Shown piece by piece: positions 1 through 64,000 of a DNA stretch of 64,000 bases. Position 1 is the stretch's first letter; each line of letters starts with the position of its first letter. The notes under the pieces are model-generated. The model saw only the letters and a program-made list of their open reading frames with translations, did no database searches and had not been told where the DNA came from. Origin of the DNA: Acutalibacteraceae bacterium (GTDB lineage Bacteria > Bacillota > Clostridia > Oscillospirales > Acutalibacteraceae); assembly GCA_045588995.1 (NCBI GenBank), contig JAZNFF010000044.1:6174-70173 (forward strand), given 5' to 3'. The translations under genes were made by a program, and so were the position numbers.

Positions 1-181
1 TCATAGGAGTTTTGGTCTTAACGCTTTTGAGCGGTAAATCTCTTGTGGATTCGTAGCACATAAGCATAGCAATTTCACTTATAAGTTCACGGAATTGCTT
101 AGAGCCCGTTCTCTCATCGCGAAGGATGGAAAGTTTATGCTGAATAAGCGGATGGTCCATAACAAATACATTTTTGTTCAT
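1..181 (-). CDS. upp: uracil phosphoribosyltransferase, N-terminal part (cut by window edge)
   Basis: The reverse complement from the ATG at 179-181 reads [44 protein letters not shown]..., a typical Upp N-terminus. The ORF is open to the window start. Confidence 0.85.
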
Positions 182-219
182 ATTAAATTCCCCCTGATAT
201 TATACATTTATATTTTTAC

Positions 220-939
220 CTATTGGTTTGCGCTTTGTTTGGCTTTAAGTTCCCGTTCTGCTTGAGGAAGTCGTAAATAAACGGGCAAAAGTTGATTTGA
301 AGAAACAGTATTGCCGCTTGCGAATTCTTCTTCCGCAAGCAATCCGACACCACGGGCGTTCTGAAATTTATTTTGTTCACAAGCGATTTGCGAATTTTTG
401 AAATCTTTTATATACGAATAAAAAAGGTCGCTTCCGTCACCGCATACGATAATACTTTCTTCGCCATACTTTTCCATAAGTTCGCATTTTAGTTCTTCGC
501 ACATAAGTGCTCTATCATCGCAAAGGCGGGTTATTTCACCGTTTTTAATTTTAAATAAAGCGTTATACACCTGATTGCAACGGGCATCCATAACGGCGCA
601 CACTAAAGCATCGGTATTTTTAAAAGGATATGCCATCGCTTCAAGGGTTGAAACGGGAACACAGGGAAGATTTTTGGCAATAGCCAGTCCCTTAACGGCG
701 CTTATTCCTATTCTGATACCGGTAAAGGAACCCGGACCCGCCGCCACCGCATAACCCTCAATATCATCTACAGTTAAAAGGCAGGAAGCAAGAAGATTTT
801 CTATCATTGGCATAAGGGTTTGGGAATGGGTAAGTTTAACATTAATAAAACTACTGCCAAGTATTTTGCCGTTTTCTACAATGGCTACCGATGCGGGACC
901 CGCTGAGCATTCAATTGCGAGTATCTTCAAAAACTTCAC
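220..939 (-). CDS. tsaB: tRNA t6A37 biosynthesis protein TsaB (YeaZ family)
   Basis: 239 aa. N-terminus ILAIECSAGPASVAIV...GPGSFTGIRIGIS is the TsaB/YeaZ signature. It overlaps the upstream tsaE by 29 nt. Confidence 0.9.
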   Translation of the reverse strand: MKFLKILAIECSAGPASVAIVENGKILGSSFINVKLTHSQTLMPMIENLLASCLLTVDDIEGYAVAAGPGSFTGIRIGISAVKGLAIAKNLPCVPVSTLEAMAYPFKNTDALVCAVMDARCNQVYNALFKIKNGEITRLCDDRALMCEELKCELMEKYGEESIIVCGDGSDLFYSYIKDFKNSQIACEQNKFQNARGVGLLAEEEFASGNTVSSNQLLPVYLRLPQAERELKAKQSANQ

Positions 940-1369
940 CCTTTCCGATAATTATCCTTCGTGAGTTTTCTCCCGTTGACACAATATTTATATATATGGT
1001 GTCATCATCAAGGGCGGAACTTATATTTTCGCTCCATTCAATAACGGTAACGCCGCCTTCATCGAGATAATCAAAGTAGCCCGTAGAATAAAGGTCTTCC
1101 CAACCTTCCACTCTATACATATCAAAATGAAAGATATCAAGCCGACCGCCTCTATATTCATTTACAAGGGCAAAGGTAGGGGAGGTGACCTCACCGTTGA
1201 ATCCAAGTCCCTTAGCAAGACCTCTCGTAAAACAGGTTTTGCCCATACCTAAGTTTCCTATAAAGGCAATAACTTCGCCGCCCAGAAGACCTTTCGCAAA
1301 ATCTTCAGCAATTTTCTCGGTGTCTTGCGGACTATTTGAAAAATACTCTTTTTTTACCAAAATACTCAC
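911..1369 (-). CDS. tsaE: tRNA t6A37 biosynthesis ATPase TsaE (YjeE family)
   Basis: 152 aa. Walker A GNLGMGKT and the TSPTFALVNEY motif are typical of TsaE. Confidence 0.9.
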   Translation of the reverse strand: MSILVKKEYFSNSPQDTEKIAEDFAKGLLGGEVIAFIGNLGMGKTCFTRGLAKGLGFNGEVTSPTFALVNEYRGGRLDIFHFDMYRVEGWEDLYSTGYFDYLDEGGVTVIEWSENISSALDDDTIYINIVSTGENSRRIIIGKGEVFEDTRN

Positions 1370-1461
1370 CTTGAATATAATACCACAATAAGATTTTTAT
1401 GTCAATTATGAAGGTTGCCTTAAAAAACGAAAATAAAATTTAAATTTTTTTCAAAAAGTAC

Positions 1462-1490
1462 TTGATTTTTGTGTTATGTGGTATTATAAT
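1462..1490 (+). promoter_or_regulatory. sigma-A type promoter of the dcw operon (TTGATT-17 nt-TATAAT)
   Basis: TTGATT at 1462-1467, a 17-nt spacer, then TATAAT at 1485-1490. It lies about 75 nt upstream of the mraZ start. Confidence 0.6.
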
Positions 1491-1543
1491 ACAGTTATGT
1501 GGTGAAAAGTGTAGCCAAAACCCATAAAAGTGTATTAAAGTGG
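1478..1543 (+). promoter_or_regulatory. candidate MraZ operator: five phased GTG[G/T] direct repeats
   Basis: GTGG/GTGT cores start at 1478, 1499, 1509, 1530 and 1540, giving spacings of 21, 10, 21 and 10 nt. Contexts are TTATGTGGT (x2), AAAGTGT (x2) and AAAGTGG. The array overlaps the promoter spacer and leader. Confidence 0.5.
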
Positions 1544-1564
1544 TGAAAACGGAGGTGACGATTC

Positions 1565-1990
1565 ATGCTTTACGGTGGCTATCAGCATACAATAGATAAA
1601 AAAGGCAGAATCGCCATTCCTGCCAAACTGCGCGATGAACTTGGCGAAAGCTTTATGATTTGCCGAGGAATATACGGCAAACGTTGTATATGTGTTTATT
1701 CACTTTCCGAGTGGGACAAGCTGGTAGAGAAAATCGGCGGTCTTCCTTCGGCAAAATCAAGCGTTGTTAAAAGATTTCTTTATGATGGCGCTTTTAATGT
1801 AGAATTTGATTCGCAGGGAAGGATACTGATTCCAGCCGCTTTAAGAGAATATGCTCTTCTTGAAAATGAGGCGCATATAACGGGTATGGATACCAATCTT
1901 GAAATTTGGAATACTGAACTCTGGAAATCCGAAAACGAGCAATATTCACCCGAATCTATTGCCTCCATTGTTGAGGAGTTGGAATTTTAA
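1565..1990 (+). CDS. mraZ: transcriptional regulator MraZ
   Basis: 141 aa. Reads HTIDKKGRIAIPAKLR and a second SpoVT-AbrB repeat, DSQGRILIPAALR. RBS GGAGGTGA lies upstream. It is the first gene of the dcw cluster. Confidence 0.95.
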   Translation: MLYGGYQHTIDKKGRIAIPAKLRDELGESFMICRGIYGKRCICVYSLSEWDKLVEKIGGLPSAKSSVVKRFLYDGAFNVEFDSQGRILIPAALREYALLENEAHITGMDTNLEIWNTELWKSENEQYSPESIASIVEELEF

Positions 1991-1993
1991 AAT

Positions 1994-2914
1994 ATGGAAT
2001 TCAATCATATATCCGTACTGCTTGCGGAAACTGTTGATTCATTAAAAATAAAATCTGATGGTATTTATGTTGACGGAACGGCAGGTGGAGCGGGCCATTC
2101 TACCGCGATTGCCAAGCGGCTTCAAAGCGGTATGCTTTACGCACTTGACCAAGACCCCGATGCCGTAGCCATAGCAACCGAAAGATTAAAAGGATATCCC
2201 GCAACCGTTATAAATACCAACTTTAAGGATATGGATATTGCCCTTAAAAAATACGGTGTAACGGGAGTTGACGGAATCCTTCTTGATTTGGGTGTTTCTT
2301 CATATCAACTCGATAACGGGGAACGCGGTTTTTCCTATCATAAAGATGCGCCCCTTGATATGAGAATGAGCAAAAGCGGTACTACCGCCGCGGACCTTGT
2401 AAATACAATGTCCCACGGCGAACTTACGAGAATATTCAGAGATTACGGCGAAGAACGTTTTGCCGCTAAAATAGCATCTAATATAGTAAGATGCAGGGAA
2501 CAGTCACCAATACTTACTACTCTGCAACTTGCCGATATAATTGCAAATAGTGTTCCCGCCGCGGCAAGAAGGGATGGACATCCCGCAAGAAAATGCTTCC
2601 AAGCGCTTCGGATTTGCGTAAATTCCGAACTTGAAAGTTTAAGAGAGGTTTTAGATAAGGCCTTTGTTTTGCTTAATAAAGGCGGTGTCTTATCTATAAT
2701 AACCTTCCATTCTCTTGAAGACAGAATGGTTAAACAAAAATTCAAAGAATTTTGTACAGGTTGTACCTGTCCGCCCGATATACCGGTTTGTGTTTGCGGT
2801 AAAACACCTAAAGGTCAACTGCTTACAAGAAAACCGATTATCGCTACGGATGAAGAATTAGAACAAAATCCCCGAAGCAGAAGCGCTAAACTTCGCTCGG
2901 TAATAAAACTTTAA
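1994..2914 (+). CDS. rsmH: 16S rRNA (cytosine1402-N4)-methyltransferase RsmH
   Basis: 306 aa. Reads HISVLLAE...YVDGTAGGAGHS...DLGVSSYQLD, the canonical RsmH/MraW motifs. Confidence 0.95.
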   Translation: MEFNHISVLLAETVDSLKIKSDGIYVDGTAGGAGHSTAIAKRLQSGMLYALDQDPDAVAIATERLKGYPATVINTNFKDMDIALKKYGVTGVDGILLDLGVSSYQLDNGERGFSYHKDAPLDMRMSKSGTTAADLVNTMSHGELTRIFRDYGEERFAAKIASNIVRCREQSPILTTLQLADIIANSVPAAARRDGHPARKCFQALRICVNSELESLREVLDKAFVLLNKGGVLSIITFHSLEDRMVKQKFKEFCTGCTCPPDIPVCVCGKTPKGQLLTRKPIIATDEELEQNPRSRSAKLRSVIKL

Positions 2915-2936
2915 ATTTAAGAAGAGGAGGGCAATT

Positions 2937-3419
2937 ATGAATAATCTTAAGTATTATAACGATAGTTTGGCTTATGATTTTGAGATGTTTATGCCGAAAG
3001 CAAAACCTGAAATTAACGAGAAGCAAAACGATAATATCGTTAAATTGCCTTCTCCTAAAGTAAGAGCCAAAAAGAAAGCGGCAAAAAGAAGAATGTCGGC
3101 AACCGCTTTTGCGGTTATGACTACGGTATTTATTCTCGCGGCACTTTGCGGAAACATTTCACTTCGTATTATGATTAATGAAACCAATGCAAAAATTAAC
3201 GATATGAAGACCGAAATTAATGCACTCGATAGCGAACTTACGAGTTTAGAGGTTGAGTATGAACGCCGCATTTCCTATTCAAATGTGGAACTTGAAGCCG
3301 CAAAACTCGGTATGTCTAAAATGGACAAGGATCAGGTTGTCTATATAAGAGTAAACGATCAGAATTCTGCGGTACTAAAAAACGGTGAGGTAAGTCAAAG
3401 CGACAATGCCAAAAAATAA
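2937..3419 (+). CDS. ftsL: cell division protein FtsL-like (single TM plus coiled coil)
   Basis: 160 aa. It has a basic N-terminus, one TM segment (FAVMTTVFILAALCG) and a coiled coil. Its position between rsmH and the PBP gene matches ftsL. Confidence 0.7.
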   Translation: MNNLKYYNDSLAYDFEMFMPKAKPEINEKQNDNIVKLPSPKVRAKKKAAKRRMSATAFAVMTTVFILAALCGNISLRIMINETNAKINDMKTEINALDSELTSLEVEYERRISYSNVELEAAKLGMSKMDKDQVVYIRVNDQNSAVLKNGEVSQSDNAKK

Positions 3420-3579
3420 AAGGTTTTTCGGTATAAGTAAAAGCAAGAGGTTAATATAATATAGGGTAGTAAATTCGGCATTGAATTTCTGTCCCTTTCC
3501 AGATGATATACGGGAGTTGAGTAAATCTTGACTCTCGTTTTCGAGCATTTAAAATGGGTAAAAAAAGGAGGTTTGAACC

Positions 3580-5832
3580 GTGTCACATAGACCAAATAAG
3601 CAAATGCTTATAAGAATAATGGTAGTAATGGTTTCCATGATTCTTTGCATCACTATAGTTTCCGGTTCAAGTCTCATAAATATAATGATTTTCCGCGGTG
3701 AAGAGTATCAGAATATGGCTTCGGAACAACAACTTTACGATAGTATTGTAACGGCTCCCAGAGGAGATATTTACGATAGAAATATGAATGTCTTGGCTAC
3801 AAGTTCTACCGCTTGGACCGTTTATATTACTCCCAACGGCATAAATAAACTTGATGATGATAAGGCAGAAGAAGTAAGAAAACTTATAGCCGATAATCTT
3901 TCGGAAATATTGGAACTTGAGCGCGACGATGTTTATGAAAAGACCAAGCAAAAGACCTATTATGTTACGGTAAAAAAGAAAATAGAAAAACCCGCCGCAG
4001 ATAAGGTGCGAAAGTTTATCGCTGATAACAGCGATATAAAAATGACACAGTATGTGGGCGTGGATGAAACCACAAAGCGCTATTATCCCAATGATTCACT
4101 CGCATCTACGGTTTTGGGATTTGTCGGTGATGATAATCAAGGCCTTGCGGGTCTTGAAAGTTATTACGATAATTCTCTTACGGGAGTAGCGGGCAGGGTA
4201 GTAGCCGCAAAAAATGCATCTGGTACCGATATGCCTTTCACTTATCAGAAGGTTGAGGAGGCCATAAAAGGTCATTCGCTTGTTACCTCTATAGATTCCT
4301 ATATTCAGTATGTTTGTGAAAAGCATCTTGATAATGCGGTTGAGGCCGAAAAGGTGCAAGAGCGCGGAGCCGTTGTTGTTATGAACGTAAATACGGGCGC
4401 AATTTACGGTATGGCCGTTAGTAATGACTTTAATCCTAATTCACCTTTTACACTTTCAAAGGAAGATCAGGCAACGGTTGACGCCATAGAAGACAAAGAG
4501 AAAAAAGCGGCTAAAAGAACGGAACTTCTTAACCGTCAGTGGCGTAATAAAGCCGTTTCCGATACTTATGAACCTGGTTCTGTTTTTAAGATTTTTACCG
4601 CCTCTGTAGCATTGGAAGAAAATCTTGTTAATATGAATAGTTCCTTTACTTGTAATTACACATATTCGGTTTCAGGTAACATTTATCACTGTCATAAGGC
4701 GGGCGGTCACGGAACTCAACAACTTCGAAATGCCATTGCAAATTCTTGCAACCCCGCATTTATTATGATAGGTCAACTTGTGGGCTCAAATATTTTCAGT
4801 AAGTATTTTGAGGCCTTCGGTTTGACACAGAAAACCGGTATTGATCTTCCGGGTGAAGCCACTTCTAATTATCACAAACAAGAAAAAATGGGTACTACCG
4901 AGCTTGCTTCATCATCCTTCGGTCAGACCTTTAATATTACGCCTATGCAGACCTTGGCTCTTGCCGCCGCATCTGTGAACGGCGGATATCTTGTTAAACC
5001 CCATGTTGTAGAAAAAATTATTGATTCTGAAAATAATGTGGTTGAATCAAAGGATATTTCGTATGAGCGTCAGGTTATTTCCGAAAGTACTTCGGCTACA
5101 ATGAGAGAACTTTTGGAATTTGTTGTAGAAAACGGCGCTAAAAACGGTAGAGTGGCGGGATATCGCGTCGGCGGTAAAACCGGTACTTCCGAAAAAATTG
5201 CAAAAATGCTTGAACTTAATGTAAGAGGCCTCTATATCGGCTCTTATGTTGGTATAGCGCCTATTGATAAGCCCGAAATTGCGGTTTTCGTAATGCTGGA
5301 TGAAACTATGGGTGATAGTTATTACGGAGGCGCTGTAGCGGCCCCTGTGGGCTCAAAAGTTATGGCTGAAATACTTCCGTATCTCGGTTATGAGCCCCAA
5401 TATAGCGAAGAAGAGCTCAAACGCCTTTCTGTTAATGTTCCCGATATAGTAGGAATGGGTGTTGCCGAAGCAAAAGAGAGAATTTCTGCTTCGGGACTTA
5501 ATAGCAGAGTTGTCGGTGTCGGTGAAAAAGTAACCGCTCAAACACCCTCCGCCGCAACTCCTGTTTACAAAAACGGAACGGTAATTCTTTATACAGAAGG
5601 CACCAGTGAAGAAACAACAATAGTGCCCAATTTAGTTGGACTAACCGCCGCAGAGGCCAATATATCGGCCGCATCTGCGGGAATAAATATTGAATTTTCA
5701 GGCAATACTACCTCATCAGGCCTTAAGGCGTATAGCCAAAGCATTGCGGCCGGAGAAGTGGTTAAAAAAGGTACGGTAGTTACCGTAAGTTTCCGTGAGG
5801 AAGCAATAGCGGATATAGCTATAACGCAGTAA
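3580..5832 (+). CDS. class B penicillin-binding protein (transpeptidase) with two C-terminal PASTA domains (SpoVD/PBP2B-like)
   Basis: 750 aa with a GTG start after AAAGGAGG. Active-site motifs SVFK, SCN and KTGT are present. Two PASTA-like repeats sit at the C-terminus. Confidence 0.92.
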   Translation: MSHRPNKQMLIRIMVVMVSMILCITIVSGSSLINIMIFRGEEYQNMASEQQLYDSIVTAPRGDIYDRNMNVLATSSTAWTVYITPNGINKLDDDKAEEVRKLIADNLSEILELERDDVYEKTKQKTYYVTVKKKIEKPAADKVRKFIADNSDIKMTQYVGVDETTKRYYPNDSLASTVLGFVGDDNQGLAGLESYYDNSLTGVAGRVVAAKNASGTDMPFTYQKVEEAIKGHSLVTSIDSYIQYVCEKHLDNAVEAEKVQERGAVVVMNVNTGAIYGMAVSNDFNPNSPFTLSKEDQATVDAIEDKEKKAAKRTELLNRQWRNKAVSDTYEPGSVFKIFTASVALEENLVNMNSSFTCNYTYSVSGNIYHCHKAGGHGTQQLRNAIANSCNPAFIMIGQLVGSNIFSKYFEAFGLTQKTGIDLPGEATSNYHKQEKMGTTELASSSFGQTFNITPMQTLALAAASVNGGYLVKPHVVEKIIDSENNVVESKDISYERQVISESTSATMRELLEFVVENGAKNGRVAGYRVGGKTGTSEKIAKMLELNVRGLYIGSYVGIAPIDKPEIAVFVMLDETMGDSYYGGAVAAPVGSKVMAEILPYLGYEPQYSEEELKRLSVNVPDIVGMGVAEAKERISASGLNSRVVGVGEKVTAQTPSAATPVYKNGTVILYTEGTSEETTIVPNLVGLTAAEANISAASAGINIEFSGNTTSSGLKAYSQSIAAGEVVKKGTVVTVSFREEAIADIAITQ

Positions 5833-5846
5833 AAAAGGAGAAAAAG

Positions 5847-7277
5847 ATGCTTTTTAAAGACATTCTGCCCGAAGTGGAAGGCAAACTCGCACAAGTAAAT
5901 ATTAAGGGCATTACCTGTAATTCAAAAGAGGTAAAAGAGGGTTTTATCTTTGTTTGCATCAAGGGCGCAAAGACCGATGGCCATAAGTTCGCAAAGTCGG
6001 CTTTGGAAAACGGCGCCGCAGTTTTGGTAGCAGAAGAAGATACAGGACTTCCTAATCAGATAATCGTGGAAGATACCCATAAAGCATATGCAAAAATGTG
6101 CGCCGCTTGGTTTGAAAATCCCGCAGATTCTTTAAAACTTATTGGTGTTACGGGTACTAACGGCAAAACATCCGTAACCTATATGATAAAATCAATTCTC
6201 GAAAATGAAGGTCATAAGGTTGGACTTATCGGCACTATTCAAAATATGATAGGCGATAAGACCATCGCTGCAAAAAATACCACCCCCGATGCTTATGAAC
6301 TAAATTCACTCTTTTCGCTTATGAAAAAAGGGGGATGCAGTTATGTGATTATGGAAGTTTCATCTCACGCATTGGACCAAAAAAGAGTTTGCGACCTTCA
6401 GTTTGAAACCGCAATATTCACAAATCTTACTCAGGACCATCTGGATTATCATATAACGATGGAAAACTATCTCGCAGCTAAAAAGCGTCTTTTTACAATG
6501 TGTAAAACCGCGATTATTAATTCTGATGATGAATATGCAGAAGAACTTATTAAAGGACTTTCTTGTAATGTTATCACTTGTTCGGTTTCCGATAATTCCA
6601 CATTCAGCGCAAAGGGAATAAACTATAAACCTGCAAGCGTTGATTACCAACTGGTAAGTGATGAAGGTCTTAATCATATAAGCGTAAATACGGGCGGAAA
6701 ATTCTCGGTTTATAATTCTATGTTTGCCGTGATTTCCGCGCTGACACTTGGAATTTCTATCGATAGTTCTGCCAAAGCGCTTAAAAATCTCAAGGGAGTT
6801 AAAGGTAGGGCAGAGGTAGTGCCAAACGATAGGGACTTCACTGTCATTATTGACTACGCCCATACACCCGACGGCCTTAAAAATATTCTCTCTACCTTCA
6901 GAGATTGTCCCAAAAACCGCTTGATTTCGCTTTTCGGTTGCGGTGGAGACCGCGATAAAACCAAGCGCCCCATTATGGGAAGCGTGGCCGCAAGATACTC
7001 TGACTATGTTATCGTTACAAGCGATAATCCCCGTTCCGAAGAACCTATGGAAATCATAAATGATATTCTTGAAGGCACAAAAGGTTCCAATAAACCAATA
7101 AAAGTTATTGAAAACCGAATTGAAGCCATAAAATTTGCTATTTCAATTGCTGAAAAAGATGATATAATAGTTTTAGCAGGCAAGGGCCACGAAACCTATC
7201 AGATTCTAAAAGATGGTACTATCCATCTTGATGAAAGGGAAGTAGTCAACGAAGCCCTTGCGGAATTAAATAAATAA
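5847..7277 (+). CDS. murE: UDP-N-acetylmuramoyl-L-alanyl-D-glutamate--2,6-diaminopimelate ligase
   Basis: 476 aa. Contains the P-loop GVTGTNGKTS and the DNPR motif (TSDNPRSE) typical of meso-DAP-adding MurE. Confidence 0.93.
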   Translation: MLFKDILPEVEGKLAQVNIKGITCNSKEVKEGFIFVCIKGAKTDGHKFAKSALENGAAVLVAEEDTGLPNQIIVEDTHKAYAKMCAAWFENPADSLKLIGVTGTNGKTSVTYMIKSILENEGHKVGLIGTIQNMIGDKTIAAKNTTPDAYELNSLFSLMKKGGCSYVIMEVSSHALDQKRVCDLQFETAIFTNLTQDHLDYHITMENYLAAKKRLFTMCKTAIINSDDEYAEELIKGLSCNVITCSVSDNSTFSAKGINYKPASVDYQLVSDEGLNHISVNTGGKFSVYNSMFAVISALTLGISIDSSAKALKNLKGVKGRAEVVPNDRDFTVIIDYAHTPDGLKNILSTFRDCPKNRLISLFGCGGDRDKTKRPIMGSVAARYSDYVIVTSDNPRSEEPMEIINDILEGTKGSNKPIKVIENRIEAIKFAISIAEKDDIIVLAGKGHETYQILKDGTIHLDEREVVNEALAELNK

Positions 7278-7290
7278 GGAGTTAAATTTT

Positions 7291-8313
7291 ATGTCCAATT
7301 TTATTTCTGTTATTGCCGCCGTTGCCGCATTTTTGGTAACAGCAGTAAGCGGTGTGTTCGTGATTCCGCTTTTGAAGAAACTTAAATTCGGTCAAACCAT
7401 TTTAGAGGATGGCCCAACTTGGCACGAAGGCAAACAAGGCACCCCCACAATGGGCGGCATAATGATAGTTGCGGGAGTTTCGTTCTCGGTTATCGTATGC
7501 GTTGTTCTTGCAATGATTTTTGATATTGAAATCATTTCTCATGTTAGATTCAAGCGTTATCTTATTATGCTGATTGCAGGGCTTGTGATGTCCTTGTTGA
7601 TGGCTGCCGTTGGCTTTATTGATGATTATATTAAGATAGCAAAAAAGCGTAATTTGGGGCTTACAGCGAAGCAGAAGACATTTTTGCAACTTCTCATAAG
7701 CGCTGCATACCTTGTTGCTGTCTTCTTTGCAGGAATAAAGGATACATACCTTCCGTTTATCGGTTTTGTTAGTATTACAAGCGGCTGGGGCCTAATTTTC
7801 TGGCCTATAGCACTGTTTTTCGTTTACGGATTTGTTAATGCGGTAAATCTTACAGATGGTATCGACGGTTTGGCTTCAAGCGTAACACTCGTCGTTTCTT
7901 GTTTCTTTATGTTGATTTCAGGCGCTTTACAAACCGAGGCATTGAGCGTTCTTTCCTCTGCTTTAGCGGGTGCTTGTGCGGGCTTTATTTTGTGGAATGC
8001 TAAACCTGCAAGGGTATTTATGGGAGATACAGGTTCGCTGTTTTTGGGCGGTATGGTAGTAAGTTTTGCATTTATGACCGAACGTCCTGTATATTTGCTT
8101 TTGGTAGGTATTGTTTACCTTATCGAGGCATTTTCAGTTATAATTCAGGTTGCTTACTTTAAGCGCACAGGTAAGCGAATATTTAAAATGTCGCCCATTC
8201 ATCATCATTTTGAGATGTGCGGTTGGAGCGAACAAAAAATAGTTTATGTATTTTCAGGCGTTACCTTAATCGCGTGTGCTGTTGTTTTTGCCGCGATAAT
8301 GTTTAATGTATAA
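7291..8313 (+). CDS. mraY: phospho-N-acetylmuramoyl-pentapeptide transferase
   Basis: 340 aa polytopic protein with NAVNLTDGIDGLA and MGDTGSLFLGG motifs. Confidence 0.95.
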   Translation: MSNFISVIAAVAAFLVTAVSGVFVIPLLKKLKFGQTILEDGPTWHEGKQGTPTMGGIMIVAGVSFSVIVCVVLAMIFDIEIISHVRFKRYLIMLIAGLVMSLLMAAVGFIDDYIKIAKKRNLGLTAKQKTFLQLLISAAYLVAVFFAGIKDTYLPFIGFVSITSGWGLIFWPIALFFVYGFVNAVNLTDGIDGLASSVTLVVSCFFMLISGALQTEALSVLSSALAGACAGFILWNAKPARVFMGDTGSLFLGGMVVSFAFMTERPVYLLLVGIVYLIEAFSVIIQVAYFKRTGKRIFKMSPIHHHFEMCGWSEQKIVYVFSGVTLIACAVVFAAIMFNV

Positions 8314-8349
8314 TTTAAATTAAAATTCAGAATAAAGGAGAGAGGTTAT

Positions 8350-9492
8350 ATGGCTAAAAAAACGGTCCGTCGTAAGAAAGTCAGTTTTTTTCAAGAAGGC
8401 AAACTTGATATAACCTTTCTTTCTTTTGTTTTAGTGATACTGACCATTGGTCTTGTAATGCTCTTTTCTGCAAGTTACGCCTACTCTTATGAATATTACG
8501 GAAATAGTTATAAATTCATATCAAAGCAATTATTATTCGCAGTAGTCGGCGTAATAATAATGTTCGCTGTATCAAGAATTAACTATCACCACTTAAGAAA
8601 ACTAAGTTGGCTGATTTTTGCGATTTCTATTGGACTTTTGATATTCTTGCTCATAGTACCGCCAATGGTAAGCGGTATGGATGTTAAAAGATGGTTTGTT
8701 GTAGGCCCGATTAACTTTCAACCATCTGAAATCGCTAAATTTGCCATAATACTTCTCTTTTCATCTCTTATTTCGGCTAACCACGAAATGATGAAAAATA
8801 TGAAATTTATGCTGTTTTTAATAGGTCTTTTAGGTATTACCTGCGCTTTGGTAATCGCAGAGCCGCATCTTTCTGCAACGCTTCTTATCCTACTTATCGG
8901 TCTTGTTTTGATGATTGTTGGCGGTATACCTAAAAAATGGATTATTTTAGGCGGTGTCGGAACGGTAGGTTTGGGCGCGGCTGCCATATTTAGCGGTCTT
9001 ATCAGTTACGGTTCCGACCGTGTTAAATACTGGTTGGATCCTTGGCTTGATCCATCAGGCAAAGGGTACCAGACAATTCAGTCACTTCTCGCCATTGGTT
9101 CCGGTGGAATATTGGGTAGGGGAATCGGCTTATCAAGACAAAAATATCTATGGGTTCCCGAACCCCATAACGACTTTATTTTTGCAATAGTTTGTGAAGA
9201 ATTGGGACTTGTGGGCGCCCTTGTAATTATTATTCTCTTCGCTTTACTGATGTGGCGCGGATTTACAATTGCAATGAGAGCCCCCGATAAATTCGGATCT
9301 TTGCTCACCGTGGGACTTACATTTCAAGTAGGACTCCAAGCAATGCTTAATATCTTCGTTGTGACCAATACTATGCCCAATACGGGTATCAGTCTTCCAT
9401 TCTTCAGTTACGGCGGAAGTTCCCTTGTGATTCTATTGGCAGAAATGGGAATAATTCTTTCGGTTTCCCGCGCTGCCAGTTTGCAAAAATAA
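8350..9492 (+). CDS. ftsW: SEDS-family peptidoglycan glycosyltransferase FtsW/SpoVE
   Basis: 380 aa, about 10 TM segments. Reads QPSEIAKF and PNTGISLPFFSYGGSS, the SEDS signatures. Confidence 0.92.
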   Translation: MAKKTVRRKKVSFFQEGKLDITFLSFVLVILTIGLVMLFSASYAYSYEYYGNSYKFISKQLLFAVVGVIIMFAVSRINYHHLRKLSWLIFAISIGLLIFLLIVPPMVSGMDVKRWFVVGPINFQPSEIAKFAIILLFSSLISANHEMMKNMKFMLFLIGLLGITCALVIAEPHLSATLLILLIGLVLMIVGGIPKKWIILGGVGTVGLGAAAIFSGLISYGSDRVKYWLDPWLDPSGKGYQTIQSLLAIGSGGILGRGIGLSRQKYLWVPEPHNDFIFAIVCEELGLVGALVIIILFALLMWRGFTIAMRAPDKFGSLLTVGLTFQVGLQAMLNIFVVTNTMPNTGISLPFFSYGGSSLVILLAEMGIILSVSRAASLQK

Positions 9493-9509
9493 TATTTGGG
9501 AGATAATAT

Positions 9510-10628
9510 ATGCATATACTTTTTGCGGGCGGCGGTACAGCAGGTCACATTAATCCTGCCTTGGCTGTTGCAGGTTATATTAAAGAAAAGCATCCCGATG
9601 CTAAAATAAGTTATATTGGTACCGCTGATAAACTCGAAGCGCGTCTTGTACCCGAAAAGGGTTATGAATTTAGAACTATAGAGGTGGCAGGTTTTCAGCG
9701 CAAACCCACCCCCAAAAATTTGATAAAAAATATTTCTGCCGTTAAAAAGATGTTTACTTCATCAATGAAATCGGCAAAAATTCTTAAAGAACTTAATCCT
9801 GATGTTGTTGTAGGAACGGGCGGTTACGTAAGCGGTCCAGTGCTTCGTGAGGCGGCAAAACTCGGCTTTAAAACTGCAATTCACGAGCAAAATGCCTTCC
9901 CGGGTGTTACCACTAAAATGCTATCCAAAAATGTGGATAGAGTTATGCTTGCTATGCCCGAAGCGAGAAAGCATCTTAAGTTAACCAAAGAGCCAACCGT
10001 TACAGGTAACCCCGTAAGAACGGAACTTATGAAAATATCCCGCGAGGAAGCCAGAGCGAAACTTGGCCTCGATGAAAGACCGTTAATACTTTCTTTTGGC
10101 GGCTCTTTAGGTGCAAGACCCATTAATGAGGCGGTCGAGGAACTAATCGCCTGGCATAACGGCGGTAAAGAATTTTATCATATTCACGCTACGGGTAAAG
10201 TCGGCTTTAATGCATTTAGTTCTCATCTTAAAGAGAAGGGAATAGCGCTTTCCGATGAGGTTACGGTGAGAGAATATATTGACGATATGGATGTTTGTAT
10301 GGCGGCGGCAGATTTGGTTATATGCCGCGCGGGTGCGATAACCTTAAGCGAACTTTGTGTTTGCGGAAAACCATCTGTGCTTATTCCTTCGCCTTATGTA
10401 GCCGAAAATCATCAGTTCCATAACGCAAAAACCCTTGAAACCGCAGGAGCCGCAGAATTAATTGAGGAAAAAGACCTTTCGGGTGAGTCCCTGATAAAGG
10501 TTGTAAGCGGACTTATAGGTAATAAATCAAAACTTGAAAAAATGCAGAAATGCGCAAAAAAAATAGCAATTTCCGATGCAAATGAGCGCATTTATAACGT
10601 TATAATGCAACTTTATACAAACGCATAA
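9510..10628 (+). CDS. murG: undecaprenyldiphospho-muramoylpentapeptide beta-N-acetylglucosaminyltransferase
   Basis: 372 aa. Has the GGGTAGHINPALAV N-terminal motif and AGAITLSEL in the C-terminal domain. Confidence 0.95.
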   Translation: MHILFAGGGTAGHINPALAVAGYIKEKHPDAKISYIGTADKLEARLVPEKGYEFRTIEVAGFQRKPTPKNLIKNISAVKKMFTSSMKSAKILKELNPDVVVGTGGYVSGPVLREAAKLGFKTAIHEQNAFPGVTTKMLSKNVDRVMLAMPEARKHLKLTKEPTVTGNPVRTELMKISREEARAKLGLDERPLILSFGGSLGARPINEAVEELIAWHNGGKEFYHIHATGKVGFNAFSSHLKEKGIALSDEVTVREYIDDMDVCMAAADLVICRAGAITLSELCVCGKPSVLIPSPYVAENHQFHNAKTLETAGAAELIEEKDLSGESLIKVVSGLIGNKSKLEKMQKCAKKIAISDANERIYNVIMQLYTNA

Positions 10629-10701
10629 AGTTTTATTGGCAAAATTCTTAAATCTTCATAGTATAAAATGAAAAACTTTTTATGCTAGGGAGAGAAGTTT
10701 T

Positions 10702-11955
10702 ATGCCCAAACTTTACATAGAAGGAAATCACCGCATAAACGGTGAAATTAATGTTCAAGGCGCTAAAAACAGTGTTTTGCCACTACTTTCGGCAACTGTT
10801 TTATGTAGCGGAACATCGGTTATTAAAAATTGTCCGCAACTTTCCGATGTGGAAGCATCACTCAAAATCCTTCGCCATTTAGGTTGTATTTGCGAATTTG
10901 AGGGTAATACAGTAACCGTAAATGCGGATAATGTCAATAATTATGATATTCCCGAAGAACTTATGAGAGAAATGCGTTCTTCGGTTATGTTTCTCGGCGC
11001 AATACTCGGTAGGATGAAAAAGGCAATTATTTGCAGTCCGGGTGGTTGCGAATTGGGTCCCCGTCCAATAGATATTCATATTTCCGCTATTAAACAGTTA
11101 GGAGCAACCGTCAGTGAAGGTCACGGTTTTCTCGAATTTAATGCGGAAAAAGGTCTTGAAGGAAGAGAAATTACTTTAAGTTTTCCAAGCGTTGGAGCCA
11201 CCGAAAATATTATTCTTTCGGCGGCAACCGCAAAGGGAACAACCATTATAAGAAATGCCGCAAAAGAGCCGGAAATTAGCGATCTCGCCGATTTTTTAAA
11301 TAGCGCAGGGGCAAGAATTTACGGTGGCGGCTCTGATACGGTTATTATTCACGGTGTTAAGAGATTATATGGCGCGGAACACACCGTTATTCCCGATAGA
11401 ATTGCCGCTGTAACATATATGGCGGCCGCTGCAGTAACGGGCGGTGAAATCACCCTTAAAAATGTTATGCCCTCTCATTTTGTGTCGATTTCTTCAGCAT
11501 TTGAAGAAGCGGGATGCAAAATTGAGCCAATTGGTAAATCTCTAAAACTTTGGGCACCAAACCGACTTAAAAGAGTGCCGACAGTGAGGACACTCGTATA
11601 TCCCGGTTTTCCTACAGATGCAGGTCCCATACTCATTGCCGCTTTATCAAAAGCCAAGGGAACATCGGTTTTTGTAGAAAATATTTTCGAGAATCGATAT
11701 AGATATGTTGATGAACTTAACCGCCTTGGCGCCAGAATTAAGACCGAAGGCAGAGTAGCAGTGGTAGAAGGTGTAGAAAATCTTTCTGCTGCTAAGTGCA
11801 GATGTACCGACCTTCGAGGCGGCGCCGCCTTGGTGGTAGCGGCTCTTTCGGCTTCGGGAACCACGGAGATTGACCAGATTGAACATATTAAAAGAGGATA
11901 TGAAAATATAAGCGAAAACTTAAGAAAATTAGGTGCAGTAGCTTACGAGGAATAA
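10702..11955 (+). CDS. murA: UDP-N-acetylglucosamine 1-carboxyvinyltransferase
   Basis: 417 aa. Reads GAKNSVLPLL, and the catalytic Cys sits in the context PGGCELGPRPID. Confidence 0.95.
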   Translation: MPKLYIEGNHRINGEINVQGAKNSVLPLLSATVLCSGTSVIKNCPQLSDVEASLKILRHLGCICEFEGNTVTVNADNVNNYDIPEELMREMRSSVMFLGAILGRMKKAIICSPGGCELGPRPIDIHISAIKQLGATVSEGHGFLEFNAEKGLEGREITLSFPSVGATENIILSAATAKGTTIIRNAAKEPEISDLADFLNSAGARIYGGGSDTVIIHGVKRLYGAEHTVIPDRIAAVTYMAAAAVTGGEITLKNVMPSHFVSISSAFEEAGCKIEPIGKSLKLWAPNRLKRVPTVRTLVYPGFPTDAGPILIAALSKAKGTSVFVENIFENRYRYVDELNRLGARIKTEGRVAVVEGVENLSAAKCRCTDLRGGAALVVAALSASGTTEIDQIEHIKRGYENISENLRKLGAVAYEE

Positions 11956-11970
11956 AAAGGATGTGAAGAA

Positions 11971-12750
11971 TTGGCAAACCGTGAAATTAATGAAACCAAA
12001 GAAATGCGCCGAAAAAAGCGCCGAAAAAGACGATTAATCGTAGGTTTTCTCGTGTTTTTGTTTACAGCTTTAAGTGTTGCGGCGGTTTTATCTGTCACGA
12101 TTCTTTTTCCTATCAAAGTAGTTAAGGCAAAAGGCAGTAAGTTATATACCGAAAAACAAATTATTAAATCAAGCGGTATTACCGAAGATAATAATCTGTT
12201 CACCCTTTCTGCCGAGGCGGTTACGGAAAATTTAGTCCGTAATTTACCGTATGTAGAAAGCGTTGAACTTAAAAGGGAATTGCCCGATACCATTACCGTA
12301 ATCGTTAAAGATGCAAAAGAATATGCTTCTGTTTGTGTTGATGATGTTTACTATGTTATAAGTCAAGGCGGTAGGGTTATAAATGCTTATACCGAGCAAC
12401 CAATGAACACATTTTTGATTGAGGGTTGCTCCGTTAAATGCAAGGTTGGTCAAATGGCAGAATTTGACAGTTACGAAAACAAAAATACCATATTTGATTT
12501 GGCCTCAAAACTCGAAAAAGAAAACATTTTTATAAATAAAATCGATGTCTCTGATAAGTACAAAATTACTTTCACCGTTGAAGGTAGATTCAATGTTATT
12601 TTGGGTAGTGAAATCAATGCGGAAAAGAAAATTTTGCAACTCGGCTCAATGATAGAACATATGGATAAAAACGCTACCGGAAAGATAGATTTGAGCATCT
12701 GGACGGAGGAAAAAAGGGAAGTAAGTTTTGTCAAAGGGGATATCGAGTAA
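11971..12750 (+). CDS. ftsQ: cell division protein FtsQ/DivIB (POTRA domain)
   Basis: 259 aa with a TTG start. It has a basic N-terminus, one TM segment and a POTRA-like region (IKVVKAKGSKLYTEKQII). Its position just upstream of ftsZ fits. Confidence 0.75.
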   Translation: MANREINETKEMRRKKRRKRRLIVGFLVFLFTALSVAAVLSVTILFPIKVVKAKGSKLYTEKQIIKSSGITEDNNLFTLSAEAVTENLVRNLPYVESVELKRELPDTITVIVKDAKEYASVCVDDVYYVISQGGRVINAYTEQPMNTFLIEGCSVKCKVGQMAEFDSYENKNTIFDLASKLEKENIFINKIDVSDKYKITFTVEGRFNVILGSEINAEKKILQLGSMIEHMDKNATGKIDLSIWTEEKREVSFVKGDIE

Positions 12751-12864
12751 AAAATATTACAATTTTGTAATAAAAAGTGTTGCAATTTGAAAATATGTGT
12801 GATATTATTTATATGTATATTTAAATAGCGACCTTTTATGTTAAGAATATGGAGGAATTTTAAA

Positions 12865-13926
12865 ATGTCATTCGAAGTTACCGAAGAGATGGAAAATGTA
12901 GTTCAAATAAAAGTTGTAGGTGTCGGTGGAGGCGGCGGAAATGCTGTTAACCGCATGGTAGCCGCAGGTGTTAAGGGCGTTGAGTTTATTGCTATCAATA
13001 CCGATAAAGCAGCCCTTTTCCTTTCTCGCGCCGATAAGAAGGTGCAAATCGGCGATAAAACTACTGCAGGTATGGGCGCAGGCGGAAATCCTGATAATGG
13101 CCGCGCAGCAGCAGAAGAATCCAAGGATGAAATCGCAGCAGTTCTTCGCGATGCAGATATGATTTTCATTACCGCAGGTATGGGCGGCGGTACGGGTACA
13201 GGCGCTGCTCCCGTAGTTGCAGCTATTGCTAAAGAACTCGGTATCCTTACCGTTGGTATTGTTACCAAGCCCTTCGCTTTTGAAGGTAAGAAGCGTATGA
13301 CTCAGGCAGAAGCAGGTATTGCCGCTTTAGGCGAGCAGGTTGATAGCTTGGTTGTTATTCCTAATGAGCGTCTTAAATTCGTTTCTGAAGAAAAGATTAC
13401 CTTCAAGAACGCATTTATCATTGCCGATGATGTTCTCCGTCAGGGCGTTCAGAGCATCTCCGAACTTATCAATGTTACCGCTCTTGTTAACCTTGACTTT
13501 GCCGATGTAAGATCAATTATGGCAGATGCAGGTTACGCTCATATGGGCGTTGGTGTTGCTACAGGTCGCGATAAAGCCGAGCAGGCAGCTCGTATGGCTA
13601 TTACAAGTCCCCTTATCGAAACCTCTATGGATAATGCTCGCGGCGTTATCATCAGCATCACCGGTTCCGATGATATCGGCCTTGAAGAAGTTGAACTCGC
13701 TTCCTCTATCATCTCTGAAATGGCTCACGTTGATGCAACTATTATATGGGGTGCTCAGCTTGATGAGAGCTTGGAAGATACCATCCGCGTTACCGTTGTT
13801 GCAACCGGTCTTGGCGATGATAAGAGAAAGAGCAAGAATGATGATCTTGCCGCTCTTATGAGTGATTCAGGCGAAGATAACGATGAAGCTTTTGGCGATG
13901 TTATGAGCTTGTTCAATAAGAACTAA
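12865..13926 (+). CDS. ftsZ: cell division GTPase FtsZ
   Basis: Reads [17 protein letters not shown] and [12 protein letters not shown], the tubulin signature. The ATG at 12865 is preferred because GGAGG lies 8 nt upstream. The track ORF begins at 12838. Confidence 0.95.
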
Positions 13927-13940
13927 TAATTAAAAATCAA

Positions 13941-13975
13941 AATCCCGAATCGTAATGATTCGGGATTTTTGTTTG
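13941..13975 (+). terminator. rho-independent terminator after ftsZ
   Basis: Stem AATCCCGAATC / GATTCGGGATT around a 5-nt loop, followed by a T-tract. Confidence 0.8.
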
Positions 13976-14090
13976 GTGTTTTTAGACGTGGAAATAAATC
14001 CCCAGTTCTACTGGGGGAAGATAAAAAAGTAGGGCTACAATAAACCGTGGCGAGGTGAGTGCCAAGCCACAAAGAAATATTGGAAAGAAT

Positions 14091-14151
14091 TAAACCTCCA
14101 AGTATAATGGTAGTGGTTTGGCGACCGCATTACCAAGGACTTGGAGGTTTA
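14091..14151 (+). promoter_or_regulatory. RBS-sequestering stem-loop in the tnpA leader
   Basis: A perfect 13-bp stem pairs TAAACCTCCAAGT (14091-14103) with ACTTGGAGGTTTA (14139-14151). The 3' arm contains the GGAGG Shine-Dalgarno of tnpA. IS200 is known to repress translation this way. Confidence 0.65.
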
Positions 14152-14154
14152 ATT

Positions 14155-14628
14155 ATGAAAGGAAACAATGAAATCAAAAGCACAGCCCACTCAAAATACA
14201 GATGTCAATACCATTTAGTTTTTGCACCAAAATACCGCAGAAAAGAAGTATACGGTAAGATAGGACAAGACATAGGAGAAATTTTGAGAAAACTATGTAA
14301 CCAAAAAGGTGTAGAAATCATTGAGGATGAGGCATGCCCAGACCATATACATATGCTAGTAAGCATACCGCCGTATATAAGTATAGCACAGTTTATGGGA
14401 TATCTCAAAGGAAAAAGTAGTTTAATGATTTTCGACCGACATGCAAATTTAAAATACAAGTACGGAAGTAGAAATTTTTGGTGTCGAGGATATTATGTAG
14501 ATACAGTCGGTCGAAATAAAAAAGTAATAGCTGAATATATAAAAAATCAGTTAGAAGGAGATTTTGCAGCAGAACAAATGAGCATAAAAGAATATATTGA
14601 CTCGTTTACGGGTGACAAGAGAAAGTAG
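14155..14628 (+). CDS. tnpA: IS200/IS605-family Y1 (HUH) transposase TnpA
   Basis: Reads YHLVFAPKYRRK, HIHMLVSIPP (the HUH motif) and RGYYVDTVG (catalytic Tyr region). The ATG at 14155 follows GGAGG. The upstream in-frame extension to 14059 runs through the leader hairpin. Confidence 0.92.
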   Translation: MKGNNEIKSTAHSKYRCQYHLVFAPKYRRKEVYGKIGQDIGEILRKLCNQKGVEIIEDEACPDHIHMLVSIPPYISIAQFMGYLKGKSSLMIFDRHANLKYKYGSRNFWCRGYYVDTVGRNKKVIAEYIKNQLEGDFAAEQMSIKEYIDSFTGDKRK

Positions 14629-14773
14629 GCAAAAAAAGACAGCCACACGTGAGCGGCTGCCCGAGATGGTAATGCGTTGCCAAACTTTTGAGGCCCTTTT
14701 TAGTGACCTAGCCAGTAGGCGCCCCTTATAGGGGCTGTGCATACCACTAGTTTACTAGTGGTTATGATTGCTA

Positions 14774-15637
14774 TTATAAAGAATTGGGGTTGCTCATGAT
14801 TTTTTTGGATAGTTCATCGAATGTGATAAATTCATATCCCAGTTTTTTTAACATAACAATTAATTGTTCAATGTGTCTGCGATATGAGGTAATTCCGTGG
14901 GTTAAATAGTATTTATCATAAAGTTTTAAGTTTTTAAGCACAGGAATTTTTTGCGTAGTTAATTCAAAGGGATGCAGATAAAAAATATAAAAATTATTCT
15001 TCAATAAGTATTGTTTGATGATTGATTTAATGAAATTCCAGTCACCAAGCCGAATGTATCCGCCTCCGGAGATAGGATATGATATACCGAGGGCTTTATA
15101 AAGCGATAAACCAAATTCAAAGAAATCGCCGTTTTGATAAATATCTTTGGATATTTCTTTAAAGTTTTCAAGTTGCATCTTTATTGTATGCCGCGCTTGA
15201 GGAAAATTTAGAAAACTTGAATCATATCGGAAACCCAATTTTTTAAGTATAGATAATCTCTGATTATCAATGCTGAAATAGGGCGCGCGGAAACCTCGGA
15301 TATCCGTATTAAAAATACGGCTTAATTCATTTTTTGCCTTTAAAACATTTGATTCAAATGCTTCAAAACTTTCATCTAAAGGCGCAATGTGGGCGTGACT
15401 GTGCAAAGCGAGTTCGTGACCGTTTTTAATACACTCTTTAAGTTTATGGGTGATTTGGGGAGCAAGAGTGGCAACGGTGAATAGGGTGGCCTTAATATTG
15501 TATTTATCAAGCAAATTGATATATTCATCAAACCCATCTAATAAATCACAATCAACTTCTTCGGTCGCGTTAGCGATGCACTCGGTATCTTTAAACGACT
15601 CCACATCAATGGTCAGTACGGCGTATTTCTTTCTCAT
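14774..15637 (-). CDS. polysaccharide deacetylase (CE4/NodB fold)
   Basis: 287 aa. Reads LTIDVESF (Asp motif), HSHAH (metal-binding His motif) and FRAPYF (RxPY motif). Confidence 0.8.
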   Translation of the reverse strand: MRKKYAVLTIDVESFKDTECIANATEEVDCDLLDGFDEYINLLDKYNIKATLFTVATLAPQITHKLKECIKNGHELALHSHAHIAPLDESFEAFESNVLKAKNELSRIFNTDIRGFRAPYFSIDNQRLSILKKLGFRYDSSFLNFPQARHTIKMQLENFKEISKDIYQNGDFFEFGLSLYKALGISYPISGGGYIRLGDWNFIKSIIKQYLLKNNFYIFYLHPFELTTQKIPVLKNLKLYDKYYLTHGITSYRRHIEQLIVMLKKLGYEFITFDELSKKIMSNPNSL

Positions 15638-15645
15638 AAAAAGCT

Positions 15646-16599
15646 TTAATCCCTAAAAAAATCTATAATGGCATTGTCATATTCTTCGGTATTATTTATG
15701 CGAAGATGCGAATGTCCGCCCTTTGAAAACCAAACGATTTTTTTGTCTTCAGCGGAACACGCCTTGAATAATTTTTGGGATTTTTCGGGTAGAGAGAAGA
15801 TATCCCTTTCGCCATATAAGAACAGTACACGGGCATCTTTTTTGATTTTTTTAATAGCGCGAATGGGTTTATCAACATAAACGTTGGTTTTTGTATGCCT
15901 ATTAATATGAAGCATAACAAGGTCTAAAACGGGGAATAGAGGGCGCTTATCGGCGATCATATGACGCTTGAAGGTTTCGCGGAAGGAAACAAAACAACCC
16001 TCGGTTACAAAGCCCTTAACAAACGAAGGACATTCCTTATTAATCATAGCGAAAATAGCGGAAGCAGTACCAATGCAGATACCATGATAGTAAATCTCCA
16101 AGTTCCCAAAATGCTCGTTGGCAAATTTTGACCACGCTATAATATCAGAGGACTCTTTAACTCCTATGGTATTATAGGTGCCGTCGCTTTTTCCGTGACA
16201 GCGAGTATCGATTACAAGCACATTAAAATTGGCCTTTTGGTAGGGGGGCGCAAAATAGTAGGAGTACATTAAGGATTCGCATCTTCCGGGAATAATTATC
16301 ACACAGCGTTTAGCGCCGAAATCGTAATATTCTCCGTAAAGTTTAAAACCTTCGTTTTCTATTTCCACTTCTTTAACTGCATCTTTATTAGCTTTAGCCC
16401 ATTCAATACCGCTATTCCACATTGCCAACTGTTCGGCATTGTCAGGCGCTGAACAAACTCGGCCCCACTTATTCTTATCTGTCCTTACAAGTTGTTCGCG
16501 GTATACCTTTTTTGAAATGGGTAGGGTATAAATCAGCATAAAAATTAATCCGCCTATTAAAAGCGCTAAAAGAATTAATATAATCAAAATAATTTCCAT
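15646..16599 (-). CDS. membrane-anchored alpha/beta-fold hydrolase with a G-x-C-x-G nucleophile elbow
   Basis: 317 aa with an N-terminal TM helix. Reads HGKSDG, an elbow YHGICIGTA with Cys where Ser is expected, and later GERD and GGHSH as candidate acid and His. It sits 8 nt upstream of the deacetylase gene. Confidence 0.7.
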   Translation of the reverse strand: MEIILIILILLALLIGGLIFMLIYTLPISKKVYREQLVRTDKNKWGRVCSAPDNAEQLAMWNSGIEWAKANKDAVKEVEIENEGFKLYGEYYDFGAKRCVIIIPGRCESLMYSYYFAPPYQKANFNVLVIDTRCHGKSDGTYNTIGVKESSDIIAWSKFANEHFGNLEIYYHGICIGTASAIFAMINKECPSFVKGFVTEGCFVSFRETFKRHMIADKRPLFPVLDLVMLHINRHTKTNVYVDKPIRAIKKIKKDARVLFLYGERDIFSLPEKSQKLFKACSAEDKKIVWFSKGGHSHLRINNTEEYDNAIIDFFRD

Positions 16600-16713
16600 A
16601 GTGTCACCTTGAAACAGGGTTTTTAAATTTAAGCCATTAAATGACTGTTTTTAACTTATGTATTAAGAGTATAACATATATATTTATGAAATTCTATAAA
16701 AAAGCGAAAATTG

Positions 16714-16742
16714 TTGAAAAAATTGTTTTTTTGTGGTATAGT
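16714..16742 (+). promoter_or_regulatory. sigma-A type promoter with extended -10 upstream of the degV/fakA operon
   Basis: TTGAAA at 16714-16719, a 17-nt spacer ending in TGG, then TATAGT at 16737-16742. Confidence 0.5.
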
Positions 16743-16781
16743 ATTTAACAAATTACTATAATGATTGTTTGAGGAGAAACT

Positions 16782-17717
16782 ATGGAAAATTATGTAATTA
16801 TATCGGATACATCTTGTGATCTTGTACGTCCACTAAGAGAAAGATTTGGCATTGATGACTATCTCGGCGGATTAGTATATATGCCTGATGGTAAGTGTAT
16901 AGTTTCGGATTTGGATTGGTATATTTATGACCCAAAAGAATTCTATGAATCTATGAAAAATAAAAATGTTGAGTATAAAACTGCTTGCGCTCCCGCAGGA
17001 GATATTTTTGATGTTTTTGAAAAACACTTGAAAAACGGTAAGGATATTTTATGTATTACTTTGTCTTCGGCCTTATCAGGTACATATCAGACCTGCGAAT
17101 TGGTTAAAAATCAACTTTTGGAAAAATATCCTGAAAGAAAAATAATTTGTGTTGATTCTATGAGATATTCTACTGCTTTGTCAATGCTTGTAATCGAAGC
17201 AGCCCTTAAAAGAGCAGAAGGGTTAACCCTCGAAGAAAACGCCGAATATATCGATAGCAATAAGCACCGCCTGCATCAATGCGGTACTATGGATGATTTA
17301 TTCTTCTTGTGTAAAACAGGCAGAATTTCTAATTTCAAAGCATTATTCGGTACGCTTGTGGGTATAAACCCAATTGCTGATTTTAACCGTAAGGGCCTTT
17401 CGGAAGTGCTTGGTAAATTCAAGGGCAAAAAAGCCGCTTTTGATGCTGTTATCAAATACATGAAGGAAACTATAAAAAATCCTGAAGATCAAATTATATT
17501 TGTTGCCCATTCAAATCGTCCTGCGCCCGCGCAACTTTTGAAGGAAATGATTATTAAAGAATTTAATCCTAAAGAGGTTATTATTAATCATGTTGGTATG
17601 TCCTGCGGAGCATCCATAGGCCCCGGACTTTGTGCCGCATTTTATTGGGGCGAAGAAATCAGCGAAGATATGGTCAGAGAAAAAGCAATTATGAATGAAA
17701 TTGTTAATGCCCAATAG
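16782..17717 (+). CDS. degV: DegV-family fatty-acid-binding protein (FakB-type)
   Basis: 311 aa. Has the typical DegV N-terminus VIISDTSCDL and the motif LSSALSGTYQ. Confidence 0.9.
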   Translation: MENYVIISDTSCDLVRPLRERFGIDDYLGGLVYMPDGKCIVSDLDWYIYDPKEFYESMKNKNVEYKTACAPAGDIFDVFEKHLKNGKDILCITLSSALSGTYQTCELVKNQLLEKYPERKIICVDSMRYSTALSMLVIEAALKRAEGLTLEENAEYIDSNKHRLHQCGTMDDLFFLCKTGRISNFKALFGTLVGINPIADFNRKGLSEVLGKFKGKKAAFDAVIKYMKETIKNPEDQIIFVAHSNRPAPAQLLKEMIIKEFNPKEVIINHVGMSCGASIGPGLCAAFYWGEEISEDMVREKAIMNEIVNAQ

Positions 17718-17736
17718 TTTTCAGAAGGAAAAGAAT

Positions 17737-18624
17737 ATGAGAGATTTTGTAATATTCGGTGATTCCACCTGCGATTTAAGTAAGGAATTGCGAGAGAAAT
17801 ATTCAATAAAATATATGGCTATGAATTTCACCGTTGATGACGTGGAATATGAGGCATCGCTTGATTGGGATGAAGCCGCCGCTAAGAATCATTATGATAT
17901 TATGCGCGGCGGAAAGAGGGTTTTTACAACCCAAGTTCCCAAAACTGTTTATTATGATAGTTTTAAATCTGCTTTAAGTGAAGGCAAGGATGTTTTATAT
18001 ATTTCTTGTTCCTCTGCATTGTCTGCATCTATTAATACTGCAAGAATTGTTGCAAAAGAACTAAAAGAGGAATATACGGATTTTCAAATTTGTTGCGTGG
18101 ATTCCCTTATAAGTTCACTCGGTCAAGGTTATCTTTTAATTGAGGCTGCAAAATGCCGTGATAACGGTATGGGTGCCGATGAAACCGCTAAATACATAGA
18201 GGATATCAGATTAAGAGTTAACCAGTGCGGTACGGTTGAATCAATGGAATATTTACGCCGCGCAGGCAGAGTTAAAGCATCCAAAGCATTTTTTGGCAAC
18301 CTTTTTGGTGTTAAACCCATAATTATTTCAGATATTAAGGGTCAGAATTATGCATATAAAAAGGTTAAGGGTACAATTAACGCCAGAGTTGCCATAGCAG
18401 ACCATATTGTTACTGCGGCAAACGGAAATTATGATACCCTTTTAATTTCTCATGCCGACTGTTTGGAAGATGCCATCCTTTTAAAAGATGAAATCTTAAA
18501 GAAGGCAGATTTCAAAGAAGTTATTTTGGGATATATCGGTCCTATCGTTGGAGCATCGGTTGGTCCCGGTACTGTTATTGCCTTTACTTTCGGCGAGGAA
18601 GTAAAGGTTGAGGGGAATGAATAA
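17737..18624 (+). CDS. degV: DegV-family fatty-acid-binding protein (FakB-type), second copy
   Basis: Reads MRDFVIFGDSTCDL... and SCSSALSASIN. The start is placed at the ATG at 17737, because the track ORF from 17695 overlaps the previous gene. Confidence 0.88.
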   Translation: MRDFVIFGDSTCDLSKELREKYSIKYMAMNFTVDDVEYEASLDWDEAAAKNHYDIMRGGKRVFTTQVPKTVYYDSFKSALSEGKDVLYISCSSALSASINTARIVAKELKEEYTDFQICCVDSLISSLGQGYLLIEAAKCRDNGMGADETAKYIEDIRLRVNQCGTVESMEYLRRAGRVKASKAFFGNLFGVKPIIISDIKGQNYAYKKVKGTINARVAIADHIVTAANGNYDTLLISHADCLEDAILLKDEILKKADFKEVILGYIGPIVGASVGPGTVIAFTFGEEVKVEGNE

Positions 18625-18626
18625 CC

Positions 18627-20261
18627 ATGCAGCAATTTATTGATGGAATTACTTTAAATGATGCATTTACATTGGGATACTATAATCTCAAGAAAAATGC
18701 TGATATAATAAATGATTTGAATGTTTTTCCCGTGCCCGATGGCGATACGGGAACAAATATGTGTCATACATTTTTTGGGGGTATTTCTTCTATTTCACCC
18801 CAAAGTAATATAGATAAATATATGAAAGAACTCGGTCAAGCCATTTTGCTTTCCGCTCGAGGTAATTCGGGTGTAATTTTCTCGCAGATAATATGCGGAA
18901 TGGCACGTGGATTTGCAGATATGGAAAGCGTATCTTTCAGTGATTTAAAGATACCGTTTGCTTGCGCCGTGGAGGATGCGTATAAGTCAATAATCGCACC
19001 AACCGAGGGAACAATATTAACGGTTATCCGCGTAGCTTCTGAATTTATGCAGGATAATGCCCATAAATATTCCGATTTCGCTTCGGGTTTTGAAGCGGTA
19101 ATTTCGGTAATGAAGGATGCTCTTGAAAAGACACCCGAAATGTTGCCGGTGCTAAAAGAAGCAAATGTAGTTGATAGTGGCGCCGCAGGGTTGGTTTGCT
19201 TTTTCGAAGGAATCCATTCCTATTTTTGCGGGGGTTCTTTAGAAGATGTTGAAGAGATAAATTTAAAGGTTTCTAAAGAAAACGCCATAGGCACCAACTT
19301 TGGACCCGATAGCGTAATGGAATATGGATACTGTACGGAATTTATACTTCAACTGATGAATTCCAAAACCGATATCGATAACTTTTCCAAAGAAGAATTT
19401 TTGAAGCCTCTTCAAACTATGGGCGACTCAATCGTTTTGGTTGTTAGCGGGGGAATAGTAAAGGTTCATATCCATACCTTTGCTCCCGAAGAAGTTTTGG
19501 CATATGCAAGAAATTTTGGTGAATTTGTCACTTTGAAAATTGAGAATATGTCGGTGCAACATAGTGAAACCGTAACCGCTTCCAAAAAGGAAAAGGTTAG
19601 GTATGCTATCGTTACTGTTGCTTCCGGCGAAGGAATCATCGATTATTTTTATAGCATAGGCGCTACGGCGGTTATAAATGGAGGACAGACTAATAACCCA
19701 TCCGTTGATGATTTTTTACTTTCCTTCGAGAAGTTCGATGCCGAGCATATTATTTTGTTACCTAATAACTCAAATATAATACTTACCGCAAATCAGGTTG
19801 CTAAGCTTTATAAGGAAGCAGATGTGCGCGTTATTCCTACAAAATCAATCGTAGAAGGGTATAGCGCCCTTTCAATGATGGACCTTTGGTGCGATGATGT
19901 TGAAGTATTGATTTCTGATATGACTGCGGGACTTTCCGAAGTGGTTTCTTGCTCCGTTACTACGGCTACAAGGGATGCGGTCATTGATGGCGTTGATATA
20001 AAGAAAGACCGATTTATTGGTATAAAAAACAAGGAAATTAAGAATTGTTGTGAAGGCCGTTTTGAAGCCGTAATAGAACTTATTAATACTGTTATGGAGG
20101 AAGATAATAAATCGGTAATAATCGTATTTTACGGTCAAAATGTAAATTCCCAGGAGATCGATGAATTAAAGGATTATCTGGAAAATGAATATCCCTTGGT
20201 GGATTTGGGATTTATTGACGGTAAACAGGATATATACGACTATATAATCTCAATGGAATAG
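18627..20261 (+). CDS. fakA: DAK2-domain fatty acid kinase subunit FakA (YloV family)
   Basis: 544 aa. It has an N-terminal DhaL/DAK2 motif (FPVPDGDTGTNM) and a C-terminal DegV-like/FakA domain. It lies directly after the two DegV genes. Confidence 0.85.
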   Translation: MQQFIDGITLNDAFTLGYYNLKKNADIINDLNVFPVPDGDTGTNMCHTFFGGISSISPQSNIDKYMKELGQAILLSARGNSGVIFSQIICGMARGFADMESVSFSDLKIPFACAVEDAYKSIIAPTEGTILTVIRVASEFMQDNAHKYSDFASGFEAVISVMKDALEKTPEMLPVLKEANVVDSGAAGLVCFFEGIHSYFCGGSLEDVEEINLKVSKENAIGTNFGPDSVMEYGYCTEFILQLMNSKTDIDNFSKEEFLKPLQTMGDSIVLVVSGGIVKVHIHTFAPEEVLAYARNFGEFVTLKIENMSVQHSETVTASKKEKVRYAIVTVASGEGIIDYFYSIGATAVINGGQTNNPSVDDFLLSFEKFDAEHIILLPNNSNIILTANQVAKLYKEADVRVIPTKSIVEGYSALSMMDLWCDDVEVLISDMTAGLSEVVSCSVTTATRDAVIDGVDIKKDRFIGIKNKEIKNCCEGRFEAVIELINTVMEEDNKSVIIVFYGQNVNSQEIDELKDYLENEYPLVDLGFIDGKQDIYDYIISME

Positions 20262-20268
20262 GTGTTTT

Positions 20269-21243
20269 ATGAGGAAATTTGTTGTTGATATTTATGGTGC
20301 AGATGCGGGAACCCGTGTTATAGTTTCGGGTGTTGCCGATGCTATAAAAAAGTTAGGTATTTTTCCCGTATTGATTGGTGAGCGTGATGAAATAAATCGT
20401 TGTATGTCATCTTGCGGTATCGCCGAAAATCGATATGAGGTTATCCATACCACCGATTTTATTACCAACAACGATTCTCCTTCTTGTATTTTCGGCGGCA
20501 GGGATGAAAGTTCTATTGCCTTGGCATATAAAAAACTAAAAGAAGATGAAGATTGTATAGGTCTGCTTTCTGCAGGAAATACGGGCGCTCTATTGGTGGG
20601 CGCTATGTGTCGACTCGGATTATTGCCTTCCATAAAATTTCCTTCCCTTTGTAGCGCGCTGCCATGCGCTAGTGAAAAATTATTAACCCTTGTTGATTGC
20701 GGCTCTATCATTGATTGTACCGCCAACGATTTGGTGCGATTTGCCAAGATGGGAAATGTATTTTCAAAATGTTACTGCGGTATTGATAATCCCCGCGTGG
20801 GACTTATGTCTGTAGGAAGAGAAGATACAAAGGGTAGCGCCCTTACTTTAGAGGCATTCAAAAAACTAAAGGAAACAGATATTAATTTTATCGGAAATTT
20901 AGAGGGAAGCGATATGGTTTCAGGATATGCCGATGTTGTGGTTTCTGATGGATTTTCAGGGAATATTCTATTGAAAAATACCGAAGCAGTTGGAAAAAAG
21001 GCATTGGAAACCGTAGAAAAAATCGACGGCATTGATGCCGAAATATTAGAAAAAATAAAGACCGCTTTACTTGCAAAATTTGATTTTAATTCCAGAGGAG
21101 CCGCAACGTTTTTGGGCACCAAAAAAATCGTTGTTAAGATGCACGGTTGCGCGAAAAGTGATACTGTTGTCGCTTCCATTGAGCAAATCTTGCGCCTTGC
21201 CGATGCGGATTTTTCAGGCGAGATGTCTAAAATGTTTTGCTAA
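20269..21243 (+). CDS. plsX: phosphate acyltransferase PlsX
   Basis: 324 aa. It shows PlsX-type motifs SAGNTGAL, DGFSGNILLK and KMHG. Confidence 0.88.
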   Translation: MRKFVVDIYGADAGTRVIVSGVADAIKKLGIFPVLIGERDEINRCMSSCGIAENRYEVIHTTDFITNNDSPSCIFGGRDESSIALAYKKLKEDEDCIGLLSAGNTGALLVGAMCRLGLLPSIKFPSLCSALPCASEKLLTLVDCGSIIDCTANDLVRFAKMGNVFSKCYCGIDNPRVGLMSVGREDTKGSALTLEAFKKLKETDINFIGNLEGSDMVSGYADVVVSDGFSGNILLKNTEAVGKKALETVEKIDGIDAEILEKIKTALLAKFDFNSRGAATFLGTKKIVVKMHGCAKSDTVVASIEQILRLADADFSGEMSKMFC

Positions 21244-21249
21244 AAAAAT

Positions 21250-21276
21250 AAAGACAAACATTTTATGTTTGTCTTT
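21250..21276. terminator. bidirectional hairpin terminator between convergent plsX and the GT2 gene
   Basis: Stem AAAGACAAAC / GTTTGTCTTT with a 7-nt loop. It is A-rich upstream and T-rich downstream. Confidence 0.7.
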
Positions 21277-21284
21277 ATATTCTT

Positions 21285-22307
21285 TTATTCCTTTGATACC
21301 GAGGCCACAAATATCATCTGATGCAAAAAATATTTTAGCGGCATACAAATTAAATATGCTATATTAAAGTTGGCAAAGAGTGAAAATTCGGGGAACATAT
21401 AGGAGAAAAGGCAACACATTAAGGTATATATAAAATAATATATAACGGTGTAAAATGTAGTTGTCAGATATTCTCCAAGCGGTATTTTTTTGAGAAAAAC
21501 AAATTTATTTAATCCCATATGTATAAGAAGTGATAATGCGCCAACCGTTGGGACTACAAAACCTATATAATTATTATTGAAAAACAAACTGCCTATAAAC
21601 ATTAATATTTCCATTGCCACGAAGGATAAAATGGTTCCGAAAGCCAGTGAAAATAAACTTTTATAAATTCTCACGGTATCAGCAACGGGGTTAAAATGAG
21701 AGGATGCATTGTTTTCGATATAAATCGCATCAATGGTAAGGGTGGTAATTTTAAGACCCATTTTGGCGGCATAGTAAAGAACATTCATTTCATAATCGTA
21801 GTTGCTTTTTTCAACCTCAATCATCCATTCAAGATGACACCGATTAAAGCCGCGCAGACCCGATTGGTTATCCGAAAGATATTTATTGGTAAGCAGAGTA
21901 TAAACAATTTTGGAAAGATCGTTACCAAACCTTGAGCGGAACGGAATTTTACCTTTTCTCTGGCGTACGGTTAAAACAAACTTATTTCCGAGATGCAAAG
22001 TATTTTTTACCCTTAAAACATCGGCGGGCCGATGTTGACCGTCTGCGTCGCATGTGATAAAATTCTCACATAGAGGCAGATTATCTTTAACATACCGCAT
22101 ACCCGCCTTAAGCGCCGCGCCTTTGCCGCTATTGCTAGATAGTGTTACAATATGTGATTTGTCGTTTATAGCGGAGAAGATATCTTCATAGTCCTTTCCG
22201 CTGCCATCATTTACTACTACGATTTCAAAATTGTTTTCTTTGAGTTCGTCAACGATTTCAATTAAACGATGGTCTGGCTGATATGCCGGTATTATAACAA
22301 CATCCAT
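21285..22307 (-). CDS. family-2 glycosyltransferase fused to a C-terminal GtrA-like 4-TM domain
   Basis: 340 aa. Reads VVIIPAYQP...VVVNDGS...CDADGQH (GT-A, DxD-type). The C-terminal ~120 aa form about four hydrophobic helices, GtrA-like. Confidence 0.8.
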   Translation of the reverse strand: MDVVIIPAYQPDHRLIEIVDELKENNFEIVVVNDGSGKDYEDIFSAINDKSHIVTLSSNSGKGAALKAGMRYVKDNLPLCENFITCDADGQHRPADVLRVKNTLHLGNKFVLTVRQRKGKIPFRSRFGNDLSKIVYTLLTNKYLSDNQSGLRGFNRCHLEWMIEVEKSNYDYEMNVLYYAAKMGLKITTLTIDAIYIENNASSHFNPVADTVRIYKSLFSLAFGTILSFVAMEILMFIGSLFFNNNYIGFVVPTVGALSLLIHMGLNKFVFLKKIPLGEYLTTTFYTVIYYFIYTLMCCLFSYMFPEFSLFANFNIAYLICMPLKYFLHQMIFVASVSKE

Positions 22308-22322
22308 TAATAATAACCTTCT

Positions 22323-23273
22323 TTATCTCGTGTTTTTAATTAAAAATTTATTTATTTCATCCATTAAATTGTCATCCGCAGAACCGTCTTTGGAAAACAA
22401 TAAATCTGTGTGTCCTGAATTTTCGGGGGCAGTACATAAAAGATATTCTGTTTTATCGTTCTTAATTTTATCTTTGTGGGAAAAAATTGAGTGCTTATCT
22501 ATAGGTATGGATTCGTCATTTTCGCCGTGTATAATCAATGCGGGAACATTGCTTTCAGATAAAACTTTATCTGCGGATAGGTTAACTGTTTTACTGCCGA
22601 AAAGCGAAACTTGATATAACCATAAAAATCCGTAATTCGTATAGGCAAGATTTCCGATATATCGGGAACTTGAGCCGATAATTCCGTCCATAGCGCTGTT
22701 AATACCGCTTATTGAAACTACGGCGGAAATATCGTATCCGTATGATAAAGCGCAACAAGCGGCATATCCGCCGCGGCTATGTCCCATAAGAACTATTTTA
22801 TTATAATCTAACCTGTTTTGGTTTTCTATAAATTCAATGGTTGCTTTTAAATCCAGAATTTCTTGCGGAAATCCAATAGCGGAGTCACCGTCGGATGTGC
22901 AACTACCCGTTGGGTTGAAGGCAAAAACCGACCAACCGCATTCAAGCAGTTCGTATATCTGCCATAAATAGTTATCGGAACAAGCGTAATGACCGGGCGC
23001 CAGAATAATAAGAGTATCGTTTTTATCCCGCGCAACGCTTTTATACAGATAGCCCGAAAGCATATTATTGCCCGATGGATACCTATAATCCTTTCTGGAT
23101 GCGACCAACTGTTTGATTTCATCTGAATCAATATCTATATTGCATTCGTACCGTGTGAAAACGCTATCGTAAATAATTTTTGTAGCAGTAAAGGATAATA
23201 ATATAAATATTAAAGCGGCAATAATAATGATTTTCAACACCTTTTTGTTTTTGTTGGTTATCATTATTATCAC
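22323..23273 (-). CDS. membrane-anchored alpha/beta-fold hydrolase (Ser nucleophile)
   Basis: 316 aa with an N-terminal TM helix. The elbow is LMGHSRGG, followed by HGENDE and NSGHTD. Its architecture matches the hydrolase at 15646-16599. It sits 15 nt upstream of the GT2 gene. Confidence 0.75.
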   Translation of the reverse strand: MIIMITNKNKKVLKIIIIAALIFILLSFTATKIIYDSVFTRYECNIDIDSDEIKQLVASRKDYRYPSGNNMLSGYLYKSVARDKNDTLIILAPGHYACSDNYLWQIYELLECGWSVFAFNPTGSCTSDGDSAIGFPQEILDLKATIEFIENQNRLDYNKIVLMGHSRGGYAACCALSYGYDISAVVSISGINSAMDGIIGSSSRYIGNLAYTNYGFLWLYQVSLFGSKTVNLSADKVLSESNVPALIIHGENDESIPIDKHSIFSHKDKIKNDKTEYLLCTAPENSGHTDLLFSKDGSADDNLMDEINKFLIKNTR

Positions 23274-23308
23274 CTCTTTTATGTGTTTTAAATCAAAGGG
23301 GAGAGAGA

Positions 23309-24286
23309 ATGAGATACATTCCGAATTATGAACTGAACATTATTAATGAAGATGAATTTCCCGCCGCTATAAAGAAAATCGAGGAAAAACTTGAGCAAAT
23401 CAAGGTAAGCGGTACCTTTACCGCATTTGACGGTATAAATATTTCCTACGAATATTTTTTGGCGGAAAACAGTAACGCTTCGGTAGTTATTGTCCACGGG
23501 CTCAGTGAATTTACAAGAAAATTCTATGAGTTTATTTATTATCTTCTAAATATGGGATTGAACGTTTTTATTTACGATCAGCGTTGTCACGGGCTTTCAG
23601 ATAGATTGACCGATAATATAGAACTTCTGCACGTTGATGATTTTGATGATTATGTAAAAGACCTTTCGCAGTTTATTGATGAGGTTGTGCTAAAAACTGA
23701 GGATAAACCGCTATATCTATATTCCAATTCTATGGGCGGCGCAATAAGCGCACTGTATTTGTCCCAAAATTCATCGAAAATAGAAAAGGCCATACTTGCA
23801 GTGCCTATGTTTGAACCTATTGTCGATTATGTTCCGATGTCTATTGCCCGCATGGGTGTTGCGGTCGGGAAATTAGTTTATGGCGGAAAAACCAAATTTC
23901 TTTTAACAAAAGATTTTAATCCCAATGTTCAGTATAGGGTAGAGCATGGCTCGAGTCGAGCAAGATTCGAGCATAATATGGATTTGCGAAGAGAAAATCC
24001 TAATTATCGTTCAACTCCGATGTCTTTTGGTTGGATTTATAATTCGTTGACGGTTAAAAGAAGAATTTTTAGGCTAAAGATTATCAATGAAATCAAAACG
24101 CCGATTCTGATAATTTCAGCAGAAAAAGATGCTACAGTAAATAACAAACTTCATTATAAGTTTTTAAATAAATGTAAAAACTGCAGGTTAGAGAATATAG
24201 AAAATTCTGCCCACTCAATATTAGTTAACGATATAGAAACTATGAGTAGGATAATGAATCTTATTTTTGAGTTTTATTCGAAGTAG
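23309..24286 (+). CDS. alpha/beta hydrolase, lysophospholipase/monoacylglycerol-lipase-like (PldB-like)
   Basis: 325 aa. Reads VIVHGLSEF...DQRCHGLSD, elbow SNSMGG, then SAEKDATV and NSAHS. RBS GGGGAGAG lies upstream. Confidence 0.75.
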   Translation: MRYIPNYELNIINEDEFPAAIKKIEEKLEQIKVSGTFTAFDGINISYEYFLAENSNASVVIVHGLSEFTRKFYEFIYYLLNMGLNVFIYDQRCHGLSDRLTDNIELLHVDDFDDYVKDLSQFIDEVVLKTEDKPLYLYSNSMGGAISALYLSQNSSKIEKAILAVPMFEPIVDYVPMSIARMGVAVGKLVYGGKTKFLLTKDFNPNVQYRVEHGSSRARFEHNMDLRRENPNYRSTPMSFGWIYNSLTVKRRIFRLKIINEIKTPILIISAEKDATVNNKLHYKFLNKCKNCRLENIENSAHSILVNDIETMSRIMNLIFEFYSK

Positions 24287-24899
24287 ATTCCTGCGCTTGT
24301 GAAATTCTTTTGGCTTCATCAAAAGCGGCTCTGAAAATCGCTTCTATTATTCTCACGACTTTAACGCAAATCACAACATCAAAAGAATAAGAACTTTCTT
24401 TGGCTTCATAATCGCAGGAGATATTTATTTTTTCGCCTCTGGGCCTTACCTTAATTACAGAGCGCAAAAGGCCAAGTAGCGGGCATACAACGGCGTAGCA
24501 CATACCGTAATTCATAGCGGTTTGAGCCGCATCTTCATCCGCGCAAATAATATCAATATGCAGGGTTTTTACGGAGCAGTATTTTAACAGTTGAAGTAAT
24601 CGCTTTAGCAGACCGATGATAAGCGAGAAACTATCCTTGAAATTTTCGAGCATTCCGATTTTTTCGGAATTGTTTTGGAAGTTTTTCTTATCAAGTCGGG
24701 TAACGCCGAGCGTTTGTTTCAGAACCTTTATAATAGGTTGGTTGGGATCGGGATCTTCGCCAAATGTTTTCCAAAGAATTTTATATCTGATTATTACTTC
24801 ATCGTTTTCATCGGTTTTGATGATAATGTAAACGGGCAAAAGCAAAATAATGGTTATAAGAATAACTATAAATGCAAGTATTCCCAGGAAAATATACAT
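24261..24899 (-). CDS. hypothetical N-terminally anchored membrane protein (possibly DUF2953-like)
   Basis: It has an N-terminal TM helix (YIFLGILAFIVILITIILLLPV) and no recognisable catalytic motif. The ATG at 24899 is preferred because GGTGG lies 8 nt upstream. Its 3' end overlaps the convergent hydrolase gene by 26 nt. Confidence 0.5.
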   Translation of the reverse strand: MYIFLGILAFIVILITIILLLPVYIIIKTDENDEVIIRYKILWKTFGEDPDPNQPIIKVLKQTLGVTRLDKKNFQNNSEKIGMLENFKDSFSLIIGLLKRLLQLLKYCSVKTLHIDIICADEDAAQTAMNYGMCYAVVCPLLGLLRSVIKVRPRGEKINISCDYEAKESSYSFDVVICVKVVRIIEAIFRAAFDEAKRISQAQESTSNKTQK

Positions 24900-24953
24900 A
24901 GCGTTCACCACCGATTCGTATCAATAAAAGTAAAATAGTTAGGGGGGATAGGT

Positions 24954-25508
24954 TTGCAATGGCAAATAGGTAGAATTGCGGATATTGATAATAAGTGTTA
25001 CGAGGAAATTTATTTAAATCTTTCCGCATCAAGAAAGGCGCATATCGATAAAATGAAAAAGGAAGATGCCAAAAAATCTTCCCTTTTGGCTACACATATT
25101 ATGAACTGCCTTCTCGAAAAAAGCGGAACTAAAAATGCCATACTTGAAACTGATGAAAAGGGCAGACCTTATCTCAAAGGAAGCGATATGTTTATAAGCA
25201 TATCCCATAGTTGCGATATGGTTGCTTGCGCCATAGATAATAAACCCATCGGCATTGATATAGAAAAAATCAAACCCGTAACCGAGAAATTTATTAAATT
25301 CGTATGCACCGAATCAGAGCAAGAGTATATTTTGGACGAAAATTTGACCGATTCTGAAAAATCGCAAAGATTTTTTGAAATTTGGACCGCCAAAGAGGCC
25401 GTTTTCAAACAAAATGAGACCGCTAGCGGTATCCGAGCCATAGATACTATGAATATGGAAAAACAAACCTTCACCGTTGATGGTTATCAGGTAACAATAG
25501 TAATATAA
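24954..25508 (+). CDS. Sfp-type 4'-phosphopantetheinyl transferase
   Basis: 184 aa with a TTG start after GGGGGG. Reads ISISHS, PIGIDIEK (metal-binding Asp/Glu) and WTAKEAVFK, the Sfp-family signature motifs. Confidence 0.85.
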   Translation: MQWQIGRIADIDNKCYEEIYLNLSASRKAHIDKMKKEDAKKSSLLATHIMNCLLEKSGTKNAILETDEKGRPYLKGSDMFISISHSCDMVACAIDNKPIGIDIEKIKPVTEKFIKFVCTESEQEYILDENLTDSEKSQRFFEIWTAKEAVFKQNETASGIRAIDTMNMEKQTFTVDGYQVTIVI

Positions 25509-25913
25509 TTATTTTTTCAGTTTTTTGCGGATTTCAGAGCGTACGCTCTCTACAAAAGACGAAGTATTTGTGCCGAAAACACAACTGTTTACAAAATGTT
25601 CGCAGTTATTATAAAGAATATCATAACCGCCCTCTCCGATACGCGAGCGGGCGATTTTTATTATTTCCTTTGGGCTTCTCATCCGCTTTTTTTCTTCTCT
25701 TGCGGGAATAGCGGTTTCAAGTTCGCCGCCGCCTAAAAAGGTGATAATATCGGTGGCGATGACCCTAATATTTTCAGATAGGTTAGAGGGGGCATTCGGA
25801 AGACCAAACTGTATTATCTCATCATCACTGATAAAAATGCCGTAATGATAATAAAAACTAACCTTAGTTCTTATGATTTGCGAGGGTTTAGGTAGTTTAT
25901 CCGACCATATCAT
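25509..25913 (-). CDS. LRAT/PLAAT-family (NlpC/P60 superfamily) papain-like acyltransferase/phospholipase homologue
   Basis: 134 aa. The His box is YHYGIFISD and the catalytic Cys sits in the hallmark NCEHF motif. Its start overlaps the upstream carrier gene by 4 nt (ATGA). Confidence 0.8.
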   Translation of the reverse strand: MIWSDKLPKPSQIIRTKVSFYYHYGIFISDDEIIQFGLPNAPSNLSENIRVIATDIITFLGGGELETAIPAREEKKRMRSPKEIIKIARSRIGEGGYDILYNNCEHFVNSCVFGTNTSSFVESVRSEIRKKLKK

Positions 25914-26152
25914 AAATCGGCCTTCTTTTCAATAAGCAAAATCACATCGCCCACGGTGGCAATCTTTGTAAAATCGTCGTTGGAAAATTTTATACCAAAC
26001 TCCTCTTCAATGGCAAGGGCCATATACAAAATACCAATGGAGTTTAGGTTTATATCTGTTATAAGGTTTGATTCAGGCGTGATTTTAGAAATATCAATAT
26101 CATCATCAAAAACCGCGGTACAAACTTCAAGTAGTTTTTCAAATGTGTTCAT
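25910..26152 (-). CDS. stand-alone acyl/peptidyl carrier protein
   Basis: 80 aa, acidic. The candidate phosphopantetheine attachment Ser lies in DINLNSIGILYMALAIEEEFG, at the start of helix II. Confidence 0.8.
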   Translation of the reverse strand: MNTFEKLLEVCTAVFDDDIDISKITPESNLITDINLNSIGILYMALAIEEEFGIKFSNDDFTKIATVGDVILLIEKKADL

Positions 26153-26155
26153 AAA

Positions 26156-27439
26156 TTATCCTCCGATTTTATTGCTGTAAGCCGATTTACAACGGTTAAT
26201 TTCATCAAGTAAAAGCCGTGTTACATTTTGAATATCGGTGGTACTTGGAAATTTTTTAGAAGAAATATCTTTTGGGTTTACGGCGTTGCCGATAAAAACC
26301 GTTCTACTTTTATACCAATGTTCGCGAGGTACAATATACATTGGTATAATCGGTACACCCGCGCGAAACGCCATAAGTACGGCTCCCGATTTTATAGAAT
26401 CGATATCATCTTCTCTATGTATTTCTCCTTGGGGGAATACGGTCAATAAATACTGCTTTTTTAGTTTGTCTACAGATTTATTGATGGCTTCAATATCTGT
26501 GCTTTGTCGGTCTATTTTTATTGCTCCAACGCCCTTAAGCAACAGGGCGCGAAGTTTACCCTTCATAACTATTTCGGCAACCAAAAAGTGCATTCTTCTA
26601 TACCAAAATGTTATGCCTACGATAAATGGGTCGAAAAACGAGGTGTGATTGGCGGTGATTATGGCTCCGCTTTTAATTTTTTGGGTGTATTTTTCTCCGT
26701 CGGGTGTCAGTCGTTTTATACGAACTATTGGCAATAAAACGCTGCATACCAAACGGGCAATGTCCATTGGTATGTGTTTTAAATTAAATAAAGGGTGTTT
26801 ATTCTGCATTATTTCCATTTCGCCCTTTAATTCGTGAACCTTTTGTTCCATAATTTTAGTAAGATGGGTAATCTGCTCTTGGCTGTCTTGCTTTTCACTG
26901 TCACAGTAATTAGCCGCATAAATGGGTTTTCCTATGCAAACGTGCGCCCGTTTAAATAGTCCGTAATTTCCATCGGTATAAACGGGAATTATGGGTGCAT
27001 CGGAATGCAGAGCTATAAAGGCCGTGCTGGTGGTGAAAGGCCAGGGTTTGTTATTTATGGGCAAACGGGCTTCAGGGAAAACTCCGATGGCGCCTCCTTT
27101 ATCCAAAACCTCAATGGCTTCAGACATAAAGGAAAATTCTCGCTCATCCCGTTCTACCTTGATTCCTCCCCAAGAATTCAATAGGAAAGAAAAGAATCCA
27201 CCCTTATTATAAAGCACTTCGGCTATCAAAAAATGTATGGTTCTGAAGGGAAATACAAGTAAATAAAGCACAAAGTCAAGAAGAGATTTGTGGTTAGATA
27301 CCAATATGCAATTTTTAGGCAAACGGCGTTTAGCGCCATCTTGCACATAAACCTTTGGCTTTAAAAATAAGAGGGCGGGGAAAATGCCTGTTATTTTAGT
27401 AAAAAGCAGAAATAAATTAATAAACCATTTGTTTTTCAT
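26156..27439 (-). CDS. tandem (double) PlsC/LPLAT-family acyltransferase
   Basis: 427 aa with two complete modules. Module 1 has HX4D NHKSLLD and FPEARL. Module 2 has HX4D NHTSFFD and FPQGEI. The N-terminus is hydrophobic. Confidence 0.85.
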   Translation of the reverse strand: MKNKWFINLFLLFTKITGIFPALLFLKPKVYVQDGAKRRLPKNCILVSNHKSLLDFVLYLLVFPFRTIHFLIAEVLYNKGGFFSFLLNSWGGIKVERDEREFSFMSEAIEVLDKGGAIGVFPEARLPINNKPWPFTTSTAFIALHSDAPIIPVYTDGNYGLFKRAHVCIGKPIYAANYCDSEKQDSQEQITHLTKIMEQKVHELKGEMEIMQNKHPLFNLKHIPMDIARLVCSVLLPIVRIKRLTPDGEKYTQKIKSGAIITANHTSFFDPFIVGITFWYRRMHFLVAEIVMKGKLRALLLKGVGAIKIDRQSTDIEAINKSVDKLKKQYLLTVFPQGEIHREDDIDSIKSGAVLMAFRAGVPIIPMYIVPREHWYKSRTVFIGNAVNPKDISSKKFPSTTDIQNVTRLLLDEINRCKSAYSNKIGG

Positions 27440-27440
27440 A

Positions 27441-29354
27441 TCAAATTCGTTTTTCTATATATTCACAAATATCTTTTACGGTATAGTAGTATTTATCACT
27501 TTTTTCATAATCGGTTATGGAGAATTCTTCCGAAAGTTTTGAAAGTATTGAAAAATACTGTATACTTGTAGCGCCTAAATCGTAGAAAATATGGGCGTGA
27601 TTATCGAAATTCTCTTGTTTTGTACCGAGAACTTCTGCAACTATTGCCTTAACTTTAAGGGTTAGGGGAGAATTATCATCGGTGGAGGCGCTCGATTTCA
27701 TATCGGTGAATAAAGTGAGATTAACCTCTTTATTATTGATTTTTTTGAGCAACTGTGCGCGACTTACCTTAATAGCGGTGGGCGGGCACAAATTATCTGT
27801 TGTAAAATAGAATTTTTTAATTGCAATGGCTTTAGGCAGTGTATCATTTATTTCATAAACATCATTGCGGATTTTTGAAAGTTTACTATCAGAAATAAAC
27901 TCACTAACCTGAACAACAATAGAAATTTCTTGACCGTCATTGCCTTCTAAACCTAAAACGGAAAAGGATTTTGCATCGGGGAGGGTGAATAGTTTCTCAA
28001 CGCTGTCGGGATTTATGTTTTCTCCGTTTTCGCCGATTACCATATCACCCATACGGCCTAATATATAGTATCTGCCGTCTTTAAGTTCGACTTTATCTCC
28101 GGTAGAAAACCAACCGCTCGGTATCTGTTCCTCGCCGTTTATAAGTTTTTTAACGCAAATAGAACTGCCCTTTACTTGCAGAACACCGTTATCATCAATA
28201 GAATATTCAACGGATGAAAAGGGCTTTCCTACAGAATTTAAATTACGGTATTTTGGTTTTCTGCCAAGTTCTACTGAAGTTATTCCGATTTCGCTTGTGC
28301 CGTAACCGTTGTAGGTATTATATCCAATACCGTTTAAAAATTTAAGGGTACTTTCTTTTATATAACTTCCGCCGTTAATACAAAACATAATGGATTTGCC
28401 AAAAACTTTATCGGTAACTTCCTTCATAAGCGATTTGGCAATTTCAGAGCCAAAAGAGGGGAAGAGGTTTTGAATGGCGGTGGAAATTTTTATACCGCGC
28501 ATAAGTTTATTATACTTTTTATCCCCTTGTTCCTTTGCTGTGGCTATAACCGTTTTTTCAATGGTGTGCCATAGCATAGGGACTGCAAATATATGAGTCA
28601 CCTCGTGTTTACGGCAGGTTTTGAGAATTGTATCTGAAGAGTAGTTTCTTAAAAATACGAGAGTTCTTCCGAAAAATGTAAACCAGAAATATACGGCAAA
28701 AAGGCCGAAAACGTGGTAAAAAGGCAGGAAGGCGAGTTGCTTTAATTGACCTTTATAATGCTTTGCTATTCGCGGCTCCGCTTTTATGATGCCTTCAAAA
28801 TTCAGTATCTGCTCTGATATCTGGTGACCTGTATAGAAACAAATTACCTCGTTCATTGTGGTAGCAGAAGATGAGAAGGCGATTTCATCTTCAAATTCAT
28901 TTTCGGGTATCTCTTTTTCGCCTTTAAGTTCGGAAACAGAAATACTTTTGCCCGAAAGTTCAATATCACCGCTGCAAACGATATACTCTATCCCAAGGGT
29001 TTTGAGGATATTGTTTGTCAAAGAGTTGGGATATCGAAGGTTGACAAGGTATGGCTTATTTCCGCTTTTTAATATTGCCCAGAATGCAACAATCCATTCC
29101 GTAGAATTATCCATAGAAAGAGCAATATACTTATGCGTGGCACCGAGTTTCTCATATAAACCCGATGCGGCAACTTCTATTTTTTCGGCAACTTGTCCGT
29201 AAGTTTCCTTTTTTATGCGGTAACCGTCGTTATATTCGCAGAGAATATTATCTTTGCAGTTAAACATTATTCGGTAAATATCGCTGAGCTTTTTTTGGGA
29301 ATTTTTAAGCGCATCTCGGTTGTAGCGAATAACCTTTTTTAAATTCTTATTCAT
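27441..29354 (-). CDS. ANL-superfamily adenylating enzyme (acyl/aminoacyl-AMP ligase) fused to a C-terminal carrier (T) domain
   Basis: 637 aa. Core motifs are GYGTSE (A5), WFSTGD (A7), GRMGDMVIGENGENINP (A8) and a Lys in PPTAIKVSR (A10). The C-terminal carrier motif is FYDLGATSIQ. The P-loop region reads FSSSATTMNEV, which is degenerate. Confidence 0.85.
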   Translation of the reverse strand: MNKNLKKVIRYNRDALKNSQKKLSDIYRIMFNCKDNILCEYNDGYRIKKETYGQVAEKIEVAASGLYEKLGATHKYIALSMDNSTEWIVAFWAILKSGNKPYLVNLRYPNSLTNNILKTLGIEYIVCSGDIELSGKSISVSELKGEKEIPENEFEDEIAFSSSATTMNEVICFYTGHQISEQILNFEGIIKAEPRIAKHYKGQLKQLAFLPFYHVFGLFAVYFWFTFFGRTLVFLRNYSSDTILKTCRKHEVTHIFAVPMLWHTIEKTVIATAKEQGDKKYNKLMRGIKISTAIQNLFPSFGSEIAKSLMKEVTDKVFGKSIMFCINGGSYIKESTLKFLNGIGYNTYNGYGTSEIGITSVELGRKPKYRNLNSVGKPFSSVEYSIDDNGVLQVKGSSICVKKLINGEEQIPSGWFSTGDKVELKDGRYYILGRMGDMVIGENGENINPDSVEKLFTLPDAKSFSVLGLEGNDGQEISIVVQVSEFISDSKLSKIRNDVYEINDTLPKAIAIKKFYFTTDNLCPPTAIKVSRAQLLKKINNKEVNLTLFTDMKSSASTDDNSPLTLKVKAIVAEVLGTKQENFDNHAHIFYDLGATSIQYFSILSKLSEEFSITDYEKSDKYYYTVKDICEYIEKRI

Positions 29355-29355
29355 A

Positions 29356-29898
29356 TCAGTAGTAGAAAACCTCAGAAGTTAATAATGCTAAAAAACCAAT
29401 GAAAAGTGATGCGGCATATATGATAATACCAATCAAACCGAAGATTTTACCAAGACGGCTAAAGGTGGAAGTATCGCCTGCATTGATGCACTTATTGGAA
29501 AAAACAAATCCAACAATGGAAAAGGGTAAATAGAATATAGATAGGATAAATGCAACAACGAATGATGCGGGGGGTTCAACAAGAGCCACCGTAGAATATA
29601 TAGCGGTAATTATTGATAAAACAAAACCGCCAATAGATAAACCCATACCAACAATTTTAAATGCTAGACTGGGTTTCTTAACGGGAGGATAAGCATAATT
29701 GTTGGGGTTATAGGTTTGTTCGTATGTAGGATTATAATTCTGCTCATATGCATTTTGAGCGGACTCAACAACTACATTTTCTACCGCCTCGGCAGATGTT
29801 TCTTGAATAGGTTGTTCCTCTGACATTTGCGCACCGCATAAGGGGCAGAAATTGATTTTTTCTTCACTGGTGTGATTACATTTAGGGCATATACACAT
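29356..29898 (-). CDS. zinc-ribbon membrane protein with a Y/N/Q/P-rich linker
   Basis: 180 aa. It has CPKC...CPLCG at the N-terminus and the repeat YEQNYNPTYEQTYNPN, followed by about 4 TM helices. It ends 1 nt upstream of the ANL gene. Confidence 0.6.
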   Translation of the reverse strand: MCICPKCNHTSEEKINFCPLCGAQMSEEQPIQETSAEAVENVVVESAQNAYEQNYNPTYEQTYNPNNYAYPPVKKPSLAFKIVGMGLSIGGFVLSIITAIYSTVALVEPPASFVVAFILSIFYLPFSIVGFVFSNKCINAGDTSTFSRLGKIFGLIGIIIYAASLFIGFLALLTSEVFYY

Positions 29899-30090
29899 AA
29901 AAATACCTCCAAGGTTATAAGTTGAATATAGTATATCATATTAGGCGACAATTTTCAACATTACTTTTATATTATATACTAATATATCTGTATACAATGA
30001 GGGGCAGAAAAATTTTAAAACCAAAGAAAATAAAAATAGTTATCTTTTTGTGTGTTATTTAATTTTGAACTTTAAATGCATCTGCTTTTT

Positions 30091-30119
30091 CTTTACTTAT
30101 AAAAATTTTGTGGTATAAT
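30091..30119 (+). promoter_or_regulatory. candidate uvrB promoter with extended -10 (TGgTATAAT)
   Basis: TG at 30111-30112 and TATAAT at 30114-30119. The -35 is weak. It lies about 35 nt upstream of the uvrB GTG start. Confidence 0.4.
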
Positions 30120-30153
30120 ATATCTGTATAAATATACTTTGTGAGGTGAGAGT

Positions 30154-32106
30154 GTGGACAAGTTTGTTTTGAATAGTAATTATAAGCCAACAGGTGACCA
30201 GCCCCAAGCTATCGAAAAATTGGTTGAGGGTTTAAATCGTGGCGATAAAGAGCAGGTTTTGCTTGGTGTAACAGGTAGTGGTAAGACCTTTACAATGGCT
30301 AATATTATAGAACGTGTAAATCGACCGACGCTTGTTCTTGCTCACAACAAAACCCTCGCCGCACAGTTATGTTCAGAATTCAAAGAATTTTTCCCCGAAA
30401 ATGCGGTGGAATATTTTGTTTCCTATTACGATTATTATCAACCCGAGGCGTATATACCTGGTACCGACACATATATCGAAAAAGATTCTTCCATAAACGA
30501 TGAAATTGATAAACTTAGGCATTCGGCTACCTGCGCTCTTTCCGAGCGTCGCGATGTTATAATTGTGGCATCGGTTTCTTGCATTTATTCTCTCGGTGAC
30601 CCGATTGATTACAGAAATATGGTAATTTCTCTTCGAACGGGTATGGAAAAGGGAAGAGATGAACTTATATCAAAACTTGTTGATTTGCAGTACGAACGAA
30701 ATGATATCAACTTTGTCCGCAATAAATTCAGAGTTCGCGGTGATACTGTTGAGGTTTATCCCGCATATTCCTACGGTGATGCTCTTCGCATAGAGTTTTT
30801 CGGCGATGAAATTGAGCGAATAAGCGAAATCAATACCCTGACGGGCGAGGTTAAGCAGTTTTTAAATCACACCGCAATTTATCCCGCTTCGCACTATATT
30901 GTTCCGCAGGATAAGATGGAATCCGCCCTTGAGGAAATCAAAAGAGAAATGGAAGAAAGAGTAGATTTCTTCACCGAAAACGAAAGGTATATTGAAGCTC
31001 AGAGAATCAGACAGAGAACTGAATATGATATAGAAATGCTCCGTGAAATCGGAGTTTGTAAAGGAATCGAAAATTATTCCCGTGTGCTTTCGGGCCGAAA
31101 ACCCGGCAGCGTTCCAATGACGCTCCTCGATTATTTCCCCGATGATTTTCTTCTCTTTGTAGATGAATCGCACGTAACTTTACCTCAGGTCAGAGGTATG
31201 TTCGGCGGTGATAGGGGAAGAAAAGATAATCTTATTGAATATGGTTTCCGTCTACCTTCCGCGTACGATAATCGACCGCTTAATTTTGAAGAATTTTATT
31301 CTCATATAAATCAAGCAGTTTTCGTTTCAGCAACCCCCGCTCAGTTTGAGAAAGACCATGCTTCACAGATAGTTGAGCAGGTAATAAGACCTACGGGGCT
31401 TTTAGACCCCCTTGTTACCGTTAAACCAAGTGAGGGTCAGATAGATGATATTGTATCGGAAATCAATATCCGCACAGAAAAGGGCGAAAGGGTGCTTATA
31501 ACAACCCTTACCAAAAAAATGGCGGAAGATCTTACCGAATATCTCGAAAATTTGGGAATTCGCGTAAGATATATGCATTATGATATCGATACCATTGAGC
31601 GAATGCAGATTATCCGTGATTTACGGCTTGGTGAATTTGATGTTCTTGTGGGAATTAACCTTCTTCGTGAAGGTCTTGATATTCCCGAAGTTTCCTTGGT
31701 AGCAATTCTTGATGCAGATAAGGAAGGTTTTCTTCGCAGTGAAACCTCTTTGGTGCAGACCATCGGCCGCGCCGCCCGTAATGCAAACGGTCAGGTTATT
31801 ATGTATGCCGATAGCGTTACACCTTCAATGGAAAGGGCTATTTATGAAACCGAGCGTCGCCGCGCAATTCAGCAGAAATATAATGAGGAAAACGGCATTA
31901 TACCAAAAACCATCGTTAAAGATGTCAGAGATATAATCGAAATCGGTGAAAAAGTAGAAAAGGAAAAAAGTGATTCCAAACTTTCCCGCGCCGAAAAAGA
32001 AATGCTCATAAAACGGCTTACGGCAGAAATGCGACAAGCGGCAAAAATGCTTGAATTTGAACACGCGGCATATCTTCGCGACCGCATAGAAAAACTGCGT
32101 AAATAA
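30154..32106 (+). CDS. uvrB: excinuclease ABC subunit B
   Basis: 650 aa. Has [12 protein letters not shown], and a C-terminal UVR motif ([16 protein letters not shown]). Confidence 0.97.
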
Positions 32107-32138
32107 TAATATTTGAAAATAAACAAAGGTAGGTAAAA

Positions 32139-34976
32139 ATGGCCAGCGATAAAATAATCATCAGGGGTGCCAATGAGCATAACCTTAAAAATGTAAATGT
32201 CCAGATACCGAGGGATAAACTTGTAGTTTTTACGGGACTTTCGGGAAGCGGAAAATCTTCCCTCGCTTTTGATACCATTTATGCAGAGGGACAACGAAGA
32301 TACGTTGAATCCCTTTCAAGTTACGCCCGTCAGTTTTTAGGGCAGATGGAAAAGCCCGATGTTGAGAGCATCGAAGGGCTTTCCCCTGCCATATCCATTG
32401 ACCAAAAAACCACATCCAAAAATCCCCGTTCCACCGTTGGTACCGTTACGGAAATTTACGATTATTTGCGTCTTTTATATGCAAGGGTTGGCGTGCCTCA
32501 CTGTCCAATTTGCGGCAAAGAGATTTCTCAACAGACCACCGACCGCATTGTAGATACGGTTATGAAACTCGCAGAAGGCACAAAAATTCAGGTGCTTTCT
32601 CCCATAGTTAAAGGCCGAAAAGGTGAGCATACAAAAGAATTGGAAAATGCCCGAAAATCAGGATATTCAAGGGTTAGAATTGACGGCAATATTTACGATC
32701 TTTCGGAAGAAATCAAAATTGATAAAAATAAAAAGCATATGATAGAGGTGGTGGTTGACCGCCTTGTTATAAAGGATTCTATTCTTTCCCGACTTACAGA
32801 TAGTATTGAAACTGCCGTATCCCTTTCGGGTGGCCTTGTGGCAGTTGATGTTATCGGCGGAGAGGAAATGCAGTTTTCGCAAAGTTATGCTTGTGAAGAA
32901 CACGGAATAAGTATACCCGAACTCACCCCTACCATGTTTTCTTTTAATAATCCTTTGGGCGCGTGCCCTACCTGTACAGGCATTGGCAGTTTTATGAAAA
33001 TAGATAGCCGACTTGTTATTAACGATGAAGAAAAATCACTGCTTGACGGATGCATAAAAGTAGCGGGATGGGGTGTTAATTCTTGGTTTAACCCCGATGC
33101 AAGTACCATTGCGGAAATGTACTACCGCGGTGTTGCCGAAAGAATGGGATTTGATATAAATCTTCCTTGGAAAGATATTTCCGAGGAGGGTAAAAACGCC
33201 ATTCTTTACGGACTTGGTGATGAAAAAATCAAGTTCAAGAGAATGGGGGATTACGGTGGAGGCGAGTACTATTCTACCTTTGAAGGTGTTATTAATAATA
33301 TTGAACGCCGTTATAAAAATACAAACAGTGAATATGCAAGGGCAGAGTATGAAAGTTATATGCACGAGAGCGTGTGTCCCGACTGTAAGGGCGCCCGTCT
33401 TAAACCCGAATATCTTGCAGTAACCGTAGGCGGCAAAAATATTAAAGAATTTTGTGATATGTCGGTAGTGGATGAGTTTAAGTTTATTGAAGGACTTGAA
33501 TTTTCCGAAATGGATAAAATGATCGCGGAACCAATCATTAAGGAAATTAAAGAGCGATTAAATTTCCTTGTGAGCGTAGGTCTTGATTATCTTTGTCTTT
33601 CCCGTTCATCCGCCACTCTTTCAGGCGGTGAAAGTCAGAGAATCCGCCTTGCTACACAGATTGGCTCATCCCTTATGGGAGTTCTCTATATTCTTGATGA
33701 GCCCAGTATCGGACTTCATCAGCGCGATAATGAGCGTTTGCTCGCAACTCTCAAACGGCTTCGCGATTTAGGTAATACGCTTATCGTGGTTGAGCACGAT
33801 GAGGATACTATGCGAGAGGCAGATTATATCGTTGATATAGGTAAGGGCGCCGGTATTCATGGCGGCAATGTTGTCTTTACGGGTACTCCCGAAGAACTGG
33901 AAAAGTGCAAAGATTCCATAACTGCAGATTATCTTTCAGGCAGAAAGAGAATTCCCGTGCCGAAAGAGCGCCGAAAAGGAAACGGAAAATATCTTACCGT
34001 TAAGGGCGCTTCCGAAAATAACTTAAAAAAGATAAATGTTAAAATACCGCTCGGTGAATTTGTGTGTGTAACGGGAGTTTCGGGAAGCGGAAAATCCTCC
34101 CTCGTTAACGATATAATCTATAAAATACTAGCCCATAAACTTAATAGGGCAAAAACCTTCCCCGGTGAATATAAATCGGTCGAAGGAATAGAAAATCTTG
34201 ATAAGGTTATTAATATTGACCAATCTCCCATTGGCAGAACGCCCCGAAGTAACCCCGCCACATATACGGGCGTGTTTACCGATATTCGTGACCTTTTTGC
34301 CAATACAAAGGATGCCAAGGCCCATGGTTATAGCGCGGGAAGATTTTCCTTTAATGTCAAGGGCGGAAGGTGCGAGGCCTGTCAAGGCGATGGTATTTTG
34401 AAGATTGAAATGCATTTCTTGCCCGATATATATGTTCCTTGTGAGGTTTGCGGAGGTACAAGATATAACCGCGAAACTTTGAATATAAAGTATAAAGGTA
34501 AGAGCATATATGATGTTCTCGAAATGACGGTAGAAGAAGGTATGAATTTCTTTGAAAGCATACCGAGAATTCATAGGAAACTTAAAACCCTTTTCGATGT
34601 GGGACTTGGATATATTAAAATCGGCCAGAGCGCTACAACCCTTTCGGGCGGCGAGGCGCAGAGGGTTAAACTCGCCACCGAACTTTCTAAAAAATCAACA
34701 GGCAAAACAATTTATATTCTTGATGAGCCCACTACGGGTCTTCATACCGCAGATGTTCACCGTCTTACTGAAGTTTTGCAGCGTCTTGTGGATAACGGAA
34801 ATACGGTGCTTGTCATAGAGCATAATCTTGATATCATTAAAACGGCAGACCATATAATTGATTTAGGTCCCGAGGGCGGCGACAGAGGCGGTTACATTGT
34901 CTGCGAAGGCACTCCCGAAAAGGTTGCCGAATGCAAGGAATCATATACAGGCAAGTTCCTTAAAAAACTTCTTTAA
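32139..34976 (+). CDS. uvrA: excinuclease ABC subunit A
   Basis: 945 aa. It carries two ABC ATPase modules ([12 protein letters not shown] and [11 protein letters not shown]), two LSGGE signatures and zinc-finger Cys clusters. Confidence 0.97.
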
Positions 34977-35041
34977 ATTCATATATTATTCACCAAAGAA
35001 TAAAATTTATGATATAAAATGATAAAAGGGGAGGGACAGGT

Positions 35042-35881
35042 ATGTTCGGTTATATTAAAGCGGATAAGCCCGAACTCAAAATTAAAGAGTTTGAGGCGTA
35101 TAAAGCGGTGTATTGCACCCTTTGTAAGAAACTCGGTAAAAATTACGGGTTTATATCCCGCCTGACTTTAAGTTATGATTTCACTTTTTTGGCTATGCTG
35201 AATATGTCCCTTAAGGACGGTTGCCCCGTTTATGAGCAAAAGTGTTGCGCTTTTAATCCCCTTAAAAAGTGTAACTATTGCAAGGAAACCGAAGATTTAG
35301 AAATGCCTTGCGCCGCGGCAATGATACTGTTATACTATAAGATATTGGATAATATATCCGATGAAAAGGGCTTTAAAAAGCTCGGATTCAAAATTTTAAA
35401 GCCAATATTTTCGGGGGCTCATAAAAAGGCGTCAAAGGCATATCCTCAGATAGAGGAGTGGGTGAAAGAATATATCGAAACCCAAACCAAACTCGAAAAG
35501 AGAAATTGCGATAGTTTGGATATGGCCGCCGATCCTTCGGCTTTGATGCTTTCGAAACTTTTTACCCTTTGTAGCAGTGACCAAAAGCAGAAACGAGTTT
35601 TAGAGCGGCTTGGATATTGCCTCGGAAGATATATCTATATTCTTGATGCCGTAAATGATTTGCCGAAGGATATTAAAACGGGCAACTATAATGTTTTTAA
35701 AAATACACAAGAAAATGAGACCTTTGATAAAGCCAAAGCCCAGCTTTATTTTTGTATAAGCGAGGCGGCAAAGGCATTTGAACTTCTTGAAATTAAAAAA
35801 TATGAAACCATTCTCGGTAATATAATATATTTAGGTTTGGAACGAAATTTGGAGGAACTGAAAAATGAAAGATCCGTATGA
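35042..35881 (+). CDS. DUF5685-like Cys-rich protein of unknown function
   Basis: 279 aa. Reads MFGYIKADKPELKIKEFEAYKAVYCTLCKKLG..., with further Cys at CC and CNYC, and ILDAVNDLPKDIKTGNYN. I recognise the family only as uncharacterised. Confidence 0.6.
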   Translation: MFGYIKADKPELKIKEFEAYKAVYCTLCKKLGKNYGFISRLTLSYDFTFLAMLNMSLKDGCPVYEQKCCAFNPLKKCNYCKETEDLEMPCAAAMILLYYKILDNISDEKGFKKLGFKILKPIFSGAHKKASKAYPQIEEWVKEYIETQTKLEKRNCDSLDMAADPSALMLSKLFTLCSSDQKQKRVLERLGYCLGRYIYILDAVNDLPKDIKTGNYNVFKNTQENETFDKAKAQLYFCISEAAKAFELLEIKKYETILGNIIYLGLERNLEELKNERSV

Positions 35882-36476
35882 AGTTTTAGGCATCGGCAGA
35901 AATGCTACTGATGAACAGGTAAAAGATGCCTATAGAAATCTTGCAAGAAAATATCATCCCGATAATTATGGCGATAACCCTCTTTCAGATTTGGCGCAAG
36001 AAAAGATGAAGGAGATTAACGAGGCCTATGATTCTATAATGAACGAGCGTAAAAATGGCTCGTCAAATAGAAAAAATGGCGGCAGTTATCAGTCATCTGG
36101 ACCTTCGGCATTTCCTGAGGTTCGTTCGCTTATAAATCAAGGTCGACTTGAACAAGCCCAAGAATTATTGGATGGAGTTCCGCCTCAGTCAAGAAATGCT
36201 GAGTGGTACTTCTTAAACGGCACCGTTCTATATAGGAGAGGTTGGTTTGACCAAGCGTATACAAGTTTCGTAACCGCCTCCAGAATGGACCCTTATAATA
36301 CCGAGTATCAAAATGCAGTTCGTAACGCTCAAAGGCAGAGCGCGGGTCAGTATAATAATCCATACCGTTCATACGGCGGAGCAAGTAGTTGCACAGGTTG
36401 TGATGTTTGTCAAGGACTAATCTGCGCTGACTGTTGCTGTGAGTGTATGGGCGGGGACCTGATTCGTTGTTGCTAA
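35865..36476 (+). CDS. J-domain protein with a TPR-like middle region and an extremely Cys-rich C-terminal tail
   Basis: 203 aa. The J domain is DPYEVLGI...KYHPD. The tail CTGCDVCQGLICADCCCECMGGDLIRCC has 10 Cys in the last 28 aa. It overlaps the upstream gene by 17 nt. Confidence 0.8.
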   Translation: MKDPYEVLGIGRNATDEQVKDAYRNLARKYHPDNYGDNPLSDLAQEKMKEINEAYDSIMNERKNGSSNRKNGGSYQSSGPSAFPEVRSLINQGRLEQAQELLDGVPPQSRNAEWYFLNGTVLYRRGWFDQAYTSFVTASRMDPYNTEYQNAVRNAQRQSAGQYNNPYRSYGGASSCTGCDVCQGLICADCCCECMGGDLIRCC

Positions 36477-36477
36477 T

Positions 36478-37008
36478 ATGAAAAATACGGCTAAATTAAC
36501 ACTTTCCGCCATATGTGCGGCTCTTGCCACCGTTATAATGTTAACAGGATATTTCCCATATCTTACCTATGCCATCCCCGCGGTAGCAGGTCTTGCGGTT
36601 ATGGTGGTTTGCATAGAAATCGGAATTAAATACGCGGTGGGAACATATGTTGCAAGCGCTTTCCTCGTTTTATTAACTGCCGAACCCGAAACCAAAATTT
36701 TATACGTTTTGCTTTTTGGGTTCTATCCGATAGTGAAGGCATTGGTGGAAAAAGTCGGAAAATCGCCAATTGAATGGCTTATCAAATTTGCGGTTTTTAA
36801 TATTTGCATAGTGGCATATTATAAACTTTCTGTGTCGATTTTAGGGATTTCCTTTGATGATTTCGGCGCGGTAGGCGAATGGGGTACATATGTCTTCTGG
36901 GCGGCTGCAAATGTAGTTTTTGTTTTATATGATATCGCAGTTTCCCGTATAGCTATGTTTTATATTTCCCGTCTACATCCTAAAATTTCTAAAATTTTCA
37001 AAATTTAA
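36478..37008 (+). CDS. polytopic membrane protein of unknown function
   Basis: 176 aa with about 5 hydrophobic helices. It starts 2 nt after the stop of the J-domain gene. Confidence 0.55.
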   Translation: MKNTAKLTLSAICAALATVIMLTGYFPYLTYAIPAVAGLAVMVVCIEIGIKYAVGTYVASAFLVLLTAEPETKILYVLLFGFYPIVKALVEKVGKSPIEWLIKFAVFNICIVAYYKLSVSILGISFDDFGAVGEWGTYVFWAAANVVFVLYDIAVSRIAMFYISRLHPKISKIFKI

Positions 37009-37032
37009 ACCGAGTTTTACTCGGTTTTTTTG
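37007..37032 (+). terminator. rho-independent terminator
   Basis: Stem AAACCGAG / CTCGGTTT with loop TTTTA, followed by TTTTTT. Confidence 0.75.
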
Positions 37033-37088
37033 TTTACTTTTAGCTTTGTTTGTAGTAAAATAGATTTGTTATGAAAGGCGGTGGGGTA

Positions 37089-38339
37089 ATGAGCAAACTA
37101 ATTATAATCGGCGGCGGAGCCGCAGGTCTTATGGCGGCAATAAGTGCTGCCAAGGCGGATAATAAGGCCGAAATTACGGTTATAGAAAGAAACTCCCGCC
37201 CCGCAAGAAAGGTTATGATAACGGGTAAGGGAAGATGTAATGTTACGAATAATTGTGATATTGATACCCTTATTTCTAATGTTTCTCATAATGGAAAATT
37301 TTTATATTCCGCCTTTAATTCTCTTTCCGCAAAAGATACTTATGATATGTTTGAAGAGTGGGGAGTACCCCTCAAAACCGAAAGAGGTAATAGAGTTTTT
37401 CCCGTTTCGGATAAAGCGGTAGATATTGTTGATGCCCTTGTAAAGAACGCAAAGAAAAACTGCAAAATCATAGAAGGCAGAGCCCGAAGTATAGAAGTAA
37501 ATGATGGAAAAGTTTGCGGCGTTCGTTTGGAAAACGGGGAGTTTCATAGTGGAGATAGCGTTATTTTAGCAACGGGCGGTATGTCCTATTCGGTAACGGG
37601 CTCCAGCGGTGATGGATATAAAATGGCCGAAAACATAGGCCATACCGTAACCGATATTAAGCCATCTTTAATTCCCCTTGAGTGTCACGAAGGATTTTGC
37701 TCAAGGTTGTCGGGTTTAACTCTTAAAAATGTAACCTTATCAGTTTTTGAAGAAGGAAAGAAAAAACCTATTTTCAGCGAACTCGGTGAAATGCTTTTTA
37801 CCCATTTCGGCATATCCGGACCCTTGGTGTTAAGCGCATCGGCGCATATTAAAGATTTTAATAATAAGGCATATAAAGCGGTTATCGATTTAAAACCCGC
37901 CTTGACTATGGAACAACTTGATAAGCGAATTTTAAGGGATTTTTCCGAAGAACTTAATAAGGATTTTTCAAACTCCTTGGATGCGCTTCTTCCAAAAAGT
38001 TTAATTCCCATAATTGTTTCTTTATCGGGCATATCACCAAGTGTAAAGGTTAACCAGATAAGCCGCGAAGAACGGCTTAAACTTGCAGAATTAATTAAAG
38101 GTTTTACCCTTAAAATAACGGGGACAAGACCTATTGATGAAGCAATTATAACAAGGGGCGGTATCCCCATTAAAGAAATTAATTCATCAACTATGGAATC
38201 AAAACTTGTAGATGGCCTTTATTTTGCAGGTGAAATTATAGATGTAGATGCCTATACGGGCGGATTTAATCTGCAGATCGCCTTTTCTACGGGATACCTT
38301 GCGGGTAAAAATTCAGTTTTAAGAGGAGAAAATATATGA
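37089..38339 (+). CDS. NAD(P)/FAD-dependent oxidoreductase, HI0933/YhiN (BaiN-like) family
   Basis: Dinucleotide fold IIIGGGAAGLMAA and the motif ITGKGRCNVTN, which is typical of the HI0933 family. The start is placed at the ATG at 37089. Confidence 0.85.
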   Translation: MSKLIIIGGGAAGLMAAISAAKADNKAEITVIERNSRPARKVMITGKGRCNVTNNCDIDTLISNVSHNGKFLYSAFNSLSAKDTYDMFEEWGVPLKTERGNRVFPVSDKAVDIVDALVKNAKKNCKIIEGRARSIEVNDGKVCGVRLENGEFHSGDSVILATGGMSYSVTGSSGDGYKMAENIGHTVTDIKPSLIPLECHEGFCSRLSGLTLKNVTLSVFEEGKKKPIFSELGEMLFTHFGISGPLVLSASAHIKDFNNKAYKAVIDLKPALTMEQLDKRILRDFSEELNKDFSNSLDALLPKSLIPIIVSLSGISPSVKVNQISREERLKLAELIKGFTLKITGTRPIDEAIITRGGIPIKEINSSTMESKLVDGLYFAGEIIDVDAYTGGFNLQIAFSTGYLAGKNSVLRGENI

Positions 38340-39007
38340 TTTCTGTTGCTATTGACGGGCCTGCCGGTGCAGGTAAAAGTACAATTGCTAAAACCGTTTC
38401 AAAGAAACTTGGTTTTATATACGTTGATACGGGCGCACTTTACAGAACCATCGGCCTTAAATTTATGAACGAGGGTTACGATGAGGATTTAAATTGTGAT
38501 ATTGGCAAAATCCTTGAAGGCACCAAGGTCGATATTAAATTCATTAACGGTGAGCAAAGGGTATTTTTGAACGGTGAAGATGTATCCGAACTTATCCGCA
38601 CCCCTAAAGCATCATTAATGGCTTCTGCGGTTTCTGCTAAACCTGAGGTTAGAGCGTTTTTACTCGAAATGCAGCGCCGACTGGCAAGAGAAAATAATGT
38701 TATTATGGATGGCAGAGATATAGGCACAGTTGTCCTTCCCGATGCAACAGTTAAAATCTTTCTGACCGCTTCTGCCGAAGAAAGAGCAAAACGCAGATAT
38801 AAAGAACTGACCGAAAATGGTATGGAAGTTAATTATGATGAAGTCCTTGCCGATATCGAAAAAAGGGATTATAACGATTCTCATAGAGAAATTGCTCCCT
38901 TAAAACCCGCAGAGGATTCAGTACTTGCCGATACTTCGAAATGCGATTTGGAGCAGTCGGTAGATTTGATTCTTTCCATAATTAATGAAAGGTTAGATAA
39001 TAAGTGA
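38336..39007 (+). CDS. cmk: cytidylate kinase
   Basis: 223 aa. Reads IAIDGPAGAGKSTIAK and YVDTGALYR. Confidence 0.95.
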   Translation: MISVAIDGPAGAGKSTIAKTVSKKLGFIYVDTGALYRTIGLKFMNEGYDEDLNCDIGKILEGTKVDIKFINGEQRVFLNGEDVSELIRTPKASLMASAVSAKPEVRAFLLEMQRRLARENNVIMDGRDIGTVVLPDATVKIFLTASAEERAKRRYKELTENGMEVNYDEVLADIEKRDYNDSHREIAPLKPAEDSVLADTSKCDLEQSVDLILSIINERLDNK

Positions 39008-41076
39008 AAATAACATTAGCCAAAACCGCGGGCTTTTGCTTTGGTGTAAACCGAGCGGTGCAGATGGTTTACGATTTGGTGGATGAGGGAAAAAAGGTTT
39101 GTTCTTTAGGTCCCATTATTCATAATAGCCAGATGGTAGAAGAATTGGCTGAAAAGGGTGTAAAAATCGTTGATGCGCCCGAAGAGGCGGAGAAGGATAG
39201 TATCCTTGTTATCCGTTCTCACGGAGTTGATTTGGCTACCTATGAAAGAGCCGAAAAATCGGGAGTGGCAGTTGCAGATGCCACCTGTCCCTTTGTTGCC
39301 AAAATTCATAAAATCGTTGCCGAAGAAAGCGAAAAAGGCAATTTGATTTTTATTGCAGGCGATAAAAATCATCAAGAAGTTATGGGTATTGTTGGCCATA
39401 GTAAAGGTGAAACCATGGTGTTTTCTTCTGAGGAAGAACTGGAAAAACTCGTGGTGGATAACCCCGAAATTCTAAAAAAACAGGTTTCTGCCGTTGCTCA
39501 AACCACTTTTAACGCAAAAAAGTGGGAAAAAGTTCAAAAAAAATTAAAAAAACTCTATACAAACCCAAAAATTTTTGATACAATATGTAATGCTACTTCG
39601 ATGCGTCAAAGTGAAGCAAGAACCCTTGCCGAGAGTAATGATGTTATGATTGTTATAGGCGGCAGGCATAGTTCTAACACTTCAAAACTTTTTGATGTGT
39701 GCGCTTCTCTTTGCGAAAAAACATATCTTATAGAAACTGCGAAGGAACTTGATTTTTCTTGGTTTTCTGATTGTGAAAAAATCGGAGTGGTTGCAGGCGC
39801 ATCTACGCCCGCAGGTATAATTAAGGAGGTTATTAGAACCATGTCGGAAAATTTACAACCGGTTGAAGAACAGGTGGAGGTAAAAGAACCTGTTCAGAAA
39901 AGCTTCGAGGAAATGACAGATGAAGAAGCTTTTGAAGCATCGCTCAGCAATTTAACAGGCGATCAAAAGGTAAGCGGAACGGTACTTGCAGTTAACGCTA
40001 CCGAAATACAAGTTGATATTGGAAGAGGTCTTGCAGGATATATTTCTGCTGATGAATATTCCCTCGATCCCAATGTTGATCTTGTAAAGGAAGTTAAGGT
40101 CGGAGATACTCTTGATCTTATCATTATGAAGATAAACGATCAGGAAGGAACCGCAATGCTTTCAAAGCGCCGTTATGATGCTATCGCCGGTTGGGATAAG
40201 ATAGTAGCCGCTAAAGATTCTGCTGAAGTGTTAACAGGCGTAGTTAAGGATGTAGTTAAGGGCGGCGTAGTTGTTTATTCAAACAATATTCGCATATTTA
40301 TCCCTGCTTCTCAGGCAACTGCTTCCAGAAATGAAGCTCTTGAAGATCTTAAGGGTAAGGAAGTTTCCTTCCGCATTATCGAAATTGGCAGAGGCCGTAA
40401 GGCAGTAGGCTCTGTTCGCAGTGTTCTCCGTGAAGAGCGCAAGGCAGCAGAAGCTAAGATTTGGGAATCCATCGCTGTTGGTGACCGTTTCACAGGCGTT
40501 GTTAAATCCCTTACCACTTATGGCGCATTCGTTGATATCGGCGGCGTTGATGGTATGGTACATATATCTGAACTCTCTTGGCAGAGAATTAAGAATCCCG
40601 CAGAGATTCTCGCAGTTGGCGATACTGTAGATGTATATGTTAAGGATCTTGATACCGAGAAGAAGAAAATTTCTCTCGGATATAAGAAAGAAGAGGATAA
40701 TCCTTGGAATATCTTCACCTCTAACTATAATGTTGATGATGTTGTTACCGTTAAGGTAGTTAGCATCACTTCTTACGGTGCATTTGCACGTATAGTTCCC
40801 GGTGTTGATGGCCTTATCCATATTTCTCAGATTGCTAAAAAGCATATTGCTAAGCCCCAGGATGAACTTAGCGTTGGCGATGAAATCGAGGTTAAGATTA
40901 TTGCCGTTGATGCAGATAAAAAGCGCGTAAGTCTTTCAAGAAGCGTTCTTCTTCCCGATGAAGCTCCCGAAGAAGCAGCAGAGGTTGAAGAAGTTGTAGC
41001 AGAAGTTCCCGTAGAGGAAACAGCACCTGCAATAGAAGAAGCAGCCCCCGAAGTAACCGAAGAGGCGGCAGAATAA
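39004..41076 (+). CDS. ispH: bifunctional 4-hydroxy-3-methylbut-2-enyl diphosphate reductase (IspH) / ribosomal protein S1-domain fusion
   Basis: 690 aa with a GTG start. The N-terminal ~280 aa are IspH/LytB (AGFCFGVNRAV, SSNT). Four S1 repeats and an acidic Ala/Glu/Pro tail follow. This fusion is known in Clostridia. Confidence 0.9.
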   Translation: MKITLAKTAGFCFGVNRAVQMVYDLVDEGKKVCSLGPIIHNSQMVEELAEKGVKIVDAPEEAEKDSILVIRSHGVDLATYERAEKSGVAVADATCPFVAKIHKIVAEESEKGNLIFIAGDKNHQEVMGIVGHSKGETMVFSSEEELEKLVVDNPEILKKQVSAVAQTTFNAKKWEKVQKKLKKLYTNPKIFDTICNATSMRQSEARTLAESNDVMIVIGGRHSSNTSKLFDVCASLCEKTYLIETAKELDFSWFSDCEKIGVVAGASTPAGIIKEVIRTMSENLQPVEEQVEVKEPVQKSFEEMTDEEAFEASLSNLTGDQKVSGTVLAVNATEIQVDIGRGLAGYISADEYSLDPNVDLVKEVKVGDTLDLIIMKINDQEGTAMLSKRRYDAIAGWDKIVAAKDSAEVLTGVVKDVVKGGVVVYSNNIRIFIPASQATASRNEALEDLKGKEVSFRIIEIGRGRKAVGSVRSVLREERKAAEAKIWESIAVGDRFTGVVKSLTTYGAFVDIGGVDGMVHISELSWQRIKNPAEILAVGDTVDVYVKDLDTEKKKISLGYKKEEDNPWNIFTSNYNVDDVVTVKVVSITSYGAFARIVPGVDGLIHISQIAKKHIAKPQDELSVGDEIEVKIIAVDADKKRVSLSRSVLLPDEAPEEAAEVEEVVAEVPVEETAPAIEEAAPEVTEEAAE

Positions 41077-41083
41077 AATTTTT

Positions 41084-41118
41084 AAAACCCTTCACAAATT
41101 GTGAAGGGTTTTTAAATT
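41084..41118 (+). terminator. rho-independent terminator
   Basis: Stem AAAACCCTTCAC / GTGAAGGGTTTT, followed by a T-rich tract. Confidence 0.8.
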
Positions 41119-41131
41119 TTTGCATAAGATA

Positions 41132-41160
41132 TTGAAAATAGATTAAAAATATGGTAAAAT
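41132..41160 (+). promoter_or_regulatory. candidate cls promoter (TTGAAA-17-TAAAAT with TGg extension)
   Basis: TTGAAA at 41132-41137 and TAAAAT at 41155-41160, preceded by TGG. Confidence 0.45.
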
Positions 41161-41192
41161 AACCCTAATAATCAAGAAAGGAGAAGGATATT

Positions 41193-42734
41193 ATGAAAAA
41201 TGTTAAAGTTAAAAATAAACGTGGTATTCCGTTTCCCGCTCATGTAGTTTTTTCGGCCTTCTTCTTACTGTTGCAGATAGGATTTCTCATAGGCCTTGCA
41301 TATAATTTTTCTACTAAATCCATTGCGGTTTTTTGGATTTTTGAAATTATCGCTATAGTTACCGTAGCTGTAATAATAAACCGCCGCGGTAATCCAAATT
41401 ATAAAATTGCTTGGATAATATTTATTTTTGCATTTCCCATTTTTGGCATTTCGCTCTTTATTCTTTTCGGCGGAGGCCGTGTACTTCCTCACCTTAAAAA
41501 CAGAATGAAAAAATGCGAAAATTATTATTTATCGCAACTCCCTGATGATAGCGCAGTTCACGAAACATTGAGATATGATGATTTACCCCATTCCAGACAG
41601 GCGGATTACCTAACCGCCGCATCGGGATATCCGCTATATAAAAATACGAGCGTTGAGTATCTGGCTCCCGGCGAGGTATTCTTACCTCGTTTTTTAGAAG
41701 AACTTGAAGCGGCTGAAAAATACATATTTATTGAATTTTTCATTATCGCCGAAGGTAAAATGTGGGATAGCGTTTTTAAGATACTTGAAAAAAAGGTTAA
41801 GCAAGGGGTGGAAGTCAAGGTACTTTTTGATGATTTCGGCTCTATAAAACGCCAGAATAAGAATTTTATTTATCGCTTGCGCTCTAAAGGAATAAAGGTG
41901 GCAGTTTTTAATAAAATCAAACCTTCTTTAGATGTGTTTATGAATAACCGTAATCACCGAAAGATTGTTGTTATTGATGGTAAAGTTGCAGTAACGGGCG
42001 GAATAAATCTTGCCGATGAGTATATAAATGAATATGAGCGTTTTGGTTATTGGATGGATTGCGCGGTGATACTTAAAGGGGAAGCTGTAAAGAGCTTTCT
42101 TGCTATGTTTTGCAGTATCTGGAAGTTTACCACAAATGAAGAAATTAATATGCAATCCCATCTCGCAGATTTCAGCGTAAAAAGCAGTGCCTTTGTTTTG
42201 CCGTATAGCGATGACCCTTTGGATGAGGAAACACCTGCCGAGGGCATTTATTTGCAGATGCTTAATACGGCGCAAAGATATATTTATATTACAACGCCGT
42301 ATCTAATTATTGATGATACTATGATAGGTACGCTTAAAATGGCGGCCAATGCGGGTGTTGATGTAAAAATCATTACACCTTATATACCTGATAAATGGTA
42401 TGTACATCCCGTAACCCAGTATAATTATCTTGAACTTTTAGAAGCGGGTGTTAAAATTTACGAATATACTCCCGGATTCATCCATTCAAAAATTTTTGTT
42501 TCCGATGACCGCGTTTCTACCGTTGGCACCGTAAATATGGATTATAGAAGTTTTGCTCTGCATTTTGAGTGCGGTGTTTGGTTTTCCGATAATGATACGG
42601 TTATGGATATTAAAGCGCATTTTAATGAGATGCTTAAATGTTCAAAGGAAATTGAACTTAAAAAATGGAAGAAAAACCCTTGGTACAAGCGGCTTAAAAT
42701 GGCAGTTTTGCATCTTTTTTCGCCATTTATGTAA
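41193..42734 (+). CDS. cls: cardiolipin synthase (PLD superfamily)
   Basis: 513 aa with N-terminal TM helices. It has two HKD motifs (NHRKIVVIDG and IHSKIFVSDD). Confidence 0.93.
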   Translation: MKNVKVKNKRGIPFPAHVVFSAFFLLLQIGFLIGLAYNFSTKSIAVFWIFEIIAIVTVAVIINRRGNPNYKIAWIIFIFAFPIFGISLFILFGGGRVLPHLKNRMKKCENYYLSQLPDDSAVHETLRYDDLPHSRQADYLTAASGYPLYKNTSVEYLAPGEVFLPRFLEELEAAEKYIFIEFFIIAEGKMWDSVFKILEKKVKQGVEVKVLFDDFGSIKRQNKNFIYRLRSKGIKVAVFNKIKPSLDVFMNNRNHRKIVVIDGKVAVTGGINLADEYINEYERFGYWMDCAVILKGEAVKSFLAMFCSIWKFTTNEEINMQSHLADFSVKSSAFVLPYSDDPLDEETPAEGIYLQMLNTAQRYIYITTPYLIIDDTMIGTLKMAANAGVDVKIITPYIPDKWYVHPVTQYNYLELLEAGVKIYEYTPGFIHSKIFVSDDRVSTVGTVNMDYRSFALHFECGVWFSDNDTVMDIKAHFNEMLKCSKEIELKKWKKNPWYKRLKMAVLHLFSPFM

Positions 42735-42793
42735 TTTTTCTTGTTTTATTCAGAATTATATGGTAAAATATATTTAAGAAAGGTGGATTAACT

Positions 42794-42943
42794 ATGAAGG
42801 GATTTTTAAAATTTATTACTATTCTTGCTACTGCAGTAACCGCAGTTATCGGCGCGCTTGCCGCTATTGATTTGTATCTTAACAGAAACCGCGTAAAAGG
42901 TGATTATCTTGAATGCGAAATTCCTTCTGTTGATGAAGACTGA
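42794..42943 (+). CDS. small (49 aa) single-TM protein, unannotated in the ORF track
   Basis: The ATG sits 7 nt after AGGTGG. The product is MKGFLKFITILATAVTAVIGALAAIDLYLNRNRVKGDYLECEIPSVDED. A strong terminator follows. Confidence 0.55.
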   Translation: MKGFLKFITILATAVTAVIGALAAIDLYLNRNRVKGDYLECEIPSVDED

Positions 42944-42958
42944 TTACTAAAATTTTAA

Positions 42959-42992
42959 AGTAGGGCTGATAATTATCGGCCCTACTTTTTTT
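42959..42992 (+). terminator. rho-independent terminator
   Basis: Stem AGTAGGGC / GCCCTACT around TGATAATTATCG, followed by TTTTTT. Confidence 0.75.
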
Positions 42993-43071
42993 GTATCTTT
43001 TTGTTGAAAATAATGTTGATAAATGATATAATAATATGAATAATTATTTAATTTAGTTTTTTGTTTGGTAG

Positions 43072-45090
43072 GTGATAAAAGTGGCTTTTAAAAAATGGAT
43101 TGTTGGCTCGGCTGATAAAGATCGAGCTAAAGTGTTATCTGAGGAGTTTGAAATTGACCCCTTTACTGCCTTGGTGGCTTGCGGCAGAGGTATAACTGAT
43201 TCTTCAGAACTTGAACTACTGCTTTCCGATGAGCCCCTTTTATGCGATCCTAATGAACTTATTGATATAAAGAAGGGCGCAGAGTTTGTTAATTGCGCCA
43301 TTAAAGAGAATAGGCGTATAGCGGTTTACGGGGATTATGATTGCGATGGCGTTGTCGCCACTGTCATCCTTTATGATTATCTTGTTTCTCGTGGCGCCAA
43401 TGTAACATATTATATACCCGACCGTATCCTTGAAGGTTACGGAATGAATGATTCTGCAATAGATAAATTAAAGGCGGATGGGGTAGAGGTGATTATAACC
43501 GTTGATAACGGTATAGCATCTCTTTCTGAAATTGCTTATGCTAAATCATTGGGTATTGAAACCGTTGTTACCGACCATCATCTTCCGCCCGAAAAACTTC
43601 CCGATGCGGTTGCGATTATCGATCCTCATAGAATTGATTGCCCATCATCTTTCAAAGAAATTTGCGGCGCAATGGTTGCCTTTAAATTTGTGTGTGTTCT
43701 TTCGGATAAAGAACCCGAACAACTTTTGCCGCGTTATGCAGATTTATTGAGTATTGCGACAATTGGCGATGTTATGCCGCTTGTTAATGAGAATCGTTCG
43801 GTGGCAAAAGCGGGAATAAATGCAATTAAACATAAGGCCAGAGTGGGCGTAGGCGCCATAATAAGCGTGGCGGGATTTGACCGCACTACAATTAATGCGG
43901 GCAGAATTTCCTTTGGGATAGTGCCGAGAATTAATGCGGCTGGCAGAATGGGAGATGCCGCCCGCGCCGTTAAATTGCTTTTGTCGGGCAATATGCTTGA
44001 TGCCTTACCTATGGCCAACGAAATTGATAATGAAAATTCTTTAAGGCAGAGTATGGAACGCCAAATAACTGCAGAGGCCAGCGCCATCATAGAGAATAAA
44101 GGATATCAATATAATAGAATTATTGTGGTTTCCGGTGAAAATTGGCATAGCGGAATTTTAGGTATAGCCGCTTCTAAAATCGCGGAAAAATACGGCAAAC
44201 CTACCTTTGTGCTTTCCGAAACCGATGGTGTTTGTCACGGTTCTGGAAGAAGTTTTAAAGGTATTAATCTTTATGATGCATTAAAATTCAGTGAAGAGTA
44301 TCTTTTAAAATTCGGCGGTCACGAATTGGCGGCTGGCGTAAGCGTGGATAAAGATAATCTTGAAAATTTCAGAAGAAAAATTAATGATTATGCATCCGAT
44401 ATACCATATACGCCCGCCACCGTTAATATTGATTTAAAACTTAATCCCGCGGGACTTACCGTGGATATGGCTTTTGCCATAAAATGTCTTGAACCCTTCG
44501 GCGCGGGTAACCCTACCCCCATTTTTGGACTTTTCGGTGTTACTCTTCAAAAAATCAACCCTATGGGCAACGGAAAACACTTACGTTTATTGTTCTCTAA
44601 AAACGGCACCGCTTTTCAGGCCCTTCTTTTCGGTGTTACTCCCGAACAGTTCTGCTTTGAATCGGGCGATGTTTTAGACCTTGCCGTTAATTTAGAGCCA
44701 AATTTATTTAGGGATGAATATACCTTGAGTGTTTTAATTAAAGCAATCCGCATTTCAGGTATAGATGAGGATGCTTTATTTAATCAAATTGAAAATCACG
44801 ATAATCTGCTTTCAAATCGTGCCGGTGATGCCGCCGCGGCACTTCCCAGCAGAGAAGAAGTAGGGGTATTATATAAAAATATTTTAGCCGCCCCCATAAA
44901 GCAAGAAAGAATTAAATATATAAATCTTAATAAACTTGGCTATGCTAAAACTATGATAGCCGTAAAAACCCTTTTGGAATTGGGTCTCGTTTGCGAAAAA
45001 GACGGGGTTCTTTTTGGTGTTCATAATGCACCCAAAACAGAACTTACCAATTCTAAAACCTATAATTTTTTAGTAAAGAAGGTGAGATAG
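43072..45090 (+). CDS. recJ: single-stranded-DNA-specific exonuclease RecJ
   Basis: 672 aa. DHH motifs are YGDYDCDGV, TVDNG and VTDHH, and the DHHA1 region has GGHELAAG. The GTG start is at 43072 or 43081. Confidence 0.92.
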   Translation: MIKVAFKKWIVGSADKDRAKVLSEEFEIDPFTALVACGRGITDSSELELLLSDEPLLCDPNELIDIKKGAEFVNCAIKENRRIAVYGDYDCDGVVATVILYDYLVSRGANVTYYIPDRILEGYGMNDSAIDKLKADGVEVIITVDNGIASLSEIAYAKSLGIETVVTDHHLPPEKLPDAVAIIDPHRIDCPSSFKEICGAMVAFKFVCVLSDKEPEQLLPRYADLLSIATIGDVMPLVNENRSVAKAGINAIKHKARVGVGAIISVAGFDRTTINAGRISFGIVPRINAAGRMGDAARAVKLLLSGNMLDALPMANEIDNENSLRQSMERQITAEASAIIENKGYQYNRIIVVSGENWHSGILGIAASKIAEKYGKPTFVLSETDGVCHGSGRSFKGINLYDALKFSEEYLLKFGGHELAAGVSVDKDNLENFRRKINDYASDIPYTPATVNIDLKLNPAGLTVDMAFAIKCLEPFGAGNPTPIFGLFGVTLQKINPMGNGKHLRLLFSKNGTAFQALLFGVTPEQFCFESGDVLDLAVNLEPNLFRDEYTLSVLIKAIRISGIDEDALFNQIENHDNLLSNRAGDAAAALPSREEVGVLYKNILAAPIKQERIKYINLNKLGYAKTMIAVKTLLELGLVCEKDGVLFGVHNAPKTELTNSKTYNFLVKKVR

Positions 45091-47280
45091 GTGACCGAAA
45101 TAGAAAATAGGGATTATGAAGAACTTGTGGAACTTATGCAGTCCCAAAACGGAAGTTATAATTACGACCTTATAAAAAAGGCATATGATTTCTGCGTGAA
45201 TGCCCACGAAGGCCAAAAGCGTATGACTAATGAAAAATATTATATTCATCCGCTTAATGTGGCTAAAATTATCGTAAAACTCGGTATGGATAGTGAATCG
45301 GTTGCCGCCTCGCTTCTTCACGATGTAGTCGAAGATACCGATACTTCCTTGGATTTTATCAAAAAAGAATTCGGCGCAGAGGTAGCCCTCTTGGTTGATG
45401 GCGTTACTAAAATCGGACGGCTTTCTTTTACCTCTAAAGAGCAACAACAAGCAGAAAGCCTTCGTAAAATGCTTATCGCTATGGGTAAGGATATCCGAGT
45501 TATAATCATCAAACTTGCCGACCGCCTTCATAATATGCGCACCATTGACGCTATGCCCGAAAATAAGCAACGGGAAAAATCTCTTGAAACTTTGGAGATT
45601 TACGCGCCTATTGCTCACCGACTTGGTATCAGACCCGTAAAGGAAGAACTTGAAGACCTCGCCATCAAACATCTTGATTCGGTAGCGTATGATGAAATTA
45701 TCGGACTAATCGATGAAAGAAGTTCGGATAAAGAAAATCTTCTCGGTGATATTCGCCATAGAATAGAGGAACGTCTTTTAAAAGAAATTCCCGAGGTGAA
45801 ATTATCCTTTCAATCCCGTGTAAAATCGGTTTACGGAATCTACCGTAAAATGTACTTGCAGGGTAAAGAATTTGATGAAATTTATGATGTTTACGCCATC
45901 CGTATAATCACCGATACAGTGGCGGATTGCTATAATATTTTGGGTATAATGCACGATATGTTCCGTCCCATACCCAATAGATTTAAAGATTATATTTCAA
46001 CGCCCAAGCCCAATATGTATCAGTCATTGCATACCACCGTTTTAGGCAGAGAAGGAATTCCTTTTGAAATTCAGATAAGAACCTTTGATATGCACCATAC
46101 GGCTGAATACGGAATTGCGGCCCACTGGAAATATAAAGAGGGCGTATCCAAAAATAATGAGCGTATGGAAGAGCGTCTTGCTTGGATTAGACAAATTCTT
46201 GAAGAGCAGGATTCTTCGGGGGATGTTTCCGAACTTGTCAGAAGTATCAAGGTTGACCTCTCTCAAGAGGACGTATTTGCAGTTACTCCAAAGGGCGATG
46301 TTATAAATCTGCCTGTTGGGTCTACCATTATAGATTTCGCTTTTGCTATCCATTCTGCCGTTGGTATAAGAATGGTGGGCGCAAAGGTTAACGGAAAAAT
46401 TGTACCCATAAACCACGTTGTTAATACGGGTGAAGTTATCGAAATTCTTACTACCAATCAAGCGGGACACGGTCCCAGCCGAGATTGGATGAAGATTGCG
46501 GTTACCAATCAGGCCAAAGCGAAAATCCGTTCTTGGTTTAAGAAGGAACGCCGCGTAGAAAATATTGAAACGGGAAGAAGTATGGTTGAAGGCGAATTCC
46601 GCAGAAACGGTATTATTCTTCCCGATAGTGAGTTTGAGGAATTTATAGGCGAAATTGCCAAACGGCTTCGTCTTGCCAACACTGAAGAGTTTTTTGCCGC
46701 AATCGGTTACGGCGGAATTCTGCTTTCCAAAATTATGCCTAGAGTCCGTGAGGACTATAATAAGCGCACCGCTTTGGCGAAACCCACGGTCACAACCGAA
46801 ATTAAACCAAAAACCTCTCATTCACCCGAAGGCGTTATTGTGGAGGGCATTGATAATTGTCTTATTAAACTTTCCCGTTGTTGCGCGCCACTTCCGGGAG
46901 ATGAAATTATAGGTTTTATCACAAGAGGTCACGGTGTATCAATCCATAAAAGAGATTGCAGTAATGTCCCTAAAGATATATCAAAGGCGGGAGAACCTGA
47001 AAGATGGATACCTGCCCATTGGGCAAACGGCGGAAAAGAAAACTTTATCTCGACTCTGCAGATTACGGGTATTGATCGCGAAGGCATTCTTATTGACATT
47101 ATGAACGCCATAAATAATATGCGTGTTGCCGTTCATTCTGTATCCGCTAAACAGACCAAAGAGGGAAACTGCATCATAATTATTTCTATAAGCGCCGAAA
47201 GTGTTGAGCATCTGCGCAGTATAACCGCGCGACTCGAAAAGGTTTCAGGCGTATTCCATGTTGAGAGGTTAGGCAGATGA
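45091..47280 (+). CDS. rel: bifunctional (p)ppGpp synthetase/hydrolase (RelA/SpoT homologue)
   Basis: 729 aa. It has an HD hydrolase motif (LLHDVVEDT), a synthetase domain (SLHTTV...EIQIRT), and TGS and ACT C-terminal regions. Confidence 0.95.
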   Translation: MTEIENRDYEELVELMQSQNGSYNYDLIKKAYDFCVNAHEGQKRMTNEKYYIHPLNVAKIIVKLGMDSESVAASLLHDVVEDTDTSLDFIKKEFGAEVALLVDGVTKIGRLSFTSKEQQQAESLRKMLIAMGKDIRVIIIKLADRLHNMRTIDAMPENKQREKSLETLEIYAPIAHRLGIRPVKEELEDLAIKHLDSVAYDEIIGLIDERSSDKENLLGDIRHRIEERLLKEIPEVKLSFQSRVKSVYGIYRKMYLQGKEFDEIYDVYAIRIITDTVADCYNILGIMHDMFRPIPNRFKDYISTPKPNMYQSLHTTVLGREGIPFEIQIRTFDMHHTAEYGIAAHWKYKEGVSKNNERMEERLAWIRQILEEQDSSGDVSELVRSIKVDLSQEDVFAVTPKGDVINLPVGSTIIDFAFAIHSAVGIRMVGAKVNGKIVPINHVVNTGEVIEILTTNQAGHGPSRDWMKIAVTNQAKAKIRSWFKKERRVENIETGRSMVEGEFRRNGIILPDSEFEEFIGEIAKRLRLANTEEFFAAIGYGGILLSKIMPRVREDYNKRTALAKPTVTTEIKPKTSHSPEGVIVEGIDNCLIKLSRCCAPLPGDEIIGFITRGHGVSIHKRDCSNVPKDISKAGEPERWIPAHWANGGKENFISTLQITGIDREGILIDIMNAINNMRVAVHSVSAKQTKEGNCIIIISISAESVEHLRSITARLEKVSGVFHVERLGR

Positions 47281-47744
47281 AAGCAGTAATTCAGCGTGTT
47301 AAGGAGGCCTCCGTTGCAGTCAACGGTAAAACCGTGGGTTCTTGCAAAGAAGGATATATGATTCTTTATTGCGCGGTAGAAGGGGATACCAAAGAGGATA
47401 TTTCTTTGCTCGCCCGCAAGGTCGCAAATCTTCGCGTTTTTTGCGATAGCGAAGATAAAATGAATTTATCTATTCTTGATGTGAAGGGTGAAATTTTATG
47501 CATTTCACAGTTTACCCTTGCCGCCGATACCAAAAAAGGAAATAGACCTTCCTTTATATCGGCAATGAAACCCGATATGGCAAGCGAATATTATGATATT
47601 TTCTGTCAAGAACTTTTAAATAACGGCATCAATAAGGTGGAAAAGGGAATATTCGGTGAAGATATGAAGGTATCCCTTATTAACAATGGTCCCGTAACCA
47701 TTATCCTTGATACAGATGTCTGGAAAAGGAAAGATATCATATGA
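47277..47744 (+). CDS. dtd: D-aminoacyl-tRNA deacylase
   Basis: 155 aa. Reads MKAVIQRVKEASV and SQFTL...G.RPSF. It overlaps rel by 4 nt. Confidence 0.93.
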   Translation: MKAVIQRVKEASVAVNGKTVGSCKEGYMILYCAVEGDTKEDISLLARKVANLRVFCDSEDKMNLSILDVKGEILCISQFTLAADTKKGNRPSFISAMKPDMASEYYDIFCQELLNNGINKVEKGIFGEDMKVSLINNGPVTIILDTDVWKRKDII

Positions 47745-48349
47745 AAATATCCGTATTGGAAATAGGTAGTAGCCCTACAAATTGTTATTTGCTGCGTACC
47801 GATAAAGCGGCCGTAGTTATAGACCCGGGTGTTAGGGATAATCGTATCGATGCATTTTTAGAAGAAAATGCGGATAAAGAGAGACTGATTATTATTACCC
47901 ACGCTCACTTTGATCACATAGGCGGCGCTGAAGAATTGCGTGAAAAATATGGGGTAAATATTCTTATCGGTGAAAAGGATAATGCCGCGCTTTCCGACCC
48001 TATTATTAACGAATCTATAAGATTCCGTGTTAATATTAACCCATTTGCCGCAGATAAAACTGTGGTTGATGGTGAAAAATTTGCGGTAGGCGATATTGAG
48101 TTTACCGCGATAGAAACGCCCGGTCATACGGTGGGTAGCACCTGCTTTTATATTGATGGGATTCTTTTTACCGGAGATACACTATTTTGCCGAGGTATCG
48201 GCAGAAGTGATTTTCAAGGCGGAAATCAGATGGAACTTATGCGTTCGCTAAAGCGAATTATAAATATGTTTCCTAAAAACACATCGGTTTTATCGGGGCA
48301 CGGTCCCAAAACTACTATTGCCGATGAACTTATTTGGTTTGGATTTTAA
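47741..48349 (+). CDS. MBL-fold metallo-hydrolase
   Basis: 202 aa. Has the THAHFDHIGG metal motif and TPGHT. Confidence 0.88.
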   Translation: MKISVLEIGSSPTNCYLLRTDKAAVVIDPGVRDNRIDAFLEENADKERLIIITHAHFDHIGGAEELREKYGVNILIGEKDNAALSDPIINESIRFRVNINPFAADKTVVDGEKFAVGDIEFTAIETPGHTVGSTCFYIDGILFTGDTLFCRGIGRSDFQGGNQMELMRSLKRIINMFPKNTSVLSGHGPKTTIADELIWFGF

Positions 48350-48351
48350 AA

Positions 48352-49836
48352 ATGAAACTTTGTAATATCGGTCATAATTTTGACTACGAAACCGAAAAGT
48401 TAATACGAATTTTTTTGCCCTTCGAAAAGATTGAGGTTTTACATACCGTAGAATCGGATGACAAGGTGGCTGTTTGCAAATTTGAGGAATATAATGATGG
48501 TGTAAAGATATCATCCCAACTTACCTTATCCGGTAAAACCGCTAACTTTTGTGAAGTTTTAAAGAGGCAGGAAAATGCCATCGAAACTTTCGAAAAGATT
48601 TGCGAAAGAACGGTCGCCACAACCCTTTTTGAATGTTTTTCGGAACTTATGGGATATAAAGCGCCGTGGGGCATTTTAACGGGTGTGCGTCCCGCACGGC
48701 TTTTTTCGAGAACGGTAAAAAAGCTTGGAAGGGAAAAGGCGCTTTGCCGTTTTGCCGATGACTTTAAGGTGAGCAAAACTAAAATATCGCTTTGCGAAGA
48801 GGCATATAGAGGCGAAAATGCTATAACGGAACTCTCGCAACCTGATTCCTTTAGTTTGTATGTTTCCATCCCGTTTTGCCCGTCAAGGTGTAATTATTGT
48901 TCCTTTGTTTCTCATTCGGTTGAAAAAGCAGGGGATTTAATTCCCGATTATGTTAGTCACCTTTGCCGAGAAATCGAAGTTACCGCAAATATGGTGACGG
49001 AACTGGGTCTTCGGCTTGAAACTGTGTATGTGGGTGGTGGCACTCCTACCGCTATTGATTCTCATCTGCTTAAAAAAGTTTTGGATGCTATAAATTTCAA
49101 TTTCGATTTTTCTTGTGTCCGCGAGTTTACCGTTGAGGCGGGAAGACCTGATACAGTTACCAAGGAAAAATTAACGGTTATCAAGAATAGCGGCGCCACA
49201 AGAATAAGCATTAATCCTCAAACTATGAACGACGATGTGCTTATAAACATTGGCAGAAAACATACTGCGCAACAAATGAGAGATGCCTTTAATTTGGCGC
49301 GGCAAATGGGATTTGATAATATCAATACCGATCTTATTGCCGGTCTTAAGGGTGATACCTTTGATAGTTTTTCAAAAACGGTCGAAGAAATTTTGGCTCT
49401 TGACCCCGAAAGCGTTACCGTTCATTCTCTCTCAATGAAAAGGGCATCTACTATTACGGTAAAGGGCGAATTCCCCGATATCAAAGCTGGTGCAGAGGCA
49501 ACTTTAATGGTGGATTATGCTCGCAAACGGCTTACTGATGCGAAGATTAAACCGTATTATATGTATCGCCAGAGTAAAACCGTTGGCAACCTTGAAAATG
49601 TAGGTTATGCTAAAGAGGGAAAAGAGTGCCTTTATAATGTTTATATAATGGATGAAACCCATACGATACTCGCTTGCGGCGCATCGGCAGTAACTAAACT
49701 GCGTGAGCCCAATGGCGATAACATAGAACGAATTTTTAATTATAAATACCCTTATGAGTATATAAGCCGATTTGACGATATGCTTCAAAGGAAAAAAAGC
49801 GTAATTGATTTTTATAAAAAGTATAAATTAATCTGA
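48352..49836 (+). CDS. radical SAM oxygen-independent coproporphyrinogen-III-oxidase-like protein (HemZ/HemN family)
   Basis: Has the CPSRCNYCSF CxxxCxxC cluster and is about 495 aa. The start is taken at the ATG at 48352, just after the stop of the preceding gene. Confidence 0.85.
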   Translation: MKLCNIGHNFDYETEKLIRIFLPFEKIEVLHTVESDDKVAVCKFEEYNDGVKISSQLTLSGKTANFCEVLKRQENAIETFEKICERTVATTLFECFSELMGYKAPWGILTGVRPARLFSRTVKKLGREKALCRFADDFKVSKTKISLCEEAYRGENAITELSQPDSFSLYVSIPFCPSRCNYCSFVSHSVEKAGDLIPDYVSHLCREIEVTANMVTELGLRLETVYVGGGTPTAIDSHLLKKVLDAINFNFDFSCVREFTVEAGRPDTVTKEKLTVIKNSGATRISINPQTMNDDVLINIGRKHTAQQMRDAFNLARQMGFDNINTDLIAGLKGDTFDSFSKTVEEILALDPESVTVHSLSMKRASTITVKGEFPDIKAGAEATLMVDYARKRLTDAKIKPYYMYRQSKTVGNLENVGYAKEGKECLYNVYIMDETHTILACGASAVTKLREPNGDNIERIFNYKYPYEYISRFDDMLQRKKSVIDFYKKYKLI

Positions 49837-49849
49837 AAGGAATGTGGAT

Positions 49850-50209
49850 ATGGATTTTTTTGATAATGCCATAAATAAGGCCAAAGAGGTAGTGGATATC
49901 GCCTATAAAAAAACCGAAGAGGTGGTTTTGACCGAAAAACAGAAGTTTGATATTGCATCCCTTAATTCTAAAATAGATAAGGATTATAAAGCATTGGGAC
50001 AAATTTTTTATCAACTTTATAAGGATAATGAAGATATTCCCGATGATGCTAAAAATTTAATCAAGAATATCAATGAAAAAAAGTTAAAGATTAAAGAGTT
50101 GAAGGAAGAAATAGGGGAAACCAAAAATAAAGCGGTTTGTCCTCACTGTCAAAATTATATTCCCCAAAACGCAGTTTTTTGCAGTGTTTGCGGTGAAAAA
50201 TTAAAGTAG
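49850..50209 (+). CDS. coiled-coil protein with a C-terminal zinc ribbon
   Basis: CPHC...CSVCG lies at the C-terminus. The ATG at 49850 sits 8 nt after AAAGGA. Confidence 0.6.
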   Translation: MDFFDNAINKAKEVVDIAYKKTEEVVLTEKQKFDIASLNSKIDKDYKALGQIFYQLYKDNEDIPDDAKNLIKNINEKKLKIKELKEEIGETKNKAVCPHCQNYIPQNAVFCSVCGEKLK

Positions 50210-50215
50210 GAAAAT

Positions 50216-50908
50216 ATGAATAGGAATTTAAAAATAGGTGTAATTGTTGCAGATATTGATGAATATCTGCCCTTTATAAAAGAGATAGAAAAATATTCAC
50301 CCGAAAAGTATAACTTTTTTAAAAATGAGGGTGTAAAATTCAATATTAATGATGCCGAAGTAATCTGTGTTCATTGCGGAATAGGTAAGGTTAATGCCGC
50401 TGCGGCTGCCGCAGTTTTATCCGATAAATGCGATATAATTCTCAATTTTGGTTTATCTGGCGGTATAAGCGGCGCAAGAAAAGGCGATATATGCTTCCCT
50501 GATAGATATTTAGAACACGACTTTAACCTAACGATGATTGGCTATAAGCCCTGCGAAAAACCGGGACAAGAGTATATTTATTCAGCCGATAAAAAATTAC
50601 TCGGTTTGGCAAAAGATATTCTTTCGGGAATAAGCGGTACTGCAGCCTGCGGCGATAGATTTATATGCGATGATTCCGAAAGAGCGTTTTTAAAAGAAAA
50701 CTTTGGCGCGGTTTCTTGCGATATGGAAACGGCGGCTATAGCATCCGTTTGTCATTTCGCCGAGATTCCTTTTATAGCTATAAGAAGAATCTCCGATGAT
50801 GCGGGAAATGATGCCGCTCAAAGCTATACAGAAATGAATAAAAATGAGGGTGAAACCCTTAGCCGAACATTTCTAAAATATCTATGTTTTGTGTGTGAAA
50901 ACTATTAA
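50216..50908 (+). CDS. mtnN: 5'-methylthioadenosine/S-adenosylhomocysteine nucleosidase
   Basis: 230 aa. Reads GIGKVNAAAAAA, SCDMETAAIA and RRISD, typical of the PNP_UDP_1 / Pfs family. Confidence 0.85.
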   Translation: MNRNLKIGVIVADIDEYLPFIKEIEKYSPEKYNFFKNEGVKFNINDAEVICVHCGIGKVNAAAAAAVLSDKCDIILNFGLSGGISGARKGDICFPDRYLEHDFNLTMIGYKPCEKPGQEYIYSADKKLLGLAKDILSGISGTAACGDRFICDDSERAFLKENFGAVSCDMETAAIASVCHFAEIPFIAIRRISDDAGNDAAQSYTEMNKNEGETLSRTFLKYLCFVCENY

Positions 50909-50934
50909 AAGCACAAGTTTTTGTGCTTTTTTGT
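50907..50934 (+). terminator. rho-independent terminator
   Basis: Stem AAAGCACAA / TTGTGCTTT with loop GTTT, followed by TTT. Confidence 0.75.
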
Positions 50935-51092
50935 GGTGAAAATATCTAATTTTTGTGAAATATTTTGATGAAAACATAAAATTTACTAAAAAACGGTTGA
51001 TTTTTTTAAAACAATATGTTAAAAATATATAGTACGGTAATGGCGTTGCCCTTACCAACAGCGTTTCACAAAAATTTTTTGGAGGTTCAAAA

Positions 51093-51368
51093 ATGAACAA
51101 GACAGAATTAGTAGCAGCCGTTGCTGCAAAAGCAGAGATTTCTAAGAAGGATGCCGAGAAGGCAGTTGCCGCAGTTATCGACTCTGTAGTTGATACTCTT
51201 AAGGCAGGCGATAAAGTTCAGCTCGTAGGTTTTGGTACTTTTGAAGTTCGCACCCGCGCTGCAAGAACCGGTATTAACCCCCGCACTAAAGAGACCATTA
51301 AGATTGCTGCTTCCAAGAATCCCGTATTCAAGGCAGGCAAAGCTCTTAAGGATGCTGTTGCAAAATAA
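51093..51368 (+). CDS. hup: DNA-binding protein HU
   Basis: 91 aa. Reads MNKTELV...[26 protein letters not shown] lies upstream. Confidence 0.97.
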
Positions 51369-51388
51369 TTTTTGCGCTACTTAAAATT

Positions 51389-51421
51389 ATAGACGGGCAA
51401 TAACTGCTCGTCTATTTTTTT
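51389..51421 (+). terminator. rho-independent terminator after hup
   Basis: Stem TAGACG-GCA / TGC-CGTCTA, imperfect, followed by TTTTTTT. Confidence 0.7.
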
Positions 51422-51438
51422 AGCATTGTGAGGTTTTT

Positions 51439-51681
51439 ATGAGACTTGATAAATACTTAAAGGTGTCCCGCATAATTAAACGTCGCACGGTGGCAAATGA
51501 GGCCTGCGATGCGGGAAGGGTAGAGGTGAACGGCAAGGTAGCCAGAGCATCATACGATGTGAAGGTTGGCGATATTATAAATATTTCCTTTGGTACGAGG
51601 GATATTAAAATTGAAGTCACCGATGTGAGCGAAGTTATTCGCAAGGATGATGCCGTCTCTCTATATAAAATAGTAGAATAA
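51439..51681 (+). CDS. yabO: S4-domain RNA-binding protein (YabO/Hsp15-like)
   Basis: 80 aa. Reads MRLDKYLKVSRIIKRRTVA...V.VNGK. The hup-yabO-yabP-yabQ synteny supports the call. Confidence 0.85.
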   Translation: MRLDKYLKVSRIIKRRTVANEACDAGRVEVNGKVARASYDVKVGDIINISFGTRDIKIEVTDVSEVIRKDDAVSLYKIVE

Positions 51682-51687
51682 GATTTA

Positions 51688-51764
51688 CACCCCGTAAATA
51701 TATTTAGATAGGGTAGAAAAGTTGTTTACCTGAGTTTAGATATATTTATGGGGTGTTTTATTTT
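51688..51764 (+). terminator. long hairpin (about 21 bp including G-U pairs) plus T-tract between yabO and yabP
   Basis: The 5' arm CACCCCGTAAATATATTTAGA (51688-51708) pairs with the 3' arm TTTAGATATATTTATGGGGTG (51735-51755). TTTTATTTT follows. Confidence 0.6.
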
Positions 51765-52032
51765 GGAGGAAAATTATTCTTCTCAAAACATTATTGTTGA
51801 AGCAAGAAAGCATCTTGAAATTTCGGGGGTAAAGGATGTGCTTTCTTTCGATGAGGAGACCTTGCTTTTAGATTCGGTTATGGGCAAAATAACCATAAAA
51901 GGCGAAGGTATGCATATTGAAAGTTTCAATACCACTACGGGTGATCTTACGGCATCGGGTAAGGTACACGCGGTAGTATATATGTCAGATGTGAAATCAG
52001 AAGGCGGATTCTTATCGCGCATTTTCAGATAG
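51748..52032 (+). CDS. yabP: sporulation protein YabP
   Basis: Reads LEISGVKDVLSFDEETLLLDSVMGKITIKGEGMHIESF...GKVHAVVY, which matches the YabP family. The exact start is uncertain because the ATG at 51748 lies inside the hairpin and GGAGG lies just downstream. Confidence 0.8.
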   Translation: MGCFILEENYSSQNIIVEARKHLEISGVKDVLSFDEETLLLDSVMGKITIKGEGMHIESFNTTTGDLTASGKVHAVVYMSDVKSEGGFLSRIFR

Positions 52033-52035
52033 CTT

Positions 52036-52575
52036 ATGTGGGAAATTAGTATTAATAATCAAATAATAACGTTTTTGCTTTCCTTGGTACTGGGGGTTGT
52101 TTTGTGTGCCTTTTACGATACTTTCCGAGCAATAAGAAAGGTTGGATTTAATTCTTTCGCTGCTACGTTTATTTCTGATTTGGTATTTTGGATTGTATCG
52201 GGCTTTATAACATTTTTGTTTCTTATAGCCAGAACAAACGGAGCGCCCAGAGGGTATGTTTTTTTAACGGCACTGATGGGATTTATTATTTTCAGAGCAA
52301 CGCTATCAAGGTTTTGGATAGGCATTTTAGTGTTTTTGATAAAAAATATTGTAGGATTTTTAAGGTTTATTTATACTTGGTTTTATCGCTTTTGGGATAA
52401 AACCACTTATCTTTTACACAAACTTTTGTTAAAAATTATTAAAAGAGGTAAAAGATGGCTTCAAAAGTTAAAAAAACTCTTGAAATATAGGTATAATATG
52501 TTATATACTAAAAGAAATATAAAAACTTCACGGAACGGAGATGAGGATTATGGCACAGGGGCAAAAAAAGCGTAA
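52036..52575 (+). CDS. yabQ: spore cortex biosynthesis membrane protein YabQ
   Basis: 179 aa with about 4 TM helices and a basic tail. Its position after yabP fits. Confidence 0.7.
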   Translation: MWEISINNQIITFLLSLVLGVVLCAFYDTFRAIRKVGFNSFAATFISDLVFWIVSGFITFLFLIARTNGAPRGYVFLTALMGFIIFRATLSRFWIGILVFLIKNIVGFLRFIYTWFYRFWDKTTYLLHKLLLKIIKRGKRWLQKLKKLLKYRYNMLYTKRNIKTSRNGDEDYGTGAKKA

Positions 52576-52840
52576 GAGCGTTATTTTGCGATTGTTGGTT
52601 ATCGGCGTTGCAGGTTATATGATTTTTAATGTTCTATCCCTTTATAGCACCCTTAATGAAAGCCGTAAGACTTTGGCTCAGCTTGAGGAAACCTCTGATA
52701 AAAAGCAGGCCGAGATTTCCGAACTTAAAGAACTTCTCCAAAATGGGTCGCAGGCCGATATAATCGAAAAAGCGGCAAGGGAACGGCTTGGATATGTTTA
52801 CTCCGATGAAGTTATATATATTGATATTTCTGGCAAATAA
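52541..52840 (+). CDS. divIC: septum formation initiator (DivIC/FtsB family)
   Basis: One TM helix, then a coiled coil, ending in ARERLGYVYSDEVIY, which is typical of DivIC/FtsB. The start may be the ATG at 52550. Confidence 0.8.
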   Translation: MRIMAQGQKKRKSVILRLLVIGVAGYMIFNVLSLYSTLNESRKTLAQLEETSDKKQAEISELKELLQNGSQADIIEKAARERLGYVYSDEVIYIDISGK

Positions 52841-52860
52841 CAGGGGGCACTTGCATTCTT

Positions 52861-53313
52861 ATGGAGTTTAAAATTGGGGAAATCTATCAAGGCAAAATCA
52901 CAGGCATCACCAAATTCGGCGTATTCGTGGATTTGGGCGATAACACTTCGGGTATGGTACATATTTCGGAGGTTGCCCGTTCCTTCGTTAACGATATTAA
53001 TGAGCACGTTAAAATGGGCGAAGAGGTTAAGGTAAAGGTTCTTTCTATCAGTGATGAGGGTAAAATAGCCCTTAGCATCAAGAAAGCTTTGGAACCCGAA
53101 AGAAGTGAAAATGGCGGTAAGCCGAGGGAAAGAAGACCTCGTCAACCGCAGGTTATCGATAGTTCATATACTTGGACTGCCAAGAGAAGTGAACCCGAAG
53201 ATTTTGAAGATATGATGAACCGTTTTAAACAAACGAGTGACGAAAAGTTCTCCGATTTAAAACGAAAAAATCCGGAAACACGCCGTTCTAAGCGTGGAGC
53301 TAATGTAAGATAA
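52861..53313 (+). CDS. yabR: S1-domain RNA-binding protein YabR
   Basis: 150 aa. The S1 fold reads GEIYQGKITGITKFGVFVDLG...GMVHISEV. The C-terminus is basic/acidic. Confidence 0.85.
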   Translation: MEFKIGEIYQGKITGITKFGVFVDLGDNTSGMVHISEVARSFVNDINEHVKMGEEVKVKVLSISDEGKIALSIKKALEPERSENGGKPRERRPRQPQVIDSSYTWTAKRSEPEDFEDMMNRFKQTSDEKFSDLKRKNPETRRSKRGANVR

Positions 53314-53375
53314 AACAAAGGGCGGTTTTACATTTTGTTTGTGAGACTGTCCTCTTTTTTTAGTGAAGGGATAAT

Positions 53376-54221
53376 ATGAAGGAAATTAATGTTGCATTAA
53401 TTGAAAATGCGGTAGCAAAACTTTGTATAGAATCAAATAAAGATTTACCGCAGGATATTAAGGATGGAATATGCGACGCCAAGTGCAATGAGTGCAATGC
53501 TCTTGCAAAATCAGTTCTTAGCGAGTTAGTAAAGAATCTGGAAGCATCAAAAGAACTCGATATTCCGATTTGTCAGGATACGGGTATGGCGATTGTGTTT
53601 CTCGAAATCGGTCAGGATGTTCACCTTGTCGGCGGCGATATTTATGAAGCCATTAACCGCGGCGTTGCCAAAGGTTATACCGAGGGGCTTTTGCGCAAAT
53701 CGGTTGTTGGTGACCCATTGAGAAGGAAAAATACCGATGATAATACCCCCGCCGTAATTCACACTCGAATTGTTAGCGGCGATGAGGTCAAAATTACGGT
53801 TGCGCCAAAAGGTTTTGGCAGTGAAAATATGAGCGGCATAAGAATGCTAACCCCATTTGATTCAAGACAAGGTGTTATAAATGCAGTTTTAGAAATAGTG
53901 AAAAACGCTTCCGATAATCCTTGTCCGCCTATGGTCATAGGTGTGGGTATCGGCGGTGATTTCGAGCAGTGTGCCTATCTTTCGAAAAAAGCGTTGTTGA
54001 GAAACATATCAGAAAGAAATAGCGACCTTTATTATAAAGAACTTGAAGAAGAGATTTTAGATTTGGTAAACGAACTAAATATTGGCCCTCAGGGCTTTGG
54101 AGGAAATACTACCGCCTTGGCAGTCAATATTGAAACCGCGCCCACTCATATAGCGGGTCTTCCCGTGGCGGTTAATATCGGATGTCACGTTACCAGACAT
54201 AAGTTTATGGTGATAAAATGA
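53376..54221 (+). CDS. class I (Fe-S) fumarate hydratase / tartrate dehydratase alpha subunit
   Basis: 281 aa. Reads PICQDTGMAIVFLEIGQDV, GFGSENMS and GIGGDFE, typical of Fe-S hydro-lyase alpha domains. Confidence 0.85.
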   Translation: MKEINVALIENAVAKLCIESNKDLPQDIKDGICDAKCNECNALAKSVLSELVKNLEASKELDIPICQDTGMAIVFLEIGQDVHLVGGDIYEAINRGVAKGYTEGLLRKSVVGDPLRRKNTDDNTPAVIHTRIVSGDEVKITVAPKGFGSENMSGIRMLTPFDSRQGVINAVLEIVKNASDNPCPPMVIGVGIGGDFEQCAYLSKKALLRNISERNSDLYYKELEEEILDLVNELNIGPQGFGGNTTALAVNIETAPTHIAGLPVAVNIGCHVTRHKFMVIK

Positions 54222-55345
54222 ACGAAAAAATAAATTTAGTTGCCCCTTGTATCTTCGGTATAGAAAGTGTTGCCGCGGATGAATTTAAAAGAATGGGCTT
54301 TACGGATGTTACGGTTGAAAACGGCAGAGTTCTTTTGTCGGGAGATTTTAATATGTTGGCGAGAGCCAATATTAATTCTCGTTTTGCCGAGAGAATTCTT
54401 ATAAATATGGGGCAGTTTACTGCAACAAGTTTTACGGAACTTTTTGATAATGTTAAGGAAATTCCTTGGGAAAATTATATCGGTCGCGATGATGCATTTC
54501 CCGTAAAGGGTTGGAGTAACGAATCGGCGCTTCATAGCATACCCGACTGTCAGTCCATAATAAAAAAAGCCATCGTTTCCCGACTTGGTGAAAAATACGG
54601 CATAAATTGGTTTAGTGAAACCGGCCCCGAATATAGAGTAAGATTCTCCATAAGAAAAGATTTAGTTACTATGATGATTGATACATCGGGTGACGGACTT
54701 CATAAAAGGGGATACCGCAGAAATTCCAATGATGCGCCACTTAAGGAAACACTTGCCGCCGCTATGTGTGACTTGGCGCGTATCTATCCCGATACAAAAC
54801 TCTACGATCCGTTTTGCGGTAGCGGTACCATTTTAATTGAGGCCGCTTTGATGGCCACAAAAACTGCCCCAGGTCTTCGCCGATACTTTGCGGCGGAAAG
54901 ATTTGCATCTATTCCCAAATCCGCTTGGCAGCAGGAAAGAATGCGGGCGCAGGACAATATTCTTCATAATATTGATTTTGAAGGTATTGGTTTTGATATT
55001 AGCCCCGATTGCGTGGAACTCACCCTTGCAAATGCTAAAAAAGCAGGCGTTGAAAAATATGTAAAGGCGGCTGTTGGAGATGTGAGAAATTTTAGTATAT
55101 CTCACGATAGAAGTTTGCTTATCACAAACCCGCCTTACGGTGAACGACTTTTAGACATCAAAGAGGCGGAAACCCTTTATAAAATAATGGGCGAACGCTT
55201 CATTAAAGAGCAGGGAAAGAAATATTTTATCATCAGTCCCCACGATGAGTTTGAAAAACTCTACGGAAGCGAAGCCGATAAAAGAAGAAAACTTTATAAC
55301 GGAATGATAAAGTGTCAGTTGTTTATGTATTTTAAAAATAAATGA
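54218..55345 (+). CDS. THUMP-domain class I SAM-dependent RNA methyltransferase (RlmL/YpsC-like)
   Basis: 375 aa. SAM motif DPFCGSGTILIEAA and catalytic NPPYGERL. Confidence 0.85.
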   Translation: MNEKINLVAPCIFGIESVAADEFKRMGFTDVTVENGRVLLSGDFNMLARANINSRFAERILINMGQFTATSFTELFDNVKEIPWENYIGRDDAFPVKGWSNESALHSIPDCQSIIKKAIVSRLGEKYGINWFSETGPEYRVRFSIRKDLVTMMIDTSGDGLHKRGYRRNSNDAPLKETLAAAMCDLARIYPDTKLYDPFCGSGTILIEAALMATKTAPGLRRYFAAERFASIPKSAWQQERMRAQDNILHNIDFEGIGFDISPDCVELTLANAKKAGVEKYVKAAVGDVRNFSISHDRSLLITNPPYGERLLDIKEAETLYKIMGERFIKEQGKKYFIISPHDEFEKLYGSEADKRRKLYNGMIKCQLFMYFKNK

Positions 55346-55354
55346 GGAATTTAA

Positions 55355-56275
55355 ATGAGATATCTGTTTTTTATAAATCCCGTTGCCGGCAAAGGCAAAG
55401 GGCAGAAGAAAATTGCGGAATCAATCAAGAATTTTTTTAAAGAAAATGGCGGCGATTACCGTATAATAGTTACAGAACATAAGGGCCACGCTCAAAAACT
55501 TGCCAAAATCGAAGCCGAAACGGGCGAACCAATTACGATGTTTGCTTGCGGCGGTGAGGGAACTGTCTTTGAAGTTTTAAATGGCGTTGTCGGATATAAT
55601 AATGTGACTTTAGGTGTGCTTCCTTGCGGCTCTGCTAACGATTTTCTTAAATACTTCGGTGAATCTAAATCCTTTTTAAAAATAGATTCTCAAATGAATG
55701 GCGGAAGTGTTGAGATGGATATTATTAAGGCGGGGGATTACTATTGCCTTAACGGTTGCTCGGTGGGTATGGATGCGGTGGTGGCCAGAGAAATGTCTAC
55801 CTTTAAAAAATGGCCTCTTGTTTCCGGCTCTTTTGCGTATACTCTCGCTATTGTAAAAACATTTTTGGGCAAACTCGGTATAACCGCCAATATTTCTGTT
55901 GATGGTGAAAAACCGCAAAAGAAAAATTGCCTATTTGCCGTTGTTGCTAACGGCCCTTATTATGGCGGAGGATTTATGGGCGCTCCCGATGCAGTGCCTT
56001 TTGATTCTAAACTGGATTTTACTCTCGTAGACAATATACCCAAGTCAAAAATACTTAAATTTATTGGTCTATATAAAAAAGGGTTACATAAAATCCTTGA
56101 TTGCTGTCATATTAAAAACTGCGGCAGTATGGATTTTACTGCCGATAAACCCATACCCGTTAACCTTGACGGAGAAATAATCGAAACCGCAAAAATGCAT
56201 TTTGAAATAATAAAAAAAGGAATAAAATTTAATCTTCCCAAAGAGGTTTTTAATAAAGTGTTAATAAAAGTTTAA
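55355..56275 (+). CDS. diacylglycerol-kinase-family lipid kinase (YegS/BmrU/DagK type)
   Basis: 306 aa. Reads GGEGTVFEVLNG (GGDGT-like) and LPCGSANDF. Confidence 0.85.
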   Translation: MRYLFFINPVAGKGKGQKKIAESIKNFFKENGGDYRIIVTEHKGHAQKLAKIEAETGEPITMFACGGEGTVFEVLNGVVGYNNVTLGVLPCGSANDFLKYFGESKSFLKIDSQMNGGSVEMDIIKAGDYYCLNGCSVGMDAVVAREMSTFKKWPLVSGSFAYTLAIVKTFLGKLGITANISVDGEKPQKKNCLFAVVANGPYYGGGFMGAPDAVPFDSKLDFTLVDNIPKSKILKFIGLYKKGLHKILDCCHIKNCGSMDFTADKPIPVNLDGEIIETAKMHFEIIKKGIKFNLPKEVFNKVLIKV

Positions 56276-56290
56276 ATGTTTTCAACCTTG

Positions 56291-56318
56291 TTGACTTTTA
56301 ATATTTTTTGGATATAAT
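56291..56318 (+). promoter_or_regulatory. sigma-A type promoter of groESL (TTGACT-16-TATAAT)
   Basis: TTGACT at 56291-56296 and TATAAT at 56313-56318. No CIRCE inverted repeat lies between the promoter and groES. Confidence 0.55.
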
Positions 56319-56359
56319 TAGTAAATGTAAATTCTTTTGATAAATTGGAGGAAAATAAG

Positions 56360-56644
56360 ATGATCATTAAACCTTTGGCTGATAATGTGGTTATTAAATC
56401 AACCAAATCTGAAGAAACTACCAAAAGCGGAATCGTACTTACATCTGCTTCCAAAGAAAAACCCCAGATTGCAGAAGTAGTAGCGGTAGGCCCCGGCGGT
56501 ATGGTTGATGGTAAAGAAATCCCAATGACTGTTAAGGTGGGGGATAAGGTTATTGCCGCCAAATATTCAGGTACCGAAATCAAACTCGATGATGAGGAAT
56601 ATACCATTCTTCATATTTCTGATATTCTTGCAGTTGTGGAATAA
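56360..56644 (+). CDS. groES: co-chaperonin GroES
   Basis: Reads MIIKPLADNVVIK...SGIVL..., the GroES signature. The ATG at 56360 sits 8 nt after GGAGG. Confidence 0.97.
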   Translation: MIIKPLADNVVIKSTKSEETTKSGIVLTSASKEKPQIAEVVAVGPGGMVDGKEIPMTVKVGDKVIAAKYSGTEIKLDDEEYTILHISDILAVVE

Positions 56645-56657
56645 TAGAGAGGAGTAA

Positions 56658-58301
<1,644 letters not shown>

Positions 58302-58333
58302 TTTTCAAAGTTAAATTTAGGTTTTAAAAAATT

Positions 58334-58376
58334 AACCCCGATTTGTTAAAAAAACATTGACAAATCGGGGTTTTAA
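58334..58376 (+). terminator. rho-independent terminator after groEL
   Basis: 13-bp stem AACCCCGATTTGT / ACAAATCGGGGTT followed by TTT. The 3' arm overlaps the -35 of the next promoter. Confidence 0.8.
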
Positions 58377-58385
58377 TGTTATCAT
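58357..58385 (+). promoter_or_regulatory. sigma-A type promoter of the str operon (TTGACA-17-TATCAT)
   Basis: TTGACA at 58357-58362, a 17-nt spacer, then TATCAT at 58380-58385. Confidence 0.6.
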
Positions 58386-58451
58386 ACAGTAGTATGCGGA
58401 ATTGTGCGCAATTTTGCTATACTAAATATTAAAGAAAGGAGTAATGTAATA

Positions 58452-58874
58452 GTGCCTACCTTTAACCAGTTAGTTCGCAACGGCCGTGAGACAATCGAAA
58501 AGAAGGCGAAGGCTCCCGCTCTTTTAAAGGGTTATAACTCTATGAAGCGTCAGCCCACCGATAACGATTCTCCCCAGAAGCGTGGCGTATGTACTGCAGT
58601 TAAAACATCCACACCTAAGAAACCTAACTCTGCTCTTCGTAAAATTGCGAGAGTTCGTCTTTCCAACGGAATTGAAGTTTCTGCTTATATTCCCGGAATC
58701 GGACACAATTTGCAGGAGCACTCGGTTGTTCTTATTCGTGGCGGACGTGTTAAGGACCTCCCCGGTGTGCGTTACCACATCGTAAGAGGAACACTTGATA
58801 CCCAGGGTGTTGCTAACAGAATGCAGAGCCGTTCAAAATACGGCGCAAAACGTCCAAAAGCAGGTGCGAAGTAA
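58452..58874 (+). CDS. rpsL: 30S ribosomal protein S12
   Basis: Reads (M)[12 protein letters not shown]...[19 protein letters not shown]. The GTG start at 58452 sits 9 nt after AAGGAG. The track ORF from 58404 is an upstream extension. Confidence 0.97.
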
Positions 58875-59011
58875 TTTTTAAGTAGATGACGAAATCTCTG
58901 CTGTGAACAAGCAGCGGCTTATATATAAATTATATTCGCCTTGCTTGGTGCCCACGAGACTTTTGTCGCTCGAGTACCTATGATATCATTATTATGAAGG
59001 AGGGAAGCAAA

Positions 59012-59482
59012 GTGCCAAGAAGAGGCTTTATTGCTAAACGTGATGTATTGCCCGATCCTATCTACAATTCAAAGAAGGTAACCCGCCTTATCAACAACAT
59101 TATGCTTGACGGTAAGAAGGGCGTGGCTCAGAAGATAGTTTATGGTGCATTTGATATCATCACCGAAAAAACCGGAAAGGATCCCCTTGAGGTGTTTGAT
59201 ACTGCGATGGAAAATGTTATGCCGCAGTTAGAGTGTAAGGCAGTTCGTAAGGGCGGCGCCACTTATCAAGTACCTTTCGAGGTTCGTCCTGAAAGAAAGC
59301 AGACCTTAGCTCTGCGTTGGCTGACTACATTCAGCCGTGCTCGTTCCGAGCGCACAATGAAAGAGCGTCTTGCAGCTGAAATTCTTGATGCAGTTAACGG
59401 TATGGGTAATGCTGTTAAGAAGCGTGAAGAAATGCACAGAACTGCAGAAGCTAACAAAGCATTCGCCCACTACAGATGGTAA
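59012..59482 (+). CDS. rpsG: 30S ribosomal protein S7
   Basis: Reads (M)[19 protein letters not shown]...AHYRW. The GTG at 59012 follows GAAGGAGGG. Confidence 0.97.
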
Positions 59483-59541
59483 TTCTGAAATAATTATACT
59501 GATTTTTTTGTTATCCGCAGTATGCGGACAAGGAGGATTAT

Positions 59542-61623
59542 ATGCCAAGAAAGGTATCTCTTGATATGACAAGAAATATTGGTATCATGGCCCACATTGA
59601 CGCCGGTAAAACCACCACTACTGAGCGTATCCTTTTCTATACCGGTATTAACCGTAAGATGGGTGAAACTCACGACGGCGGCGCCACCATGGACTGGATG
59701 GAGCAAGAGCAGGAGAGAGGTATTACCATTACTTCTGCCGCTACCACATGTTTCTGGAAGGACCATCGTATCAATATTATCGACACTCCCGGACACGTTG
59801 ACTTCACCGTTGAAGTTCAGCGTTCACTCCGTGTACTTGACGGTTCTGTAACCGTTTTGTGCGCAAAGGGCGGTGTTGAACCCCAGTCTGAAACCGTTTG
59901 GCGTCAGGCAGACGAATATCGTGTTCCCAGAATGATTTATGTTAATAAGATGGACATTATGGGCGCCGATTACTATCATGTTCTTGACATGATTAAAGAA
60001 AGATTTAACTGCAATGCAGTTCCGATCCAGCTTCCTATCGGATGTGAGGATACTTTCAAGGGAATTATCGACCTTATCAACAACGAAGCCGAAGTTTACT
60101 ATGATGACCTCGGTAAAGATGTTAGAAAAGAGCCCATTCCCGATGACATGAAGGAACTTGCCGAGAAATATCGTACCGCTCTTATTGAGGCTGTCGTTGA
60201 ACAAGACGAAGAACTTATGGAGAAGTATTTCGAAGGCGAAGAGCCCTCTGTTGAAGAAATGAAGAAGATTATCCGTAAGGCAACCATCGCCAATGAAATG
60301 GTTCCCATTTGTTGCGGTACTTCTTATAGAAATAAGGGCGTTCAGCCCCTTTTGGATGCAATCGTTGACTTTATGCCTGCTCCTACCGATATTGAGGGCA
60401 TCAAGGGTGTAAACCCCGATACCGATGAGGAAGAAGTAAGACATTCATCCGATGATGAGCCCTTTTCAGCTCTTGCATTCAAGATTGCTACCGACCCCTT
60501 CGTTGGTAAAATCTGCTTCTTCCGTGTATATTCAGGTTCCGTTGATTCAGGTTCCGGTGTTTATAACTCGGTTAAGCAGAACCGCGAGAGAATGGGTAGA
60601 ATTCTTCAGATGCACGCTAACCACAGAGAAGATATTGAAACCTGCTATGCAGGTGATATCGCTGCTGCGGTTGGTCTTAAGAATACCACCACAGGTGATA
60701 CTCTTTGCGATGAGAAGCATCCCGTTGTTCTCGAATCTATGAACTTCCCCGAGCCCGTTATCCGCGTTGCCATCGAGCCCAAGACCAAAGCAGGTCAGGA
60801 GAAGATGGGTATCGCTCTTGCTAAGCTCGCTGAAGAAGATCCTACTTTCCGTGCATATACCGATGAGGAAACCGGTCAGACCATTATCGCCGGTATGGGT
60901 GAATTACACCTCGAAATCATCGTTGACCGTCTACTTCGTGAATTCAAGGTAGAAGCAAACGTTGGCGCTCCTCAGGTTGCATATAAAGAAAGCATTAAGA
61001 CAAAGGTTGACCACGAAACTAAGTATAAGCGTCAGTCCGGTGGTTCCGGACAGTACGGTCACGTTAAGATTATTCTTGAACCCAACGAAACAGGTAAGGG
61101 TTATGAATTCATTAACTCCGTAACAGGCGGATCCATCCCCAAAGAGTATATCCCAGCCGTTGATTCAGGTATCCAGGGTGCTATGCAGTCAGGTGTACTT
61201 GCAGGTTACAGCGTTGTTGACGTAAAGGTTACTCTTTACGACGGTTCATATCACGAAGTTGACTCTTCTGAAATGGCGTTTAAGATTGCCGGTTCTATGG
61301 CATTCAAAGATGCTGCTAAGAAGGCAAATCCTGTTATCCTTGAACCAATTATGAAGGTTGTTGTTATCACTCCAGAAGATTATATGGGTGATGTTATCGG
61401 TGACCTTAACTCTCGTCGTGGTGAAATCCAGGGCTTTGAGGACCGTTCAGGTGTTAAACAGATTAACGCAAGAGTTCCTCTTTCAGAAATGTTTGGTTAC
61501 GCTACTGACCTTCGTTCAAAGACTCAGGGCCGTGGACAGTATGTAATGGAACCAGACGGTTATAAAGAGGTTCCAAAATCAATTTCAGAATCAATTATTT
61601 CTGAAAGAAGTAAGAGAGACTAA
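59542..61623 (+). CDS. fusA: translation elongation factor G
   Basis: 693 aa. Reads [20 protein letters not shown] and [10 protein letters not shown]. Confidence 0.98.
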
Positions 61624-61641
61624 TATTTTCTCATAAAAGAC

Positions 61642-61670
61642 TTGAAATTTTTCAAGTTTATTGATACAAT
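61642..61670 (+). promoter_or_regulatory. candidate internal promoter for tuf (TTGAAA-17-TACAAT), overlapping a small palindrome
   Basis: TTGAAA at 61642-61647 and TACAAT at 61665-61670. The palindrome CTTGAAATTTTTCAAG spans the -35. Confidence 0.45.
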
Positions 61671-61724
61671 AGGTATCACAAATATTTTGTAAATTATTTT
61701 CAAAAATAAAGGGAGGAAATTCCA

Positions 61725-62921
61725 ATGGCAAAGGCAAAATTTGAAAGAAATAAACCACACGTTAATATTGGTACTATCGGTCACGTTGACCACGGTAAGA
61801 CAACATTAACAGCTGCTATCACAAAGACACTCGCTTCTAAGGGTCAGGCTGACTTCGTTGACTATGCAAACATCGATAAGGCTCCTGAAGAAAGAGAAAG
61901 AGGTATTACAATCAACACAGCTCACGTTGAGTACGAGACAGAATCACGTCACTATGCTCACGTTGACTGCCCAGGCCACGCTGACTATATCAAGAACATG
62001 ATTACAGGTGCTGCTCAGATGGACGGTGCTATCCTTGTTATCGCTTCAACAGATGGTCCTATGGCTCAGACAAAAGAACACCTTCTTCTTGCTCGTCAGG
62101 TTGGCGTTCCTTACATCATCGTTTTCATGAACAAAGTTGACCAGGTTGACGACGAAGAACTTCTTGAACTCGTTGAAATGGAAATCCGTGAAACTCTTGA
62201 CGAATATGAATTCCCAGGCGATGATACACCAATCATCAAGGGTTCAGCTCTCAAGGCTCTTGAAGCAGATTCATCTGATGACCCAGCTTGTGCTCCAATT
62301 TGGGAACTCATGGCTGCAGTTGACAGCTACATCCCAACTCCTGACCGTAAAGCAGACCAGCCATTCCTTATGCCTGTTGAAGACGTTTTCACAATCACAG
62401 GTCGTGGTACAGTTGCTACAGGTAGAGTTGAAAGAGGTCAGCTCAGAACTTCTGAAGAAGTTGAAATCGTTGGTCTTTCAGACGAAAGCAGAAAGACAGT
62501 TGTTACTGGTATCGAAATGTTCAGAAAGCTCCTTGACTATGCTGAAGCAGGTGACAACATCGGTGCTCTTCTTCGTGGTATCCAGAGAAGTGAAATTGAA
62601 CGTGGTCAGGTTCTTGCAAAGCCAGGCACAATCAAGCCACACACAAAGTTCTCAGGTCAGGTTTACGTTTTGACAAAGGATGAAGGCGGCCGTCATACTC
62701 CTTTCTTCAACAACTACAGACCTCAGTTCTATTTCAGAACAACAGACGTTACAGGTACAATTTCTCTTCCAGCAGGTACAGAAATGTGTATGCCTGGTGA
62801 TAACGTTGTTATGGACGTTGAACTCATCACTCCTATCGCTATCGAAGAAGGTCTTCGTTTCGCTATCCGTGAAGGCGGTAGAACAGTTGGTTCAGGTGTT
62901 GTTACAAAGATTAACGAATAA
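61725..62921 (+). CDS. tuf: translation elongation factor Tu
   Basis: 398 aa. Reads [28 protein letters not shown] and NKVD. Confidence 0.98.
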
Positions 62922-62947
62922 TTCCTGATTATTCAACAGATTTATAT

Positions 62948-62977
62948 GCCCCTGTCAATACGACAGGGGCGTTTTTT
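62948..62977 (+). terminator. rho-independent terminator after tuf
   Basis: Stem GCCCCTGTC / GACAGGGGC with loop AATAC, followed by GTTTTTT. Confidence 0.85.
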
Positions 62978-63023
62978 ATGATTTGTAAAAAGATAAATTA
63001 TAATTTGCCAATATTTGCTGATA

Positions 63024-63052
63024 TTGACTTAATGTTTAAAATGCTTTATAAT
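63024..63052 (+). promoter_or_regulatory. consensus-like sigma-A promoter (TTGACT-17-TATAAT)
   Basis: TTGACT at 63024-63029 and TATAAT at 63047-63052, about 30 nt upstream of the DUF896 gene. Confidence 0.6.
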
Positions 63053-63084
63053 ACATAAGCACTAAAAATAAAGGAATGTATATA

Positions 63085-63297
63085 ATGGAACAGAAAAAAA
63101 TTGACAGAATAAACGAACTTGCAAAGAAAATGAAGACAGTAGGTCTTACTGAAGACGAAAAAGCTGAACAGGCTGTTCTTCGTCGTGAATACATCGACAG
63201 TTTTAAACGAAGCCTTACAGGTCAGCTTGACAATATGTATATAGTTGATGAAAAAGGCAATAAGACAAAGGTTGAACGCAAAGGCAACAAAAAATAA
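63085..63297 (+). CDS. DUF896/UPF0291 (YnzC-like) small protein
   Basis: Reads [44 protein letters not shown]..., typical of the family. The ATG at 63085 sits 8 nt after AAAGGAA. Confidence 0.8.
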
Positions 63298-63351
63298 TTT
63301 GCAACAAAAATTGAATATATTGGGGTATTAAATGCTCAACAACTTGACTAA

Positions 63352-63389
63352 ACCGCTAAATATAGTGTATAATATTTAGCGGTATTTTT
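63352..63389 (+). terminator. rho-independent terminator
   Basis: Stem ACCGCTAAATA / TATTTAGCGGT followed by ATTTTTA. Confidence 0.65.
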
Positions 63390-63425
63390 ATTTACTAATG
63401 TAATTTTTTGAAAAGGATGTAATGT

Positions 63426-64000
63426 ATGGCAAAGAAACCATCTTACGGTAATGAAAGTATATCTCAGCTTAAGGGTGCTGACCGAGTTCGTAAGCGTCCC
63501 GGTGTTATTTTCGGTTCTGACGGTATCGACGGTTGTCAGCACGCTGTTTTTGAAATTCTTTCAAACTCTATTGATGAAGCAAGAGAAGGCTACGGTGACA
63601 AAATCGTTGTAACTCGTTTTCTTGACGGTTCAATTGAGGTTCAGGACTTTGGTCGAGGTATTCCTGTTGACTATAATAAAAACGAAGGCTGTTATAACTG
63701 GGAATTAGTTTTCTGCGAATTGTATGCAGGTGGTAAATATGACACCAACGATGGCGGAAACTATGAGTATTCTTTGGGTCTTAACGGTCTTGGCCTTTGT
63801 GCAACACAGTACGCATCTGAATATATGGATGCTGAAATTCATACAGGTGGTTTCAAGTATCTTCTTCACTTTGAAAAAGGTGAAATTGCAGGGGATATGA
63901 TTAAAGAGCCATACAATAAAAAGGATACAGGCTCTCGTATCCGTTGGAAGCCTGACCTTAAGGTTTTTACAGACATCAATATTCCGCTTTCATATTTTCA
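63426..64000 (+). CDS. type IIA DNA topoisomerase subunit B (GyrB/ParE family), N-terminal part, cut by window end
   Basis: Translation from the ATG at 63426 reads MAKKPSYGNESISQLKGADRVRKRPGVIFGS...EILSNSIDEA...GRGIPVD...GGKYD...GLNGLG. These are the GHKL ATPase motifs of GyrB/ParE. The ORF is open to position 64000. Confidence 0.85.
   Translation, partial: MAKKPSYGNESISQLKGADRVRKRPGVIFGSDGIDGCQHAVFEILSNSIDEAREGYGDKIVVTRFLDGSIEVQDFGRGIPVDYNKNEGCYNWELVFCELYAGGKYDTNDGGNYEYSLGLNGLGLCATQYASEYMDAEIHTGGFKYLLHFEKGEIAGDMIKEPYNKKDTGSRIRWKPDLKVFTDINIPLSYF

Follow-up and report, generated by a model that had tools for sequence, protein, structure and literature searches.

A 64,000-nucleotide stretch of DNA from an Acutalibacteraceae bacterium (here called the window) carries an uncharacterised gene cassette that is widely conserved in gut Firmicutes. 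The conserved unit consists of four genes, encoding an adenylate-forming enzyme fused to a carrier domain (ANL-T didomain), two PlsC-type acyltransferase domains (tandem LPLAT), a small free ACP and an LRAT/PLAAT-type cysteine enzyme. Among the Clostridia, Bacilli and Anaeroplasma of gut and rumen, relatives were found in 283 species-representative genomes, and the order ANL-T, LPLAT, ACP, LRAT is retained at 34-38% protein identity, a conservation far beyond chance. Our leading but still tentative explanation is that the core resembles Aas and ElbD and uses carrier proteins to (re)acylate glycerolipids with fatty acids that the cell has scavenged. A literature search found no paper describing the cassette, in agreement with the earlier note on this DNA, which knew of no characterised bacterial pathway with such a combination.

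Table 1 Positions, within the window, of the cassette, its modules and neighbouring genes
Feature	Position (nt)	Strand	Details
CE4 deacetylase with DUF3473	14774-15637	-	flanks DegV genes
ABH2, second TM-anchored alpha/beta hydrolase	15646-16599	-	flanks DegV genes; 34/43 loci
Two DegV-family (FakB-type) fatty-acid-binding proteins	16782-17717, 17695-18624	+	Pfam DegV 171.6, 171.9 bits
FakA, fatty-acid kinase catalytic subunit	18627..20261	+	544 aa; Pfam Dak2, FakA-like_M, FakA-like_C
PlsX, acyl-phosphate:ACP transacylase	20269..21243	+	324 aa; Pfam FA_synthesis 239.2 bits
ABH1, TM-anchored alpha/beta hydrolase	22323-23273	-	with PldB-like gene, matches Pfam Abhydrolase_1 and Hydrolase_4; 34/43 loci
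PldB-like lysophospholipase-L2-type hydrolase	23309-24286	+	NCBIfam lysophospholipase L2 139 bits vs cut-off 362; 31/43 loci
Sfp-type PPTase	24954-25508	+	184 aa; TTG start; Pfam ACPS
LRAT/PLAAT-type Cys enzyme	25509-25913	-	134 aa; Pfam LRAT
Free ACP	25910-26152	-	80 aa; Pfam PP-binding
Tandem LPLAT	26156-27439	-	427 aa; Pfam Acyltransferase, two stretches
LPLAT-C module	26156..26800	-	aa 214-427 + stop codon; NHTSFFD (H265/D270), FPQGEI
LPLAT-N module	26801..27439	-	aa 1-213 of tandem LPLAT; NHKSLLD (H50/D55), FPEARL
ANL-T didomain	27441-29354	-	637 aa; Pfam AMP-binding + PP-binding
T domain of ANL-T	27444-27677	-	~aa 560-637; phosphopantetheine Ser in DLGATSIQ
ANL adenylate-forming domain	27720-29354	-	~aa 1-545 of ANL-T
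Zn-ribbon protein, 3-4 TM segments	29356-29898	-	180 aa; operon's first gene in window
Promoter-like site	29930..29958	-	TTGAAA, 17 nt, TG-n-TATACT, upstream of Zn-ribbon gene; consensus match only

The six open reading frames (ORFs) lie where the earlier note had placed them, and its intergenic gaps of 1, 1 and 3 nt, the ATGA overlap of the ACP stop with the LRAT start and every motif that it quoted were recovered from the sequence and its translations. The PPTase gene is convergent and abuts the cassette as described, with no base between its stop codon and that of the LRAT gene. Downstream of the promoter-like site, GGAGG precedes the ATG of the Zn-ribbon gene by 8 nt. Pfam profile searches bore out the family assignments above cut-off for the PPTase (ACPS, 51.8 bits against 25), the LRAT enzyme (LRAT, 65.7 against 24.3), the free ACP (PP-binding, 32.6 against 20.8), the tandem LPLAT (Acyltransferase, 129.7 in total over two stretches, against 23) and ANL-T (AMP-binding, 110.8 against 29.9; PP-binding, 29.5). 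The zinc ribbon alone was weak and sub-threshold (19-20 bits against cut-offs of 25-27), with a visible CxxC...CxxC pattern and hydrophobic segments at aa 78-178. Pfam and NCBIfam profile searches found no KS, C, TE or KR domain in the cassette ORFs, confirming that PKS, NRPS and FAS catalytic domains are missing from them.

Gene context was counted in the 43 loci whose flanks extend 7 kb or more on both sides, scoring partner genes within 10 kb. ANL-T occurs in 43/43 of these loci, the free ACP in 42 and the LRAT gene in 37; LRAT is missing from Bacilli-type loci, and the ACP only from Anaeroplasma-type loci, which are also without PlsX nearby. The Zn-ribbon gene, present in one to three tandem copies, is confined to Oscillospirales-type loci (25/43), so that four members of the five-gene parts list proposed earlier form the core, which excludes the Zn-ribbon membrane protein, an accessory of that one lineage. 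PPTase genes accompany 23 of the 43 loci in three placements: convergent after LRAT, directly upstream of ANL-T (Anaeroplasma) or between PlsX and ANL-T (L083). At least five gene arrangements exist among Oscillospirales, Lachnospiraceae, Bacilli metagenome-assembled genomes (MAGs) and Anaeroplasma. The two PlsC-type domains are encoded by a single gene or by two coupled genes in approximately equal shares of loci, LPLAT-N being a separate, translationally coupled gene in 41/84. Natural fusions join ANL-T to both acyltransferase domains (P0368, AMP-binding + PP-binding + 2x Acyltransferase, 1101 aa), LRAT to both (P0375 and P0401, LRAT + 2x Acyltransferase) and LPLAT-C to ACP (P0085). These fusions indicate that the parts work together and, with the conserved synteny, support the earlier view of one functional unit.

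Catalytic residues are conserved across the core. Among 13-17 ANL-T orthologues at 37-50% identity, GYGxxE, TxD, GRxxD...GENIxPxxxE, the A10 Lys (IKVSR) and the T-domain Ser are invariant; the ANL P-loop is degenerate, reading S[ST]S[AG]T[ST] without GxPKG. In profile comparison with solved ANL structures the nearest were MenE (103 bits) and 4-chlorobenzoate-CoA ligase, both weak matches, followed by FadD13 (63), AasS (47) and DltA (46). The LPLAT modules share 25% identity with each other, and in 19 homologues, down to 33% identity, N49, H50, D55, F121 and P122 of LPLAT-N and N264, H265, D270, F335, P336 and G338 of LPLAT-C are invariant, as are the HX4D and FP[EQ]G motifs of both. By sequence as well as by structure, the tandem LPLAT matches PlsC (5kym) best and GPATs next, and 5kym is also the best PDB match given with the AF2 model for LPLAT-C (pLDDT 83.5). 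Scored singly against the PlsC model TIGR00530 (cut-off 102.95), LPLAT-N reaches 49.8 bits and the other half 70.2, and NCBIfam Aas model scores fall far below cut-off; the acceptor could thus differ from a lysophospholipid.

The two carriers are closer to AcpP of the FAS type than to the PCPs of NRPSs. The free ACP (pI 4.05) has its Ser, in DINLNSIG, invariant in 15 orthologues, and scores 49 bits against NCBIfam ACP models, under the equivalog cut-offs. The PPTase is nearest to the NCBIfam models AusB, AcpT and HetI, each below its own cut-off. The LRAT enzyme, without a TM segment, matches human PLAAT3/PLA2G16 in sequence, and its AF2 model (pLDDT 85.6, pTM 0.80) lies nearest PLAAT3, PLAAT4 and PLAAT2 (TM 0.73-0.79). 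Its His23 (HYG), Gln (IIQFG) and Cys104 (NNCEHF) are invariant among orthologues; this Gln stands in place of the second His of PLAAT3.

The strongest functional clue, missed by the earlier note, is linkage to fatty-acid kinase genes. All 43 loci have both FakA and DegV/FakB no further than 10 kb from the core, and 40 of the 43 have PlsX, which contradicts the idea of a self-contained system. The position of FakA relative to the core varies among several gene orders, and linkage across at least five arrangements argues that it is maintained by selection rather than merely inherited as an order. Four loci (L001, L042-L044) have every gene on the same strand, in what looks like a single operon, DegV-DegV-FakA-patatin-MFS-PlsX-ANL-T-LPLAT2-ACP-LRAT; a patatin gene lies near the cassette in some loci. 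The recurrence of FakA, DegV, PlsX and (lyso)phospholipase-type neighbours also substantiates the lipid-metabolism context proposed earlier. The FakAB-PlsX-PlsY-PlsC pathway is established in Firmicutes.

Under the glycerolipid (re)acylation reading, the cassette would act downstream of fatty-acid scavenging, with the T domain and free ACP converted to their holo forms by the Sfp-type PPTase. The substrate that the ANL domain adenylates and loads onto its own T domain would be a free carboxylic acid, most probably a long-chain fatty acid obtained by scavenging; this would make ANL-T an acyl-ACP synthetase with a built-in ACP. In a parallel route, FakB/FakA would generate acyl-phosphate, from which PlsX could transfer the acyl group to the free ACP. 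The PlsC-type domains, both predicted to have intact active sites and to associate with the membrane by an N-terminal helix, may then deliver two thioester-bound acyl groups to hydroxyls of a glycerol-phosphate-type acceptor (lysophospholipid, LPA or G3P), probably a glycerolipid. PLAATs combine PLA1/2 and acyltransferase chemistry through a Cys-thioester. The cytosolic PLAAT-like enzyme might correspondingly supply or edit the acceptor, either by deacylating existing or imported phospholipid (PLA1/2, in a Lands-cycle-like exchange) or by shuttling acyl groups as a thioester. The T domain may pair with LPLAT-N and the ACP with LPLAT-C, a pairing that cannot be universal because LRAT is absent from Bacilli-type loci and both ACP and PlsX from Anaeroplasma loci. 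Points against the glycerolipid reading as a whole include the degenerate ANL P-loop, an acid substrate of ANL that is not readable from sequence, the sub-cut-off PlsC and Aas scores of the LPLAT, and no evident need for an ANL-type activator beside FakAB and PlsX. E. coli Aas unites an acyl-ACP synthetase with a 2-acyl-GPE acyltransferase, and the likeness to it drawn earlier is a fair analogy. The nearer described analogue is the multidomain protein ElbD (ACS-ACP-AGPAT), whose homologues lacking the reductase, which occur in anaerobes, are still unstudied (PMC9131029).

The same genes could instead serve Firmicutes that are auxotrophic for fatty acids as their housekeeping route of de novo phosphatidic-acid synthesis, an explanation we consider rather unlikely. 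The tandem LPLAT would then act as the cell's GPAT and LPAAT and take the place of PlsC, perhaps also of PlsY; there would be no acyl carriers besides the cassette ACP and T domain and no PPTase besides the clustered one; and ANL-T and FakAB/PlsX would be two feeders of exogenous fatty acids. The strict linkage to FakA/DegV/PlsX, the dedicated PPTase clustered with the cassette and the structural similarity of the LPLAT to PlsC and soluble GPATs all fit such a route, as does the lack of any AcpP-like ORF near these plsX genes other than the cassette ACP and T domain (~1.4 Mb of loci). FASII, plsY and plsC were not found within the 64-kb window, where no plsC follows cmk, but these gene absences are read from the window and locus flanks only. 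The cassette occurs in Anaeroplasma and in gut MAGs identified only as Bacilli or 'Mollicutes', and RF39, an order of gut Bacilli, has been reported to be without any fatty-acid synthesis (PMC6784871). This occurrence in Bacilli and 'Mollicutes' MAGs and the finding on AcpP-like ORFs near plsX speak for glycerolipid (re)acylation too. The window organism, however, is a spore-forming member of the Clostridia with an ordinary-looking core chromosome and no obviously reduced genome. Moreover, neither LPLAT half scores as a PlsC equivalog, and the housekeeping route leaves the LRAT/PLAAT enzyme, its LPLAT fusion and the phospholipase and lysophospholipase neighbours unexplained. Far less probable is an NRPS-like natural-product cluster, located among lipid genes only incidentally, in which a diffusible small molecule is made from a non-lipid acid (amino or aryl) that ANL activates. 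ANL, T and an Sfp-type PPTase do make up a minimal 'NRPS-like' signature, residues 51-139 partially match an amino-acid adenylation model (54.5 bits), and the best solved ANL relatives include MenE, CBL and McyG. Yet profile searches of the ORFs found no C, TE, R or KS domain, the ANL carries the GW[FL]xTxD and GENIxP motifs of acyl/aryl-CoA ligases, the carriers are AcpP-like, ANL-T is naturally fused to a tandem LPLAT, and fatty-acid kinase linkage in every well-flanked locus, over rearranged gene orders, is not incidental.

Production of a specialised lipid rather than bulk phospholipid also seems unlikely. One candidate product would be an N-acyl or acyloxyacyl lipid (N-acyl-PE or aminolipid), made with LRAT as the N-acyltransferase and an LPLAT in the role of an OlsA-like O-acyltransferase. 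Others would be an acylated glycolipid, an acylated lipoteichoic-acid anchor and a head-group ester with a short or unusual ANL-activated acid. PLAATs catalyse N-acylation of PE, and the ANL domain is closest to ligases of aryl or dicarboxylic acids, not to fatty acyl ligases. The bacterial enzyme LnsA shows that NlpC/P60-type enzymes can be N-acyltransferases (PMC7387801). OlsA belongs to the LPLAT family, but the weak matches to OlsA (19 bits, cut-off 300) and OlsF (17 bits, cut-off 620) are negligible. Several lineages dispense with LRAT and still retain ANL-T, LPLAT2 and ACP, profile searches of the cassette turned up neither a GNAT/OlsB-type gene nor one for handling amino acids, and the universal partners FakA, DegV and PlsX are general fatty-acid activation genes. 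A membrane GT2 (33/43 loci) and the CE4 deacetylase travel with the island, even in wall-less Anaeroplasma; this co-occurrence hints at a glycolipid or envelope product and counts against glycerolipid (re)acylation. The CE4 and ABH2 genes form a pair near the cassette in A. bactoclasticum too (L073 11972-13773).

Translation of the window places six genes of the acylation locus exactly at the positions claimed in the earlier note, with intergenic gaps of 1, 1 and 3 nt, an ATGA shared by the ACP stop and the LRAT start, and a convergent PPTase gene whose stop codon touches that of the LRAT gene. Profile-HMM searches bear out the proposed family assignments, all above their Pfam cut-offs, with the exception of the zinc ribbon, which alone falls below. 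Ahead of the Zn-ribbon gene lies a promoter-like site (consensus match) whose -10 is of the extended type, followed by GGAGG. An Rfam scan of the 64-kb window returned zero families at the gathering score, with no riboswitch, T-box, tRNA or leader, and thus no ligand clue from a riboswitch or T-box.

Predicted genes and other features of the window
Feature	Position	Strand	Evidence or description
IS200/IS605-type Y1 transposase ORF	14059-14662 region		189 aa; Y1_Tnp 129.6 bits
Terminator-like hairpin	14637-14662	-	10-bp stem, 6 GC pairs
CE4 polysaccharide-deacetylase/DUF3473 + TM-anchored alpha/beta hydrolase pair	14774-16599		adjoins DegV/FakA genes
DegV x2 + FakA + PlsX	16782-21243		fatty-acid-kinase block
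Bidirectional terminator-like hairpin	21248-21278		perfect 14-bp stem
GT2 glycosyltransferase	21285-22307		340 aa; 3-4 C-terminal TM helices
PPTase	24954-25508	+	Pfam ACPS 51.8 bits (cut-off 25); 184 aa
LRAT-like	25509-25913	-	Pfam LRAT 65.7 bits (cut-off 24.3)
ACP	25910-26152	-	Pfam PP-binding 32.6 bits (cut-off 20.8)
Tandem LPLAT	26156-27439	-	Pfam Acyltransferase 129.7 bits, two stretches (cut-off 23)
ANL-T	27441-29354	-	Pfam AMP-binding 110.8 bits (cut-off 29.9); PP-binding 29.5 (20.8)
Zn-ribbon/TM protein	29356-29898	-	zinc-ribbon match under threshold
DUF5685 and DnaJ-like proteins	35042-36476		DUF5685 276 bits
cmk and IspH-RpsA fusion	38336-41076		4-nt overlap; fusion 690 aa
Cardiolipin synthase	41193-42734		TIGR04265 352 bits, over cut-off
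Small Zn-ribbon protein	49844-50209		additional to the cassette gene
YegS/DagK-type lipid kinase	55355-56275		TIGR00147 131 bits, over cut-off

Relatives of the cassette are widespread and sit beside fatty-acid-kinase genes. A word-indexed protein search with the tandem LPLAT returned 89 close homologues, all from metagenomes or MAGs, and an exhaustive profile search gave 483 clusters at 50% identity (E <= 1e-30), with relatives in at least 283 species-representative genomes. Hosts are mainly gut and rumen Acutalibacteraceae, Oscillospiraceae, Faecousia and Lachnospiraceae, and further include Bacilli and 'Mollicutes' MAGs, Faecalibacillus and Anaeroplasma; the relatives include a cultured host, A. 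bactoclasticum ATCC 27112. To count neighbours, the ORFs of 84 fetched loci were searched with the window's proteins and tabulated for the 43 loci flanked by 7 kb or more on each side. ANL-T, FakA and a DegV/FakB gene occur in all 43, the ACP in 42, PlsX in 40 and LRAT in 37; the TM-anchored alpha/beta hydrolases ABH1 and ABH2 each occur in 34, a membrane GT2 in 33, a PldB-like hydrolase in 31, the Zn-ribbon protein and DUF2953 in 25 each, and the PPTase in 23. The kinase assignments hold at the domain level: Dak2, FakA-like_M and FakA-like_C are present in FakA, each DegV protein has a score of about 172 bits and PlsX matches FA_synthesis with 239 bits.

Gene order around this association varies. 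Besides the convergent operons of the window type, four loci (L001 and L042-L044) have a single co-directional operon, DegV-DegV-FakA-patatin-MFS-PlsX-ANL-T-LPLAT2-ACP-LRAT, where LPLAT2 is the tandem LPLAT. In Anaeroplasma the order is FakA-PPTase-ANL-T-LPLAT2-LRAT, with both the free ACP and PlsX absent nearby, and several Bacilli MAGs have DegV-FakA-PlsX-(PPTase)-ANL-T-LPLAT2-ACP without LRAT. Because the Fak linkage outlives such rearrangement, it points to a predicted functional coupling of the cassette with fatty-acid kinase. Chance adjacency is ruled out by gene order kept at 34-38% identity, by the linkage counts and by natural fusions. The fusions comprise a 1,101-aa protein with AMP-binding, PP-binding and two Acyltransferase domains (P0368), two proteins joining LRAT to two Acyltransferase domains (P0375 and P0401), and an LPLAT-C-ACP fusion (P0085; locus L085, 8001-8876) with a separate LPLAT-N adjoining. 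LPLAT is therefore found naturally fused with each other core part, and from these architectures the parts are predicted to be one machine. The cassette had been described as a self-contained set of five genes; the single unit stands, but its core is four genes (ANL-T, tandem LPLAT, ACP and LRAT) and forms an appendage of a fatty-acid-kinase/PlsX locus. The PPTase is a frequent accessory and the Zn-ribbon protein a lineage-specific one. In Oscillospirales loci (L010, L056, L085 at 3671-5316 and similar), one to three tandem Zn-ribbon/TM paralogues lie upstream of ANL-T, and in L085 a SCIFF peptide gene and the gene for its radical-SAM maturase (2087-3371) lie immediately upstream of the Zn-ribbon/ANL-T cassette. 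The window encodes one additional small Zn-ribbon protein elsewhere.

Both halves of the tandem LPLAT (LPLAT-N and LPLAT-C, 25% identical to each other) carry NHxxxxD and FP[EQ]G motifs, invariant among 19 homologues down to 33% identity. The AF2 model (pLDDT 83.5) shows a pair of similar alpha/beta domains with a long hydrophobic helix ahead of each, and its top PDB/Foldseek match is PlsC 5kym, followed by plant GPATs, LpxM and PatA. With HX4D, an FPEG-type motif III and the PlsC fold, the protein belongs to the PlsC/LPLAT family. Scanned per half against TIGR00530, LPLAT-N scores 49.8 and LPLAT-C 70.2 bits, both below the cut-off of 102.95, which is passed solely by the two-domain sum of 116.7 bits; judged by these profiles, neither half qualifies as a canonical PlsC. 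The two modules are separate, translationally coupled, overlapping genes in 41 of the 84 loci and fused in an about equal share. In one relative's locus (L059, 9995-11265) the halves are distinct ORFs, the end of the first meeting the in-frame ATG of the second; these ORFs and the recurrence of the split rule out a frameshift artefact as the source of two LPLAT matches per locus. The recurring pattern is true gene fission and fusion.

The adenylating protein is a member of the ANL superfamily (PF00501), with core motifs A5, A7, A8 and the A10 Lys present, and GYGxxE, TxD, GRxxDxxI...GENIxPxxxE and K529 (the A10 Lys) are invariant in 13 orthologues. The canonical P-loop (A3), [ST]SG[ST]TGxPKG, is missing: the window protein reads SSSATTMNEVI at residues about 160-172, and the family-wide consensus is degenerate, S[ST]S[AG]T[ST]xx[EQ][KV]I without GxPKG, with all other core motifs invariant. 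As the loop is still Ser/Thr-rich, the predicted adenylating activity of ANL-T is plausible despite this degeneracy. The closest solved ANL enzymes, MenE (103 bits) and 4-chlorobenzoate-CoA ligase, are low-scoring and rank ahead of FadD13, AasS (46.6 bits) and DltA. The free ACP and the fused T domain are both PF00550 carriers with an invariant phosphopantetheine Ser, and neither reaches the AcpP equivalog cut-offs (49 versus 71). The PPTase is of the Sfp type (PF01648), its length falling within the range of the two-lobed type, about 180-240 aa; its closest named models, AusB, AcpT and HetI, all score under their equivalog cut-offs.

The LRAT-like protein truly belongs to PF04970, with a permuted papain fold and invariant H23 and C104 (NCEHF), and its partnership with carrier proteins is new. 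Its AF2 model (pLDDT 85.6, pTM 0.80) is nearest to human PLAAT3, PLAAT4 and PLAAT2 (TM 0.73-0.79), which are its top matches by sequence as well. PLAAT and LRAT enzymes move a phospholipid acyl chain to a Cys-thioester and from there to water, a lysolipid or an amine, and the cassette enzyme shares the permuted papain-like fold and His/Cys catalytic pair of mammalian PLAAT/HRASLS and LRAT proteins. Unlike these, it has a conserved, invariant Gln as third catalytic residue in place of the second His of PLAAT3, and a scan of its sequence found no signal peptide, TM segment or C-terminal membrane anchor. It is also encoded with, or fused to, carrier-dependent acyltransferases, a partnership that we know of in no animal enzyme. 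A search aimed at homologues in other genomic contexts, as clues to the enzyme's role, gave 209 proteins, all of the close cassette type. Staphylococcal LnsA, an NlpC/P60 permuted-family lipid acyltransferase of the LnsAB lipoprotein N-acylation system (PMC7387801), is likewise a bacterial permuted NlpC/P60-type enzyme; whereas LnsA has a signal peptide, acts outside the membrane and has a CPBP-family partner, the cassette enzyme is partnered by LPLAT and carrier proteins. In the literature we found no description of a bacterial permuted NlpC/P60 acyltransferase other than extracellular LnsA (PMC7387801).

Among characterised systems, E. coli Aas (2-acyl-GPE acyltransferase/acyl-ACP synthetase) similarly pairs ANL-type activation of fatty acids with an acyl carrier and an acyltransferase of the PlsC family, and re-esterifies lysophospholipids with free fatty acids. 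We compared the cassette with Aas, its transporter LplT and the MFS-LPLAT-ANL fusions NF005959 and NF006386. Aas-type models are the best non-PlsC NCBIfam matches of both LPLAT halves, and an MFS transporter gene in the co-directional operons recalls the Aas/LplT pairing, although identification of the L001 gene as LplT is unsupported, with only weak GPH-family matches (44.6 bits). Aas models match the LPLAT protein only, at 55-86 bits against cut-offs of 886-1221, which places the cassette outside the Aas equivalog families. Unlike Aas, which uses housekeeping AcpP, the cassette has a built-in carrier (the T domain) and a second, dedicated ACP; its domain order is reversed, it has two acyltransferase domains rather than one, and it adds an LRAT/PLAAT enzyme, a PPTase and linkage to FakAB/PlsX. 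The 'expanded Aas' of the earlier note is a reasonable description, but ElbD-like proteins, in their ACS-ACP-AGPAT part, are a closer precedent. Myxococcus xanthus ElbD acts in ether-lipid biosynthesis and has FAR-like, ACS, ACP and AGPAT-like domains; FAR-less ElbD-like proteins are described in anaerobes, without lipid analysis (PMC9131029). The cassette likewise unites an adenylating (ACS) domain with an ACP and an acyltransferase of the PlsC/AGPAT type, and the ANL-T-LPLAT-LPLAT protein P0368 has a similar architecture, the likeness being to ElbD as described, not to its sequence. Unlike ElbD, the cassette has a tandem acyltransferase, an ACP encoded separately, an LRAT enzyme and linkage to Fak/PlsX; it lacks a reductase domain, which leaves it without a route to fatty aldehydes, fatty alcohols or ether lipids.

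The cassette also overlaps with the canonical FakAB-PlsX-PlsY-PlsC pathway of Firmicutes, lying in or beside a DegV-DegV-FakA-PlsX operon and sharing an ACP and PlsC-fold acyltransferases, and plausibly draws on the same acyl-phosphate/acyl-ACP pools. By contrast, an ANL enzyme, a carrier fused to an activator and a PLAAT-type enzyme are all missing from the canonical pathway. Its PlsC is a single protein of roughly 200-240 aa, unlike the tandem protein whose halves each fail the PlsC model, and the cassette ACP has diverged at the carrier motif (NSIG versus DSLD). Consistent with the earlier claim that no characterised pathway has this combination, literature searches gave no paper describing the cassette.

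The best-supported reading is that the cassette would feed scavenged fatty acids into a carrier-dependent acylation machine resembling Aas or ElbD. The ANL domain would load its own T domain, and FakAB with PlsX plausibly load the free ACP; near these plsX genes in the fetched loci, no AcpP-like ORF occurs besides the cassette ACP and T domain. The two LPLAT domains would then esterify a glycerol-phosphate-type acceptor, and the PLAAT-like enzyme would make or edit the lyso-acceptor or shuttle acyl groups. The phospholipase- and lysophospholipase-type neighbours and the LRAT-LPLAT fusions fit salvage and remodelling.

Three main rivals compete with this reading. The cassette may instead be the housekeeping phosphatidic-acid route of fatty-acid auxotrophs, in favour of which FASII, acpP, plsY and plsC are missing from the 64-kb window, as they are from the fetched flanks, and fatty-acid synthesis is reported to be wholly absent from the gut Bacilli order RF39 (PMC6784871). 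Alternatively, the cassette may make a specialised lipid (N-acyl or O-acyl) or an acylated glycolipid. Scores for OlsA (19.3 bits, cut-off 300) and OlsF (17.3 bits, cut-off 620) place the cassette outside the ornithine/aminolipid synthases, and a Pfam scan found no GNAT-type gene, the OlsB-like partner, in the cassette. An NRPS-like small-molecule cluster is unlikely; as previously claimed, KS, C, TE and KR are absent, Pfam and NCBIfam scans finding no condensation, ketosynthase, thioesterase or reductase domain in any ORF from 21285 to 29898, and both carriers are closer to FAS-type AcpP than to NRPS carrier domains. We give only a slim chance to an extended scheme in which the cassette would be the main, unrecognised membrane-lipid route of fatty-acid-auxotrophic gut Firmicutes (RF39-like Bacilli, Anaeroplasma and many uncultured Oscillospirales). 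Here the cassette would include a novel reaction: the PLAAT-like enzyme would act as an ATP-independent phospholipid:carrier-protein transacylase, passing acyl groups of host or dietary phospholipids through its Cys-thioester directly onto the phosphopantetheine thiol of either carrier (ACP or T domain); the tandem LPLAT would rebuild the cell's lipids at both glycerol positions, and ANL-T and FakAB/PlsX would be parallel feeders of free acids.

Fatty acids from other organisms are believed to sustain many uncultured Firmicutes of the gut and rumen, and to our knowledge what is known of the path from scavenged lipid to their own membrane comes only from analogy with Staphylococcus and Streptococcus. 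Across those 483 clusters and at least 283 species-level genomes, the cassette is a conserved extension of the fatty-acid-kinase locus. Should its role prove to be scavenging or remodelling, it would constitute a new branch of bacterial phospholipid metabolism, give bacterial LRAT/PLAAT homologues their first biochemical role and account for the 'ElbD-like' proteins that lack FAR in anaerobes. It would also point to growth factors for culturing its hosts, and to a factor that governs how lipids from the diet and the host influence the membranes of these bacteria. The enzymes are small and predicted to be soluble or peripheral, and with A. bactoclasticum in culture the proposal is directly testable.

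The surrounding window is ordinary core chromosome, with the dcw cluster, uvrBA, cmk, an IspH-RpsA fusion, cardiolipin synthase, relA, groEL and rps/fus/tuf. The Y1 transposase ORF lies between ftsZ and the lipid island, with a strong terminator-like hairpin just beyond it. The CE4-hydrolase pair recurs near the A. bactoclasticum cassette (L073, 11972-13773). Anaeroplasma bactoclasticum is wall-less, an odd host for a 'polysaccharide' deacetylase, which hints at a lipid or glycolipid substrate. The GT2 gene converges on plsX, the bidirectional hairpin lying between them, and accompanies the lipid island in Anaeroplasma as well; the enzyme may be a synthase of polyprenyl-phosphate sugars or of a glycolipid. 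Farther along, the DUF5685 gene overlaps the start of a gene for a DnaJ-like protein with a Cys-rich C-terminus, and cmk is followed at once, with no acyltransferase gene intervening, by an overlapping gene that fuses IspH (LytB) to an RpsA-like part with four S1 domains. Cardiolipin synthase and a YegS/DagK-type lipid kinase are also encoded in the window.
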